Assembly: GCA_964106645.2 (NCBI GenBank)
Contig: CAXKZF020000068.1
Strand: one strand, 5' to 3'
DNA from: Podarcis pityusensis
Taxonomy: Eukaryota
DNA: 55,178 bases
Made by a program: the position numbers and the translations under genes. Of the stretch, positions 1 to 55,178 are shown piece after piece. Under the pieces are notes generated by a model. The model saw only the letters and a list, made by a program, of their open reading frames with translations. It did not search any database and had not been told where the DNA came from. How positions within the stretch are numbered: position 1 is the first letter of the stretch; each line of letters opens with the position of its first letter.

Positions 1-183
1 TGGTTCTCCATCAAAGACGGCGCCGGCAACGATCGGTCGTGGATCGCCCGTGCCTGGTACAAGCAGATCCCCGGAAACCCAGCCAGCCCAATCACCGTCC
101 CCATCACGATCCAAGGAACCGGCACCAACACCAACACCTCGGTGAAAGTGACGCTGCCGCAACTATTCAGGGAGGGCTTCTAA
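1..183 (+). CDS. Distal tail protein, 3' part (full copy at 38440-39258)
   Basis: Identical to the end of 38440-39258; TAA at 181-183. Confidence 0.8.
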   Translation, partial: WFSIKDGAGNDRSWIARAWYKQIPGNPASPITVPITIQGTGTNTNTSVKVTLPQLFREGF

Positions 184-1764
184 ATGACTGTCGCCCTCCC
201 CGGATACCCGCGCCCCAACACCACCGAGGTCAAAGGTTTCCGAATCGAGGTCGGTTCACCAGATGCCATGTCGTGGAGGCCTCTTGGCGCGTACATGGCG
301 GGAACCACTTTCGAGTGGGATTGGGCGATCCCCACCACCGCGGAAATCTACATTCGTGGGGATCATCCGATGGCGTCGTATCTGTCGCACCCGCGGCGGA
401 AAGTCATCCACATCCGCACCACCCACAATGGAATCCCGTGGGATGGGCGGGTTATGGAGGCTCAAGTCGCGGGACCGCCTGGCAGGTTGACGATCAAACT
501 GACTTGTGTCTCGAACTTGTTCAAGCTGTTGCGGGCGTTGGCATGGGTGAACAACATCCTGCCGCCTGAGATCCAGTTCAACATCACTGGTAAGCAGGAT
601 GTTGACTGGGGACCACCCGATCAGGTGATGAAGAAGTACGTGTCGAAGGTGATGACACGACTCCGATCGCCGGTCGTGTCCGCTCTGCCAATCCGCAAAA
701 CCACACCCGAGTTGCCGGACCTCGACGACATCGACACTCTCGACGACTTGCTGAACATCGTGCACGAGTCACCCGACGACATGATCGTGTTGGCCGCCCG
801 GTTCACCCAGCTCGACGAACTATTCAAGCAGACCGTCGAGACCTACGAGATCGGCTTGTCCATCAACTTGTGGACGCCGGCTGACGGGTTGCCGTCCCCG
901 CACGTGTTCAACACGCACACCCTCTCGATGCTGCAATCGGTGATGGACTACACGTCCGACAACTTCCTGAACTTCACCAACCCCGGAAACATCCTCGGGC
1001 TCACAAATCCGTCCGAGTGGGGGAAGTTGCAGAACCCAGGGTTCGTGTTCAACACGCACGCGAAGCGGGACCGCCGCCAGTTTCAGTGGCGCACGGATGG
1101 TGATCAGATCGCCTGGATTGAACGGGTCGAAAAGACTGCGGACGCAACACGTGTTGTGATCGGCGGCAAGGCCCCCGAGATCCTGAATCAGGTCATCGAG
1201 TGGGGCGCGAACTTCGCGTTGCAGTTGATCCTGAACGCCATCCTCCCCGGTCTCGGGTTGGGCAACATCATCGGCGACCTGTTCGACAACGTGTTCTTCG
1301 CGTTCCAACAGTTCTGGGATCCCGAACTCGAAACCGATTTGGGGGAGTTGGGTCGCGGTGAAGCGTTCGGCGACAACACGTCCGCGTGGTCGTTGGATGG
1401 GTTCGCTGTCGGCTTGGCTGCGTTGAAGGCGCATTCCGGTTCCGAGGCGATCCGGTTGACGGTCGTCGAGGGCGGCGCGGATGGTCGCGGCTTCACGTTC
1501 GGAGAAGACGTCGAAGTGATCGACGGCGTGGAAGTGCACTTCGAGCGCCGCTACAAGCACGGCGACATCATGACTGTCTGGGATGACGGTGTCGTGATCG
1601 AGAAGCACGTTTCGAACGTGAAGATCACCGAACAGGAAGACGGCCGCATGCGGACTGTCACCACGTTCGGTGATGCCATCACAGTCGGCGATGGCTGGGA
1701 GCGCGTCTTGAAGAAGGTCCAAACGATCTTCGGCAGCATCCGCGCTATCGCCAACTCAACCTAG
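184..1764 (+). CDS. Minor tail protein (Gp37-like baseplate hub)
   Basis: 526 aa, directly after the distal tail gene, in the usual TMP-Dit-hub order. Confidence 0.8.
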   Translation: MTVALPGYPRPNTTEVKGFRIEVGSPDAMSWRPLGAYMAGTTFEWDWAIPTTAEIYIRGDHPMASYLSHPRRKVIHIRTTHNGIPWDGRVMEAQVAGPPGRLTIKLTCVSNLFKLLRALAWVNNILPPEIQFNITGKQDVDWGPPDQVMKKYVSKVMTRLRSPVVSALPIRKTTPELPDLDDIDTLDDLLNIVHESPDDMIVLAARFTQLDELFKQTVETYEIGLSINLWTPADGLPSPHVFNTHTLSMLQSVMDYTSDNFLNFTNPGNILGLTNPSEWGKLQNPGFVFNTHAKRDRRQFQWRTDGDQIAWIERVEKTADATRVVIGGKAPEILNQVIEWGANFALQLILNAILPGLGLGNIIGDLFDNVFFAFQQFWDPELETDLGELGRGEAFGDNTSAWSLDGFAVGLAALKAHSGSEAIRLTVVEGGADGRGFTFGEDVEVIDGVEVHFERRYKHGDIMTVWDDGVVIEKHVSNVKITEQEDGRMRTVTTFGDAITVGDGWERVLKKVQTIFGSIRAIANST

Positions 1765-1773
1765 GAGAAACAC

Positions 1774-2550
1774 ATGACCTGGACAGGAGATCCCGTCTGG
1801 CTCGCAGATGTCTTGCGCGCTGAGGGAATCAAAGTCGTCGAATACCCCGGCTGGAAAGACCGCGGACACGGCGACATGGGCACGATCTGGGGTGTCGTCG
1901 CACACCACACCGGCAACAACCCGCCCGGCAACAACCCCGGATACATCGCGAACCATCCGAGTCTCGGCTTGTGCTCGCAGATTCACCTGTCCCGAGATGG
2001 TGTCGCCACCGTCGTCGGTGTGGGTGTCGCCTGGCATGCCGGCAGCGGATCGTACCCAGGATTGCCGACCAACGGTGCGAATGAACGCACCATCGGTATC
2101 GAGGCGGAGAACAACGGCACCGAAGGTTGGTCGCCCGCGCAGTACGACGCGTATGTGCGGTGCTGCGCTGCGATCCTCCGGAAGGTCGGTCAGCCTGCCT
2201 CGCATGCGATCGGCCACAAGGAGTGGGCTGGTGCGGCGCAGGGCAAGTGGGATCCCGGCGGAATGGACATGAACAAGTTCCGCGCAGACATTCAAGCTCG
2301 AATCGATAACAAGCAGGAGGCTCCCGTGGGTAGCTCGGAAGTGAAGCAGGTACAAGACTTTGTCGCTGGGTTTTGTGGACCGATTGGTTCAGATGTTAAG
2401 GACGTTCGGCAGCAGCTGACGGGTGGACGTGACGCGGGCGAGTACCCCGGCTGGGACCAGTTAGGGGACCGCACCCTTGTCAATGCGTTGGCTGCGATCG
2501 GCGCGAAACTCGGGATCGATGGTTTCAAGGACCCGAAGGCAGGTAAGTGA
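1774..2550 (+). CDS. Endolysin (lysin A), N-acetylmuramoyl-L-alanine amidase type 2
   Basis: Zn-amidase motifs VVAHHT, AWHAG, IGIEAEN and IGHKEW...KWDPG; actinophage-type C-terminus GWDQLGDRTLV; SD AGGAG. Confidence 0.93.
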   Translation: MTWTGDPVWLADVLRAEGIKVVEYPGWKDRGHGDMGTIWGVVAHHTGNNPPGNNPGYIANHPSLGLCSQIHLSRDGVATVVGVGVAWHAGSGSYPGLPTNGANERTIGIEAENNGTEGWSPAQYDAYVRCCAAILRKVGQPASHAIGHKEWAGAAQGKWDPGGMDMNKFRADIQARIDNKQEAPVGSSEVKQVQDFVAGFCGPIGSDVKDVRQQLTGGRDAGEYPGWDQLGDRTLVNALAAIGAKLGIDGFKDPKAGK

Positions 2551-2831
2551 TGACTGCTGATTCTGGTTTGGATGGTTTCGCGAAGTCGTATGTGCAGAAC
2601 ATTCCGTTCGTGAAGCAGAACCGCAAGACGATCGCGAATGTTGTTGGTTTGCTGGCGAATGTGCTGGTGCTGTTGGTCGGGTTGCCGATCTCGGGTACCG
2701 CGCAGGTTGTGTTGGCGATCAGCATTCAGGGTGTGTTTGCGGTGTCGGCGTGGTTGGTGCCGAATGCGATCACACCGCAGCAGGCTTCGGAACTCGACGA
2801 GTACGTCGGCCGACACCGCAAGCAAGGGTGA
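2547..2831 (+). CDS. Holin
   Basis: 94 aa with two hydrophobic segments and an RKTIA...VPN pattern; overlaps the lysin stop. Confidence 0.75.
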   Translation: MMTADSGLDGFAKSYVQNIPFVKQNRKTIANVVGLLANVLVLLVGLPISGTAQVVLAISIQGVFAVSAWLVPNAITPQQASELDEYVGRHRKQG

Positions 2832-3118
2832 TGGGGGAGTTCTTTTCCGCGCTCCCCATTGAGGGGGGTGTCGTCGTCGGGTTCGTCGTCGGTGTCTTCC
2901 TCATGATCGCGAGAGGTGTCCTCGTCGTCGGCGCTCAGCATCGTGAGCAACTGGACGCTGAGCGGCAGGCGAACACGTACCTCCGTTCAGCGTTGGACAA
3001 GGCGTTAACGCTGAACGGTGAGGACGCCAAGACCATCGCGAAGCTATCGGCCACGTCTGATCTGTCGGCGCGGCTACTTGAGGAGTGGCGGAAAGAGTCA
3101 GCTCAGGGGGCGTCGTGA
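2831..3118 (+). CDS. Membrane protein in lysis cassette
   Basis: TGATG-coupled to the holin; N-terminal TM segment (GVVVGFVVGVFLMIARG) followed by a helical tail. Confidence 0.7.
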   Translation: MGEFFSALPIEGGVVVGFVVGVFLMIARGVLVVGAQHREQLDAERQANTYLRSALDKALTLNGEDAKTIAKLSATSDLSARLLEEWRKESAQGAS

Positions 3119-3312
3119 GGTGGCGTCGGCGTCAACACGCCGAGAACGAAACAGTCACCGAAGCACGGTTGCTGGACGAGGAAGTGGATAAGCGGTTGGC
3201 GGCGTCTCGTCGCGCCCGCCCGGACCACGAGCGTCGCGGGCAGCGTGTTCAGGATCAGATGGTGCACAACCACTTCGGTGAGTTGTTCCGGCTGAGTATG
3301 GAAGGGCGATGA
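3115..3312 (+). CDS. Small lysis-cassette protein
   Basis: GTGA overlap; C-terminal NHFGE motif of the type seen in actinophage lysis-adjacent genes. Confidence 0.6.
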   Translation: MRWRRRQHAENETVTEARLLDEEVDKRLAASRRARPDHERRGQRVQDQMVHNHFGELFRLSMEGR

Positions 3313-3629
3313 TGCTCAGAGAAGTCGGTAACTGGCTGTTGGTGTTCCTCACGTTGGTGTGGTGCACGTTCACTCTGATCTATGCGTTTCGGTCGAAGTG
3401 GTGGGCGAATGAGGTTGGTCGGGTGTTGTTGCCCGAGAAGGTGTTGACGTGTCTGGTGTTGATTCAGGTGGCTGCGTCGGCGATGTCGAATTCGTTGTAT
3501 CCGGGGCGGGATGTGATTCGCATTGTTTTGTATGCGGGTTGTGCGGTTTCGGTGTTGGTGTTGACGGTTGTGTTGGTGCGTGTGCAGAGGCGTGAGCGTC
3601 GATGTCGATCTAAGTGGGGTGAGCACTGA
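3309..3629 (+). CDS. Putative second holin-like membrane protein (3 TM)
   Basis: Three hydrophobic stretches with WW..EVGR and YPGRD..R motifs. Confidence 0.65.
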   Translation: MMLREVGNWLLVFLTLVWCTFTLIYAFRSKWWANEVGRVLLPEKVLTCLVLIQVAASAMSNSLYPGRDVIRIVLYAGCAVSVLVLTVVLVRVQRRERRCRSKWGEH

Positions 3630-4492
3630 TGGAGAAGTTGCCTCCCGGCAAGCCTCGGGATCAAGACATTTGGGGGACGTTCAAAAACAACTGGTTCAGC
3701 CAGATTTTTGCGGGGTTCGCGAACATCGGCCAGCTGCTCGGCAGCATCGCTGATGCGTTCCTGGGTCGTGGATCCTTCGGTCTTGGACCACTGAAAGAGA
3801 TCAACGACCGCGGCATCCTGATCACCGGATATGGAAACCAGATCGCGAGCTTGGAGAACGTCACACGTACTGGCGTGACAACCCCGGCGTGGGCGTCCAC
3901 TGGCGGTCGGGACCTGGTTTCATTCCCTGACACGATGATGCAGTACCTCAGATATACGGGCGAGTTTGGCAGCGAAACGACTGAGACGCCGGTGTTTAAC
4001 CCTGACAAGCGTTCGGCAGAGTTCGCTTTCATACGTGGCGGCCTTGACCGAGCCACGCCACTAGAAGTACTGCGCATCATTACTGGCAGCGACGCCAGTT
4101 TCTTCGGGATCGACGCCTGGTATCTGGGGATCTACGGGTATGACAAGCCTAACAATCGAATGATCAAGATCTGGGATTCTGGAGACATCAAAGCGATCTT
4201 GTCCAGCCAGCGACGCAGGTACCACATATCAACAGGATTGTCTTTGATGGCCGAGCCTGACCAACTGTTCGCTGTTGCATCACTTCAGATCGCGCCAGGC
4301 TTGGGTCAACGAACCCGGGGGCTGGGCGCCATCACGCTAACCGGGATCTCCGAGGAATCGGGCACTGTACCGCAAGCGCGTCACGCCTCGCTCGCGAATC
4401 AGTCCGTTCTTCCATCTGCCGTCTCTATGAATTCGTTTTCGTACAACAAGGAACGTCTGATGTGGGCGTCGTTAGGAGCTTCAGCGACATGA
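3629..4492 (+). CDS. Minor tail protein
   Basis: 287 aa, coupled start, beta-rich C-terminal domain, lies among tail genes. Confidence 0.6.
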   Translation: MEKLPPGKPRDQDIWGTFKNNWFSQIFAGFANIGQLLGSIADAFLGRGSFGLGPLKEINDRGILITGYGNQIASLENVTRTGVTTPAWASTGGRDLVSFPDTMMQYLRYTGEFGSETTETPVFNPDKRSAEFAFIRGGLDRATPLEVLRIITGSDASFFGIDAWYLGIYGYDKPNNRMIKIWDSGDIKAILSSQRRRYHISTGLSLMAEPDQLFAVASLQIAPGLGQRTRGLGAITLTGISEESGTVPQARHASLANQSVLPSAVSMNSFSYNKERLMWASLGASAT

Positions 4493-4770
4493 TGGCGGAC
4501 GGAAAGCTTTGTGTCACAGCTGAGGAAGTCGAGGAGTGGGCGAAACCTGCGTTGGATGTTTTCGGTCCTGTCGCACCACACCTGTGGATCATTGATCTAT
4601 CAACCGGCGCTACGCGAGTAATTCGGTCCGCAGATTACGAGGACCTTCCGGCTGGGTGGGCGTTGCTGATGACGGGACCTGAGCCGCTTTGGGTTGCGCA
4701 ATGGGATGGCGATTGGCAGCGCGCTTGCGATGAACAACTCAACCCGTTACTGGCGGAGGTGGTGGTCTGA
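4489..4770 (+). CDS. Hypothetical protein
   Basis: ATGA overlap with SD AGGAG. Confidence 0.6.
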   Translation: MMADGKLCVTAEEVEEWAKPALDVFGPVAPHLWIIDLSTGATRVIRSADYEDLPAGWALLMTGPEPLWVAQWDGDWQRACDEQLNPLLAEVVV

Positions 4771-5207
4771 TGCCTGTTATTTCTGATCGGTTGACTGATG
4801 GTGCGAAGTTGGGTGTTGGTGCGGAGATTGTGTTCACGGTCCGCGACATCCGCGACAGTGTGGCGCATGATGCGATCCTCGGCCCCGCACGCACCACCGT
4901 CCCCGTGAATGCGACGACCGGGCTGTTCACTAGTCCGATGTTGGATCCTGGCCCGTACTGGGTGGGGATCCGTTGGTCGAGATCCAATCCAACGCATGAT
5001 GTTTACCCCGTTGAAGTCCCCGCTGAGTCGGGGACTTTCCGTTTGTGGCCGTTGATCGACGCCGGCGCCCCGCCACCTCCCGCCGAGTCGGATGGATTCA
5101 TCCGCAACGGCGGCGGCATCTCCCGCCAAGTCCGAACCACTGTCGCCGAATTCGCGGCGACCCCCTCACCAGACCCCGAAACCCTCTACATAGTTTTCGA
5201 ATCCTAG
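4770..5207 (+). CDS. Minor tail / fibre-associated protein
   Basis: Ends with the AEFAA...PDPETLYIV pattern seen in fibre adaptor proteins. Confidence 0.6.
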   Translation: MPVISDRLTDGAKLGVGAEIVFTVRDIRDSVAHDAILGPARTTVPVNATTGLFTSPMLDPGPYWVGIRWSRSNPTHDVYPVEVPAESGTFRLWPLIDAGAPPPPAESDGFIRNGGGISRQVRTTVAEFAATPSPDPETLYIVFES

Positions 5208-5216
5208 GAGACCGAC

Positions 5217-5654
5217 ATGGCAGCATCAGGCAAGCTCTACGGCCTCGCCTTCAAAAGCATGGTGAACGGCGAGATCAACTGGACCTCGCACACCATCAAG
5301 GCGATGCTCTGCACGAGCGCGTACACCCCGAATCAGGACACCCACCAGTACAAGTCGTCCGTGACAAACGAGTCCGCGGGCACTGGCTACACCGCTGGTG
5401 GTGTGGCGTTGGCGGGTAAGACGGTTAACTACACCGCAGGAACCAACACTCTGATTCTGGATGCGTCGGATACGCAGTGGCCCGACTCGACAGTCACGGG
5501 CCGTTATTTGGTGCTGTACGACGACACGCCGTCTACGGATGCGACGAAGCCCCTCATCGGGTACATCGATTTCGGCGCTGACGTGTCCACTACGGCAGGT
5601 GTTTTCACCAGTGTGTGGGATGCCGCCGGAATCATCGGCTTCACCACCCCGTAA
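5217..5654 (+). CDS. Minor tail (virion structural) protein
   Basis: IKAML..SAYTP...GTGYTAGG...LIGYIDFG pattern; SD AGGAG. Confidence 0.7.
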   Translation: MAASGKLYGLAFKSMVNGEINWTSHTIKAMLCTSAYTPNQDTHQYKSSVTNESAGTGYTAGGVALAGKTVNYTAGTNTLILDASDTQWPDSTVTGRYLVLYDDTPSTDATKPLIGYIDFGADVSTTAGVFTSVWDAAGIIGFTTP

Positions 5655-5669
5655 GCAGGAGGCGTCACG

Positions 5670-6791
5670 ATGGGCTTGTTCAACCGCGGCCAAGCCGCAT
5701 CGGCGCTGATCTTGGATGGCAAGCGAGCTGTCCGTGCGTATCTCGGTGATCAACTGGTGTGGGACGGCACGATGGATGCCTTCGTGCCGATTCCTCAAAT
5801 TCTGGTGTCGGTCGTGATGGCAGACCCGGTTGTGTCGGCTACTGTTCGCACCGTAGCACCGCTCATCACTGCCTCGGCTCAGGTTTACGAACCGTCCGTC
5901 TCCGGAACGGCAACTGTCCGACCCGAAACAGCAATACTCGTAGCTGGTGTTGTCTATGCGCCCGATGTCTCGGCCGAGGCGTTGATCGAGGTACCTGCGA
6001 TTTCGGTGTCAGCGATCGTGCTGGCACCCACTGTGTCCGAGGCGTTCGATGCGACAGTCGAAGTGCCGTTCATCCAGGTGACTGCTGGCATGTACTCGCC
6101 TAAGATCACCGCGGACTACGCGGCTACCGTTCCGATCATCGCGGCGTTCGCAGAGTTGTTGGCTCCGTTGGTGACCGCAACGGGAACAGCTGTGATCAAT
6201 GCTCCGATGATCGCGGTAACTGGGTCAGTGAACGCGCCGGCAGTGATCGGTTCAAGTGCAGTGACAGCCCCTCTGATTGCGGTTTCAGCGACTGTGTACG
6301 CGCCCGAGATTCGGCGGGACGCGAAGGTCATCGCGCCGTCGATCACGGGCACAGCAACGGCTTACGTACCGAACGTTCAGGCGATCAACTTCAGCCCGTC
6401 TGGGATGACGAAGAACGGTAACTGGGTTCCGACGGCCAATGGGGCGTGGCTTGTCGTGCCCGCGTGGACAGCGGATTCCGGTTCGACAGTATCCGGCGAT
6501 GGTGTTCAAGCTCGGGGCGCGAAGGCGAATGCTGTCGTGTCAGGGCAACTCAGCATTACTCTGTCGACCGGCGCTTACCAGGTGAGTGTGCGGCTGAAAG
6601 TAGATGGCGTAGTCGTGAAGACCATCACGGACTACCCCCTGACCGGATACGCGACGACGAATGTTCCAATCGCATCCGATCCGATGGCAATCACCACCGG
6701 TCAAGTCGCGACGATCGAATGCTGGTTCACGAACTTCTCGAACTCGTTCCCGATCCAATCCGGAGCGAACACCTACGTCCGCATCACCTGA
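5670..6791 (+). CDS. Tail fibre-like protein with ~22-aa repeats
   Basis: About nine P-x-I-x-V-x-A-x-V-x-x-P-x-V repeats followed by a C-terminal beta domain; SD AGGAGG. Confidence 0.65.
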   Translation: MGLFNRGQAASALILDGKRAVRAYLGDQLVWDGTMDAFVPIPQILVSVVMADPVVSATVRTVAPLITASAQVYEPSVSGTATVRPETAILVAGVVYAPDVSAEALIEVPAISVSAIVLAPTVSEAFDATVEVPFIQVTAGMYSPKITADYAATVPIIAAFAELLAPLVTATGTAVINAPMIAVTGSVNAPAVIGSSAVTAPLIAVSATVYAPEIRRDAKVIAPSITGTATAYVPNVQAINFSPSGMTKNGNWVPTANGAWLVVPAWTADSGSTVSGDGVQARGAKANAVVSGQLSITLSTGAYQVSVRLKVDGVVVKTITDYPLTGYATTNVPIASDPMAITTGQVATIECWFTNFSNSFPIQSGANTYVRIT

Positions 6792-6812
6792 CCGGGCTGA
6801 GACAATCAGGGT

Positions 6813-6950
6813 ATGGCTTTCGAACCTGACCCCGACACCGGCCAACCCGGCACCGTGAAACTCGCTGACGGACGCTGGGCGTACCGCTGGAAAGATGCAC
6901 CGGACGCCGAACTGATCATCATGAAGCAACCGGAAACACCCGCAGAATGA
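6813..6950 (+). CDS. Small hypothetical protein (45 aa, MAFEPDPDTGQPGTVKLADGRWAYRWK...)
   Basis: Fills the gap between the last tail gene and the terminator; below the ORF-track cutoff. Confidence 0.5.
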   Translation: MAFEPDPDTGQPGTVKLADGRWAYRWKDAPDAELIIMKQPETPAE

Positions 6951-6951
6951 C

Positions 6952-6988
6952 AAAAGCCCCCAACCTCATCGCGAGGTTGGGGGCTTTT
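6952..6988. terminator. Bidirectional intrinsic terminator
   Basis: Perfect 16-bp inverted repeat AAAAGCCCCCAACCTC-atcgc-GAGGTTGGGGGCTTTT between convergent genes. Confidence 0.92.
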
Positions 6989-7003
6989 CGTCGTCTAACG
7001 ATG

Positions 7004-7351
7004 TCAGCAGTCGACTAGGTCGGCTCGCTTCACTGAGGAGAAGAAGTCATCAGCCTCAGGCATGGAGTTTTCCCAGCCTGGGGTGTGGCCTCCGGTTTGA
7101 TGGATGGCGGTCCGCGCTGCGGCGATGGCGTCGTTGATCGCACCACCCTCGGTGTCGGCGTCGACATACATCGAGATGGTGAGTGTGCGCTCTCCGAAGT
7201 CGACACCGAGGTCGACGTCGCTCACACCGGTCAGTCCCTCGAAGGCATCCATCAATGGGTCGATGATGCTCTCAAGGTCGTTGTTGTCGCGTCGGACTCC
7301 GACTATCAGTTCGACGTAGTAGGTGGTGGTGCCTACTTCTGCTCGAAGCAT
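7004..7351 (-). CDS. HicB-like antitoxin (acidic)
   Basis: Downstream of and overlapping the HicA-like gene; SD GAGGAGG before ATG 7351; very acidic, with a DTEGGAINDAIAA helix. Confidence 0.55.
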   Translation of the reverse strand: MLRAEVGTTTYYVELIVGVRRDNNDLESIIDPLMDAFEGLTGVSDVDLGVDFGERTLTISMYVDADTEGGAINDAIAAARTAIHQTGGHTPGWENSMPEADDFFSSVKRADLVDC

Positions 7352-7548
7352 CCTGTCCTCCTCAGCTTTCCTTCTAGATTCTGTTGATACATAGGGTTCG
7401 ATGGCGTCAGATGCACTGTGCTGATATGGAGCTTGCAAGGACAGTAGACCTTGTAGTACTTGGTCTTGACTACCCGCCAGCCTTGATTTTCGAGCTCTTT
7501 TAACAGTGCTTCCAGTTCCTTGATCGGATGACGGGGTCTAGTCGGCAT
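7333..7548 (-). CDS. HicA-like toxin
   Basis: 71-aa basic protein with the HicA dsRBD-like pattern ELEALLKELENQGWRV...YKVYCP...STVHLTPS; -10 TATATT 6 nt before ATG (leaderless). Confidence 0.65.
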   Translation of the reverse strand: MPTRPRHPIKELEALLKELENQGWRVVKTKYYKVYCPCKLHISTVHLTPSNPMYQQNLEGKLRRTGCFEQK

Positions 7549-7804
7549 CCGGGCAATATATCCCTTGTATCGGGTCGTGCACCCACTATGCGCTACTTGC
7601 CGCTACATTCCATCACTAAGTCGTCAAAATTACATTGCGTGTTACGTCACGATCAGGACACGATACGCGTTGCTGCCATGGTACGTCGAAGCCCACCTGT
7701 GCTGCCGAATGAGTCAGGTGGGCATCGAACTATTCAGTTGTGGTGCGGCGATCACTGACGGCTTCCCTTCCGTCTCCTGCCAACAGTGCCGACGCTACCA
7801 GGTA

Positions 7805-7820
7805 TCGAACAGATGTGCGA
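7805..7820. promoter_or_regulatory. LexA (SOS) box candidate
   Basis: TCGAAC-agat-GTGCGA has one mismatch to the actinobacterial consensus TCGAAC-N4-GTTCGA; a minus-strand -10 TAGCGT lies at 7792-7797. Confidence 0.55.
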
Positions 7821-7829
7821 GGGAAAGTG

Positions 7830-8033
7830 TGTTGACCGCGTCAACATGACCATCCATAACCGCTGGTCAACTGGCTGCGTCAACAATCACGGAAGACGCA
7901 ATAAATACTCCCTGACCTGCGCGTATACCCTGTTTTCGCAGGGGTTCGAATCCCCTTAGCTCCACCATATCGATGCAGGTCAGAGACCTGCAAGGTGAAA
8001 AAAATGTTGACGGTCAACACGCCACGTCAACAC
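7830..8033. other. attP region with integrase arm-type repeats (GTCAACA/TGTTGAC)
   Basis: TGTTGACcgcGTCAACA at 7830-7846, GTCAACA at 7879-7885, TGTTGACgGTCAACAC at 8005-8020 and GTCAACAC at 8026-8033 flank the core. Confidence 0.8.
7939..7967 (+). other. attP: attP common core = 3' end of a tRNA-Ala gene
   Basis: CAGGGGTTCGAATCCCCTTAGCTCCACCA contains a T-arm, an acceptor strand complementary to GGGGCTA, and CCA; it lies just upstream of the integrase. Confidence 0.9.
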
Positions 8034-8057
8034 CTGTCACACAACGACGATACGATG

Positions 8058-8081
8058 ACCTCCCTAACCGGGAGGTTTTTT
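8058..8081 (+). terminator. Intrinsic terminator between attP core and int
   Basis: ACCTCCC-taacc-GGGAGGT followed by a T run. Confidence 0.7.
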
Positions 8082-8087
8082 CGTTTC

Positions 8088-9191
8088 ATGGCATCCATTC
8101 GACCACGAACCACCAAAGCGGGCACGCCCTACTACCAGGTTCTGTACCGGCACAACGGCACGCAATCCTCGGACAGCTTCGACGATCCGAAGGAAGCCAC
8201 CAAGTACAAGAAGCTGTTGGAGCAGATCGGACCCGATGCAGCGCAAGAGCTGATGTTCGGCGCGGAAGCATTACCCGAAGAGATCCCCGCCCTGACGGTG
8301 ACAGAGTGGTGCACCGAGTACATCGACCATCTGACTGGCGTCGAGGAAGCAACGAAGAACAAGTACCGCTCGTACCTCCGCCGCGACATTGATCCGATTC
8401 TTGGTTTTCTGCCGCTATCTGTGGTGAACGAGAAGGCGATCTCGAAGTGGGTCCAGGCGCAGGAGGGATCCTCGAAGACCATCGCCAACAAGCATGGGTT
8501 CTTGTCGGGTGCGTTCAACGGTGCTGTGCGAGCGAATCACATTGAAGTGAACCCGTGTGACGGTCGGAGGTTGCCGGCGCGGCACAAGGAAGATGAGCCG
8601 GTGTTCTTGACTCCAACTGAGTTCGTTCGAGTGCGGGATGTTGTGGTCGAGCAATGGCGTCCGTTGACGGTGTTTCTGGTGTCGACGGGGATGCGGTTCT
8701 CGGAGGCGACTGCGTTTCAGGTGGGCGATCTGAATGTGGAGGAGAAGACGGGACGGATTGTGCGGGCCTGGAAGTACACGGGCGAGGCGAAGCGGAAACT
8801 TGGGCCGCCGAAGTCCCGGAAATCTGTGCGGACGATCAACCTGTCAGATCAGGCGATCGAGGCGTGCGGCGATCTAAAGGGGCGCGCACCGGATGAGTTC
8901 GTGTTCACAAATCGTCTCGGGCGCCCGGTCACTGCTCAACTTTTTCACAACAAGGCGTGGCGGCCGATGATAGCGGAGCTGTCCGACAGATTAGGGAAGA
9001 AGCCGCGGCCACATGATCTTCGGCATTCGTGCGCAAGTTGGATGATCGCGGCCGGGGTGCCGCTGCCTGTCATTCAGCAGCACCTCGGCCACGAGTCGAT
9101 CACGACGACGATCAACATTTACGGGCATCTGGATCGCCGTGCCGCGCAAGCAGCATCGGCAGCCCTCACAGCAGCACTCGAAGGGCTCTGA
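8088..9191 (+). CDS. int: Tyrosine integrase
   Basis: Catalytic motifs TGMRFSE, HDLRH, LGH and NIYGH; N-terminal arm-binding segment MASIRPR; start chosen downstream of attP. Confidence 0.96.
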   Translation: MASIRPRTTKAGTPYYQVLYRHNGTQSSDSFDDPKEATKYKKLLEQIGPDAAQELMFGAEALPEEIPALTVTEWCTEYIDHLTGVEEATKNKYRSYLRRDIDPILGFLPLSVVNEKAISKWVQAQEGSSKTIANKHGFLSGAFNGAVRANHIEVNPCDGRRLPARHKEDEPVFLTPTEFVRVRDVVVEQWRPLTVFLVSTGMRFSEATAFQVGDLNVEEKTGRIVRAWKYTGEAKRKLGPPKSRKSVRTINLSDQAIEACGDLKGRAPDEFVFTNRLGRPVTAQLFHNKAWRPMIAELSDRLGKKPRPHDLRHSCASWMIAAGVPLPVIQQHLGHESITTTINIYGHLDRRAAQAASAALTAALEGL

Positions 9192-9194
9192 CCT

Positions 9195-9854
9195 TTATCG
9201 TGGCAGCTCGCTTTTGTATTGCGGGCAGAAGGCGGAGACTGCCGCGCCAACGAGTTGTCCTGCATTCTCAGGCGTCCAACTGTCAGGGCCGTTGAAGTAG
9301 GTCATCAGCGAAATGTCCATGAACTCTTCGCCTTTCCTGAAGCTGGCGCAGGCTGTTCGTCCGGCTTCGAGTGCCGTTGAATCTGGGGTGTCAGGGAATC
9401 CGATGAGTGTCAGTGTCCCCAGGAATAGGAACTCGGGGTCGTCGGCCGGGTTGTAGTTGGTCGTTGCAGCAGCATGTGAGGTCGTCGTGACTGGTGGTGC
9501 GGCTGCGACGGTTGTTCGCACTGTTGTAGTCGTCGGCCTGACCGTTGTCGTGGTGGTCGGTGCCGCTTCGGATGTGGTGGTTTCTGCGGCGACTGTTTCG
9601 GCATCGTCTTTGCGGTTGGCAAGAGCGTTGACGCCGAAGTATGCGGCGATGAGCACTGCGACTACGCCTGCGCCGATGAGTGCTCGTTTGCGATCTTTGG
9701 CGAGCTTCTCGGGGTCAATGGGCTCGGGTGGCGCGGGTGGTGGTGTCGGTTGAGGCAGGGGCTGTGTGGCACTAGTCCACTGTTGGCCGTCCCAGTAGCG
9801 GAACTGCTGGTTGCCTTCTGGGTCGGGATGCCAGCCGGGGCCAGGTGTGGTCAT
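9195..9854 (-). CDS. DUF2510 + TM + Thr-rich linker + DUF732-like membrane protein
   Basis: PGWHPDP...RYWDGQQWT, one TM helix, a T-rich stalk, then GRTAC...AAVSAFCP. Confidence 0.8.
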   Translation of the reverse strand: MTTPGPGWHPDPEGNQQFRYWDGQQWTSATQPLPQPTPPPAPPEPIDPEKLAKDRKRALIGAGVVAVLIAAYFGVNALANRKDDAETVAAETTTSEAAPTTTTTVRPTTTTVRTTVAAAPPVTTTSHAAATTNYNPADDPEFLFLGTLTLIGFPDTPDSTALEAGRTACASFRKGEEFMDISLMTYFNGPDSWTPENAGQLVGAAVSAFCPQYKSELPR

Positions 9855-9879
9855 TGTCGTGCCTTTCAGGTGGGGGCGC

Positions 9880-10311
9880 TTAGTTTGAGCGTCGGTCCAG
9901 TTCGGAATTAATGTAAGCCCGCTCGTGCGGGGTCAGCGTTCGGACCCGCACGAGAAGCGTGTGCAGGTCTGTCCAGAGTTCCCAGGCGCATTCGTCGTCG
10001 GGCTGTCCTCGCGTCCAAACGAGTGCATTGACGAGAGAGTCGAGAGGGATCAGTAGCCGTGCTGCGAGTTCGTCGACCAGTTTCTCTTCGCGGGCCTCGT
10101 AGCGTGGATCTGTGGAGGGGAGTCCGCGCTCGAGATGGATCAACTCGTGAGTGAGGACTGATCGTCGTGCGGCTTGTGTGAGGGTGCGGCAGATGCATAT
10201 GTCGGTGCCGTCTGTGTAGCCCGCTACGCCCTCGGGGAGTTCGCGGGTGCAGTCGATCACGGTGTCGGCGTGTTTGTTTCGCGCTGTCCGCCAAGGGTGG
10301 TATCGGGTCAT
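9880..10311 (-). CDS. ImmA/IrrE-family Zn metallopeptidase (putative anti-repressor)
   Basis: RSVLTHELIH (HExxH) and E..VDELAARLLIP; directly downstream of the Xre repressor. Confidence 0.88.
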   Translation of the reverse strand: MTRYHPWRTARNKHADTVIDCTRELPEGVAGYTDGTDICICRTLTQAARRSVLTHELIHLERGLPSTDPRYEAREEKLVDELAARLLIPLDSLVNALVWTRGQPDDECAWELWTDLHTLLVRVRTLTPHERAYINSELDRRSN

Positions 10312-10317
10312 GCGCGG

Positions 10318-10340
10318 ACTGTAGACAGTGATACCGACAA
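10318..10340 (-). promoter_or_regulatory. PafBC / RecA-NDp-type DNA-damage promoter for the metallopeptidase
   Basis: The minus strand reads tTGTCGG-tatcactgtc-TA-cag-T-ccgcgc-ATG, an exact TGTCGG-N10-TA-N3-T with leaderless spacing. Confidence 0.75.
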
Positions 10341-10352
10341 CTTAGAACACGA

Positions 10353-10820
10353 CTAGTCGGATCTGGTTTCCTTGTTTCTCCTGGACGCCGCGATTGGCGG
10401 CGAAGCGGTAATCGGACGGACAACCCTGAGCGGTTGATTCTGGGAAGTCTCGTCCTCAGGCTTGACACCGATCTTGCTGGCGGCCATGACTCGGATGATC
10501 TCGTCTAGGGCGTCGCGTTCTCGTTGGTCGAGAAGGTCGGCTTCGGAGGGTGGGGTGTAGGGCTTCGCAACTTCGCGGGTCTGGCCGATCCAGCGGGATA
10601 GTTCGCGTACGTCGATGCGGAGGGCGTCGGCGATCTTAGCGACTGTGGCTGGTTTTGGTTTGGCGTTGCCGGCGCGGATGTTGGTGATGGTAGATGTGCC
10701 GATTCCGAGGTGTTCGGCTAGTGCGCGGTGCGAGGGGGATTCGCCGTCACGCTTGTCCACGAAGCCAGCTTTGACGAGCGCTGCGTCCCACAGATCGTCT
10801 GTGGTGGGTCCGGGGTTCAT
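10353..10820 (-). CDS. Immunity repressor (Xre HTH, no S24 autoprotease domain)
   Basis: HTH SHRALAEHLGIGTSTITNIRAG...TVAKIADAL; divergent from cro. Confidence 0.88.
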   Translation of the reverse strand: MNPGPTTDDLWDAALVKAGFVDKRDGESPSHRALAEHLGIGTSTITNIRAGNAKPKPATVAKIADALRIDVRELSRWIGQTREVAKPYTPPSEADLLDQRERDALDEIIRVMAASKIGVKPEDETSQNQPLRVVRPITASPPIAASRRNKETRSD

Positions 10821-11000
10821 GTCTACAAACGTTCCTCACGGCGGCAGTGTTCGAATAGTCAGAGTGTAGACGCGCTGTCTACAAATTCCATCACTGTGAT
10901 CTGCATTGCTTGAGGTATGGGTCGAAAATCGCCAATTCAGGTGTAGACAAAAGTGTCTACACCGTCTACTGTCTTGTGGGACGGTAGACAGAGCGTCTAC
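10820..11000. promoter_or_regulatory. Immunity switch: GTAGAC-N5/6-GTCTAC operators and rightward promoter
   Basis: Palindromes at 10865-10883, 10942-10961 and 10984-11000; half-sites at 10820-10827 and 10964-10969; TAGACA(10944)-N17-TACTGT(10967). Confidence 0.85.
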
Positions 11001-11022
11001 AGTGAAACGGAAAGGCAAAGCC

Positions 11023-11301
11023 ATGAAAAACAAGCAATCTGAATGGAGGCTCGACGTGATCGTGAACGCCGACCTGTTGGTCGAATACATGGAGTACAAC
11101 GACATGTCCGTCCGAGAACTGGCATCGAGGGTGAAGTGCTCCCACTCCACCATCGGCCACTACCGAACTGGCAAGCGAAAGCACTGCCCGCAGAACCGGG
11201 CGAAGCTGATCGCCAAGGAGCTTCGAGCCCCCAGGAAGGCCCTTTTTATGCCTGAACCGTTGCGTGTCACGCGTGACAAACGACAATTGGTTTCGGCATG
11301 A
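11023..11301 (+). CDS. cro: Cro-like HTH protein
   Basis: MSVRELASRVKCSHSTIGHYRTG...AKLIAKEL; first gene of the rightward early operon; SD GAAAGG. Confidence 0.8.
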   Translation: MKNKQSEWRLDVIVNADLLVEYMEYNDMSVRELASRVKCSHSTIGHYRTGKRKHCPQNRAKLIAKELRAPRKALFMPEPLRVTRDKRQLVSA

Positions 11302-11369
11302 AGGCACGAAAAAGCCCGCCCTCTTGCAGGAGGACGGGCGAGGCAATCACCAATCGGAAGGAAAAGCGA

Positions 11370-11561
11370 ATGCACGTAAAGGATATCACTCCTGAGTTGC
11401 AGGAAGCAGTGGACAGATTTGATGACGTGTTCGACTTTCACTACCCGCATCTGCGGGTTCCGGGGACCGTCGGCGTAACGCACGAAGGCTGCACGGTTGA
11501 GGCCCTCGACGCTGCGACTGACTTGTTCATCGACTCACTGCCTGTGTCGGTGATCCTATGA
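11370..11561 (+). CDS. Hypothetical protein
   Basis: SD GGAAGGA before ATG 11370; ATGA-coupled to the next gene. Confidence 0.6.
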   Translation: MHVKDITPELQEAVDRFDDVFDFHYPHLRVPGTVGVTHEGCTVEALDAATDLFIDSLPVSVIL

Positions 11562-12478
11562 CCACTCTGACTGGATTCCAGCTTCCCGAACCTCTCGCTC
11601 CTGGCACCGCGGAGTGGTGGACGAAGTACTCGGCGTCGAAGGTCGCAGCGATCTGTGGTTTGTCGAAGTGGGACACCGAACGATCGATCTACGACGGCAT
11701 CACAGGCGTAGTGCCGCCGCAGCCGCAGACCGATGTGCAGGGCCGCGGGCATGAGTTCGAGCCGCTGATTCGTGGTTGGTTCTCGAACATGCATCTCGAT
11801 TGGACGATCGAGGAAACGTCGACATGGCAGCACAGTCTTCGTGATTGGCAGACAGCGGATCCGGACGGGATTGTCACGTTGCCTGACGGCACGGTCGAAC
11901 TGTTGGAGATCAAGACAGCCGACGACATTCACTCGTGGGGTGATGAGGTTCCGATCGGTTATCTGGTGCAGGTGATGTGGCAGATGGATGTGATCGGTGC
12001 TCGCCGTACGCATCTCGCGGCGTGCGGTCCGTTCGAACTGTTCCATCGTCGCCCGAAGGTGTTTGTCATCGACTACGACGCTCGGGATGCGGCGGTGCTG
12101 CGGGAGCGGGTGTTGAAGTTCCAGGCGCGTGTTGAGGCTGGCGATCAGCCGGCGGCGGATCATTCGCGTGATTGTGATCGGTTGTCGGTTCGGTATGCGA
12201 ATACATCGATTGCTGATGATCCGGGTGTGGATGTTCCGGCGGAGATCGCGGTTCCGTATTTGGAGGCGTTTGCGGCGGAAGCTGCTGTGGCGCTGGAGAA
12301 GAAGCGGACCGGGTCGGTGCTCCTCGAATACTTGGGTTCGTCGAAGAAGGCGACGTTCAACGGTCACACGATCGCGTCGCGTGTCAATAGCAAGGGTGCG
12401 CCGTCTATCCGCGCCACGTCTGGCCTCGCGGAGAAGGCTCCCGAAATCTTGAAGCCACGAAAGGCAGAAGCAGCATGA
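11558..12478 (+). CDS. YqaJ/RecE-like exonuclease
   Basis: SASKVAAICG, RGHEFE, ADPDG, LEIKT and QVMWQM motifs; lies just upstream of the annealase. Confidence 0.9.
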   Translation: MTTLTGFQLPEPLAPGTAEWWTKYSASKVAAICGLSKWDTERSIYDGITGVVPPQPQTDVQGRGHEFEPLIRGWFSNMHLDWTIEETSTWQHSLRDWQTADPDGIVTLPDGTVELLEIKTADDIHSWGDEVPIGYLVQVMWQMDVIGARRTHLAACGPFELFHRRPKVFVIDYDARDAAVLRERVLKFQARVEAGDQPAADHSRDCDRLSVRYANTSIADDPGVDVPAEIAVPYLEAFAAEAAVALEKKRTGSVLLEYLGSSKKATFNGHTIASRVNSKGAPSIRATSGLAEKAPEILKPRKAEAA

Positions 12479-12687
12479 CTGAGTACCTGATCGCAACGTC
12501 CGGGTGTGATGACACAACACGCGCCTTCGTCATCCTGACCGACGCCGAAGCGGAAACCGTGAAGACGATCGCTTCGGCGATCAACGTTCGCGCCGGAGGC
12601 TGCAAGCCCTCCCTATCCATCAGCCTGTGGGCTGATGCCAGCGCCTATGAACGTGAAGAAGCCACCGAACCGATCGACGAGGACTGA
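12475..12687 (+). CDS. Hypothetical protein
   Basis: Coupled overlaps on both sides. Confidence 0.65.
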   Translation: MTEYLIATSGCDDTTRAFVILTDAEAETVKTIASAINVRAGGCKPSLSISLWADASAYEREEATEPIDED

Positions 12688-13607
12688 TGACGATGACCGA
12701 GATCGCAGTACACACAGGATCCGCACTAGCGGTTTCGCCCGAACAGGACTTCTGGACCCCGAAGCAGGAATCGGCGCTCGCTCAGATCGGCGTCGAGAAA
12801 GCATCGAAAGCTGACTTGGCCGTGTTCTTTCACCAGTGCCAGCGCACCGGCTTGGATCCGTTTGCGCGCCAGATCTACATGATCGAACGCAAGGGGAAGC
12901 AGACCATCCAGACCGGGATCGACGGGTTTCGTCTGATCGCTCGACGCGCTACCGACGCCGCTCGTGGCACGTTCGGCTACGAGGACACCCTGTGGTGCGG
13001 AGAAGACGGCAAGTGGACCGACGTCTGGTTGCAGCGTGAGCAGCCCCGCGCCGCGAAGGTCACCGTGATTCGTGACGGTGCACGCTATCCCGCAATCGCG
13101 CTCTGGAACGAGTACGTGGGAACCAAGTTCAACGGCGATGTGACGCAGATGTGGGCCACGAAGGGCGCACTGATGTTGGCGAAATGCGCTGAGGCGTTGG
13201 CATTGCGTAAGGCATTCCCGCAGGACTTGTCCGGTCTGTACACCTCGGATGAGATGCAGCAGGCGGACAACGGGCAGCAAGGCTCGACTCGTCAGCGCCC
13301 TCAGCAGTCGACGCAAGCACGCCCGCGGTCGATCACTGAAGCGTTGGGTGAACCGTCTGTGGACGTGGATTCTTTGCTTGCTGCGATTGAGGCTGCTGAG
13401 TCGAAGGATGTGTTGCGGGAGCTGTGGAAGCAGACTGCGACGTTGCCGGCGCAGGAGAAGGACGACATTCAGGCGTTGATCATGGGGCGCATTCAGGGGA
13501 TGTCGGAGCCTGAGTCGGATGGCGCCTCGCTGCCTGAGCCTGAGCAGTTGCCGTTGGACGCTGAGCCTGTTGACGCGGAGACGGTGGAAGAGCAGGTGGC
13601 GTCATGA
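12687..13607 (+). CDS. RecT/Bet-like ssDNA annealing protein
   Basis: GLDPFARQIY, QTGIDGFR and MLAKCAEALALRKAFP...LYTSDEM motifs. Confidence 0.92.
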   Translation: MTMTEIAVHTGSALAVSPEQDFWTPKQESALAQIGVEKASKADLAVFFHQCQRTGLDPFARQIYMIERKGKQTIQTGIDGFRLIARRATDAARGTFGYEDTLWCGEDGKWTDVWLQREQPRAAKVTVIRDGARYPAIALWNEYVGTKFNGDVTQMWATKGALMLAKCAEALALRKAFPQDLSGLYTSDEMQQADNGQQGSTRQRPQQSTQARPRSITEALGEPSVDVDSLLAAIEAAESKDVLRELWKQTATLPAQEKDDIQALIMGRIQGMSEPESDGASLPEPEQLPLDAEPVDAETVEEQVAS

Positions 13608-13768
13608 GCCTCTACTTCCGCGATACGTGCACGTGCAGTGGTCCGGTGCCGGGATGGAACCAGCACGAAGCCTGGTGCGGCACTCGTGAGGACCGTGGTG
13701 GCCCGTACAACCGCTGGACACATCCGGACGCGAACCTCCCCACCGAAACCCCCAAGGACGCAGCATGA
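13604..13768 (+). CDS. Small Cys/His protein (54 aa, CTC...H..WC)
   Basis: ATGA overlaps with both neighbours; below the track cutoff. Confidence 0.6.
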   Translation: MSLYFRDTCTCSGPVPGWNQHEAWCGTREDRGGPYNRWTHPDANLPTETPKDAA

Positions 13769-14007
13769 CCTGGACGCGAATCGACTGCGCTCGAAGCGAC
13801 GAAGTGTATGAGGCGATCGAGAACCGTGCTCCGCTCGCGGGACGCTCCGACATGGGCGGTGAGTTCGGCGAACCTCGCATCGAAACCATCTGGGGCAACA
13901 GGGAAACCGAAGTTGAAGTCCTCAAGAACGTGCGCCACCCGCGCTACGAATGGGACTCCCAAGCCGGAGACCGCGAACCCTGCGAACACTACGAATGGAC
14001 AAACTGA
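13765..14007 (+). CDS. Hypothetical protein
   Basis: Coupled ORF. Confidence 0.6.
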   Translation: MTWTRIDCARSDEVYEAIENRAPLAGRSDMGGEFGEPRIETIWGNRETEVEVLKNVRHPRYEWDSQAGDREPCEHYEWTN

Positions 14008-14333
14008 TGACCACTGCTGGTGAGCAGCTCAGGTTGGACGGGCAAGACGCAGCCCTCGCAGCCGCAACAGTCGGACACCACGACCACCCCAACCACATCG
14101 AAACCGCCCTCACCGAACTCATCCGATCCGGCCGCGAATTCTCCGCCGACCACGTCCGCGACGCAGTCCCACCCGAAACCCGCGACTGGCTCCGCGCAGG
14201 CAATGGAAACGTCCTCTCATCCATCATCGGCAATGCGTCACGCCGCGGCCACATCGCCCAAACCGGATGGTGCCAACCCGCACGAAAAGAACGCCACTCC
14301 AACCCGAACCGAGTATGGAAAGGCGCCGCATGA
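14007..14333 (+). CDS. Hypothetical protein (possible winged helix)
   Basis: TGATG-coupled; FSADHVR...G.I...G...RVW pattern. Confidence 0.6.
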   Translation: MTTAGEQLRLDGQDAALAAATVGHHDHPNHIETALTELIRSGREFSADHVRDAVPPETRDWLRAGNGNVLSSIIGNASRRGHIAQTGWCQPARKERHSNPNRVWKGAA

Positions 14334-14539
14334 TCCGCGAAGCCTCACTCCGAGTGCCCATCACCCACCCCAACATCGGCACCTACAGCGCCCTCAGCGA
14401 AGTCACCATCGTCCACAAAGACGAACACGGCTACACCATCTGCCTCGACAACGGACACCCCCGCGGCGGCCTCTGCCACCTCGCCGTCGTCCAACGCAAC
14501 CAGCTGTACATCCCACACGAGAAACGAGAAGCAGCATGA
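14330..14539 (+). CDS. Hypothetical protein
   Basis: ATGA-coupled. Confidence 0.55.
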   Translation: MIREASLRVPITHPNIGTYSALSEVTIVHKDEHGYTICLDNGHPRGGLCHLAVVQRNQLYIPHEKREAA

Positions 14540-14820
14540 CGACCACCGAACAACGCCGGCACATACCACCCGACGAAGTGTTCACCATCGACGAGGCCGC
14601 GCTACGGCTCAGGTGCAGCCCCACCTACTACCGCGAGCAACTGCGATCGCAGAAGTGGCCCGGCAGGAAGATCGCCAACAAGTGGCGCGTCACTGAAGCG
14701 GACATCAAAGAAACCTTGGAGATCGTGTACTCGAATCCGATCTTCCGCCCGCGACCGGATCCGGTGTCAGCCCGCCCTGGCACTCGCCGACGCTACGAAC
14801 GACACAACCGCCGCAAGTAA
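14536..14820 (+). CDS. Excisionase-like HTH DNA-binding protein
   Basis: FTIDEAALRLRCS...GRKIANKWRV (MerR/Xis-type HTH). Confidence 0.75.
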   Translation: MTTTEQRRHIPPDEVFTIDEAALRLRCSPTYYREQLRSQKWPGRKIANKWRVTEADIKETLEIVYSNPIFRPRPDPVSARPGTRRRYERHNRRK

Positions 14821-14833
14821 GGACAGCCCTACC

Positions 14834-15730
14834 GTGCCCAAAGACAAGCGGATCTATATCAATCTGGCGGTGGATATGGACCGCAATCCGAAGTACATCA
14901 ACCTCACAGACGGGCAGAAGTGGTTGATCGTGAAAGCCATCATGCACTGCCGTGAGTACCCCAACGACGGCAATCTGCCGCTGCCTGTGTGGGTGAAGAT
15001 GGGAACAAAGCGCAACAGAATTTCGGTGGAATCTTGCGGAGCGATCACAATTTTTGAATCAAAAAATGTCGCGATTGTTCACGACTATGCCGAACATAAT
15101 CAGACCATCGCGGAGATCGAAAAGTCTCGAAATGAGAAGATCGCCGCAGGTCAGAAGGGGGGCAAGGCCAGGGCAGCGAACCGGGCGCATGCCAACGAAA
15201 CGCAAGCAGACGGGCTAGCAGCTGCTAAGCAGGACCTCAAGCAGAATCAAGCAGAGATAGAGATAGAGAAAGAGAAAGAACTACTTACTTACGTAAGTAG
15301 TTCACCTCACCTAAGAGACGCGCCGGCGAGACCGCGGGGAGTGCGAGACATCGCTGAGCATCTCAACGGGACAGCGCACTCCGCTGAGGCGCACATCATC
15401 GCAAGGGCCTACTCGGATTCCTGCCCGTCGCCAGTCCCAGGCGATTTGATTTCGAAGATCGCGCAAGCTGTCGACGGATGTCTCAAGTCGGGGGTGAGTC
15501 GTGAGCAGATCGAAGCAGGGATCCAGGACTGGGCCGCGTCACCGATGACAGCGGCGTCGATGATTCCCGGATTCGTTCACAAAGCTGCTAACCGACCTGC
15601 TGCACCATCTGACAGCGGAATCGGGAAGGCGACCAAGAAAGCGATGGGATGGGCCGACATGGGCAACCAGCTCGCCCAACGGCAAGCCGAAGGACTCAAC
15701 TCGTCAACACCGAAAGGCATCACCGCATGA
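14834..15730 (+). CDS. Replication initiator protein
   Basis: N-terminal NPK...C.EY.NDG...HDYAEHN pattern, basic linker AGQKGG and internal iteron-like repeats. Confidence 0.7.
   Translation: MPKDKRIYINLAVDMDRNPKYINLTDGQKWLIVKAIMHCREYPNDGNLPLPVWVKMGTKRNRISVESCGAITIFESKNVAIVHDYAEHNQTIAEIEKSRNEKIAAGQKGGKARAANRAHANETQADGLAAAKQDLKQNQAEIEIEKEKELLTYVSSSPHLRDAPARPRGVRDIAEHLNGTAHSAEAHIIARAYSDSCPSPVPGDLISKIAQAVDGCLKSGVSREQIEAGIQDWAASPMTAASMIPGFVHKAANRPAAPSDSGIGKATKKAMGWADMGNQLAQRQAEGLNSSTPKGITA
15203..15303. other. Putative replication origin inside the initiator gene
   Basis: Five CAAGCAG-like heptamers at 10-12 bp spacing, an AG-rich tract and an AT-rich 11-bp palindrome. Confidence 0.6.
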
Positions 15731-16272
15731 ATCTGATCGAAGCGACACCTCAACAACTTTCGGACACTGGCTTGATCATCGGCCGAGCGGCATTGTTCGA
15801 CAACCGATTCAGCGAAGCCGATATCGGGCGTGGAGGTGCGTGGGCGGAGGCTCTCGCCCCGTACAACCTCGAACTCCCGGATGCTCTCAATGCCGTGACT
15901 GTGCACTACCGCAACGAACCATTGCGGATGATCATGCCGGCGGACGTTATCCGGATTGCACGTGAGATTCGGATCGACCGGGCGCAGCGCGAACCTGCCG
16001 TGGATCGGGAGCTGCGGCAATTGCAGCACGACGTGAAGCACGGTTTGGTTCAGGGTGATGCGCAGCTGGGAGGCTTACCGATCGGCGGTGCAGACGGGAA
16101 ACCTGTTCCAGGCGCCTATGCGGTGAACAATGCGATCGAGCATGTGTGCCCGTTGTGTGGGGCTGACGAGTACCAGGCCTGCACGAACAAGGTTTCCGGG
16201 GTGGAGCGGAAAATGCCCTGCCTGCCGAGATTGATGATCGAAGCTGAACCGAATCCGAAGTACGCAAAATGA
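15727..16272 (+). CDS. Putative helicase loader/inhibitor with C-terminal Zn finger
   Basis: DNR...AWAEAL...DALNAV..HY...IMPADV pattern and CPLC...C...C; follows the initiator gene. Confidence 0.6.
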   Translation: MNLIEATPQQLSDTGLIIGRAALFDNRFSEADIGRGGAWAEALAPYNLELPDALNAVTVHYRNEPLRMIMPADVIRIAREIRIDRAQREPAVDRELRQLQHDVKHGLVQGDAQLGGLPIGGADGKPVPGAYAVNNAIEHVCPLCGADEYQACTNKVSGVERKMPCLPRLMIEAEPNPKYAK

Positions 16273-16435
16273 GAATCGCGGCTGAGAACGTTTCTGTGGT
16301 TCATAGTGTGTGGTTTGGGATGCATGTGCCGGATGTGGCCCGTTTGTCGGCCAGCGTGAAACTGGGGGCTGGCAACTGTCACGTAGGACGCAAGACGTCA
16401 GGCGGTAAATCCTTTTGCCTTACGAGTCTCGCGTC

Positions 16436-16464
16436 TTGCGTGACGCATGATGATTGTCTACAGT
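16436..16464 (+). promoter_or_regulatory. SigA-like promoter
   Basis: TTGCGT-N17-TACAGT in an intergenic gap; overlaps a TGTCTACA half-operator. Confidence 0.6.
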
Positions 16465-16508
16465 TGAAGAATCCCGTTGCAGCGGGACCAGAAATCGGAA
16501 GGAATGTC

Positions 16509-16724
16509 ATGACTGTTCTCGCTTTTCGTTCGCGTGGCCGGCACCGCACAGGTGTTCCTGCGCTTGAACTCATCGCTTCACGTAAGCCCGCCGCTGTGAA
16601 TGCTCCGGTGTGCGGCAGCTGCACTTCCATCAACCTCAGCGCACACGAGGATCCCGGGTTCGGTGACTACTTCGTGTGCGAGGACTGCATGACGCAACTC
16701 GACACAGACGGGAGCCGACTGTGA
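16509..16724 (+). CDS. Small Zn-ribbon protein
   Basis: SD GGAAGGA; CGSC...CEDC. Confidence 0.65.
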   Translation: MTVLAFRSRGRHRTGVPALELIASRKPAAVNAPVCGSCTSINLSAHEDPGFGDYFVCEDCMTQLDTDGSRL

Positions 16725-16912
16725 GATCCCTTGCGCAGCATTGCGACATGCTCGAATCCCTCGCACTCATGGACGACCTGACAGACCGGCACGAACGGTT
16801 GGAGCGCCGCAAGTTGTGGCGCGGACGAACCTACGTCGCCGTCACCCTCACCGGACTCTGCGCCACCTTCGCCTACACCCTCACCGGATACCTGAACGGA
16901 TACGCAGCATGA
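16721..16912 (+). CDS. Small membrane protein
   Basis: GTGA overlap; C-terminal TM segment. Confidence 0.55.
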   Translation: MRSLAQHCDMLESLALMDDLTDRHERLERRKLWRGRTYVAVTLTGLCATFAYTLTGYLNGYAA

Positions 16913-17283
16913 GGACACGAGAAGAGTTGGCCGAGACCATCGCCGTCACGCTGCGTGGCGAAGACCAGTTCGGCTACACCGACATCAGCGACTTGAGCGA
17001 CGCCGTCCTCGACAGCCGTTACGACCTACTCGCAGTCGCCGACGCGGTCCTCGCCGACTACCAGCCCAAGCCTCGCACAGTGGACAACATCGAAGAGTTG
17101 CGTGAACTACCAGTCGGAACAGTCATCTGGTATTCACTGCGCTACGACGGACAAGCCATGTACTCAGTCATGGAAAAGGGACTCGACGGCACATGGCTAA
17201 GCGCAATGGACCCCGAAGATGACTACGCCTATAAGCCGCTGCTTCCCGCGACGGTCTTGTTCACCCCGGAGGCAACAGCATGA
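16909..17283 (+). CDS. Hypothetical protein
   Basis: ATGA overlap; shares a domain with 20957-21277. Confidence 0.65.
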   Translation: MRTREELAETIAVTLRGEDQFGYTDISDLSDAVLDSRYDLLAVADAVLADYQPKPRTVDNIEELRELPVGTVIWYSLRYDGQAMYSVMEKGLDGTWLSAMDPEDDYAYKPLLPATVLFTPEATA

Positions 17284-17495
17284 GCACTTACCTCGAAGAA
17301 CTCGCCACGCTCGCCGCGAAGATCGGCGACGACAACGCGAAAGCCACCCTCGATTTGGGTTGGATTGGGCCGCAGGAACGGGACGCCCTCGTCGACGCCG
17401 CACAGCAGGCCCGGAAGCAGCTGGATAAGGCCCGCACCGACCTGCAACAGGCGCAGATGACCGCGAACATGCCCAACGTCGGCGGTGCAATGTGA
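17280..17495 (+). CDS. Hypothetical protein
   Basis: Coupled ORF with SD GGAGG. Confidence 0.6.
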   Translation: MSTYLEELATLAAKIGDDNAKATLDLGWIGPQERDALVDAAQQARKQLDKARTDLQQAQMTANMPNVGGAM

Positions 17496-17824
17496 GCACT
17501 CTCTACAAGATCGAATGCGACCTTTTCGACGACCAGTCGGAATGCTGGCCCGACGACCTACTGTTCCTGCCACGCGCAGGCATCGACACCATGCTCGACA
17601 TCCTCGTTGAAGGGATGCGCCGAAAGCTGGCCGTCAACCCGCTCTATCCGACCGAGGAACTCGCGACTATCCGCGAGAACATGCACATTGTGCCAGCGCT
17701 CGAAGGTACTGCCGCGAGAGCTTATTTCGCTCAGAAAGGGCTCGATGCCCTCGAAATTGGTGACGTGCGACGGGCGCATGCATGTGCCATTTGGCAGCGC
17801 ACGCTCGAACTGGAGGGGGAGTGA
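17492..17824 (+). CDS. Hypothetical protein
   Basis: GTGA-coupled. Confidence 0.6.
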   Translation: MSTLYKIECDLFDDQSECWPDDLLFLPRAGIDTMLDILVEGMRRKLAVNPLYPTEELATIRENMHIVPALEGTAARAYFAQKGLDALEIGDVRRAHACAIWQRTLELEGE

Positions 17825-17994
17825 TGGCGAATCACATCAACGCGCCTGTCGTATTCGTCTTCGACAACGGCGACAAAATCACCATCCGGCCCGAAGAAGA
17901 CTGCCTCAAGATCCATGCCTCCGGGGCACGTATTGGAAAGCTCTCGATCGAGCCCGAAGGCTCAAACATGTTGGCCCTCCGGGTGATCGAATGA
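17824..17994 (+). CDS. Hypothetical protein
   Basis: TGATG-coupled with SD GGAGGGG. Confidence 0.6.
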   Translation: MANHINAPVVFVFDNGDKITIRPEEDCLKIHASGARIGKLSIEPEGSNMLALRVIE

Positions 17995-18098
17995 GCCACT
18001 TCGATCACGACGACGGACTAGAAGACCCCGTCACCCTCGACCGCTGGGAAGACAACGACGCATGGGACCGAGCCCACGAACAGGCGGCAGGGAAATGA
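17991..18098 (+). CDS. Small acidic protein (35 aa)
   Basis: ATGA overlaps on both ends. Confidence 0.5.
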   Translation: MSHFDHDDGLEDPVTLDRWEDNDAWDRAHEQAAGK

Positions 18099-18697
18099 TC
18101 GCTACCAGCCTCTCCACCCAATCCTGCCCCACCGGACTCTGCGGGCAATGCGGGCCCTGCCGACGCGAAATGCGCGAAGCCGACCGATTGATGCGGCCCA
18201 AAACGCTACCGCCCATCGAGCTTTCACCCACCGTCCAACAACTCCTAGCCGAAGACCGCAAACGCACCCGACCCACACGCAGACCCATCCCCAAAGTCGC
18301 CAACCGCCGAGCAGCAACCCCCACCGCGATCCCCACATCCAACCAAGCCTGCACCCAATGCGGCGAACTCCGCGGATACCGAACCATCGGCTCCAAAGCC
18401 ACCACCCACATCCTCGACGGCGAAGGCACCCTCTGCCAAGTCTGCGCAGACCACCCCCGCATCCAAGCCACCATCACCCGCCTCGAAAACAAACCAGGCC
18501 CACGCACCAAATCCGAAACAACACTCCTCTCCAAATCACGATTCCGCATCCAACGAATCACCAAAAACGGCAGACCATTCCACCCCAACGCCAACCACGG
18601 CTCAGGCAACGGATACGTCTCCTACCTCTGCCGATGCGCCGAATGCCGCGACTGGCGCGCCGAACAAGACCGCGCAGCGAGAGCCAAAAAACGATGA
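18095..18697 (+). CDS. Multi-Zn-finger protein
   Basis: CxxxxCxxCxxC, CTQC...CQVC and HG..NGY...CRCAEC. Confidence 0.65.
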   Translation: MIATSLSTQSCPTGLCGQCGPCRREMREADRLMRPKTLPPIELSPTVQQLLAEDRKRTRPTRRPIPKVANRRAATPTAIPTSNQACTQCGELRGYRTIGSKATTHILDGEGTLCQVCADHPRIQATITRLENKPGPRTKSETTLLSKSRFRIQRITKNGRPFHPNANHGSGNGYVSYLCRCAECRDWRAEQDRAARAKKR

Positions 18698-19629
18698 CCC
18701 ACACCCTCACCATCATCGACACAGCGCATCCCGGCCGGCCGCCCCTCACCATGAACGAATGGCGCAACGCCCACTGGACAAAAAAGTCCAAGGCCCGCAC
18801 CCGCATCCACTGGCAGATCCGACAAGCACTACAAACCAACCCGATCCCCATGTGCGAACAAGTAACCATCAGCATCACCCAATACGCACCCGACGCCCGC
18901 ATCCGAGACGCAGACGGCCTCAGCGCATTCCGCAAAGACGCCATCGACGCACTCCGCCAACACGTCATCCCCGACGACGCCCAAAAGCATGTGATTGACG
19001 GCGGCAACACCATCCTCCTGGACCGCGAAAACCCTCGCATCGAGATTCGAATCGAGCCCACACCATTGAGCACACGAAACTCCCTCGGATACCTATCCGC
19101 AGCAACACTCCTCGCCTCCATTATTGTCGCGAACTGGGCAACCACCCGATTCGGATTCGTCCCAGTCGGATTCGGATTCGCTGCGACAGCTGGCACATTC
19201 GCCGCCGGCTTCGCACTCGCCGCCCGAGACGCGACGCAAGACCTCCTCGGCAAACCGAAGATGCTCGCAGTACTCGCTGTCGGCGCAGTCCTGTCGTATC
19301 TGATCGCGGATCCGTTCATCGCCACCGCATCGGCAGTCGCATTTGCCGTCGCGGAGTTGCTCAACTTTGCGGTCTACACGCCCTTGCGGAACCGATCGAA
19401 ACTCGGTGATCGCAGGTGGGCTGCAGCTGTCACCGCATCCAGCCTCACCGGAGCCCTGGCCGACACCGTCATATTCCTCGCGATCGCATTCGGTTGGGCT
19501 GCTGTACTGCCAGCGCTCGCAGGACAGCTCGTCGGCAAAGCGTGGGCCACCCTCGCATACCTCATTCTCGGCAAGGCGGTGTCACGTGGTGCTGTACTTC
19601 GCCAACCCCTCCAGCCAGAAGGTGCGTGA
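18694..19629 (+). CDS. In-frame fusion of RusA-like Holliday junction resolvase (18694-19065) and VUT/YhhQ-family queuosine-precursor transporter (19066-19629)
   Basis: RusA part: RDADG...KDAIDAL...VIPDD. VUT part: ANW...G.VPVGFG..A.AGT...RD..Q...G...DT.IFL..AFG with multiple TM segments. Confidence 0.8.
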   Translation: MTHTLTIIDTAHPGRPPLTMNEWRNAHWTKKSKARTRIHWQIRQALQTNPIPMCEQVTISITQYAPDARIRDADGLSAFRKDAIDALRQHVIPDDAQKHVIDGGNTILLDRENPRIEIRIEPTPLSTRNSLGYLSAATLLASIIVANWATTRFGFVPVGFGFAATAGTFAAGFALAARDATQDLLGKPKMLAVLAVGAVLSYLIADPFIATASAVAFAVAELLNFAVYTPLRNRSKLGDRRWAAAVTASSLTGALADTVIFLAIAFGWAAVLPALAGQLVGKAWATLAYLILGKAVSRGAVLRQPLQPEGA

Positions 19630-20218
19630 CGCCATGCGCAAAGAACTGCTCGGCTACATCGACACCCCAGCGCAAGGCAACAAACGTGAACCGGGCGTGG
19701 CATGGGTGGCGGACAACGGATGCTTCGGCAAAGGGTACCCAGGGGACATCCAGTACATCGCGTGGCTGCTCGCCAACCGTGACGACGCCGGCACATGCCT
19801 GTTCGCCACCGCGCCCGACGTGGTGGGGGACGCGAAAGAAACATTGAAGCGGTCGAAGCCGTTCCTGCCCGTGATCAGAGCGCTCGGATACCCGGTCGCC
19901 CTCGTCGCTCAGGACGGCCTCGAAAACCTGACAGTGCCGTGGGACTCGTTCGACGCCCTGTTCATCGGCGGATCCACCGAATGGAAACTCGGCAAACACG
20001 CCCGGAACTTGGTGACGGAAGCGAAACGTCGCGGCAAACACGTCCATATGGGACGCGTGAATTCCAAAACCCGCTACAGGTACGCGGAAGCCATCGGGTG
20101 CGACTCGGTGGACGGAACGTATCTCGCGTTCGGACCGGACGAGAACCTGCCGAAACTTCTTTCGTGGGTGGACAGCATTCAGAACCAAACCGCTATCGAC
20201 GTAAGGGGTATTGCATGA
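19586..20218 (+). CDS. TGT/DpdA-like guanine transglycosylase (minimal)
   Basis: ADNGCF, APD, FIGG, HVHMGRV and DSVDGT occur in the same order as the TGT motifs DSGGF, D, IGG, xLMGV and DMFDC; adjacent to the VUT gene. Confidence 0.7.
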   Translation: MVLYFANPSSQKVRDAMRKELLGYIDTPAQGNKREPGVAWVADNGCFGKGYPGDIQYIAWLLANRDDAGTCLFATAPDVVGDAKETLKRSKPFLPVIRALGYPVALVAQDGLENLTVPWDSFDALFIGGSTEWKLGKHARNLVTEAKRRGKHVHMGRVNSKTRYRYAEAIGCDSVDGTYLAFGPDENLPKLLSWVDSIQNQTAIDVRGIA

Positions 20219-20565
20219 CCGCGCCTGATCCGGGGTTGACCGACCTCATCGCAGCGCACCAGGTGATGAGCCAGCAGTGGGTTCCGGCCGGTGCTGAGTA
20301 CCGGCTCGTCTGCAAGTGCGGCATATGGATGGGAGCCGACGCTTTCCCTGCGCATGTGGCGTTGGTGGTGAAGCAGTACATCAACGGGCGGACAGCGCCA
20401 GTGCTTGAAGATTTCGACTGGCACATCCAGAACGCGTCGAACGGTGCAGTCTGCGCAGCCGAGGCCGACGACGGGCAAGCGCTCATGTCTTACCAATTGG
20501 AGATGGGCATATACAAACGGGCGGCTCAACTCCTCCGCGCAGCTTTGGAAGGGGAACAGCAATGA
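20215..20565 (+). CDS. Hypothetical protein
   Basis: ATGA-coupled; H...CKCG...H pattern. Confidence 0.6.
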   Translation: MTAPDPGLTDLIAAHQVMSQQWVPAGAEYRLVCKCGIWMGADAFPAHVALVVKQYINGRTAPVLEDFDWHIQNASNGAVCAAEADDGQALMSYQLEMGIYKRAAQLLRAALEGEQQ

Positions 20566-20960
20566 GCAGACGCGAGTACACAATCCGACTTATCTGCGCA
20601 CATGAAGGATGCAAGGATAACTCGTTCACGACTGCAACCAGCCGACGCGAAGAGGATGAAATTCGCGCCAGATACCGAAAGTTCCCATATCGCTGCGTAC
20701 GACACACCAACCCCGACGAAGTGCTATCTGCTGACAATCCCGAGCAGACGATCACACTCACCGCAGAGAAGGTTGTTGCGCCACACCTACGTGGCATTGA
20801 CCTTCCTGGTGAAGTTCGGCACCTCGACGGCCTCTTCTGGGATAAGCGGCAGGGATTCACGTACGGCCCCGGCTTCAAGGCCTACGCATCCGACTTTCCG
20901 CCTGGCACAAAGCTGATCGTCACCGCCCGAATCGAACTGCCTTCTGAGGAGTCGTTGTGA
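20562..20960 (+). CDS. Hypothetical protein (Cys/His N-terminus)
   Basis: Coupled ORF. Confidence 0.65.
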   Translation: MSRREYTIRLICAHEGCKDNSFTTATSRREEDEIRARYRKFPYRCVRHTNPDEVLSADNPEQTITLTAEKVVAPHLRGIDLPGEVRHLDGLFWDKRQGFTYGPGFKAYASDFPPGTKLIVTARIELPSEESL

Positions 20961-21277
20961 GTGAGATCCGATCACAGGCCACACCCGCGAGAGACGAACT
21001 GGTGCACATATTGGCCGGCGCAGTTCTCGACAACCCCGGTGGCGTTGGGACGCTGCCACAGCACGCGGCCGACCGACTCCTCGCCGCTGGTTGGTCGAAG
21101 CCTCACACGGTGAACAGCATCGAAGACTTAGAGGCGCTGCCGATTGGGTCGGTTCTCGCACGAAACCTCGACCATCCAGACGAGATGGACGTGTACGTCA
21201 AGCGCAGTGACACGGCCGGATGGCGATACCTGCCGCTCCCGATGACTGTTCTGTTCACTCCGGGCGGTGAAGGGTGA
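20957..21277 (+). CDS. Hypothetical protein
   Basis: GTGA-coupled with SD GAGGAG; shares a domain with 16909-17283. Confidence 0.65.
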   Translation: MSEIRSQATPARDELVHILAGAVLDNPGGVGTLPQHAADRLLAAGWSKPHTVNSIEDLEALPIGSVLARNLDHPDEMDVYVKRSDTAGWRYLPLPMTVLFTPGGEG

Positions 21278-21495
21278 GCAGAATCGAAAGCCAACTCCGG
21301 GACGCGCTCTACAGATCAGGCCGAGACATCGTAGAGAAAGCAACCGACCCAGACCAGCAGAAGATGCTGACCTACCTCCGATCGCTCGGCCCCGAAAAGT
21401 GCGAGCAATGGCTGGACAACTACGGCAACGCCTACGCCAAAGCGATCCTCCCCGTCATCCTCCCCATCATCAAGGAATACGCCGGTGACAACTGA
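21274..21495 (+). CDS. Hypothetical protein
   Basis: Coupled ORF. Confidence 0.6.
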   Translation: MSRIESQLRDALYRSGRDIVEKATDPDQQKMLTYLRSLGPEKCEQWLDNYGNAYAKAILPVILPIIKEYAGDN

Positions 21496-21784
21496 CCTCC
21501 TCGAATGGACTCCCGCAGACTCCAAAGCCCTCGACGCCTACGCCCGATCCATCCCCGGCCGGCCACCACTCAAACGCGACCCACACCTAGCCGAACTCCT
21601 CGCAACACTCCCAGGCCCAGGCGGACGCATCGGAATCGACATCGGACAACCCTGCCGAGAATGCGGAACCCCCATGGCACCCCGAACCCGACGCATCGAA
21701 GGCCACACCCCACACGGCGCACGAGGACGCTGCCGACCCTGCCACGACCGCGCACGCCACCGCATCGGAGGACACCGTGACTGA
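21485..21784 (+). CDS. Small Zn-finger protein
   Basis: CRECG...HGARGRCRPC. Confidence 0.6.
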   Translation: MTTDLLEWTPADSKALDAYARSIPGRPPLKRDPHLAELLATLPGPGGRIGIDIGQPCRECGTPMAPRTRRIEGHTPHGARGRCRPCHDRARHRIGGHRD

Positions 21785-22427
21785 ACACTGGTTCATCCCA
21801 CGCCACGAACAACAGGAGCTCACCGACGCTCTGGGGGAAGTCCGAGACATCCTCGACGACCTCCAAGAAGCCCAGAAACCCCGCATCGCCACCGCCAACT
21901 GGAACCCCAAAGTCACCACAGGAGACCGCCCCCAACCCTTGCCGTTCAACGTCGCAGCCGTCGACGCCGCCGACAGACTCCTCATCGAACTCGAACGATG
22001 GGTGTACTGGCTCGCTGACGCACGACAGATCGCAGCACCCAACACCCACTGCGCAGGCTACGCAGACTGGCTCACACGCAACATCCTGCTCCTCGCCGCA
22101 ACCCCAGGCAGCGAAGCCGCACACCACGACATCACTTCGGAAATCAGGCACGCACGCAACGCATCCGGACGCAGCCACCTCCAACCCATCCCCAAACCCA
22201 ACCCCACCCGCCTCGCCCAAGCACACGCCGAACAACTCAACGCCCGAGGCATCGCCACCCTCGCCAAACACATCGGCGCCCAAGGCCTCACCATCCGCCG
22301 CATCAACCACCTCGTCGAAAAACACAAAATTACGCCGATCCGCTACGCGGACAAGAAAACCCCCATCTACACACTCGGTGACATACTCGACGCCCACTAC
22401 GCCACACCCCAACGAAAGGCATCATGA
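21777..22427 (+). CDS. HTH DNA-binding protein, possible late-gene regulator
   Basis: C-terminal HTH-like segment (TIRRINHL...YTLGDIL); lies at the end of the early region before the terminases. Confidence 0.55.
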   Translation: MTEHWFIPRHEQQELTDALGEVRDILDDLQEAQKPRIATANWNPKVTTGDRPQPLPFNVAAVDAADRLLIELERWVYWLADARQIAAPNTHCAGYADWLTRNILLLAATPGSEAAHHDITSEIRHARNASGRSHLQPIPKPNPTRLAQAHAEQLNARGIATLAKHIGAQGLTIRRINHLVEKHKITPIRYADKKTPIYTLGDILDAHYATPQRKAS

Positions 22428-22648
22428 AAATGGGAGCACCAAGTCCGACACCCACACTGTCCATCGAAGACATCAAGAACATGTCGAGCATGGCGATCAC
22501 ACGAACACAGGTTTCGCAAGCGCTCGGAATAGACCCCCGCACAGTCCGAATTGGCATCGAGGACGGCACTATCCCGTCTGTTCGGATCGGTAGACGAATC
22601 CTCATTCCTCGACTGCCGTTCCTGGCAATATTCGGAGCTGATGCATAG
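22424..22648 (+). CDS. Excisionase-family HTH protein
   Basis: TQVSQALGIDPRTV...GTIPSVRIGRRILIPR. Confidence 0.8.
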   Translation: MKMGAPSPTPTLSIEDIKNMSSMAITRTQVSQALGIDPRTVRIGIEDGTIPSVRIGRRILIPRLPFLAIFGADA

Positions 22649-22690
22649 TTATGCACGCATGCGGATGATCATCTGATACGCTATGCGCGT

Positions 22691-22731
22691 ACGCGACACC
22701 TGACAATCACTCGGGTGTCGCGTTTCGTCTT
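22691..22731 (+). terminator. Hairpin/terminator just downstream of an extended -10 promoter
   Basis: 13-bp stem ACGCGACACCTGA/TCGGGTGTCGCGT followed by TTCGTCTT; TGaTACGCT at 22674-22682. Confidence 0.6.
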
Positions 22732-22840
22732 GCTGCACACCGCGCCCACTTCCCCCCAGGGCGCACCTTTTGAGGATGGTGCAGCAACCCCCGGAGCAGT
22801 CGCTAGCCAGCGCGCCCGGGGTTCAACTTCAGGAGGCCCA

Positions 22841-22894
22841 ATGATCGAAACACTCCGCATCATCTGGGCACTCATCCAATACTGGATCATCTAA
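22841..22894 (+). CDS. 17-aa hydrophobic micro-ORF (MIETLRIIWALIQYWII)
   Basis: Strong SD AGGAGG; TAATG-coupled to the next micro-ORF. Confidence 0.5.
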   Translation: MIETLRIIWALIQYWII

Positions 22895-22959
22895 TGCCAA
22901 CCCGCGAACTACTCATCTGGGCAATCACCGGAATCTGGCGCATGTGGAGGTGGCAGTAA
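22894..22959 (+). CDS. 21-aa Trp-rich micro-ORF (MPTRELLIWAITGIWRMWRWQ)
   Basis: TAATG-coupled on both sides. Confidence 0.45.
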   Translation: MPTRELLIWAITGIWRMWRWQ

Positions 22960-23099
22960 TGCAATCACTCCAAGACCAACTCGACAAAAACGAATGGGAC
23001 CTCGAACAAGCACGACGCGCAGGCAACCCAAACGCCATCGACACCCTCCTCGACCAACGCAACCGAATCCTGACAGACATCCACAACACACGCACATAA
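22959..23099 (+). CDS. 46-aa helical hypothetical protein
   Basis: SD GGAGGTG with TAATG coupling. Confidence 0.55.
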   Translation: MQSLQDQLDKNEWDLEQARRAGNPNAIDTLLDQRNRILTDIHNTRT

Positions 23100-23120
23100 C
23101 CACCCCAAACGAGGTGAACA

Positions 23121-23615
23121 ATGCCCCGATGGGAATGGACACCCGAACAAGACTCCACACTCCGAGAACACCACGCACTCGGAAAAACCCAACAACAAGC
23201 AGCCGACCAAATCGGATGCACCAGACCAGACATCAGCCGAAGAGCAAAACGACTCGGAATACTCTGGCAAGAACCAAGCCCCGCCATCGAAGCAATGCGC
23301 CAGAAAAATGCTGACAGGTCCGCGCAGGCGCGTGCGCAACTCGCAGCCGCAGTCCTAGCCGACGCCATAAACATCCGCGAACGCATCTGGGACCAGTACA
23401 CCGTCATCGTCTCCACACCACACGGGCCAGTGACCGAGATCCTCGACCTGCCAGACGCGAAAGCCGTCGCTGAATTCACCGCCGCAGTCGAACGCCTCAT
23501 CAAGTCCCACGAAAACCTGACCCGCATGGGTGCCGGCCAAGACGCTGACGTCGCGAAGTCGATGCTCAACGAACTGTTCGAGCAGGTGAAGAAACTAGCC
23601 GACGAAAAGGAATAA
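23121..23615 (+). CDS. terS: Terminase small subunit
   Basis: N-terminal HTH; immediately upstream of terL; SD GAGGTG. Confidence 0.75.
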   Translation: MPRWEWTPEQDSTLREHHALGKTQQQAADQIGCTRPDISRRAKRLGILWQEPSPAIEAMRQKNADRSAQARAQLAAAVLADAINIRERIWDQYTVIVSTPHGPVTEILDLPDAKAVAEFTAAVERLIKSHENLTRMGAGQDADVAKSMLNELFEQVKKLADEKE

Positions 23616-23618
23616 CTG

Positions 23619-24884
23619 ATGGCGCTCAACGGTCTGCGGATGTCTCAGAAGCAACTGGAGTCTTTCGCTCACGCTGATGCTGATGCCTCGAAAGGCCGAG
23701 TCAACATCTGGCACGGCGCTGTCCGATCCGGGAAAACAGTCGGATCCCTGTTGGCGTTCCTTGTCGGAGTCGCGAACGCCCCAGAACAGGGCGAGATCGT
23801 GGTCATCGGCCGGACACGCGACACCATCTTCCGGAACCTAATCGGACCGTTGCAGGACAACAACATGTACGGCGTGATGGCGCAGCATGTGCGTTACAAC
23901 CGTGGCGCACCGACAGCGGACATCTTCGGGCGCACAGTGCACGTCATCGGCGCATCCGATGTTCGAGCTGAAGCAGCGATCCGCGGTATGACCGTATGCC
24001 TCGCATACGTCGACGAAACAACGCTGGTGGCCGAAGAGTTCTTCAACCAGCTCGTCGCCCGCATGTCAGTGCCAGGCGCACGGATCTTCACAACCACCAA
24101 CCCTGATGGGCCAAGGAACTGGCTCAAGACCGGATACATCGACCGCGCAGACGAACGCGGGCACAAGGTGTTCCACTTCGAACTCGACGACAACCGGGCA
24201 TACCTTCCAGACGGATACATCGAAGGTTTGCAGGCGCAGTACACAGGACTCTGGTACGACCGATTCATTAAAGGTTTGTGGACGATGGCGGATGGTGTCA
24301 TCTACGAATCTTTCGATCCCGCACGTCATGTCGTCGACACGCTCCCCGAGATGCAACGCATCCTCGGTGTCGGTATCGACTACGGCACCACCAACCCAAC
24401 CCGAGGAATCAAACTCGGCCTGGGTGTCGACAACAAGCTGTACGCAATGGCCGAATGGGCGCCAGGCTCAGGCACCACCACCGATCACTCACGCAGCCTC
24501 CGTCAGTTCATCAGCACCGATACACCCGAATACTTGTACATCGACCCCGCTGCCGCTGTCTTCAAAGTGCAGTTGCAGCGCGACGGATTCGACAACTACT
24601 TCAACGCATCGAACAAGGTCGGCGCCGGCATCGGACTCGTCGCATCCTTGTTCTCCACCGAGCAGCTACTCATCCACGCATCGTGCACCGAACTGCTCGG
24701 CGAAATACCCGGCTACGTGTGGGATGCCAAGGCTGCAGAGAAAGGGGAGGACTCACCCGTGAAACTCAACGACCATGCTGTCGACGCCCTCCGCTACGCA
24801 GTCTCAACGTCCCGCCCGATGTGGCAGGCACATATTCCAACGCTCGATGCAGCAGCGCGCCTGCCTGATGAACGAATCGAATAG
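23619..24884 (+). CDS. terL: Terminase large subunit (PBSX-like)
   Basis: Walker A GAVRSGKT, Walker B AYVDE, TTNP, and nuclease motifs GIDYG...DHAVDALRYA. Confidence 0.95.
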   Translation: MALNGLRMSQKQLESFAHADADASKGRVNIWHGAVRSGKTVGSLLAFLVGVANAPEQGEIVVIGRTRDTIFRNLIGPLQDNNMYGVMAQHVRYNRGAPTADIFGRTVHVIGASDVRAEAAIRGMTVCLAYVDETTLVAEEFFNQLVARMSVPGARIFTTTNPDGPRNWLKTGYIDRADERGHKVFHFELDDNRAYLPDGYIEGLQAQYTGLWYDRFIKGLWTMADGVIYESFDPARHVVDTLPEMQRILGVGIDYGTTNPTRGIKLGLGVDNKLYAMAEWAPGSGTTTDHSRSLRQFISTDTPEYLYIDPAAAVFKVQLQRDGFDNYFNASNKVGAGIGLVASLFSTEQLLIHASCTELLGEIPGYVWDAKAAEKGEDSPVKLNDHAVDALRYAVSTSRPMWQAHIPTLDAAARLPDERIE

Positions 24885-24894
24885 GGGTGGCCGC

Positions 24895-26490
24895 GTGATC
24901 GAAGCGAACATGGCGTGGCCGCCGACCGCGCTGGCGAAAGTCGCCGCACGAGTCCGCGAATCACAAGTGTGGTGGGAAGGCGACGTCCTCAAACTCGACG
25001 ACTTCTACCGCACCAACCCCAACCGTCGATCATTCGCGCAAGCCGGCGTCGTCGGCAAGGTCTCAGACTTCCTGTACGGGAAACCCGAGTCGGCATCGAA
25101 GCCGTCCCGGAAAATGCACGTCCCGATCCCCGCGGACATCGCGAAACTCTCGGCATCGGAACTGTTCTCCGAACCGCTGACGATCATCGACCCCACCGAC
25201 AACAAGGCATTGCAAGACCGTGTGGACCTGATCTTCAACACCCCCACCTTCCACGGTGACCTGTTCACCGCTGGTGAATCAGCGTCCGCGTTGGGTGGCT
25301 GCTATCAGCGCGTGGTGTGGGATGACACGGTCGCCGACAATGCTTGGATCGACTTTGTGGATGTGGACAAGGCGATCCCCGAGTTCGCTTGGGGCCGTTT
25401 GAAAGCTGTCACATTCTGGTCCGAGCTCGCGGGTTCGGATGAGCGGGACGTGTGGCGGCATTTGGAACGGTACGAGAAGGGCCGCATCCTGCACTCCCTG
25501 TACAAGGGGACACCGACGAACCTCGGTACCGTGATGGACCTTCAAGCGCACCCCGACACCAAGGGCATCGAGCTCGACAGCTTCGATGACACGGCCGGCG
25601 GATACGTCAGCCTCGGCGTCGACGAGCTCGCTGCCCGATACGTCCCGAACGTGCTCCCGAATCCCGAGTGGCGCAACGACCCCACACTGCGACACCTCGG
25701 ACTGGCAGACATCCGACAGGACCTGTTCCCAATCTTCCAAGGCCTCGACCTGATCTATTCGTCGCTGCCTCGGGAGTTCCGGATCGGTCAGGCACGCATG
25801 TTCGCCTCAGAGCAGTTGCTCACCAATCACGGCGCAGGTCGCGGTGCATCGTTGCCTGAGGATCAGGAGATCTTCACGCAGGTCAATCAGGGCGTGAAGG
25901 ACGGCGACGCGACTTCGATGTTCCAGTTCCATCAGCCGGCGCTGCGGGTACTTGAGCATGATCAGGGCGCGGAGTTGTTGTTGCGTCGTGTCCTGTCGAC
26001 GACCGGGTACAGCCCTGTGTCGTTCGGCATGTCCGACGAGGTCGCTCAGACCGCGACAGAGGCGACGGGCAAGAAAGAGTTGACGGTCAAGACAACGAAG
26101 GGTAAGGCCCGTTATTGGGGTGCTGCTCTTGGGCCGTTGGCGACGATTTGCATGCAGATCGATGCAGTCAAGTTCCCCGGCAAGGGTGTCGCTCCGGTCG
26201 AGGAGTTGGAGCTGGATTGGCCGAAGTTTGCTCGTGAGTCGGATGAGGCGAAGTCTCGGACGGTTCAGGGTTGGGCGACGGCGGATGCTGCGTCGACTCA
26301 CACGAAAGTGTCGTATCTGCATGAGGATTGGGATGAGGAGCGGATCGATGAGGAAGTGAAGAAGATCGACGAAAAGAACCAGGTTCCTTCGCCGTTCGGT
26401 TCGCTTCCTCCGGATCAGAATCCTGACCCGAACATCCCGCCTGAACCGCCTGTGCCTCCTGTCGATGAGGTCAAACCCGCTGAGGAGTAG
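24895..26490 (+). CDS. Portal protein
   Basis: Follows terL; ~530 aa; GYSP.SFG...TATE motif. Confidence 0.9.
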   Translation: MIEANMAWPPTALAKVAARVRESQVWWEGDVLKLDDFYRTNPNRRSFAQAGVVGKVSDFLYGKPESASKPSRKMHVPIPADIAKLSASELFSEPLTIIDPTDNKALQDRVDLIFNTPTFHGDLFTAGESASALGGCYQRVVWDDTVADNAWIDFVDVDKAIPEFAWGRLKAVTFWSELAGSDERDVWRHLERYEKGRILHSLYKGTPTNLGTVMDLQAHPDTKGIELDSFDDTAGGYVSLGVDELAARYVPNVLPNPEWRNDPTLRHLGLADIRQDLFPIFQGLDLIYSSLPREFRIGQARMFASEQLLTNHGAGRGASLPEDQEIFTQVNQGVKDGDATSMFQFHQPALRVLEHDQGAELLLRRVLSTTGYSPVSFGMSDEVAQTATEATGKKELTVKTTKGKARYWGAALGPLATICMQIDAVKFPGKGVAPVEELELDWPKFARESDEAKSRTVQGWATADAASTHTKVSYLHEDWDEERIDEEVKKIDEKNQVPSPFGSLPPDQNPDPNIPPEPPVPPVDEVKPAEE

Positions 26491-26493
26491 GCG

Positions 26494-27597
26494 ATGGCGC
26501 TCGACCCGTCCGAAGCAGCAGGACTCCCCGATGAGTTGATCAACCTCTACACCGAAGCCGAGTTGGCTCTGATGTCGATGCTCGCCGAAGCGATTGTGGC
26601 GGGCATCGACACTCCAGAGTGGGAGGCTCGGCAGCCGGCGGAGATGTTGCGGTTTCGGCAGCAGGCGCAGTTGTTGGCGTTGCAGTTGCAGTCCCAGATG
26701 CCGGCGTTGGTTGAGGGTGCGGTTGCGGGTGCTGCGGAGCGTGGCCGTGAGGCTGCGGACGAGGACTTGAAGGGGTTGCCGAAGGTGCCTCCGGTTCCGC
26801 CTGTGACGCCTGCTCGGGATCGGAAGACTCGGGCCGCGATCTACGCAGGGCAGCAGGTGCTTTCCTCTGTGACTGCTCGGATTCCGGGTGCCGCGGGGGA
26901 GCTGCATTCGCAGGTGACAACGCAGATCATCGCGAGGTCATCGGGTGTCCGATCGGGTACACGCCTGGATGCAGCGCAACAAGCCCTCGACATCCTCACC
27001 AAACGTGGCGTGACCGGATTCCGGGATGCTGCCGGCCGCAACTGGTCCCTCGCCAGCTATATCGAGATGAAGTCCCGGACCATCGTCAACCAAGAGTTGA
27101 TTGATGGGCATACGGATCGGATGTTGGAGCGCGGTCAAACCCTGATCGTCGTATCCAGCCACTCGAATCCGGCGCCGCAATGCCAACCCTACGAAGGGCA
27201 AGTCCTCTCGTTGGATGGCGAGGCAGGGACAGTGATCCGGCCCAACGCGACCGGCGGCCGTGCAGTGAAGGTGAAGATCAAAGCCACACTGCGGGAAGCC
27301 CGCTCGAAAGGCTTCCAACACCCCAACTGCGGACACGCTGTCAGCGCGTTCATTCCTGGCGGGTCGCGGACGTTCGAGACCAGGCCGGATCCGGAAGGGT
27401 ACGCGGCGACGCAGAAGCAGCGCGATATGGAACGCGCTGTGCGGGACACGAAACGGCAGCAGTCCGTCGCCATCACCCCGCAACGCAAACGCGAACTCGC
27501 CGCACTGCTGAAGCAGCAGCAAGCCGCAATCGCCGCACACACCGCGCAACACGACCTGAAACGCCGACCCAACCGCGAACGACTCGGCGCACGCTGA
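26494..27597 (+). CDS. Minor capsid / head morphogenesis (MuF-like) protein
   Basis: DAAGRNWSLASY, C.PYEGQVLS, GFQHPNCGH and QR.MER.VR motifs. Confidence 0.85.
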   Translation: MALDPSEAAGLPDELINLYTEAELALMSMLAEAIVAGIDTPEWEARQPAEMLRFRQQAQLLALQLQSQMPALVEGAVAGAAERGREAADEDLKGLPKVPPVPPVTPARDRKTRAAIYAGQQVLSSVTARIPGAAGELHSQVTTQIIARSSGVRSGTRLDAAQQALDILTKRGVTGFRDAAGRNWSLASYIEMKSRTIVNQELIDGHTDRMLERGQTLIVVSSHSNPAPQCQPYEGQVLSLDGEAGTVIRPNATGGRAVKVKIKATLREARSKGFQHPNCGHAVSAFIPGGSRTFETRPDPEGYAATQKQRDMERAVRDTKRQQSVAITPQRKRELAALLKQQQAAIAAHTAQHDLKRRPNRERLGAR

Positions 27598-27729
27598 TAT
27601 ATCGGGTTTTCCCAATACGCGCTGATAGATCCCCAGAGTTTCCCGCCGCATGGCGGAATCGCAGTAACCCAATAGCCCCCAGCCGCACGGCACCCAGGGG
27701 CCAATGCCGCATGGCACAAGGAGAGAACA

Positions 27730-28320
27730 ATGCGCGTCCAACGATCCGTCATCGCACCCGAACCGTTCGACATGTTTACTCGAGCATCCCGTTGGCCTTC
27801 CCGCCAGCACCCTCGACGCGACCCCGAAGGACACCCCCAAGGTGGCGATCCGGTCGATCCTCCCGCCGACCCAGTCGATCCCGCAGACCCGCCGGCCGAT
27901 CCGCCACAGGATCCGGCCGACCCGCCCGCCGACGTGGACTGGAAGAAGGAATCGCGCAAGCACGAAGCGGAAGCGAAGAAGAACCGCGCTGCCGCCGCCG
28001 AGTTGGAGAAGATCAAGGCATCGAAGCGGACCGCCGAGGAGAAGGCAGCGAAGGAAGCAGCCGACGCCAAGGCTGACGCCGAAGCCGCACGCGCTGAAGC
28101 CGCACGCGAACGCGCAGCCCGCAAATACGGACTGTCCGACGAAGACCTCGACTTCCTCGAAGGCGTACCAGCCGACAAGTTCGACGCCAAAGCGAAAGCA
28201 CTCTCCGAACGCATCAAAGCTGCCGCACCCGCCGGCAAGTCCGGACTCCCCGCAGGCGGCGCAAAAGAAAAAACCAAATCCACAACGCTCAGCGGCTCCA
28301 TCGCCGCCCACTACTCCTAG
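27730..28320 (+). CDS. Capsid scaffolding protein
   Basis: DPPA repeats, WK..SRKHE and a coiled coil; precedes the major capsid gene; SD AAGGAG. Confidence 0.85.
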   Translation: MRVQRSVIAPEPFDMFTRASRWPSRQHPRRDPEGHPQGGDPVDPPADPVDPADPPADPPQDPADPPADVDWKKESRKHEAEAKKNRAAAAELEKIKASKRTAEEKAAKEAADAKADAEAARAEAARERAARKYGLSDEDLDFLEGVPADKFDAKAKALSERIKAAAPAGKSGLPAGGAKEKTKSTTLSGSIAAHYS

Positions 28321-28329
28321 GAGCCTCCC

Positions 28330-29328
28330 ATGGCTGTAACCCTCGCAGAATCCAAGCTCAACGCCCAGGAAGACTACGATCCCGCTGTCATCGACGAATT
28401 CCGCAAGGAATCCGCCGTCCTCGACTCGCTGATCTTCGATGACGCTGTCTCCCCGACAGGTGGAGGCACACTCGACTACGGCTACCGGCGCCTGCTGACG
28501 CAGCCCACCGCCGCGACCCGCGCCTACAACACCGAGTACACCCCGCAGAACGTCACCACCGAGAAGAAGAGCATCACGCTCGCCGTCCTCGGTGGATCGT
28601 TCGAGGTGGACCGTGTGCTCGCGAAGCTCGGCCCCGCCGCGTCCTCGAACATCGCGTTGAACGTGTCGCAGAAGGTGAAGGCCGCGACCACCAAGTTCAA
28701 CGACGAACTGATCAACGGTGACGTTGCAGTCGACGCCAACGGCTTCGACGGCCTCGACAAGGCCCTTACCGGGTCCTCGACGGAGTTCCGGGCAAGCTCG
28801 GTCACCAACTGGACCGACTGGGACACAGTGCCTTCCGCGGTGAACAAGGCTCTCGATGACATCGACGAGTGGCTGTCGCTGCTCGACGGCATCCCGACCG
28901 TTGTCCTCGGCAACCAGAAGGCGTTGGCGCGTGTCCGTGCCGCTGCACGCCGCTCCGGCATGTACACGAAGGACCCCATCGAGGGCCTGATCGGTGCGAA
29001 CGGCCGGCCGATCAATCGTGAGTCGTACGGTGGCATCACGTTCGTCGACCCGGGTAACCAGGCTGGTACGAACAACCCGATCATCCCGATCGAGGCTCGC
29101 ACTGTCGGTACCGCTCAGACCGGCCTGACTGACCTGTTCGCGTACCGTGTCGGCCTCGACGGCTTCCACGGTGTGTCGACTGTCGGTGGCCAGATCGTTC
29201 AGACGTGGCTGCCTGACTTCTCCACTGCTGGTGCGGTGAAGAAGGGTGAGGTCGAGCTCGGCCCGGTTGGTTGCGCTTTGAAGGCCACCAAGGCTGCGTC
29301 GGTGTTCCGCAACATCAAGGTTCAGTAG
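28330..29328 (+). CDS. Major capsid protein
   Basis: 332 aa with LGGSFEVDR and GFDGLDK motifs; strong codon bias; expected position. Confidence 0.92.
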   Translation: MAVTLAESKLNAQEDYDPAVIDEFRKESAVLDSLIFDDAVSPTGGGTLDYGYRRLLTQPTAATRAYNTEYTPQNVTTEKKSITLAVLGGSFEVDRVLAKLGPAASSNIALNVSQKVKAATTKFNDELINGDVAVDANGFDGLDKALTGSSTEFRASSVTNWTDWDTVPSAVNKALDDIDEWLSLLDGIPTVVLGNQKALARVRAAARRSGMYTKDPIEGLIGANGRPINRESYGGITFVDPGNQAGTNNPIIPIEARTVGTAQTGLTDLFAYRVGLDGFHGVSTVGGQIVQTWLPDFSTAGAVKKGEVELGPVGCALKATKAASVFRNIKVQ

Positions 29329-29501
29329 TGGCGACCGTGAAGACCCCCGTAGAGGGGTACAACGGCAAGGTCGCTGGCGTGAACTTCGTGGACGGTGTGG
29401 GTGAGACGGATGACGCGAATGCGTTGGCGTACTTCACCCGTCATGGTTACAAGGTGTCGGAGACTGTGAAGCGGGGCGCCCGGAAGCCCGCCGAGGACTG
29501 A
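29328..29501 (+). CDS. Small head-associated protein
   Basis: TAGTG-coupled to the capsid gene; G..AGV.F.DG...YF.RHGY.V. Confidence 0.65.
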   Translation: MATVKTPVEGYNGKVAGVNFVDGVGETDDANALAYFTRHGYKVSETVKRGARKPAED

Positions 29502-29561
29502 TCTACCTGATGCCCACCCCCGAGTCGCCTTCCTGTGCGGCTCGGGGCTGGTGGGACCAAA

Positions 29562-29716
29562 TGCTTGGTGGTTGGTGCGTTTCTACGTGCCCGGCAACGG
29601 CTCATAGACCCACGTTAAGACCGCTTGAGGGGTTCACCGCCGGGTTCCTTTCCCCCTTGCAGCAGCGTATAAACATCTCGGTATGACCGAGATGGTCTGC
29701 GCGCCAACCATCAACA
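29562..29716 (+). ncRNA. Candidate structured RNA (unassigned)
   Basis: 16-bp closing stem (29565-29580 with 29699-29714) with internal hairpins including a GCAA tetraloop; ORF-free on the + strand. Confidence 0.4.
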
Positions 29717-29731
29717 CCCCGAGGAGTTTTC

Positions 29732-29941
29732 GTGTCTGATCTACCCACCACGTTCAAGCGACGGGACTTGATGGCCGCGCTTGAACTGCTCGGCATCCCA
29801 TCTGCGGGTACACGCCGTGTCCAGATCTTTCCGGATTGCATCATCGTGGAGCAGTTGCGGCGCGACGCGTCCGGTTCCCTGTTCTCGGCTGGGGCCGACA
29901 TCGCCACAGTCAAGACGGTCATCGGCTTGGAGAAGGAGTAA
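29732..29941 (+). CDS. Hypothetical protein
   Basis: SD GAGGAG with GTG start. Confidence 0.6.
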   Translation: MSDLPTTFKRRDLMAALELLGIPSAGTRRVQIFPDCIIVEQLRRDASGSLFSAGADIATVKTVIGLEKE

Positions 29942-29943
29942 CC

Positions 29944-30357
29944 GTGCTCGTCTATGCCGATGCTGACAACCTGGCCGCGTGGCTCGGTGAGCCCGCACCC
30001 GACAACGCAACCTCACTCCTACGCCACGCATCATCGAGGGTCGCGAACGCATGCCGCTGCGACATCTACGACACCCAGCCGAGCGGCCTCCCCGTCGATG
30101 ACGACATCCGGGAAGCGTTGCGCGACGCAACGTGCGCGCAGGCGGAACGGTGGAAGGAACTGAAGGTGGATCCGGCTGCTGGTGCCGGCGGTTTCGATGT
30201 GCAGATCACATCATCCAGCATTGACGGTTCGTCGTTGTCGACGACTGCTGCGACGGTGGACGCTGCCCGCGCCGAAGCGTTGGACGGACTATGCGAACTG
30301 TCCGTGTCGATCCTGCGGAATGCGGGTCTCGCTAGTTCGTTGGTGAGGTCGTCGTGA
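29944..30357 (+). CDS. Head-to-tail adaptor
   Basis: YA...L..WLG...LL..AS..V...ALRDATCAQA pattern; expected position. Confidence 0.78.
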   Translation: MLVYADADNLAAWLGEPAPDNATSLLRHASSRVANACRCDIYDTQPSGLPVDDDIREALRDATCAQAERWKELKVDPAAGAGGFDVQITSSSIDGSSLSTTAATVDAARAEALDGLCELSVSILRNAGLASSLVRSS

Positions 30358-30692
30358 GCATGGCGGACATCATCGCGGCGCAGTGGTTCGTGTGGCCAGT
30401 ATCGGTGAAGCGGCATGCGGGCGAAGGACCCTACGAACCGGCATTCGATCCGGCGGTGACTGTGCTCGGGAAGATCACCACGAAACGCAAGTTGGTGCGC
30501 GCTGCTGATGGTTCCGAGGTCATTTCGGAGGCCCGCGTGAGTATGCATGTCAACACTGCACTGATTCCTGTCGGCTCGTTGGTGACTTTTCCGCCCGAGT
30601 TTGGTGGACGCACGGCTGTGGTGTTGGCGGAGCAACGCCATGACGACGGCAACGGTTTGACCCCCAACTTCTACAGCATCGACCTCACCTAG
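30354..30692 (+). CDS. Head-to-tail stopper
   Basis: KLVRAADGSEVIS...PVGSLVT pattern; expected position. Confidence 0.75.
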   Translation: MSMADIIAAQWFVWPVSVKRHAGEGPYEPAFDPAVTVLGKITTKRKLVRAADGSEVISEARVSMHVNTALIPVGSLVTFPPEFGGRTAVVLAEQRHDDGNGLTPNFYSIDLT

Positions 30693-30702
30693 GAGCGTGC
30701 TC

Positions 30703-30873
30703 GTGATCATGCCGTATCCAGTCGAGTTGTACGACGGATGTCCATGCTTCACATGCCTGGGATTCATCGGGCACCAATGGAAGATGCCACTCTGCCCGAC
30801 TTGTGGGAATAAGCGGTGCGCGGGCGCTAATCACCATTCACGCCATCCAGACCCTTCCGAGGTGAGCTTGTGA
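30703..30873 (+). CDS. Small Cys-rich Zn-binding protein
   Basis: CPCFTC...CPTCGNKRC..A.HH; SD AGGAG; GTGA overlap with the next gene; below the track cutoff. Confidence 0.6.
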   Translation: MIMPYPVELYDGCPCFTCLGFIGHQWKMPLCPTCGNKRCAGANHHSRHPDPSEVSL

Positions 30874-31193
30874 GTACTGCTCTGAACTTTCCGATCGAGC
30901 CAGTCCGCTCCGCCATCACCGACGGATTGCACGCTGCCGCTGAAGTCATCAAGCAGGAAGCGATCGAACGGGCACCGAAAGAGACCGGGTATCTGCGGAA
31001 CACTGCGGCGACTGCGGCTGAGGGGTTGGAAGCTGCTGTCGGCTTCGACGGACCGTATGCCGTAAAGCAGCACGAGGAACTCGGTTATCACCATCAGGAT
31101 GGTGAGGCGAAGTACCTCGAAAACGCTGTCATCGCAACGAGGGAAGTTGTCGGGCAGATCCTCGCGGAATCGATACGGAGGCAACTCGGATGA
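30870..31193 (+). CDS. Neck / tail completion protein (HK97 gp10-like)
   Basis: AP.ETG.LR...YAVKQHE...AKYLE. Confidence 0.8.
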   Translation: MSTALNFPIEPVRSAITDGLHAAAEVIKQEAIERAPKETGYLRNTAATAAEGLEAAVGFDGPYAVKQHEELGYHHQDGEAKYLENAVIATREVVGQILAESIRRQLG

Positions 31194-31648
31194 CACTCGT
31201 TCGGGCACCGGACACCGTCGAACTCCTCGAAGCCCTCGCCCAACACCTCACCAACCTCGGACTCGCACGCTACGCACCGAACGGAATCTACGTCGGCGAA
31301 GGCCTCCCCGCGATCTTCTTCGGACAACTCCCCGACAAACCAGACACGGCGATCCTCCTCAACAGCTACAACGACGACCGGACACGGGACGCAGCAACCC
31401 CCGACTACTACGTCCAACTCCGATTCAGGACCGCCGGCCGTGACCCTCGCACCGTCAACAGGTTGGCCGACAGCGTGTTCCGCGCCCTCGACGACAGGCT
31501 GCATGAGCGCAGCAACACAGTTTGGGCGGGCGTCAACATCCTGTCCTGCATCCGGCACATCGTCGGCCCCATCGCCCCGGATGCGAACAACCGCTACACC
31601 CGCCCCGATTCATACACCATCACCACAAACCCAGGAGCAATTACATGA
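31190..31648 (+). CDS. Tail terminator
   Basis: LPDKPD...VQLRFR...D.NNR pattern; precedes the major tail gene. Confidence 0.78.
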   Translation: MTLVRAPDTVELLEALAQHLTNLGLARYAPNGIYVGEGLPAIFFGQLPDKPDTAILLNSYNDDRTRDAATPDYYVQLRFRTAGRDPRTVNRLADSVFRALDDRLHERSNTVWAGVNILSCIRHIVGPIAPDANNRYTRPDSYTITTNPGAIT

Positions 31649-32418
31649 CCACACCACTCGCACCCCCCAACAGCCAGTCCCTCGCATCCGCTCTCGGACG
31701 CGACTGGGTACTCCGAGTCCGCGAACTCGGCGGCTCCGAGTCCGATTGGCTCTTCGTCCGCGGATGCTCCTCACTCTCGCCGATCTTCGAAGGCGCAGAA
31801 CAGGATGCCTCCGACATCGACGGCGAAGGCTACGACTCCTCGGTCGTGACCGGACTCTCGTGGCGCGTCGAAGGTGGCTGCAAGCGCAAGGGCGAAGCAA
31901 CTGCCGGGTTCGTTGACGACCCGGGCCAGGCGCTGCTTCGACGCAAGGGCCGCAAGACCGGCATCGACAACATGGTGGAATTCCAGATCTACCGTCGCGA
32001 CGATCTCCCCGATGCATACAAGGGCTCCGGACCGGTCATCTGGAAGGACAACGCTGCCGGTGATCCGAAGGCGTTGCAGGATGCGACCTTCACCTTGAAG
32101 GGCAACGGCAAGCCTGAGGACATCGCTAAGCCGACTGGCACTCCGTTGCCGACCGCGAAGGTCATCACGTTGCCTGCCGGCCTGACTGGCGGTACGTGGT
32201 CGCTGACTGTTGGTTCCGCTACGGCATCGGGCCTCGCGCACAATGTCGCATCGTCGGCCGTGCAGACCGCTGTTCTCGCGCTGGCGGGCGTCCCTTCGGG
32301 TACCACGGTGACGGGCTCGGCTGGTGGACCCTACACAGTCACCTTCGCTGGTCCTGTCGGCGCGGTCTCGGCATCCGGTTCGAGCCTGACTCCCGCCGGA
32401 ACTGTCTCCGTCTCCTAA
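31645..32418 (+). CDS. Major tail protein
   Basis: SD AGGAG; tail-tube-like N-terminal domain with a C-terminal G/T/S-rich appendage (GGPYTVTF). Confidence 0.88.
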   Translation: MTTPLAPPNSQSLASALGRDWVLRVRELGGSESDWLFVRGCSSLSPIFEGAEQDASDIDGEGYDSSVVTGLSWRVEGGCKRKGEATAGFVDDPGQALLRRKGRKTGIDNMVEFQIYRRDDLPDAYKGSGPVIWKDNAAGDPKALQDATFTLKGNGKPEDIAKPTGTPLPTAKVITLPAGLTGGTWSLTVGSATASGLAHNVASSAVQTAVLALAGVPSGTTVTGSAGGPYTVTFAGPVGAVSASGSSLTPAGTVSVS

Positions 32419-32448
32419 CCAGCACCTCTTCTGAAAGGTTGCACTTGT

Positions 32449-32880
32449 ATGCGTGACCTCGCAGAACTCATGGACCCGGAACTCGTCCTGCCTATCGGTG
32501 GGCGCGAGTTCCGGGTCTCATGCAGTGCCCGCCAAGGGCTACACCTCGTTCAACTGTTGAACGAGAAACCACGGCTGTCGGATGAGCAGGAACGCGACGA
32601 GATTGTGTTCGCTCTCGGTGACACCTATGAGCAGATGACTGAGGCTGGTGTGTCGTGGCCGAAGATCGCTGTCGCCGGCCGTGTCGTCATGGCGCACTAC
32701 GGTTTGAGTCCTGAGGCTGGCCGCATGGTGTGGGAGTCGGCTGGTGGAGTCTTGGCGGGAAATCCCCTGCCCCCACCCCCGAACCAATCGAGAGTGGGGG
32801 CGACCCTAGCCCGCAAGATCTTTCAGCCCCGGGAACCTATGGACCGGATGATCCTGGCGGCGGCCCGTACGACGAAGTAA
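32449..32880 (+). CDS. Tail assembly chaperone (G)
   Basis: After the major tail gene; contains the slippery heptamer G GGA AAT. Confidence 0.8.
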   Translation: MRDLAELMDPELVLPIGGREFRVSCSARQGLHLVQLLNEKPRLSDEQERDEIVFALGDTYEQMTEAGVSWPKIAVAGRVVMAHYGLSPEAGRMVWESAGGVLAGNPLPPPPNQSRVGATLARKIFQPREPMDRMILAAARTTK

Positions 32881-33128
32881 CCGGCGTCCGCGACTGGTAC
32901 AACCCGACACCCGGCAAACCCGCGTCCGACGAAACCGTTGATCGGCCGTGGACTGATGTCCTCAACCACTGGCACGCAATCGAACTCGACCTCGACGCCA
33001 ACGGTCACGACATCGAATCCGGTCTCCTCGACGCCCGCACGTGGCGGTGGCTGAAACTGCGCATCGACCACTACGCATCCACCCCCGGCACCAACCTCTG
33101 GGACGCCCTACACCCGAAAGCGGGCTAG
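32449..33128 (+). CDS. Tail assembly chaperone G-T, made by -1 frameshift at 32757-32763
   Basis: XXXYYYZ site GGGAAAT is in frame; the -1 frame is open to 33128 (W..IELDL...W.WL..RI). Confidence 0.78.
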
Positions 33129-33517
33129 ATGAGGTTCATGGCTGCGTCGATTGCGGCGCGTACCCCTGCCTTGTAAGAGCGCTGGGTTGCATCAGTCCCG
33201 GTGATCCAGGCTTGAGCAGCAGGGCCTGACATCTGTTCATTCGGGAGAACTTCGACAGTGTCAGTTTCTGTGACATCGGATATCAGTTCGATGGGGCTGA
33301 CCTCTAGCGCCTTGGCGACGATGAACAGTTCGTGCACGGTTATTGACTTTCGTCTTCCTCCTTCGAGGTTGGCGAGAGTTGTTCGGATGGTCGGGTATCC
33401 GAGTTCTGTGCAGGCGTTGGCCAAGTCTTGGTAACTCATGCCAAGGGCAGTTCGACGCTCCCCGATGCGCGTCACGATGGTGTGCGTAATTCTTTCAGGC
33501 CACTCCATATCGTTCAT
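33125..33517 (-). CDS. Xre-family HTH regulator (inverted, within tail operon)
   Basis: RRTALGMSYQDLA...TLANLEGGRR...ELF.VAKALEVSP; -10 TATAGT 8 nt before ATG. Confidence 0.85.
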   Translation of the reverse strand: MNDMEWPERITHTIVTRIGERRTALGMSYQDLANACTELGYPTIRTTLANLEGGRRKSITVHELFIVAKALEVSPIELISDVTETDTVEVLPNEQMSGPAAQAWITGTDATQRSYKAGVRAAIDAAMNLI

Positions 33518-33546
33518 AAATACTGACTATACCCGAAAGGCCAGTG

Positions 33547-33951
33547 ATGGCTTACAAGGATTTGGATACTTTCTTCGACCCGGATCTGCACCTGCCGATC
33601 CGCGGGAAGACGTACACGGTGCCCGCACCCGGCGCACCAGAGGCCGCACGGCTACGGAAGCAGGTCATCGCGGAAGGTGTACCGCCAGTCGAGCAGGTAT
33701 TCGAGGCACTGAAAATCCTCGGCGCCGAGATCGACCCGGAAACCGAACTGTGGTCGGGCGGCGTCTACGACGAGATGGTCGCCGATGACCTGCCTTGGCC
33801 GATGGTGTTGCACTCAGGCCGCACCGCGATTCTCCATTACGGCTTCTCCGCCGATATCGGCGAGGCCCATTGGGCGCTAGCGCAACTCGGCAAACTCGTC
33901 GACCTCGAACAGGCCACCGAGTTCCTCGCCACGATCAAACCGAAAACCTGA
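33547..33951 (+). CDS. Second tail assembly chaperone paralog
   Basis: KDLDTFFDPDLHLPIRGKTY aligns with RDLAELMDPELVLPIGGREF; shared Y.(E/Q)M....WP....GR....HYG.S. Confidence 0.75.
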   Translation: MAYKDLDTFFDPDLHLPIRGKTYTVPAPGAPEAARLRKQVIAEGVPPVEQVFEALKILGAEIDPETELWSGGVYDEMVADDLPWPMVLHSGRTAILHYGFSADIGEAHWALAQLGKLVDLEQATEFLATIKPKT

Positions 33952-33970
33952 ACCCTTGGAGGGCTGAGCG

Positions 33971-36900
33971 ATGAGCTTGGACGTTGGTGAGCTCGTAGCC
34001 CGACTGACATTGGACGATTCCCGCTTCATCCAGGGAACCCAACGATCCGAGCAGCAGTCACGGCAATCCACACAACGGATCAGCAACGGCTTCCAGGACA
34101 TCACCCGCGCCGCCGCCCGCGCAGGCGAAGCAGCACAAGCCGTGGAAATCAACCGGCAGTTGGACCGGCAGGCGCAGCAAGCCGCGCAACGCATCCAAGA
34201 GTTGGAACGCAACGCGCAACGCGCCGACCAGTCAGTCGACGACATCGTCATGAACGACCGACTTCTCAACGAAGCCCGCGACGCTGCACGAGGGATCGAC
34301 GAAATCCGTGCCGGCGCACGGCAAGCAGCTGGTGCGCTGAACGACATCGAACTAGGTAATCGCCTTCGGGAGGATTTGCAGGCCGCTCAGGGTGACCTGG
34401 ATGACCTGTATCGGCAGGCTGGTGACGGCGGTGCTGGTGCTGGTGATCAGGCTGGCGGAAACTTCCTGTCCGGTTTTACTGACACGATCGGCAACCTCGC
34501 GTCGTCGACCGGCCCTATCGCTGGTTCGCTGCTTGGTGTCGCTGTCATCGGCTTGACGGCTGGCGCTGCGCTCGCTGCGGCCATCAAAGAGGGCATGGAG
34601 CAGGAGAAGACGCAGGATCTGTTTCAGGCACGTACTGGTGTCACGGAAGGACAGGCTCGGAAGTTCGGTCTTGCCGCGGGCGAGTCCTACGCGGATGCGT
34701 TCGGTGAGTCTGTTGAAGGCAACTTGGACACGGCGAAATTCGCTTTGCGCAACGGTCTTCTGGATCCAGCTGCAACGCAACGTGACGCCGAGAAGATGAT
34801 CAACAGCCTCGATGGTGTCGCCACGATCATGGAAGAGGAGATCCCTGCCGTTGCTAAGGCAGCTGGTCAGGCTCTTAAGACTGGGTTCGCTGTCGACGCG
34901 CAGGATGCTTTCGACCTGTTCACGAAGGCAACCCAGCTTGGTCTCAACAACTCCGAGGACTTCCTCGACACTGTCAACGAGTATGGAACCCAGTTTCGCA
35001 AGCTAGGTCTGACTGGTGCCGAATCGATCGGTCTGATGTCCCAGGCCGTGAAGGCGGGCGCACGTGACACTGACCTCGCAGCAGATGCTTTGAAAGAGTT
35101 CAGCATCCGCGCAATCGACGGTAGCGAGTTGAGCGCAAAAGCTTTTGCTGATCTTGCATACGAGCAAGACGGTGTTGCGCTGAGCCAGCAGGATCTCATT
35201 GCCAACAACGAGAAGATGTCGGAAGGGTTCGGGGCCCTCGGGTTCAACGCCGAGGACATGGGGAAGAAGATCGCTGGCGGTGGAGAGGGTGCACGTGAAG
35301 CTCTAGGCCAGGTGTTGGACAAGCTGCGCGGGGTCACTGATGAGCAGGAACGCGCCACGCTAGCAACAGCTCTTTTCGGCACGCAGGCTGAAGACTTGGG
35401 CGACGCGCTCTATGCGATGGATCTTGATACGGCCATCCAGTCGATGAACGACTACGAGGGTGCGGCGTGGCGTGCGATCAACGTGATGGGCGGCAACGCC
35501 TCGACATCCGTTGAAGGCGCGATGCGGTCCATCGAACTTGCTGGCGATGGCATGAAAGCTGCTCTCGCGCAAGCATTCGGACCGTACATCAAAGACTTCG
35601 CAGACAACATCTCAAACAACCGTGCCGGTGTGATCCAGTTCTTCATCGACATCGGCAACACGGTGTTCGAAGCGGGCAAGTCAGTCCTCGGATTCGTAGA
35701 AGGCGGGCTTCGTGGACTGGCCGAGTTCGCTGTCTCGGCGTCCGAGACTGGTGCGTCGTTCCTGGATATGGGTGCGAACATCCTGTCAGTGGGTGAAGCG
35801 ATCCCCGTTTTCGGTGACCTGCTGGGGCTCGCGACAGGTGGCGCTGCGGACAAGATGCGGGACATGGCCGACAAGACTCGCACTGGAGGCGAGGGCATCT
35901 CGAACATGTTGGAAGGCGCTGCTGACGGTATCCACGACACTCTGATTCCCGCTTTGGGTCAGGCTCAGGACAGGTTCAACGAGTTCGCTGGGGACATGAA
36001 GTTGTCGGCGGCGTTCAACGATGAGTCGGCGAAGGTGAACAAGGCGATCGCTGATATTGGTGTTGGCGCTGATGGTGCTGCGATCAAGATTGAGAACTGG
36101 ACTGGTTCGATCGATCGCAACAACGAGGCGCAGGTCCAGATGGAAAACGGGCTCAAGGGCATGTCCGATCAGTTCGTCAATCAGATCAAGACGGGTATGG
36201 AAGCCGGCAATACCGTTGAGGCTTTGACCGGTCAGTACAACGAAAACCGAAACGCTCTGATCGAGCAATTGATGGCCACTGGCATGTCGAACAAGGCAGC
36301 GGTGGACTACCTGAATGTGCTCGGACTGACGCCTGAGTTTGTTGACACGAAGATCCTGCAATCGGGCATGCCTGAAGCCAAGTACGAGTTGGACGTGTTG
36401 AAGGACAAGGTCATCGATGTCCCGGACTCGAAGACCATCCACACTCAGGCGTTGACTCAAGATTCGATGGATCAACTCAAGGCGCTTGGCTTGAAGGTTG
36501 AGACGCTGCCTGATGGAACGGTCAATGTCACAGCTGAAACCGCTGACGCTGAAGCGCGGATGCAGGAGTGGCTGAGTCGGCAACGTACCCTACGGATCTC
36601 GGCTGTGATCACTGAACGTCGGGTCGCAGCTGGCGTGGACCCGACGTTCATCGGCCCGTCTCTCGCTGATAACGGACTCGCTGACGGCGCTATCCGTACG
36701 CGTGCGGACGGGATGATCGACACCGCACACATTCAGCAGGGTTCAGGGCAGGGCATCTACACGAAGTCCCCGCTCGGGCCGGTGCAGTACGCGGAAGGCG
36801 AAACGCAGTGGGAAGCCTATATTCCGGGGGCGCCGTCGAAGCGGAAACGTTCGGAGGCGATCTTGCAGGATGTGGCTCGCCGCTTCGGATTCGGACTCAT

Positions 36901-38443
36901 CAAACCTGACGCTATCAAGATGGCGAATGGTGGTGTCGTCGAGTCGTTCACCGGCATCGCATCCCAACACGCACCAGGACTGCAACTCACCTCGTCGTAC
37001 CGGGACACCAACGACTACCACGGGCAAGGGAAGGCAGTCGACTACTCCAACGGCTCAGGAAACACCGATGAGCAGTTGGCGTGGGCGAACTATCTCGCCG
37101 ACAACTACCAGTCGCAGTTGGCGGAGTTGATTTACTCGGATCCGCGGTTCACTCGGAACATCAAGGACGGGAAGATCGTCGATCCGTCGTTCTATGGTGC
37201 GGCGACGATGCAGCAGCACGAGAACCATGTGCATGCGGCGTCGAAGGAACCGTTGGGTGCCCCGTCTGGTGCTGGTAAGGATGCGGCTCCTGCTGCTCCG
37301 GATACTCGGACGGAGCGGGAGAAGATCGCCGATCAGGTGATCGCGGAAGGTAAGCGCCGCGGCATCAGCGATAAGGGCATCAAGGCCGCGGTCATGACCG
37401 CCCTCGCTGAAACCGATTTGCAGAACCTCGACTACGGCATGGATGGCGATAACGCCGGCATCATGCAGCAGCGCGATAACGGTGGTTGGGGAACGTTGGA
37501 GGACCGGAAGGATCCGACTCGGGCTGCGGGCATGTTTTACGACAAGCTCGACGACTTCGACTACAACAGCATGTCGGAGGCTGAGGCGGCGCAGAAGGTG
37601 CAGCAGTCGGGCACTGCGGATGGTTCGAATTATGCGGTGAAGGCTGCTGAGGCGGACGAGATCATCGCTGCGTCGAATGCCCGCGGCAACGGCAGTCAGA
37701 TGACTGTTGGCACTACTGACAGTGGTGCTGCGTTGGCGACGGATGGGCAGCGGGTGTTCGTCACCAACTGGCCCGGAACATCGTCATCGTCGTATTCAGC
37801 GCCTGAACCTGCGCCGGCGACAGCGCCTGCTGGTGGTACCTCGGATGCTGCGGGGAAGGATCCGAACCTGATCTGGTCTGGCGGGTTCAAGGTGTTCGAG
37901 AACGGCGGCATGAACCTCCCCGACCAAGCCGGCCTGTATTCGGATGGTGCGGATTTGATTCGGTTCGCGGAGAAGGGAACAGGCGGAGAGTCCTACATTC
38001 CGCACGCCCCGTCGAAGCGGAACCGTTCAGTCGCGATCACCCGTGAGACTGCACGCCGGTTCGGGTACGAGTTGGTGCCGATGGCTGACGGTGGACTCAC
38101 AGGGTTCGGTGGCTATGTGGGGGAGAAGCCGGGGTTGAAGGTGCCGACGACGGCGAATGGTCGTCGTGCTGCTGCGTATAACGCTGCGGCGTTCGGTGTT
38201 GGTGCGGCATTCGCCCTCGCCAGTGGCTTCGATGCGGACGGTAAGTTCACCGGCCAATTCGACACTGGCGCGAACTCTTCCTCCCAGTTGGAGAAGGGGT
38301 TCGAGAACGCGACCAAGGAAATTCAGCCGGTCCTCGAACAGATCCTGTTGGCGATCAAGAACCGTGAGCCGATCCGAGCTGAGGTGAACGTCGACCGCGA
38401 CTCGGGCATGGCGAACATCAACATCCTGAAGGGCGGCATATGA
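33971..38443 (+). CDS. Tape measure protein with C-terminal muralytic-type domains
   Basis: 1490 aa, Ala/Gly-rich and helical; DT.NEY..QF..LG...DALKEF...LFGTQAEDLG core. Confidence 0.95.
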   Translation: MSLDVGELVARLTLDDSRFIQGTQRSEQQSRQSTQRISNGFQDITRAAARAGEAAQAVEINRQLDRQAQQAAQRIQELERNAQRADQSVDDIVMNDRLLNEARDAARGIDEIRAGARQAAGALNDIELGNRLREDLQAAQGDLDDLYRQAGDGGAGAGDQAGGNFLSGFTDTIGNLASSTGPIAGSLLGVAVIGLTAGAALAAAIKEGMEQEKTQDLFQARTGVTEGQARKFGLAAGESYADAFGESVEGNLDTAKFALRNGLLDPAATQRDAEKMINSLDGVATIMEEEIPAVAKAAGQALKTGFAVDAQDAFDLFTKATQLGLNNSEDFLDTVNEYGTQFRKLGLTGAESIGLMSQAVKAGARDTDLAADALKEFSIRAIDGSELSAKAFADLAYEQDGVALSQQDLIANNEKMSEGFGALGFNAEDMGKKIAGGGEGAREALGQVLDKLRGVTDEQERATLATALFGTQAEDLGDALYAMDLDTAIQSMNDYEGAAWRAINVMGGNASTSVEGAMRSIELAGDGMKAALAQAFGPYIKDFADNISNNRAGVIQFFIDIGNTVFEAGKSVLGFVEGGLRGLAEFAVSASETGASFLDMGANILSVGEAIPVFGDLLGLATGGAADKMRDMADKTRTGGEGISNMLEGAADGIHDTLIPALGQAQDRFNEFAGDMKLSAAFNDESAKVNKAIADIGVGADGAAIKIENWTGSIDRNNEAQVQMENGLKGMSDQFVNQIKTGMEAGNTVEALTGQYNENRNALIEQLMATGMSNKAAVDYLNVLGLTPEFVDTKILQSGMPEAKYELDVLKDKVIDVPDSKTIHTQALTQDSMDQLKALGLKVETLPDGTVNVTAETADAEARMQEWLSRQRTLRISAVITERRVAAGVDPTFIGPSLADNGLADGAIRTRADGMIDTAHIQQGSGQGIYTKSPLGPVQYAEGETQWEAYIPGAPSKRKRSEAILQDVARRFGFGLIKPDAIKMANGGVVESFTGIASQHAPGLQLTSSYRDTNDYHGQGKAVDYSNGSGNTDEQLAWANYLADNYQSQLAELIYSDPRFTRNIKDGKIVDPSFYGAATMQQHENHVHAASKEPLGAPSGAGKDAAPAAPDTRTEREKIADQVIAEGKRRGISDKGIKAAVMTALAETDLQNLDYGMDGDNAGIMQQRDNGGWGTLEDRKDPTRAAGMFYDKLDDFDYNSMSEAEAAQKVQQSGTADGSNYAVKAAEADEIIAASNARGNGSQMTVGTTDSGAALATDGQRVFVTNWPGTSSSSYSAPEPAPATAPAGGTSDAAGKDPNLIWSGGFKVFENGGMNLPDQAGLYSDGADLIRFAEKGTGGESYIPHAPSKRNRSVAITRETARRFGYELVPMADGGLTGFGGYVGEKPGLKVPTTANGRRAAAYNAAAFGVGAAFALASGFDADGKFTGQFDTGANSSSQLEKGFENATKEIQPVLEQILLAIKNREPIRAEVNVDRDSGMANINILKGGI

Positions 38444-39258
38444 GTAGGCGATATGTCCTCGAATGCGCAGACGGGACAGTGTGGGATTTCAACGATCCTG
38501 CCTGTCCCGTCTCGTTTCGTACGGAACCGACGGGTACTGAGGGCGCCGAGTTCACGCACGATGACCAGAAGAATGTGGGTCAGGCTGGGGTGTCGTGGGT
38601 TGCCCGCAATGACATGCCGAACTTCATCGGGTTGGACTGCAAGGTCGGGCCTGTCCCGAAGGCTGACGCGTTGCGGCTCGGGAAGCTGTGGCGGCACTCA
38701 TTGGGCCGCGGCAAAGAAATCCACACCTTCTGGTCGATCACCGAAACTGGTGGCGAGAAATTCCAGTACGTGAGGTTGTCGACGAAGTTCGGGCCGATGG
38801 ACATTCGGCTGTTGAAGGACTCCGGGGTGCAGCTCAACGACCCGGCAACACTTCGGTCGGACGAGACGTGGTGGCGTAAGCGACCTGCCGTCAAGACATT
38901 CAAGGCCGCGGACTTCGCAACAGCCGCTATCGAATCTGAATCGGATGAGCCGGTGTGGCCGCACATCGTCATCACCGGCCCCATCACGCTTCCGAAGATC
39001 GGCTGGCAAGGCGAACTCGTCCCACTACCGACCATCGCAGCCGGCGACGTGTGGACCATCAACACCGACCCGAACTGGTTCTCCATCAAAGACGGCGCCG
39101 GCAACGATCGGTCGTGGATCGCCCGTGCCTGGTACAAGCAGATCCCCGGAAACCCAGCCAGCCCAATCACCGTCCCCATCACGATCCAAGGAACCGGCAC
39201 CAACACCAACACCTCGGTGAAAGTGACGCTGCCGCAACTATTCAGGGAGGGCTTCTAA
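38440..39258 (+). CDS. Distal tail protein (Dit-like minor tail)
   Basis: ATGA-coupled to the tape measure gene; VWP.I.ITGP motif. Confidence 0.8.
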   Translation: MSRRYVLECADGTVWDFNDPACPVSFRTEPTGTEGAEFTHDDQKNVGQAGVSWVARNDMPNFIGLDCKVGPVPKADALRLGKLWRHSLGRGKEIHTFWSITETGGEKFQYVRLSTKFGPMDIRLLKDSGVQLNDPATLRSDETWWRKRPAVKTFKAADFATAAIESESDEPVWPHIVITGPITLPKIGWQGELVPLPTIAAGDVWTINTDPNWFSIKDGAGNDRSWIARAWYKQIPGNPASPITVPITIQGTGTNTNTSVKVTLPQLFREGF

Positions 39259-40839
39259 ATGACTGTCGCCCTCCCCGGATACCCGCGCCCCAACACCACC
39301 GAGGTCAAAGGTTTCCGAATCGAGGTCGGTTCACCAGATGCCATGTCGTGGAGGCCTCTTGGCGCGTACATGGCGGGAACCACTTTCGAGTGGGATTGGG
39401 CGATCCCCACCACCGCGGAAATCTACATTCGTGGGGATCATCCGATGGCGTCGTATCTGTCGCACCCGCGGCGGAAAGTCATCCACATCCGCACCACCCA
39501 CAATGGAATCCCGTGGGATGGGCGGGTTATGGAGGCTCAAGTCGCGGGACCGCCTGGCAGGTTGACGATCAAACTGACTTGTGTCTCGAACTTGTTCAAG
39601 CTGTTGCGGGCGTTGGCATGGGTGAACAACATCCTGCCGCCTGAGATCCAGTTCAACATCACTGGTAAGCAGGATGTTGACTGGGGACCACCCGATCAGG
39701 TGATGAAGAAGTACGTGTCGAAGGTGATGACACGACTCCGATCGCCGGTCGTGTCCGCTCTGCCAATCCGCAAAACCACACCCGAGTTGCCGGACCTCGA
39801 CGACATCGACACTCTCGACGACTTGCTGAACATCGTGCACGAGTCACCCGACGACATGATCGTGTTGGCCGCCCGGTTCACCCAGCTCGACGAACTATTC
39901 AAGCAGACCGTCGAGACCTACGAGATCGGCTTGTCCATCAACTTGTGGACGCCGGCTGACGGGTTGCCGTCCCCGCACGTGTTCAACACGCACACCCTCT
40001 CGATGCTGCAATCGGTGATGGACTACACGTCCGACAACTTCCTGAACTTCACCAACCCCGGAAACATCCTCGGGCTCACAAATCCGTCCGAGTGGGGGAA
40101 GTTGCAGAACCCAGGGTTCGTGTTCAACACGCACGCGAAGCGGGACCGCCGCCAGTTTCAGTGGCGCACGGATGGTGATCAGATCGCCTGGATTGAACGG
40201 GTCGAAAAGACTGCGGACGCAACACGTGTTGTGATCGGCGGCAAGGCCCCCGAGATCCTGAATCAGGTCATCGAGTGGGGCGCGAACTTCGCGTTGCAGT
40301 TGATCCTGAACGCCATCCTCCCCGGTCTCGGGTTGGGCAACATCATCGGCGACCTGTTCGACAACGTGTTCTTCGCGTTCCAACAGTTCTGGGATCCCGA
40401 ACTCGAAACCGATTTGGGGGAGTTGGGTCGCGGTGAAGCGTTCGGCGACAACACGTCCGCGTGGTCGTTGGATGGGTTCGCTGTCGGCTTGGCTGCGTTG
40501 AAGGCGCATTCCGGTTCCGAGGCGATCCGGTTGACGGTCGTCGAGGGCGGCGCGGATGGTCGCGGCTTCACGTTCGGAGAAGACGTCGAAGTGATCGACG
40601 GCGTGGAAGTGCACTTCGAGCGCCGCTACAAGCACGGCGACATCATGACTGTCTGGGATGACGGTGTCGTGATCGAGAAGCACGTTTCGAACGTGAAGAT
40701 CACCGAACAGGAAGACGGCCGCATGCGGACTGTCACCACGTTCGGTGATGCCATCACAGTCGGCGATGGCTGGGAGCGCGTCTTGAAGAAGGTCCAAACG
40801 ATCTTCGGCAGCATCCGCGCTATCGCCAACTCAACCTAG
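39259..40839 (+). CDS. Minor tail protein (copy of 184-1764)
   Basis: Identical repeat copy. Confidence 0.8.
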   Translation: MTVALPGYPRPNTTEVKGFRIEVGSPDAMSWRPLGAYMAGTTFEWDWAIPTTAEIYIRGDHPMASYLSHPRRKVIHIRTTHNGIPWDGRVMEAQVAGPPGRLTIKLTCVSNLFKLLRALAWVNNILPPEIQFNITGKQDVDWGPPDQVMKKYVSKVMTRLRSPVVSALPIRKTTPELPDLDDIDTLDDLLNIVHESPDDMIVLAARFTQLDELFKQTVETYEIGLSINLWTPADGLPSPHVFNTHTLSMLQSVMDYTSDNFLNFTNPGNILGLTNPSEWGKLQNPGFVFNTHAKRDRRQFQWRTDGDQIAWIERVEKTADATRVVIGGKAPEILNQVIEWGANFALQLILNAILPGLGLGNIIGDLFDNVFFAFQQFWDPELETDLGELGRGEAFGDNTSAWSLDGFAVGLAALKAHSGSEAIRLTVVEGGADGRGFTFGEDVEVIDGVEVHFERRYKHGDIMTVWDDGVVIEKHVSNVKITEQEDGRMRTVTTFGDAITVGDGWERVLKKVQTIFGSIRAIANST

Positions 40840-40848
40840 GAGAAACAC

Positions 40849-41625
40849 ATGACCTGGACAGGAGATCCCGTCTGGCTCGCAGATGTCTTGCGCGCTGAGG
40901 GAATCAAAGTCGTCGAATACCCCGGCTGGAAAGACCGCGGACACGGCGACATGGGCACGATCTGGGGTGTCGTCGCACACCACACCGGCAACAACCCGCC
41001 CGGCAACAACCCCGGATACATCGCGAACCATCCGAGTCTCGGCTTGTGCTCGCAGATTCACCTGTCCCGAGATGGTGTCGCCACCGTCGTCGGTGTGGGT
41101 GTCGCCTGGCATGCCGGCAGCGGATCGTACCCAGGATTGCCGACCAACGGTGCGAATGAACGCACCATCGGTATCGAGGCGGAGAACAACGGCACCGAAG
41201 GTTGGTCGCCCGCGCAGTACGACGCGTATGTGCGGTGCTGCGCTGCGATCCTCCGGAAGGTCGGTCAGCCTGCCTCGCATGCGATCGGCCACAAGGAGTG
41301 GGCTGGTGCGGCGCAGGGCAAGTGGGATCCCGGCGGAATGGACATGAACAAGTTCCGCGCAGACATTCAAGCTCGAATCGATAACAAGCAGGAGGCTCCC
41401 GTGGGTAGCTCGGAAGTGAAGCAGGTACAAGACTTTGTCGCTGGGTTTTGTGGACCGATTGGTTCAGATGTTAAGGACGTTCGGCAGCAGCTGACGGGTG
41501 GACGTGACGCGGGCGAGTACCCCGGCTGGGACCAGTTAGGGGACCGCACCCTTGTCAATGCGTTGGCTGCGATCGGCGCGAAACTCGGGATCGATGGTTT
41601 CAAGGACCCGAAGGCAGGTAAGTGA
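40849..41625 (+). CDS. Endolysin amidase (copy)
   Basis: Identical repeat copy. Confidence 0.93.
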   Translation: MTWTGDPVWLADVLRAEGIKVVEYPGWKDRGHGDMGTIWGVVAHHTGNNPPGNNPGYIANHPSLGLCSQIHLSRDGVATVVGVGVAWHAGSGSYPGLPTNGANERTIGIEAENNGTEGWSPAQYDAYVRCCAAILRKVGQPASHAIGHKEWAGAAQGKWDPGGMDMNKFRADIQARIDNKQEAPVGSSEVKQVQDFVAGFCGPIGSDVKDVRQQLTGGRDAGEYPGWDQLGDRTLVNALAAIGAKLGIDGFKDPKAGK

Positions 41626-41906
41626 TGACTGCTGATTCTGGTTTGGATGGTTTCGCGAAGTCGTATGTGCAGAACATTCCGTTCGTGAAGCAGAACCGCA
41701 AGACGATCGCGAATGTTGTTGGTTTGCTGGCGAATGTGCTGGTGCTGTTGGTCGGGTTGCCGATCTCGGGTACCGCGCAGGTTGTGTTGGCGATCAGCAT
41801 TCAGGGTGTGTTTGCGGTGTCGGCGTGGTTGGTGCCGAATGCGATCACACCGCAGCAGGCTTCGGAACTCGACGAGTACGTCGGCCGACACCGCAAGCAA
41901 GGGTGA
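41622..41906 (+). CDS. Holin (copy)
   Basis: Identical repeat copy. Confidence 0.75.
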   Translation: MMTADSGLDGFAKSYVQNIPFVKQNRKTIANVVGLLANVLVLLVGLPISGTAQVVLAISIQGVFAVSAWLVPNAITPQQASELDEYVGRHRKQG

Positions 41907-42193
41907 TGGGGGAGTTCTTTTCCGCGCTCCCCATTGAGGGGGGTGTCGTCGTCGGGTTCGTCGTCGGTGTCTTCCTCATGATCGCGAGAGGTGTCCTCGT
42001 CGTCGGCGCTCAGCATCGTGAGCAACTGGACGCTGAGCGGCAGGCGAACACGTACCTCCGTTCAGCGTTGGACAAGGCGTTAACGCTGAACGGTGAGGAC
42101 GCCAAGACCATCGCGAAGCTATCGGCCACGTCTGATCTGTCGGCGCGGCTACTTGAGGAGTGGCGGAAAGAGTCAGCTCAGGGGGCGTCGTGA
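41906..42193 (+). CDS. Membrane protein (copy)
   Basis: Identical repeat copy. Confidence 0.7.
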   Translation: MGEFFSALPIEGGVVVGFVVGVFLMIARGVLVVGAQHREQLDAERQANTYLRSALDKALTLNGEDAKTIAKLSATSDLSARLLEEWRKESAQGAS

Positions 42194-42387
42194 GGTGGCG
42201 TCGGCGTCAACACGCCGAGAACGAAACAGTCACCGAAGCACGGTTGCTGGACGAGGAAGTGGATAAGCGGTTGGCGGCGTCTCGTCGCGCCCGCCCGGAC
42301 CACGAGCGTCGCGGGCAGCGTGTTCAGGATCAGATGGTGCACAACCACTTCGGTGAGTTGTTCCGGCTGAGTATGGAAGGGCGATGA
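42190..42387 (+). CDS. Small lysis-cassette protein (copy)
   Basis: Identical repeat copy. Confidence 0.6.
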   Translation: MRWRRRQHAENETVTEARLLDEEVDKRLAASRRARPDHERRGQRVQDQMVHNHFGELFRLSMEGR

Positions 42388-42704
42388 TGCTCAGAGAAGT
42401 CGGTAACTGGCTGTTGGTGTTCCTCACGTTGGTGTGGTGCACGTTCACTCTGATCTATGCGTTTCGGTCGAAGTGGTGGGCGAATGAGGTTGGTCGGGTG
42501 TTGTTGCCCGAGAAGGTGTTGACGTGTCTGGTGTTGATTCAGGTGGCTGCGTCGGCGATGTCGAATTCGTTGTATCCGGGGCGGGATGTGATTCGCATTG
42601 TTTTGTATGCGGGTTGTGCGGTTTCGGTGTTGGTGTTGACGGTTGTGTTGGTGCGTGTGCAGAGGCGTGAGCGTCGATGTCGATCTAAGTGGGGTGAGCA
42701 CTGA
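42384..42704 (+). CDS. Holin-like membrane protein (copy)
   Basis: Identical repeat copy. Confidence 0.65.
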   Translation: MMLREVGNWLLVFLTLVWCTFTLIYAFRSKWWANEVGRVLLPEKVLTCLVLIQVAASAMSNSLYPGRDVIRIVLYAGCAVSVLVLTVVLVRVQRRERRCRSKWGEH

Positions 42705-43567
42705 TGGAGAAGTTGCCTCCCGGCAAGCCTCGGGATCAAGACATTTGGGGGACGTTCAAAAACAACTGGTTCAGCCAGATTTTTGCGGGGTTCGCGAACA
42801 TCGGCCAGCTGCTCGGCAGCATCGCTGATGCGTTCCTGGGTCGTGGATCCTTCGGTCTTGGACCACTGAAAGAGATCAACGACCGCGGCATCCTGATCAC
42901 CGGATATGGAAACCAGATCGCGAGCTTGGAGAACGTCACACGTACTGGCGTGACAACCCCGGCGTGGGCGTCCACTGGCGGTCGGGACCTGGTTTCATTC
43001 CCTGACACGATGATGCAGTACCTCAGATATACGGGCGAGTTTGGCAGCGAAACGACTGAGACGCCGGTGTTTAACCCTGACAAGCGTTCGGCAGAGTTCG
43101 CTTTCATACGTGGCGGCCTTGACCGAGCCACGCCACTAGAAGTACTGCGCATCATTACTGGCAGCGACGCCAGTTTCTTCGGGATCGACGCCTGGTATCT
43201 GGGGATCTACGGGTATGACAAGCCTAACAATCGAATGATCAAGATCTGGGATTCTGGAGACATCAAAGCGATCTTGTCCAGCCAGCGACGCAGGTACCAC
43301 ATATCAACAGGATTGTCTTTGATGGCCGAGCCTGACCAACTGTTCGCTGTTGCATCACTTCAGATCGCGCCAGGCTTGGGTCAACGAACCCGGGGGCTGG
43401 GCGCCATCACGCTAACCGGGATCTCCGAGGAATCGGGCACTGTACCGCAAGCGCGTCACGCCTCGCTCGCGAATCAGTCCGTTCTTCCATCTGCCGTCTC
43501 TATGAATTCGTTTTCGTACAACAAGGAACGTCTGATGTGGGCGTCGTTAGGAGCTTCAGCGACATGA
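42704..43567 (+). CDS. Minor tail protein (copy)
   Basis: Identical repeat copy. Confidence 0.6.
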   Translation: MEKLPPGKPRDQDIWGTFKNNWFSQIFAGFANIGQLLGSIADAFLGRGSFGLGPLKEINDRGILITGYGNQIASLENVTRTGVTTPAWASTGGRDLVSFPDTMMQYLRYTGEFGSETTETPVFNPDKRSAEFAFIRGGLDRATPLEVLRIITGSDASFFGIDAWYLGIYGYDKPNNRMIKIWDSGDIKAILSSQRRRYHISTGLSLMAEPDQLFAVASLQIAPGLGQRTRGLGAITLTGISEESGTVPQARHASLANQSVLPSAVSMNSFSYNKERLMWASLGASAT

Positions 43568-43845
43568 TGGCGGACGGAAAGCTTTGTGTCACAGCTGAGG
43601 AAGTCGAGGAGTGGGCGAAACCTGCGTTGGATGTTTTCGGTCCTGTCGCACCACACCTGTGGATCATTGATCTATCAACCGGCGCTACGCGAGTAATTCG
43701 GTCCGCAGATTACGAGGACCTTCCGGCTGGGTGGGCGTTGCTGATGACGGGACCTGAGCCGCTTTGGGTTGCGCAATGGGATGGCGATTGGCAGCGCGCT
43801 TGCGATGAACAACTCAACCCGTTACTGGCGGAGGTGGTGGTCTGA
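43564..43845 (+). CDS. Hypothetical protein (copy)
   Basis: Identical repeat copy. Confidence 0.6.
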   Translation: MMADGKLCVTAEEVEEWAKPALDVFGPVAPHLWIIDLSTGATRVIRSADYEDLPAGWALLMTGPEPLWVAQWDGDWQRACDEQLNPLLAEVVV

Positions 43846-44282
43846 TGCCTGTTATTTCTGATCGGTTGACTGATGGTGCGAAGTTGGGTGTTGGTGCGGA
43901 GATTGTGTTCACGGTCCGCGACATCCGCGACAGTGTGGCGCATGATGCGATCCTCGGCCCCGCACGCACCACCGTCCCCGTGAATGCGACGACCGGGCTG
44001 TTCACTAGTCCGATGTTGGATCCTGGCCCGTACTGGGTGGGGATCCGTTGGTCGAGATCCAATCCAACGCATGATGTTTACCCCGTTGAAGTCCCCGCTG
44101 AGTCGGGGACTTTCCGTTTGTGGCCGTTGATCGACGCCGGCGCCCCGCCACCTCCCGCCGAGTCGGATGGATTCATCCGCAACGGCGGCGGCATCTCCCG
44201 CCAAGTCCGAACCACTGTCGCCGAATTCGCGGCGACCCCCTCACCAGACCCCGAAACCCTCTACATAGTTTTCGAATCCTAG
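43845..44282 (+). CDS. Minor tail protein (copy)
   Basis: Identical repeat copy. Confidence 0.6.
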   Translation: MPVISDRLTDGAKLGVGAEIVFTVRDIRDSVAHDAILGPARTTVPVNATTGLFTSPMLDPGPYWVGIRWSRSNPTHDVYPVEVPAESGTFRLWPLIDAGAPPPPAESDGFIRNGGGISRQVRTTVAEFAATPSPDPETLYIVFES

Positions 44283-44291
44283 GAGACCGAC

Positions 44292-44729
44292 ATGGCAGCA
44301 TCAGGCAAGCTCTACGGCCTCGCCTTCAAAAGCATGGTGAACGGCGAGATCAACTGGACCTCGCACACCATCAAGGCGATGCTCTGCACGAGCGCGTACA
44401 CCCCGAATCAGGACACCCACCAGTACAAGTCGTCCGTGACAAACGAGTCCGCGGGCACTGGCTACACCGCTGGTGGTGTGGCGTTGGCGGGTAAGACGGT
44501 TAACTACACCGCAGGAACCAACACTCTGATTCTGGATGCGTCGGATACGCAGTGGCCCGACTCGACAGTCACGGGCCGTTATTTGGTGCTGTACGACGAC
44601 ACGCCGTCTACGGATGCGACGAAGCCCCTCATCGGGTACATCGATTTCGGCGCTGACGTGTCCACTACGGCAGGTGTTTTCACCAGTGTGTGGGATGCCG
44701 CCGGAATCATCGGCTTCACCACCCCGTAA
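44292..44729 (+). CDS. Minor tail protein (copy)
   Basis: Identical repeat copy. Confidence 0.7.
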   Translation: MAASGKLYGLAFKSMVNGEINWTSHTIKAMLCTSAYTPNQDTHQYKSSVTNESAGTGYTAGGVALAGKTVNYTAGTNTLILDASDTQWPDSTVTGRYLVLYDDTPSTDATKPLIGYIDFGADVSTTAGVFTSVWDAAGIIGFTTP

Positions 44730-44744
44730 GCAGGAGGCGTCACG

Positions 44745-45866
44745 ATGGGCTTGTTCAACCGCGGCCAAGCCGCATCGGCGCTGATCTTGGATGGCAAGCG
44801 AGCTGTCCGTGCGTATCTCGGTGATCAACTGGTGTGGGACGGCACGATGGATGCCTTCGTGCCGATTCCTCAAATTCTGGTGTCGGTCGTGATGGCAGAC
44901 CCGGTTGTGTCGGCTACTGTTCGCACCGTAGCACCGCTCATCACTGCCTCGGCTCAGGTTTACGAACCGTCCGTCTCCGGAACGGCAACTGTCCGACCCG
45001 AAACAGCAATACTCGTAGCTGGTGTTGTCTATGCGCCCGATGTCTCGGCCGAGGCGTTGATCGAGGTACCTGCGATTTCGGTGTCAGCGATCGTGCTGGC
45101 ACCCACTGTGTCCGAGGCGTTCGATGCGACAGTCGAAGTGCCGTTCATCCAGGTGACTGCTGGCATGTACTCGCCTAAGATCACCGCGGACTACGCGGCT
45201 ACCGTTCCGATCATCGCGGCGTTCGCAGAGTTGTTGGCTCCGTTGGTGACCGCAACGGGAACAGCTGTGATCAATGCTCCGATGATCGCGGTAACTGGGT
45301 CAGTGAACGCGCCGGCAGTGATCGGTTCAAGTGCAGTGACAGCCCCTCTGATTGCGGTTTCAGCGACTGTGTACGCGCCCGAGATTCGGCGGGACGCGAA
45401 GGTCATCGCGCCGTCGATCACGGGCACAGCAACGGCTTACGTACCGAACGTTCAGGCGATCAACTTCAGCCCGTCTGGGATGACGAAGAACGGTAACTGG
45501 GTTCCGACGGCCAATGGGGCGTGGCTTGTCGTGCCCGCGTGGACAGCGGATTCCGGTTCGACAGTATCCGGCGATGGTGTTCAAGCTCGGGGCGCGAAGG
45601 CGAATGCTGTCGTGTCAGGGCAACTCAGCATTACTCTGTCGACCGGCGCTTACCAGGTGAGTGTGCGGCTGAAAGTAGATGGCGTAGTCGTGAAGACCAT
45701 CACGGACTACCCCCTGACCGGATACGCGACGACGAATGTTCCAATCGCATCCGATCCGATGGCAATCACCACCGGTCAAGTCGCGACGATCGAATGCTGG
45801 TTCACGAACTTCTCGAACTCGTTCCCGATCCAATCCGGAGCGAACACCTACGTCCGCATCACCTGA
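44745..45866 (+). CDS. Tail fibre-like protein (copy)
   Basis: Identical repeat copy. Confidence 0.65.
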   Translation: MGLFNRGQAASALILDGKRAVRAYLGDQLVWDGTMDAFVPIPQILVSVVMADPVVSATVRTVAPLITASAQVYEPSVSGTATVRPETAILVAGVVYAPDVSAEALIEVPAISVSAIVLAPTVSEAFDATVEVPFIQVTAGMYSPKITADYAATVPIIAAFAELLAPLVTATGTAVINAPMIAVTGSVNAPAVIGSSAVTAPLIAVSATVYAPEIRRDAKVIAPSITGTATAYVPNVQAINFSPSGMTKNGNWVPTANGAWLVVPAWTADSGSTVSGDGVQARGAKANAVVSGQLSITLSTGAYQVSVRLKVDGVVVKTITDYPLTGYATTNVPIASDPMAITTGQVATIECWFTNFSNSFPIQSGANTYVRIT

Positions 45867-46026
45867 CCGGGCTGAGACAATCAGGGTATGGCTTTCGAAC
45901 CTGACCCCGACACCGGCCAACCCGGCACCGTGAAACTCGCTGACGGACGCTGGGCGTACCGCTGGAAAGATGCACCGGACGCCGAACTGATCATCATGAA
46001 GCAACCGGAAACACCCGCAGAATGAC

Positions 46027-46063
46027 AAAAGCCCCCAACCTCATCGCGAGGTTGGGGGCTTTT
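46027..46063. terminator. Bidirectional terminator (copy)
   Basis: Identical repeat copy. Confidence 0.9.
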
Positions 46064-46078
46064 CGTCGTCTAACGATG

Positions 46079-46426
46079 TCAGCAGTCGACTAGGTCGGCT
46101 CGCTTCACTGAGGAGAAGAAGTCATCAGCCTCAGGCATGGAGTTTTCCCAGCCTGGGGTGTGGCCTCCGGTTTGATGGATGGCGGTCCGCGCTGCGGCGA
46201 TGGCGTCGTTGATCGCACCACCCTCGGTGTCGGCGTCGACATACATCGAGATGGTGAGTGTGCGCTCTCCGAAGTCGACACCGAGGTCGACGTCGCTCAC
46301 ACCGGTCAGTCCCTCGAAGGCATCCATCAATGGGTCGATGATGCTCTCAAGGTCGTTGTTGTCGCGTCGGACTCCGACTATCAGTTCGACGTAGTAGGTG
46401 GTGGTGCCTACTTCTGCTCGAAGCAT
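46079..46426 (-). CDS. HicB-like antitoxin (copy)
   Basis: Identical repeat copy. Confidence 0.55.
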   Translation of the reverse strand: MLRAEVGTTTYYVELIVGVRRDNNDLESIIDPLMDAFEGLTGVSDVDLGVDFGERTLTISMYVDADTEGGAINDAIAAARTAIHQTGGHTPGWENSMPEADDFFSSVKRADLVDC

Positions 46427-46623
46427 CCTGTCCTCCTCAGCTTTCCTTCTAGATTCTGTTGATACATAGGGTTCGATGGCGTCAGATGCACTGTGCTGAT
46501 ATGGAGCTTGCAAGGACAGTAGACCTTGTAGTACTTGGTCTTGACTACCCGCCAGCCTTGATTTTCGAGCTCTTTTAACAGTGCTTCCAGTTCCTTGATC
46601 GGATGACGGGGTCTAGTCGGCAT
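46408..46623 (-). CDS. HicA-like toxin (copy)
   Basis: Identical repeat copy. Confidence 0.65.
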   Translation of the reverse strand: MPTRPRHPIKELEALLKELENQGWRVVKTKYYKVYCPCKLHISTVHLTPSNPMYQQNLEGKLRRTGCFEQK

Positions 46624-47013
46624 CCGGGCAATATATCCCTTGTATCGGGTCGTGCACCCACTATGCGCTACTTGCCGCTACATTCCATCACTAAGTCGTC
46701 AAAATTACATTGCGTGTTACGTCACGATCAGGACACGATACGCGTTGCTGCCATGGTACGTCGAAGCCCACCTGTGCTGCCGAATGAGTCAGGTGGGCAT
46801 CGAACTATTCAGTTGTGGTGCGGCGATCACTGACGGCTTCCCTTCCGTCTCCTGCCAACAGTGCCGACGCTACCAGGTATCGAACAGATGTGCGAGGGAA
46901 AGTGTGTTGACCGCGTCAACATGACCATCCATAACCGCTGGTCAACTGGCTGCGTCAACAATCACGGAAGACGCAATAAATACTCCCTGACCTGCGCGTA
47001 TACCCTGTTTTCG

Positions 47014-47042
47014 CAGGGGTTCGAATCCCCTTAGCTCCACCA
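47014..47042 (+). other. attP: attP core (copy)
   Basis: Identical repeat copy. Confidence 0.9.
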
Positions 47043-47162
47043 TATCGATGCAGGTCAGAGACCTGCAAGGTGAAAAAAATGTTGACGGTCAACACGCCAC
47101 GTCAACACCTGTCACACAACGACGATACGATGACCTCCCTAACCGGGAGGTTTTTTCGTTTC

Positions 47163-48266
47163 ATGGCATCCATTCGACCACGAACCACCAAAGCGGGCAC
47201 GCCCTACTACCAGGTTCTGTACCGGCACAACGGCACGCAATCCTCGGACAGCTTCGACGATCCGAAGGAAGCCACCAAGTACAAGAAGCTGTTGGAGCAG
47301 ATCGGACCCGATGCAGCGCAAGAGCTGATGTTCGGCGCGGAAGCATTACCCGAAGAGATCCCCGCCCTGACGGTGACAGAGTGGTGCACCGAGTACATCG
47401 ACCATCTGACTGGCGTCGAGGAAGCAACGAAGAACAAGTACCGCTCGTACCTCCGCCGCGACATTGATCCGATTCTTGGTTTTCTGCCGCTATCTGTGGT
47501 GAACGAGAAGGCGATCTCGAAGTGGGTCCAGGCGCAGGAGGGATCCTCGAAGACCATCGCCAACAAGCATGGGTTCTTGTCGGGTGCGTTCAACGGTGCT
47601 GTGCGAGCGAATCACATTGAAGTGAACCCGTGTGACGGTCGGAGGTTGCCGGCGCGGCACAAGGAAGATGAGCCGGTGTTCTTGACTCCAACTGAGTTCG
47701 TTCGAGTGCGGGATGTTGTGGTCGAGCAATGGCGTCCGTTGACGGTGTTTCTGGTGTCGACGGGGATGCGGTTCTCGGAGGCGACTGCGTTTCAGGTGGG
47801 CGATCTGAATGTGGAGGAGAAGACGGGACGGATTGTGCGGGCCTGGAAGTACACGGGCGAGGCGAAGCGGAAACTTGGGCCGCCGAAGTCCCGGAAATCT
47901 GTGCGGACGATCAACCTGTCAGATCAGGCGATCGAGGCGTGCGGCGATCTAAAGGGGCGCGCACCGGATGAGTTCGTGTTCACAAATCGTCTCGGGCGCC
48001 CGGTCACTGCTCAACTTTTTCACAACAAGGCGTGGCGGCCGATGATAGCGGAGCTGTCCGACAGATTAGGGAAGAAGCCGCGGCCACATGATCTTCGGCA
48101 TTCGTGCGCAAGTTGGATGATCGCGGCCGGGGTGCCGCTGCCTGTCATTCAGCAGCACCTCGGCCACGAGTCGATCACGACGACGATCAACATTTACGGG
48201 CATCTGGATCGCCGTGCCGCGCAAGCAGCATCGGCAGCCCTCACAGCAGCACTCGAAGGGCTCTGA
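47163..48266 (+). CDS. int: Tyrosine integrase (copy)
   Basis: Identical repeat copy. Confidence 0.96.
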   Translation: MASIRPRTTKAGTPYYQVLYRHNGTQSSDSFDDPKEATKYKKLLEQIGPDAAQELMFGAEALPEEIPALTVTEWCTEYIDHLTGVEEATKNKYRSYLRRDIDPILGFLPLSVVNEKAISKWVQAQEGSSKTIANKHGFLSGAFNGAVRANHIEVNPCDGRRLPARHKEDEPVFLTPTEFVRVRDVVVEQWRPLTVFLVSTGMRFSEATAFQVGDLNVEEKTGRIVRAWKYTGEAKRKLGPPKSRKSVRTINLSDQAIEACGDLKGRAPDEFVFTNRLGRPVTAQLFHNKAWRPMIAELSDRLGKKPRPHDLRHSCASWMIAAGVPLPVIQQHLGHESITTTINIYGHLDRRAAQAASAALTAALEGL

Positions 48267-48269
48267 CCT

Positions 48270-48929
48270 TTATCGTGGCAGCTCGCTTTTGTATTGCGGG
48301 CAGAAGGCGGAGACTGCCGCGCCAACGAGTTGTCCTGCATTCTCAGGCGTCCAACTGTCAGGGCCGTTGAAGTAGGTCATCAGCGAAATGTCCATGAACT
48401 CTTCGCCTTTCCTGAAGCTGGCGCAGGCTGTTCGTCCGGCTTCGAGTGCCGTTGAATCTGGGGTGTCAGGGAATCCGATGAGTGTCAGTGTCCCCAGGAA
48501 TAGGAACTCGGGGTCGTCGGCCGGGTTGTAGTTGGTCGTTGCAGCAGCATGTGAGGTCGTCGTGACTGGTGGTGCGGCTGCGACGGTTGTTCGCACTGTT
48601 GTAGTCGTCGGCCTGACCGTTGTCGTGGTGGTCGGTGCCGCTTCGGATGTGGTGGTTTCTGCGGCGACTGTTTCGGCATCGTCTTTGCGGTTGGCAAGAG
48701 CGTTGACGCCGAAGTATGCGGCGATGAGCACTGCGACTACGCCTGCGCCGATGAGTGCTCGTTTGCGATCTTTGGCGAGCTTCTCGGGGTCAATGGGCTC
48801 GGGTGGCGCGGGTGGTGGTGTCGGTTGAGGCAGGGGCTGTGTGGCACTAGTCCACTGTTGGCCGTCCCAGTAGCGGAACTGCTGGTTGCCTTCTGGGTCG
48901 GGATGCCAGCCGGGGCCAGGTGTGGTCAT
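48270..48929 (-). CDS. DUF2510/DUF732 membrane protein (copy)
   Basis: Identical repeat copy. Confidence 0.8.
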   Translation of the reverse strand: MTTPGPGWHPDPEGNQQFRYWDGQQWTSATQPLPQPTPPPAPPEPIDPEKLAKDRKRALIGAGVVAVLIAAYFGVNALANRKDDAETVAAETTTSEAAPTTTTTVRPTTTTVRTTVAAAPPVTTTSHAAATTNYNPADDPEFLFLGTLTLIGFPDTPDSTALEAGRTACASFRKGEEFMDISLMTYFNGPDSWTPENAGQLVGAAVSAFCPQYKSELPR

Positions 48930-48954
48930 TGTCGTGCCTTTCAGGTGGGGGCGC

Positions 48955-49386
48955 TTAGTTTGAGCGTCGGTCCAGTTCGGAATTAATGTAAGCCCGCTCG
49001 TGCGGGGTCAGCGTTCGGACCCGCACGAGAAGCGTGTGCAGGTCTGTCCAGAGTTCCCAGGCGCATTCGTCGTCGGGCTGTCCTCGCGTCCAAACGAGTG
49101 CATTGACGAGAGAGTCGAGAGGGATCAGTAGCCGTGCTGCGAGTTCGTCGACCAGTTTCTCTTCGCGGGCCTCGTAGCGTGGATCTGTGGAGGGGAGTCC
49201 GCGCTCGAGATGGATCAACTCGTGAGTGAGGACTGATCGTCGTGCGGCTTGTGTGAGGGTGCGGCAGATGCATATGTCGGTGCCGTCTGTGTAGCCCGCT
49301 ACGCCCTCGGGGAGTTCGCGGGTGCAGTCGATCACGGTGTCGGCGTGTTTGTTTCGCGCTGTCCGCCAAGGGTGGTATCGGGTCAT
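48955..49386 (-). CDS. ImmA/IrrE metallopeptidase (copy)
   Basis: Identical repeat copy. Confidence 0.88.
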   Translation of the reverse strand: MTRYHPWRTARNKHADTVIDCTRELPEGVAGYTDGTDICICRTLTQAARRSVLTHELIHLERGLPSTDPRYEAREEKLVDELAARLLIPLDSLVNALVWTRGQPDDECAWELWTDLHTLLVRVRTLTPHERAYINSELDRRSN

Positions 49387-49427
49387 GCGCGGACTGTAGA
49401 CAGTGATACCGACAACTTAGAACACGA

Positions 49428-49895
49428 CTAGTCGGATCTGGTTTCCTTGTTTCTCCTGGACGCCGCGATTGGCGGCGAAGCGGTAATCGGACGGACAACC
49501 CTGAGCGGTTGATTCTGGGAAGTCTCGTCCTCAGGCTTGACACCGATCTTGCTGGCGGCCATGACTCGGATGATCTCGTCTAGGGCGTCGCGTTCTCGTT
49601 GGTCGAGAAGGTCGGCTTCGGAGGGTGGGGTGTAGGGCTTCGCAACTTCGCGGGTCTGGCCGATCCAGCGGGATAGTTCGCGTACGTCGATGCGGAGGGC
49701 GTCGGCGATCTTAGCGACTGTGGCTGGTTTTGGTTTGGCGTTGCCGGCGCGGATGTTGGTGATGGTAGATGTGCCGATTCCGAGGTGTTCGGCTAGTGCG
49801 CGGTGCGAGGGGGATTCGCCGTCACGCTTGTCCACGAAGCCAGCTTTGACGAGCGCTGCGTCCCACAGATCGTCTGTGGTGGGTCCGGGGTTCAT
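49428..49895 (-). CDS. Immunity repressor (copy)
   Basis: Identical repeat copy. Confidence 0.88.
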   Translation of the reverse strand: MNPGPTTDDLWDAALVKAGFVDKRDGESPSHRALAEHLGIGTSTITNIRAGNAKPKPATVAKIADALRIDVRELSRWIGQTREVAKPYTPPSEADLLDQRERDALDEIIRVMAASKIGVKPEDETSQNQPLRVVRPITASPPIAASRRNKETRSD

Positions 49896-50097
49896 GTCTA
49901 CAAACGTTCCTCACGGCGGCAGTGTTCGAATAGTCAGAGTGTAGACGCGCTGTCTACAAATTCCATCACTGTGATCTGCATTGCTTGAGGTATGGGTCGA
50001 AAATCGCCAATTCAGGTGTAGACAAAAGTGTCTACACCGTCTACTGTCTTGTGGGACGGTAGACAGAGCGTCTACAGTGAAACGGAAAGGCAAAGCC

Positions 50098-50376
50098 ATG
50101 AAAAACAAGCAATCTGAATGGAGGCTCGACGTGATCGTGAACGCCGACCTGTTGGTCGAATACATGGAGTACAACGACATGTCCGTCCGAGAACTGGCAT
50201 CGAGGGTGAAGTGCTCCCACTCCACCATCGGCCACTACCGAACTGGCAAGCGAAAGCACTGCCCGCAGAACCGGGCGAAGCTGATCGCCAAGGAGCTTCG
50301 AGCCCCCAGGAAGGCCCTTTTTATGCCTGAACCGTTGCGTGTCACGCGTGACAAACGACAATTGGTTTCGGCATGA
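50098..50376 (+). CDS. cro: Cro-like protein (copy)
   Basis: Identical repeat copy. Confidence 0.8.
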   Translation: MKNKQSEWRLDVIVNADLLVEYMEYNDMSVRELASRVKCSHSTIGHYRTGKRKHCPQNRAKLIAKELRAPRKALFMPEPLRVTRDKRQLVSA

Positions 50377-50444
50377 AGGCACGAAAAAGCCCGCCCTCTT
50401 GCAGGAGGACGGGCGAGGCAATCACCAATCGGAAGGAAAAGCGA

Positions 50445-50636
50445 ATGCACGTAAAGGATATCACTCCTGAGTTGCAGGAAGCAGTGGACAGATTTGATGA
50501 CGTGTTCGACTTTCACTACCCGCATCTGCGGGTTCCGGGGACCGTCGGCGTAACGCACGAAGGCTGCACGGTTGAGGCCCTCGACGCTGCGACTGACTTG
50601 TTCATCGACTCACTGCCTGTGTCGGTGATCCTATGA
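50445..50636 (+). CDS. Hypothetical protein (copy)
   Basis: Identical repeat copy. Confidence 0.6.
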   Translation: MHVKDITPELQEAVDRFDDVFDFHYPHLRVPGTVGVTHEGCTVEALDAATDLFIDSLPVSVIL

Positions 50637-51553
50637 CCACTCTGACTGGATTCCAGCTTCCCGAACCTCTCGCTCCTGGCACCGCGGAGTGGTGGACGAA
50701 GTACTCGGCGTCGAAGGTCGCAGCGATCTGTGGTTTGTCGAAGTGGGACACCGAACGATCGATCTACGACGGCATCACAGGCGTAGTGCCGCCGCAGCCG
50801 CAGACCGATGTGCAGGGCCGCGGGCATGAGTTCGAGCCGCTGATTCGTGGTTGGTTCTCGAACATGCATCTCGATTGGACGATCGAGGAAACGTCGACAT
50901 GGCAGCACAGTCTTCGTGATTGGCAGACAGCGGATCCGGACGGGATTGTCACGTTGCCTGACGGCACGGTCGAACTGTTGGAGATCAAGACAGCCGACGA
51001 CATTCACTCGTGGGGTGATGAGGTTCCGATCGGTTATCTGGTGCAGGTGATGTGGCAGATGGATGTGATCGGTGCTCGCCGTACGCATCTCGCGGCGTGC
51101 GGTCCGTTCGAACTGTTCCATCGTCGCCCGAAGGTGTTTGTCATCGACTACGACGCTCGGGATGCGGCGGTGCTGCGGGAGCGGGTGTTGAAGTTCCAGG
51201 CGCGTGTTGAGGCTGGCGATCAGCCGGCGGCGGATCATTCGCGTGATTGTGATCGGTTGTCGGTTCGGTATGCGAATACATCGATTGCTGATGATCCGGG
51301 TGTGGATGTTCCGGCGGAGATCGCGGTTCCGTATTTGGAGGCGTTTGCGGCGGAAGCTGCTGTGGCGCTGGAGAAGAAGCGGACCGGGTCGGTGCTCCTC
51401 GAATACTTGGGTTCGTCGAAGAAGGCGACGTTCAACGGTCACACGATCGCGTCGCGTGTCAATAGCAAGGGTGCGCCGTCTATCCGCGCCACGTCTGGCC
51501 TCGCGGAGAAGGCTCCCGAAATCTTGAAGCCACGAAAGGCAGAAGCAGCATGA
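50633..51553 (+). CDS. YqaJ/RecE-like exonuclease (copy)
   Basis: Identical repeat copy. Confidence 0.9.
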   Translation: MTTLTGFQLPEPLAPGTAEWWTKYSASKVAAICGLSKWDTERSIYDGITGVVPPQPQTDVQGRGHEFEPLIRGWFSNMHLDWTIEETSTWQHSLRDWQTADPDGIVTLPDGTVELLEIKTADDIHSWGDEVPIGYLVQVMWQMDVIGARRTHLAACGPFELFHRRPKVFVIDYDARDAAVLRERVLKFQARVEAGDQPAADHSRDCDRLSVRYANTSIADDPGVDVPAEIAVPYLEAFAAEAAVALEKKRTGSVLLEYLGSSKKATFNGHTIASRVNSKGAPSIRATSGLAEKAPEILKPRKAEAA

Positions 51554-51762
51554 CTGAGTACCTGATCGCAACGTCCGGGTGTGATGACACAACACGCGCC
51601 TTCGTCATCCTGACCGACGCCGAAGCGGAAACCGTGAAGACGATCGCTTCGGCGATCAACGTTCGCGCCGGAGGCTGCAAGCCCTCCCTATCCATCAGCC
51701 TGTGGGCTGATGCCAGCGCCTATGAACGTGAAGAAGCCACCGAACCGATCGACGAGGACTGA
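51550..51762 (+). CDS. Hypothetical protein (copy)
   Basis: Identical repeat copy. Confidence 0.65.
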   Translation: MTEYLIATSGCDDTTRAFVILTDAEAETVKTIASAINVRAGGCKPSLSISLWADASAYEREEATEPIDED

Positions 51763-52682
51763 TGACGATGACCGAGATCGCAGTACACACAGGATCCGCA
51801 CTAGCGGTTTCGCCCGAACAGGACTTCTGGACCCCGAAGCAGGAATCGGCGCTCGCTCAGATCGGCGTCGAGAAAGCATCGAAAGCTGACTTGGCCGTGT
51901 TCTTTCACCAGTGCCAGCGCACCGGCTTGGATCCGTTTGCGCGCCAGATCTACATGATCGAACGCAAGGGGAAGCAGACCATCCAGACCGGGATCGACGG
52001 GTTTCGTCTGATCGCTCGACGCGCTACCGACGCCGCTCGTGGCACGTTCGGCTACGAGGACACCCTGTGGTGCGGAGAAGACGGCAAGTGGACCGACGTC
52101 TGGTTGCAGCGTGAGCAGCCCCGCGCCGCGAAGGTCACCGTGATTCGTGACGGTGCACGCTATCCCGCAATCGCGCTCTGGAACGAGTACGTGGGAACCA
52201 AGTTCAACGGCGATGTGACGCAGATGTGGGCCACGAAGGGCGCACTGATGTTGGCGAAATGCGCTGAGGCGTTGGCATTGCGTAAGGCATTCCCGCAGGA
52301 CTTGTCCGGTCTGTACACCTCGGATGAGATGCAGCAGGCGGACAACGGGCAGCAAGGCTCGACTCGTCAGCGCCCTCAGCAGTCGACGCAAGCACGCCCG
52401 CGGTCGATCACTGAAGCGTTGGGTGAACCGTCTGTGGACGTGGATTCTTTGCTTGCTGCGATTGAGGCTGCTGAGTCGAAGGATGTGTTGCGGGAGCTGT
52501 GGAAGCAGACTGCGACGTTGCCGGCGCAGGAGAAGGACGACATTCAGGCGTTGATCATGGGGCGCATTCAGGGGATGTCGGAGCCTGAGTCGGATGGCGC
52601 CTCGCTGCCTGAGCCTGAGCAGTTGCCGTTGGACGCTGAGCCTGTTGACGCGGAGACGGTGGAAGAGCAGGTGGCGTCATGA
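51762..52682 (+). CDS. RecT/Bet-like annealase (copy)
   Basis: Identical repeat copy. Confidence 0.92.
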   Translation: MTMTEIAVHTGSALAVSPEQDFWTPKQESALAQIGVEKASKADLAVFFHQCQRTGLDPFARQIYMIERKGKQTIQTGIDGFRLIARRATDAARGTFGYEDTLWCGEDGKWTDVWLQREQPRAAKVTVIRDGARYPAIALWNEYVGTKFNGDVTQMWATKGALMLAKCAEALALRKAFPQDLSGLYTSDEMQQADNGQQGSTRQRPQQSTQARPRSITEALGEPSVDVDSLLAAIEAAESKDVLRELWKQTATLPAQEKDDIQALIMGRIQGMSEPESDGASLPEPEQLPLDAEPVDAETVEEQVAS

Positions 52683-52839
52683 GCCTCTACTTCCGCGATA
52701 CGTGCACGTGCAGTGGTCCGGTGCCGGGATGGAACCAGCACGAAGCCTGGTGCGGCACTCGTGAGGACCGTGGTGGCCCGTACAACCGCTGGACACATCC
52801 GGACGCGAACCTCCCCACCGAAACCCCCAAGGACGCAGC

Positions 52840-53082
52840 ATGACCTGGACGCGAATCGACTGCGCTCGAAGCGACGAAGTGTATGAGGCGATCGAGAACC
52901 GTGCTCCGCTCGCGGGACGCTCCGACATGGGCGGTGAGTTCGGCGAACCTCGCATCGAAACCATCTGGGGCAACAGGGAAACCGAAGTTGAAGTCCTCAA
53001 GAACGTGCGCCACCCGCGCTACGAATGGGACTCCCAAGCCGGAGACCGCGAACCCTGCGAACACTACGAATGGACAAACTGA
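52840..53082 (+). CDS. Hypothetical protein (copy)
   Basis: Identical repeat copy. Confidence 0.6.
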   Translation: MTWTRIDCARSDEVYEAIENRAPLAGRSDMGGEFGEPRIETIWGNRETEVEVLKNVRHPRYEWDSQAGDREPCEHYEWTN

Positions 53083-53408
53083 TGACCACTGCTGGTGAGC
53101 AGCTCAGGTTGGACGGGCAAGACGCAGCCCTCGCAGCCGCAACAGTCGGACACCACGACCACCCCAACCACATCGAAACCGCCCTCACCGAACTCATCCG
53201 ATCCGGCCGCGAATTCTCCGCCGACCACGTCCGCGACGCAGTCCCACCCGAAACCCGCGACTGGCTCCGCGCAGGCAATGGAAACGTCCTCTCATCCATC
53301 ATCGGCAATGCGTCACGCCGCGGCCACATCGCCCAAACCGGATGGTGCCAACCCGCACGAAAAGAACGCCACTCCAACCCGAACCGAGTATGGAAAGGCG
53401 CCGCATGA
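53082..53408 (+). CDS. Hypothetical protein (copy)
   Basis: Identical repeat copy. Confidence 0.6.
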   Translation: MTTAGEQLRLDGQDAALAAATVGHHDHPNHIETALTELIRSGREFSADHVRDAVPPETRDWLRAGNGNVLSSIIGNASRRGHIAQTGWCQPARKERHSNPNRVWKGAA

Positions 53409-53614
53409 TCCGCGAAGCCTCACTCCGAGTGCCCATCACCCACCCCAACATCGGCACCTACAGCGCCCTCAGCGAAGTCACCATCGTCCACAAAGACGAA
53501 CACGGCTACACCATCTGCCTCGACAACGGACACCCCCGCGGCGGCCTCTGCCACCTCGCCGTCGTCCAACGCAACCAGCTGTACATCCCACACGAGAAAC
53601 GAGAAGCAGCATGA
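53405..53614 (+). CDS. Hypothetical protein (copy)
   Basis: Identical repeat copy. Confidence 0.55.
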   Translation: MIREASLRVPITHPNIGTYSALSEVTIVHKDEHGYTICLDNGHPRGGLCHLAVVQRNQLYIPHEKREAA

Positions 53615-53895
53615 CGACCACCGAACAACGCCGGCACATACCACCCGACGAAGTGTTCACCATCGACGAGGCCGCGCTACGGCTCAGGTGCAGCCCCACC
53701 TACTACCGCGAGCAACTGCGATCGCAGAAGTGGCCCGGCAGGAAGATCGCCAACAAGTGGCGCGTCACTGAAGCGGACATCAAAGAAACCTTGGAGATCG
53801 TGTACTCGAATCCGATCTTCCGCCCGCGACCGGATCCGGTGTCAGCCCGCCCTGGCACTCGCCGACGCTACGAACGACACAACCGCCGCAAGTAA
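53611..53895 (+). CDS. Excisionase-like HTH (copy)
   Basis: Identical repeat copy. Confidence 0.75.
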   Translation: MTTTEQRRHIPPDEVFTIDEAALRLRCSPTYYREQLRSQKWPGRKIANKWRVTEADIKETLEIVYSNPIFRPRPDPVSARPGTRRRYERHNRRK

Positions 53896-53908
53896 GGACA
53901 GCCCTACC

Positions 53909-54805
53909 GTGCCCAAAGACAAGCGGATCTATATCAATCTGGCGGTGGATATGGACCGCAATCCGAAGTACATCAACCTCACAGACGGGCAGAAGTGGTT
54001 GATCGTGAAAGCCATCATGCACTGCCGTGAGTACCCCAACGACGGCAATCTGCCGCTGCCTGTGTGGGTGAAGATGGGAACAAAGCGCAACAGAATTTCG
54101 GTGGAATCTTGCGGAGCGATCACAATTTTTGAATCAAAAAATGTCGCGATTGTTCACGACTATGCCGAACATAATCAGACCATCGCGGAGATCGAAAAGT
54201 CTCGAAATGAGAAGATCGCCGCAGGTCAGAAGGGGGGCAAGGCCAGGGCAGCGAACCGGGCGCATGCCAACGAAACGCAAGCAGACGGGCTAGCAGCTGC
54301 TAAGCAGGACCTCAAGCAGAATCAAGCAGAGATAGAGATAGAGAAAGAGAAAGAACTACTTACTTACGTAAGTAGTTCACCTCACCTAAGAGACGCGCCG
54401 GCGAGACCGCGGGGAGTGCGAGACATCGCTGAGCATCTCAACGGGACAGCGCACTCCGCTGAGGCGCACATCATCGCAAGGGCCTACTCGGATTCCTGCC
54501 CGTCGCCAGTCCCAGGCGATTTGATTTCGAAGATCGCGCAAGCTGTCGACGGATGTCTCAAGTCGGGGGTGAGTCGTGAGCAGATCGAAGCAGGGATCCA
54601 GGACTGGGCCGCGTCACCGATGACAGCGGCGTCGATGATTCCCGGATTCGTTCACAAAGCTGCTAACCGACCTGCTGCACCATCTGACAGCGGAATCGGG
54701 AAGGCGACCAAGAAAGCGATGGGATGGGCCGACATGGGCAACCAGCTCGCCCAACGGCAAGCCGAAGGACTCAACTCGTCAACACCGAAAGGCATCACCG
54801 CATGA
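53909..54805 (+). CDS. Replication initiator (copy)
   Basis: Identical repeat copy. Confidence 0.7.
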   Translation: MPKDKRIYINLAVDMDRNPKYINLTDGQKWLIVKAIMHCREYPNDGNLPLPVWVKMGTKRNRISVESCGAITIFESKNVAIVHDYAEHNQTIAEIEKSRNEKIAAGQKGGKARAANRAHANETQADGLAAAKQDLKQNQAEIEIEKEKELLTYVSSSPHLRDAPARPRGVRDIAEHLNGTAHSAEAHIIARAYSDSCPSPVPGDLISKIAQAVDGCLKSGVSREQIEAGIQDWAASPMTAASMIPGFVHKAANRPAAPSDSGIGKATKKAMGWADMGNQLAQRQAEGLNSSTPKGITA

Positions 54806-55178
54806 ATCTGATCGAAGCGACACCTCAACAACTTTCGGACACTGGCTTGATCATCGGCCGAGCGGCATTGTTCGACAACCGATTCAGCGAAGCCGATATC
54901 GGGCGTGGAGGTGCGTGGGCGGAGGCTCTCGCCCCGTACAACCTCGAACTCCCGGATGCTCTCAATGCCGTGACTGTGCACTACCGCAACGAACCATTGC
55001 GGATGATCATGCCGGCGGACGTTATCCGGATTGCACGTGAGATTCGGATCGACCGGGCGCAGCGCGAACCTGCCGTGGATCGGGAGCTGCGGCAATTGCA
55101 GCACGACGTGAAGCACGGTTTGGTTCAGGGTGATGCGCAGCTGGGAGGCTTACCGATCGGCGGTGCAGACGGGAAACC
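54802..55178 (+). CDS. Helicase loader-like protein (partial copy, cut by window end)
   Basis: Identical to 15727-16103. Confidence 0.55.
   Translation, partial: MNLIEATPQQLSDTGLIIGRAALFDNRFSEADIGRGGAWAEALAPYNLELPDALNAVTVHYRNEPLRMIMPADVIRIAREIRIDRAQREPAVDRELRQLQHDVKHGLVQGDAQLGGLPIGGADGK

Follow-up and report, generated by a model that had tools for sequence, protein, structure and literature searches.

How does the prophage of an actinobacterium sense DNA damage if its repressor cannot cleave itself? The question is raised by a repressor gene and a protease gene that stand side by side in the window, i.e. the whole stretch of DNA analysed here (55,178 nt). The answer that we favour is that damage would act through the host activator PafBC, which would raise the expression of the phage protease, which in turn would destroy the repressor. 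The genes and sites on which the argument rests, with the closest neighbours, are:

8088..9191, plus strand: tyrosine integrase, convergent with the repressor operon (the ORF runs from 7995, homology begins near the ATG at 8088)
9195..9854, minus strand: gene of a DUF2510/DUF732 membrane protein, downstream of the protease
9880..10311, minus strand: ImmA/IrrE-type (M78/COG2856) zinc metalloprotease, 143 aa, with a peptidase and an HTH-like domain and no GAF domain; HExxH at 10135-10149
10318..10323, minus strand: SigA-type -10 element TACAGT; leaderless TSS predicted from the sequence at 10311
10334..10339, minus strand: PafBC -26 element TGTCGG, at -28 to -23 if +1 is 10311
10353..10820, minus strand: Xre immunity repressor, 155 aa, with an HTH, one helix (probable dimerisation), a disordered tail and no S24 domain
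10377..10394, minus strand: IAASRR motif of the repressor tail (aa 143-148), a candidate site of recognition or cleavage by the protease
11023..11301, plus strand: Cro-like HTH gene, which heads the divergent early operon; a YqaJ/RecE-like gene and then RecT follow
48955..49895, minus strand: second copy of the module, which results from the circular wrap (+39,075) and is not independent

The window consists of a 39,075-bp unit that runs on past its own start (1-16103 recurs at 39076-55178 with zero mismatches), and its gene set is that of a temperate phage: tyrosine integrase, Xre repressor, divergent cro, the YqaJ/RecE-like gene and RecT. The portal protein shares 59.9% identity with its counterpart in Rhodococcus phage REQ3. 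In R. erythropolis KB1 a circular element encodes a repressor near-identical to that of the window as far as residue 116, and its operators and gene order (cro-repressor-protease-DUF732-convergent integrase) agree as well; hence the host of the phage probably belongs to the R. erythropolis group. One 39-kb phage contig with an identical protease also turned up in four MAGs (two Dehalococcoidia, Stappiaceae, Gammaproteobacteria; loci L023-L026). These MAGs are taxonomically unrelated, so the contig was mis-binned and the bin labels are uninformative with regard to the host.

The preliminary description of this DNA had placed a PafBC-type promoter in a 41-bp gap between the two genes, and the sequence read-out bears out the gap, the motif and its spacing. 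On the minus strand the repressor stop codon TAG (10353-10355) is followed by 41 nt and then by the ATG at 10311; TGTCGG (10339-10334) stands at -28 from this ATG, and a 10-nt spacer separates it from TACAGT (10323-10318), which ends 6 nt before the ATG. The motif fits the consensus of PafBC-dependent (RecA-NDp) promoters, tGTCgg(N10)tA(N3)T, in which the -26 element lies at -23 to -28 (PMC8635444; here and below PMC8635444, PMC12828697, PMC6426596, PMC6426606, PMC8072749, PMC12637031 and PMC3121763 are cited from partial texts). With this geometry +1 falls on the A of the ATG (10311). The gene pair pafBC is near-universal in actinobacteria (PMC8635444), from which we presume its presence in the host, itself assigned by inference. 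The strict motif has four matches in the window, which correspond to two unique sites because 1-16103 recurs at 39076-55178: the protease promoter and one site inside the integrase. Shuffled 39-kb sequences contain 0.11 matches on average and at most one in 100 shuffles, compared with the two observed. The site in the integrase (8967-8988, minus strand) is antisense with no ORF behind it, and we treated it as a chance match. A generic sigma-70 scan missed the protease promoter, the terminator search gave nothing in the 41-nt gap, and the best SOS-box match upstream of the protease gene of the window has five mismatches. From its sequence we regard the PafBC promoter of the protease as very probably functional.

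Relatives of the protease are present in 262 phage records (217 from Gordonia, 38 from Mycobacterium, 4 from Rhodococcus). The comparison covered 42 loci, made up of the window, 26 phage records chosen manually from about 266-292 so as to be diverse, 12 GTDB loci and three plasmid records. L024-L026, in which the protein is identical to that of the window, were dropped from the GTDB loci as duplicates. The genome scan was run with 12 close sequences, as broad alignments were too diverged, and gave 16 loci from 118 pattern matches. TGTC[AG]G at -28 to -30 before the start codon, accompanied by two or all three of the -10 bases, was found in 29 of the 42 loci (20 of them strict), whereas none of 1,144 other mechanical ORFs with 3,154 candidate starts passes the same motif test. 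The scan of homologous upstream regions proposed in the preliminary description thus upholds its reading of the promoter. Carrier hosts include Mycobacterium, Gordonia, Tsukamurella, Dietzia and Rhodococcus, and both of the M. abscessus examples examined carry the motif. An alignment of 25 carriers, selected on TGTC[AG] and position only, shows at the positions not used for selection G6 in 25/25, T17 in 25/25, A18 in 23/25 and T22 in 20/25. The proteases of these carriers have a median identity of 42% and fall into 13 clusters at 70%, and between clusters the spacer positions 9-16 are identical at a level of 0.21-0.39. The GTC triplet is kept and the spacer is free, as in a PafBC-dependent promoter; judged from these alignments, the pattern of conservation is that of a selected bipartite promoter and not of shared descent. 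According to the locus annotations, the promoter accompanies the protease whatever the upstream gene. We are therefore highly confident that it is real and family-wide.

The motif fixes the start codons of protease genes annotated with longer upstream starts; at L002, L008, L010, L013 and L020 the annotated start lies 24-210 nt upstream of the one implied by the promoter. Several copies of the protease are annotated as HTH proteins. In the KB1 element (L040, 2001-2430) the protease gene is frameshifted and in a Dietzia MAG (L032, 7998 onward) it contains stops, due to decay or sequencing error, and in both the motif is kept. PafBC-like motifs that face cro were seen in Phistory (L017, 1032, minus strand) and Asapag (L021, 1153, minus strand).

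Many carriers share a further element upstream of TGTC:

L001 1936-1950 (with counterparts in 22 more loci): 15-mer TGTARTTSCWGGTCA, which lies roughly one helical turn upstream of the PafBC element

This 15-mer is conserved in 23 of the 26 carriers examined, 10-11 nt from TGTC in 22 of them; the window is without it. Squirty and Yeezy have it in the repressor/cro gap as well, L033 has it close to a tRNA-like att site, and a GCAGGTCA core flanks the att region of the window (7975-7982). Our guess is that TGTARTTSCWGGTCA is the site of a nucleoid protein; a literature search on its identity found nothing useful.

In 13 of the 42 loci the element is missing from its canonical position. A LexA box (consensus from PMC3381160) precedes the protease in two of these 13 and in none of the 29 carriers, with a background of eight such boxes in 325,608 nt; the remaining 11 have neither element. 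The two boxes are:

L007 1928-1943: LexA box of Rhodococcus phage Mbo4, at -64, perfect
L041 1976-1991: LexA box of the Rhodococcus DMF-1 element, at -25, one mismatch

In these two loci the LexA box may have replaced the PafBC motif, possibly with one origin: Mbo4 and DMF-1 stand on separate branches, and the starred branches alone are also compatible with a single event. Some of the other promoters may be displaced, because TGTC[AG]G was found up to 200 nt upstream in five of the 13 (background 0.08), in three of these together with a -10 (background 0.01). In REQ2, GMA4, Finkle, L027 and L038, which have neither canonical element, the protease gene abuts or overlaps the repressor gene, and several non-carriers of this kind may rely on read-through.

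The protease itself was assigned by a combination of methods. It contains the motif HELIH at aa 55-59, and H55, E56, H59 and the downstream Glu E76 are at least 90% conserved among 111 homologues. Its match to Pfam M78 (PF06114) is weak (E 0.0028, 17.9 bits against a cut-off of 22) and NCBIfam gives no match to it, while a profile of the 111 sequences matches IrrE (3dte) at E 9e-4 and its atlas neighbours are 31-100% PF06114. The structural model (pLDDT 97) matches CapP (Z 10.4, rmsd 4.1, 128 residues aligned) and PprI (Z 9.4, rmsd 4.4, 129 aligned), as well as an M. tuberculosis regulator (Z 9.2); the Foldseek E values are weak (0.03-0.1). In the model the protein has the IrrE/CapP fold, and the peptidase and helical domains fill all 143 aa; the GAF-like domain that Deinococcus-type IrrE/PprI carries at its C-terminus was not found. 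GAF-less ImmA is not stimulated by ssDNA, and induced expression was suggested as one route of its activation (PMC12828697).

The repressor was described earlier as a 155-aa protein without an S24 domain, and this is what Pfam and the model indicate: Pfam finds HTH_3, and the model consists of an HTH domain (7-78), a helix (99-115) and a disordered tail (117-155). No S24 domain was found in any of the 23 upstream repressor candidates at homologous loci either. Close relatives of the repressor are near-identical to it up to about residue 116-130 and then diverge in their tails. Across the loci these tails have a short motif of the hydrophobic-AA-x-R type, which is present in 23 of 31 loci compared with 2.2 in shuffles, the pattern having been chosen after inspection. 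The 31-locus test left out L002, L022, L038 and L044, used L033 without its HTH part, and included the broken proteases of L032 and L040. In it the best partner of a tail was among the top three partners of the corresponding protease in 22 of 31 loci, compared with five of 31 for the HTH domain. The correlation of tail and protease over all pairs is not significant (partial rho 0.11, p=0.06), and the tail of the window has a poor best match (score 29, protease rank 9), with no good partner in the set. Nine tail-sharing pairs have no intervening DNA in common; in the Matteo/CarolAnn, GMA1/BENtherdunthat and Tsukamurella pairs the same tail and protease type go with unrelated HTHs, again without shared intervening DNA. 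Linkage alone therefore does not explain why tails track proteases. In a single case, that of Norvs, the repressor is homologous, no protease is annotated within 3 kb of it, and such a tail is missing. On these comparisons the protease goes with the tail of the repressor and not with its HTH domain, which makes the tail the candidate substrate. The support for cleavage is indirect, from the fold and from this co-variation, and we consider it likely that the protease inactivates the repressor. A shifted-frame tail for the repressor of the window (like the DY.LAA tails) was dropped: read in frame, the tail contains AASRR, looks like the tails of REQ2 and L027, and is shared by P0163 and P0171.

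The operator of the repressor can be written as TGTAGACA-N3/4-TGTCTACA, with three sites in the repressor/cro gap and weaker sequences elsewhere:

10320..10339: predicted degenerate repressor operator, 13/16, which spans the entire PafBC promoter; specific to this phage
10820..10827: one operator half-site, at the start codon of the repressor
10865..10883: operator 1, 15/16, overlapping a TAnnnT that faces the repressor gene
10942..10961: operator 2, 16/16
10983..11001: operator 3, 14/16, which overlaps GTCTACAGT, the probable -10 of cro

The 9-mer GTCTACAGT of the probable cro -10 is identical to a 9-mer at the protease promoter. An operator half-site over the -10 of the protease had been noted previously; the overlap is real, and it is larger than a half-site. 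The sequence at 10320-10339 is the fourth-best operator match in the genome, with nothing else above 11, and shuffled genomes contain 0.08 sites of 13/16. The chance of an operator over the PafBC motif was calculated as 0.0005. This is an underestimate when TACAGT is taken as given for the -10, since the operator half-sites contain TAC; a hand estimate then gives a few in 1,000. As a general feature the overlap was rejected: in a test with 16-nt windows the window (13/16) scored above every one of 22 swapped promoters, which was true of none of the 22 other loci. The KB1 element has the same operators and none over its PafBC promoter. The derepression of the protease upon loss of repressor that had been postulated is hence plausible for this phage and not general, and feedback would be at most a local refinement. 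Whether the repressor indeed binds weakly over the PafBC promoter of this phage, giving a threshold and positive feedback, could on the sequence evidence go either way.

These elements can be joined into a circuit. In the lysogen the Xre repressor, bound to its three operators, would silence cro and the lytic genes, and read-through would supply little protease, if any. DNA damage generates ssDNA and thereby activates the host PafBC, as published. PafBC would then adapt the SigA-RNA polymerase to the -26/-10 promoter, as its sequence and conservation suggest, and a leaderless protease mRNA would be made. The extra protease would recognize the C-terminal tail or the dimerisation region of the repressor and cleave it, upon which cro would be derepressed; in this phage only, weak binding of the repressor over the PafBC promoter could add a threshold and positive feedback. 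The whole chain is the best explanation that we can offer for the main route of damage induction, and a reasonably probable one. Of the damage switch drawn in the preliminary description, the promoter core stands, and a pure off/on switch is too simple. In the uninduced Sbash lysogen genes 40-43 are transcribed, including the IrrE-like gene (PMC6426596). The distance from the end of the Sbash repressor to the protease is 61 nt, similar to the gap of the window, in which no terminator was found. The CarolAnn lysogen points the other way: the available text names genes 45, 44 and 43 as a cotranscribed set, without the protease gene 42 (PMC6426606), which carries the motif. As the Sbash protease is transcribed without induction, PafBC probably boosts the protease above a low basal read-through rather than switching it on.

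The main rival to the full circuit accepts the promoter and regards it as an amplifier only, the true trigger being the post-translational activation (by zinc release, RecA or another factor) of protease made by basal read-through. The expression of Sbash genes 40-43 in the uninduced state (PMC6426596) and the lack of a terminator in the 41-nt gap agree with it, as do the 11 of 42 loci with neither canonical element, at least five of which have the protease gene abutting or overlapping the repressor gene. Moreover, expression of Deinococcus IrrE is not induced and zinc activation has been proposed for GAF-less relatives (PMC8072749), and RecA dependence differs among pneumococcal ImmAR prophages (PMC12637031). 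However, the -26/-10 bases are near-invariant over 13 protease clusters and LexA boxes appear to substitute for them, which argues for selection on damage-induced transcription, and ssDNA does not stimulate ImmA (PMC12828697). We consider an amplifier-only role rather unlikely.

The promoter might instead serve mainly the genes beyond the protease and drive excision, through a DUF3263 HTH protein, the gene of which follows the protease in many phages, or through the integrase, which is co-oriented in several; yet the window and Squirty keep the promoter despite other downstream genes and a convergent integrase. In a related version the protease is a non-cleaving antirepressor or has another substrate. 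The GAF-less homologue Rir binds its repressor with no cleavage detected in vitro (PMC12828697), but the at least 90% conservation of HExxH in 111 homologues and the tracking of the protease by the repressor tails speak against this version, and we find this group of explanations improbable. It is still harder to believe that the motif is read by some other factor (ClgR/'ClpR', another WYL protein or a TGTARTTSCWGGTCA-binding factor) or is a chance or relic sequence. RecA-NDp promoters were formerly assigned to ClpR (PMC3381160), and a second, unexplained element precedes TGTC in 23 of 26 carriers. On the other hand, in the published structure PafB reads the GTC triplet at the same spacing (PMC8635444), the phage consensus is very similar to a PafBC-dependent host site, TTGTCGGTG...AGCT (PMC8682763), and chance is excluded by the 0/1,144 controls.

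Parts of the PafBC-driven circuit have known counterparts. COG2856/XRE pairs were already reported from phages and ICEs (PMC8072749, PMC12637031), and ImmA/ImmR of ICEBs1, Rir/Crh, MpaR and the pneumococcal ImmAR, like the pair in the window, combine a GAF-less HExxH M78 protease with an S24-less Xre repressor in a mobile element; in the partial texts at hand no host DNA-damage promoter is described before their proteases, whereas the protease of the window has a PafBC-type promoter of its own. Tum of coliphage 186, AntC of N15 and GfoA/GftA of Gifsy show the logic proposed here, i.e. a non-cleavable repressor inactivated by a phage protein under a host damage regulator (PMC3121763). They are controlled by loss of LexA and bind the repressor, whereas in the window control would be exerted by an activator (sigma adaptation by PafBC) and the effector is a predicted protease, hence irreversible, inside the immunity cassette. 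The bipartite -26/-10 motif and its spacing are identical to those of the mycobacterial PafBC regulon (RecA-NDp promoters), the targets of which, as far as the partial texts name them, are host repair genes and not a prophage regulator; the upstream 15-mer, usual in the phage loci, is not in the consensus as given in the partial text. Deinococcus IrrE(PprI)/DdrO and CapP/CapH of CBASS have the same peptidase and HTH fold; IrrE has the GAF-like domain that is missing here, both IrrE and CapP are stimulated by ssDNA, and IrrE is not transcriptionally induced (PMC8072749, PMC12828697). In the literature searched, which largely excludes subscription journals and was partly available as extracts, we found no paper that links PafBC or RecA-NDp to a prophage protease. 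The link goes unmentioned in the available parts of a review of SOS-independent responses, a mycobacteriophage review, a PafBC structure preprint and a corynephage preprint, and the word 'phage' is absent from PMC8682763. On the whole the window probably shows a variant of host-controlled antirepressor induction that uses an activator instead of LexA and a protease instead of a binder.

Many Rhodococcus, Gordonia and mycobacterial prophages thus appear to borrow the host PafBC, which could explain how they wake with repressors that do not cleave themselves. The circuit offers a testable answer to the question of damage sensing in such lysogens, and also to how GAF-less ImmA-type proteases are turned on, a question raised in PMC12828697. 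If it is true, the PafBC regulon extends to prophages. The chances seem about even that there is a widespread class of actinobacterial prophages induced via the host PafBC and not RecA/LexA, in which promoter, protease and repressor tail form a module that can be swapped independently of the DNA-binding (immunity) domain, and in which a LexA box now and then takes over as the input. In that case PafBC-selective drugs would induce these prophages even without RecA. Quinolones are reported to be selective inducers of PafBC (PMC8682763), and therefore drug-specific induction is predicted for such prophages, including those of M. abscessus. The phages Sbash, Che9c, Squirty and CarolAnn, as well as an M. 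smegmatis pafBC mutant, already exist for such tests.

Some further features of the window lie around the integrase. A looser PafBC-like site, TGTCAC-N10-TACGAT (8035-8056, plus strand), precedes the probable integrase start at 8088 by 32 nt and is directly followed by a terminator-like hairpin (8057-8077); it could couple the integrase to damage, and its conservation was not seen. We take 7940-7967 to resemble the 3' end of tRNA-Ala or tmRNA and to be the likely attP core; ARAGORN found no tRNA in the window. Two small genes at 7004-7548 (minus strand), without a Pfam match, resemble a HicA/HicB-type toxin-antitoxin pair. In the non-coding stretch between attP and this pair there is an SOS-box-like site with one mismatch (7805-7820).
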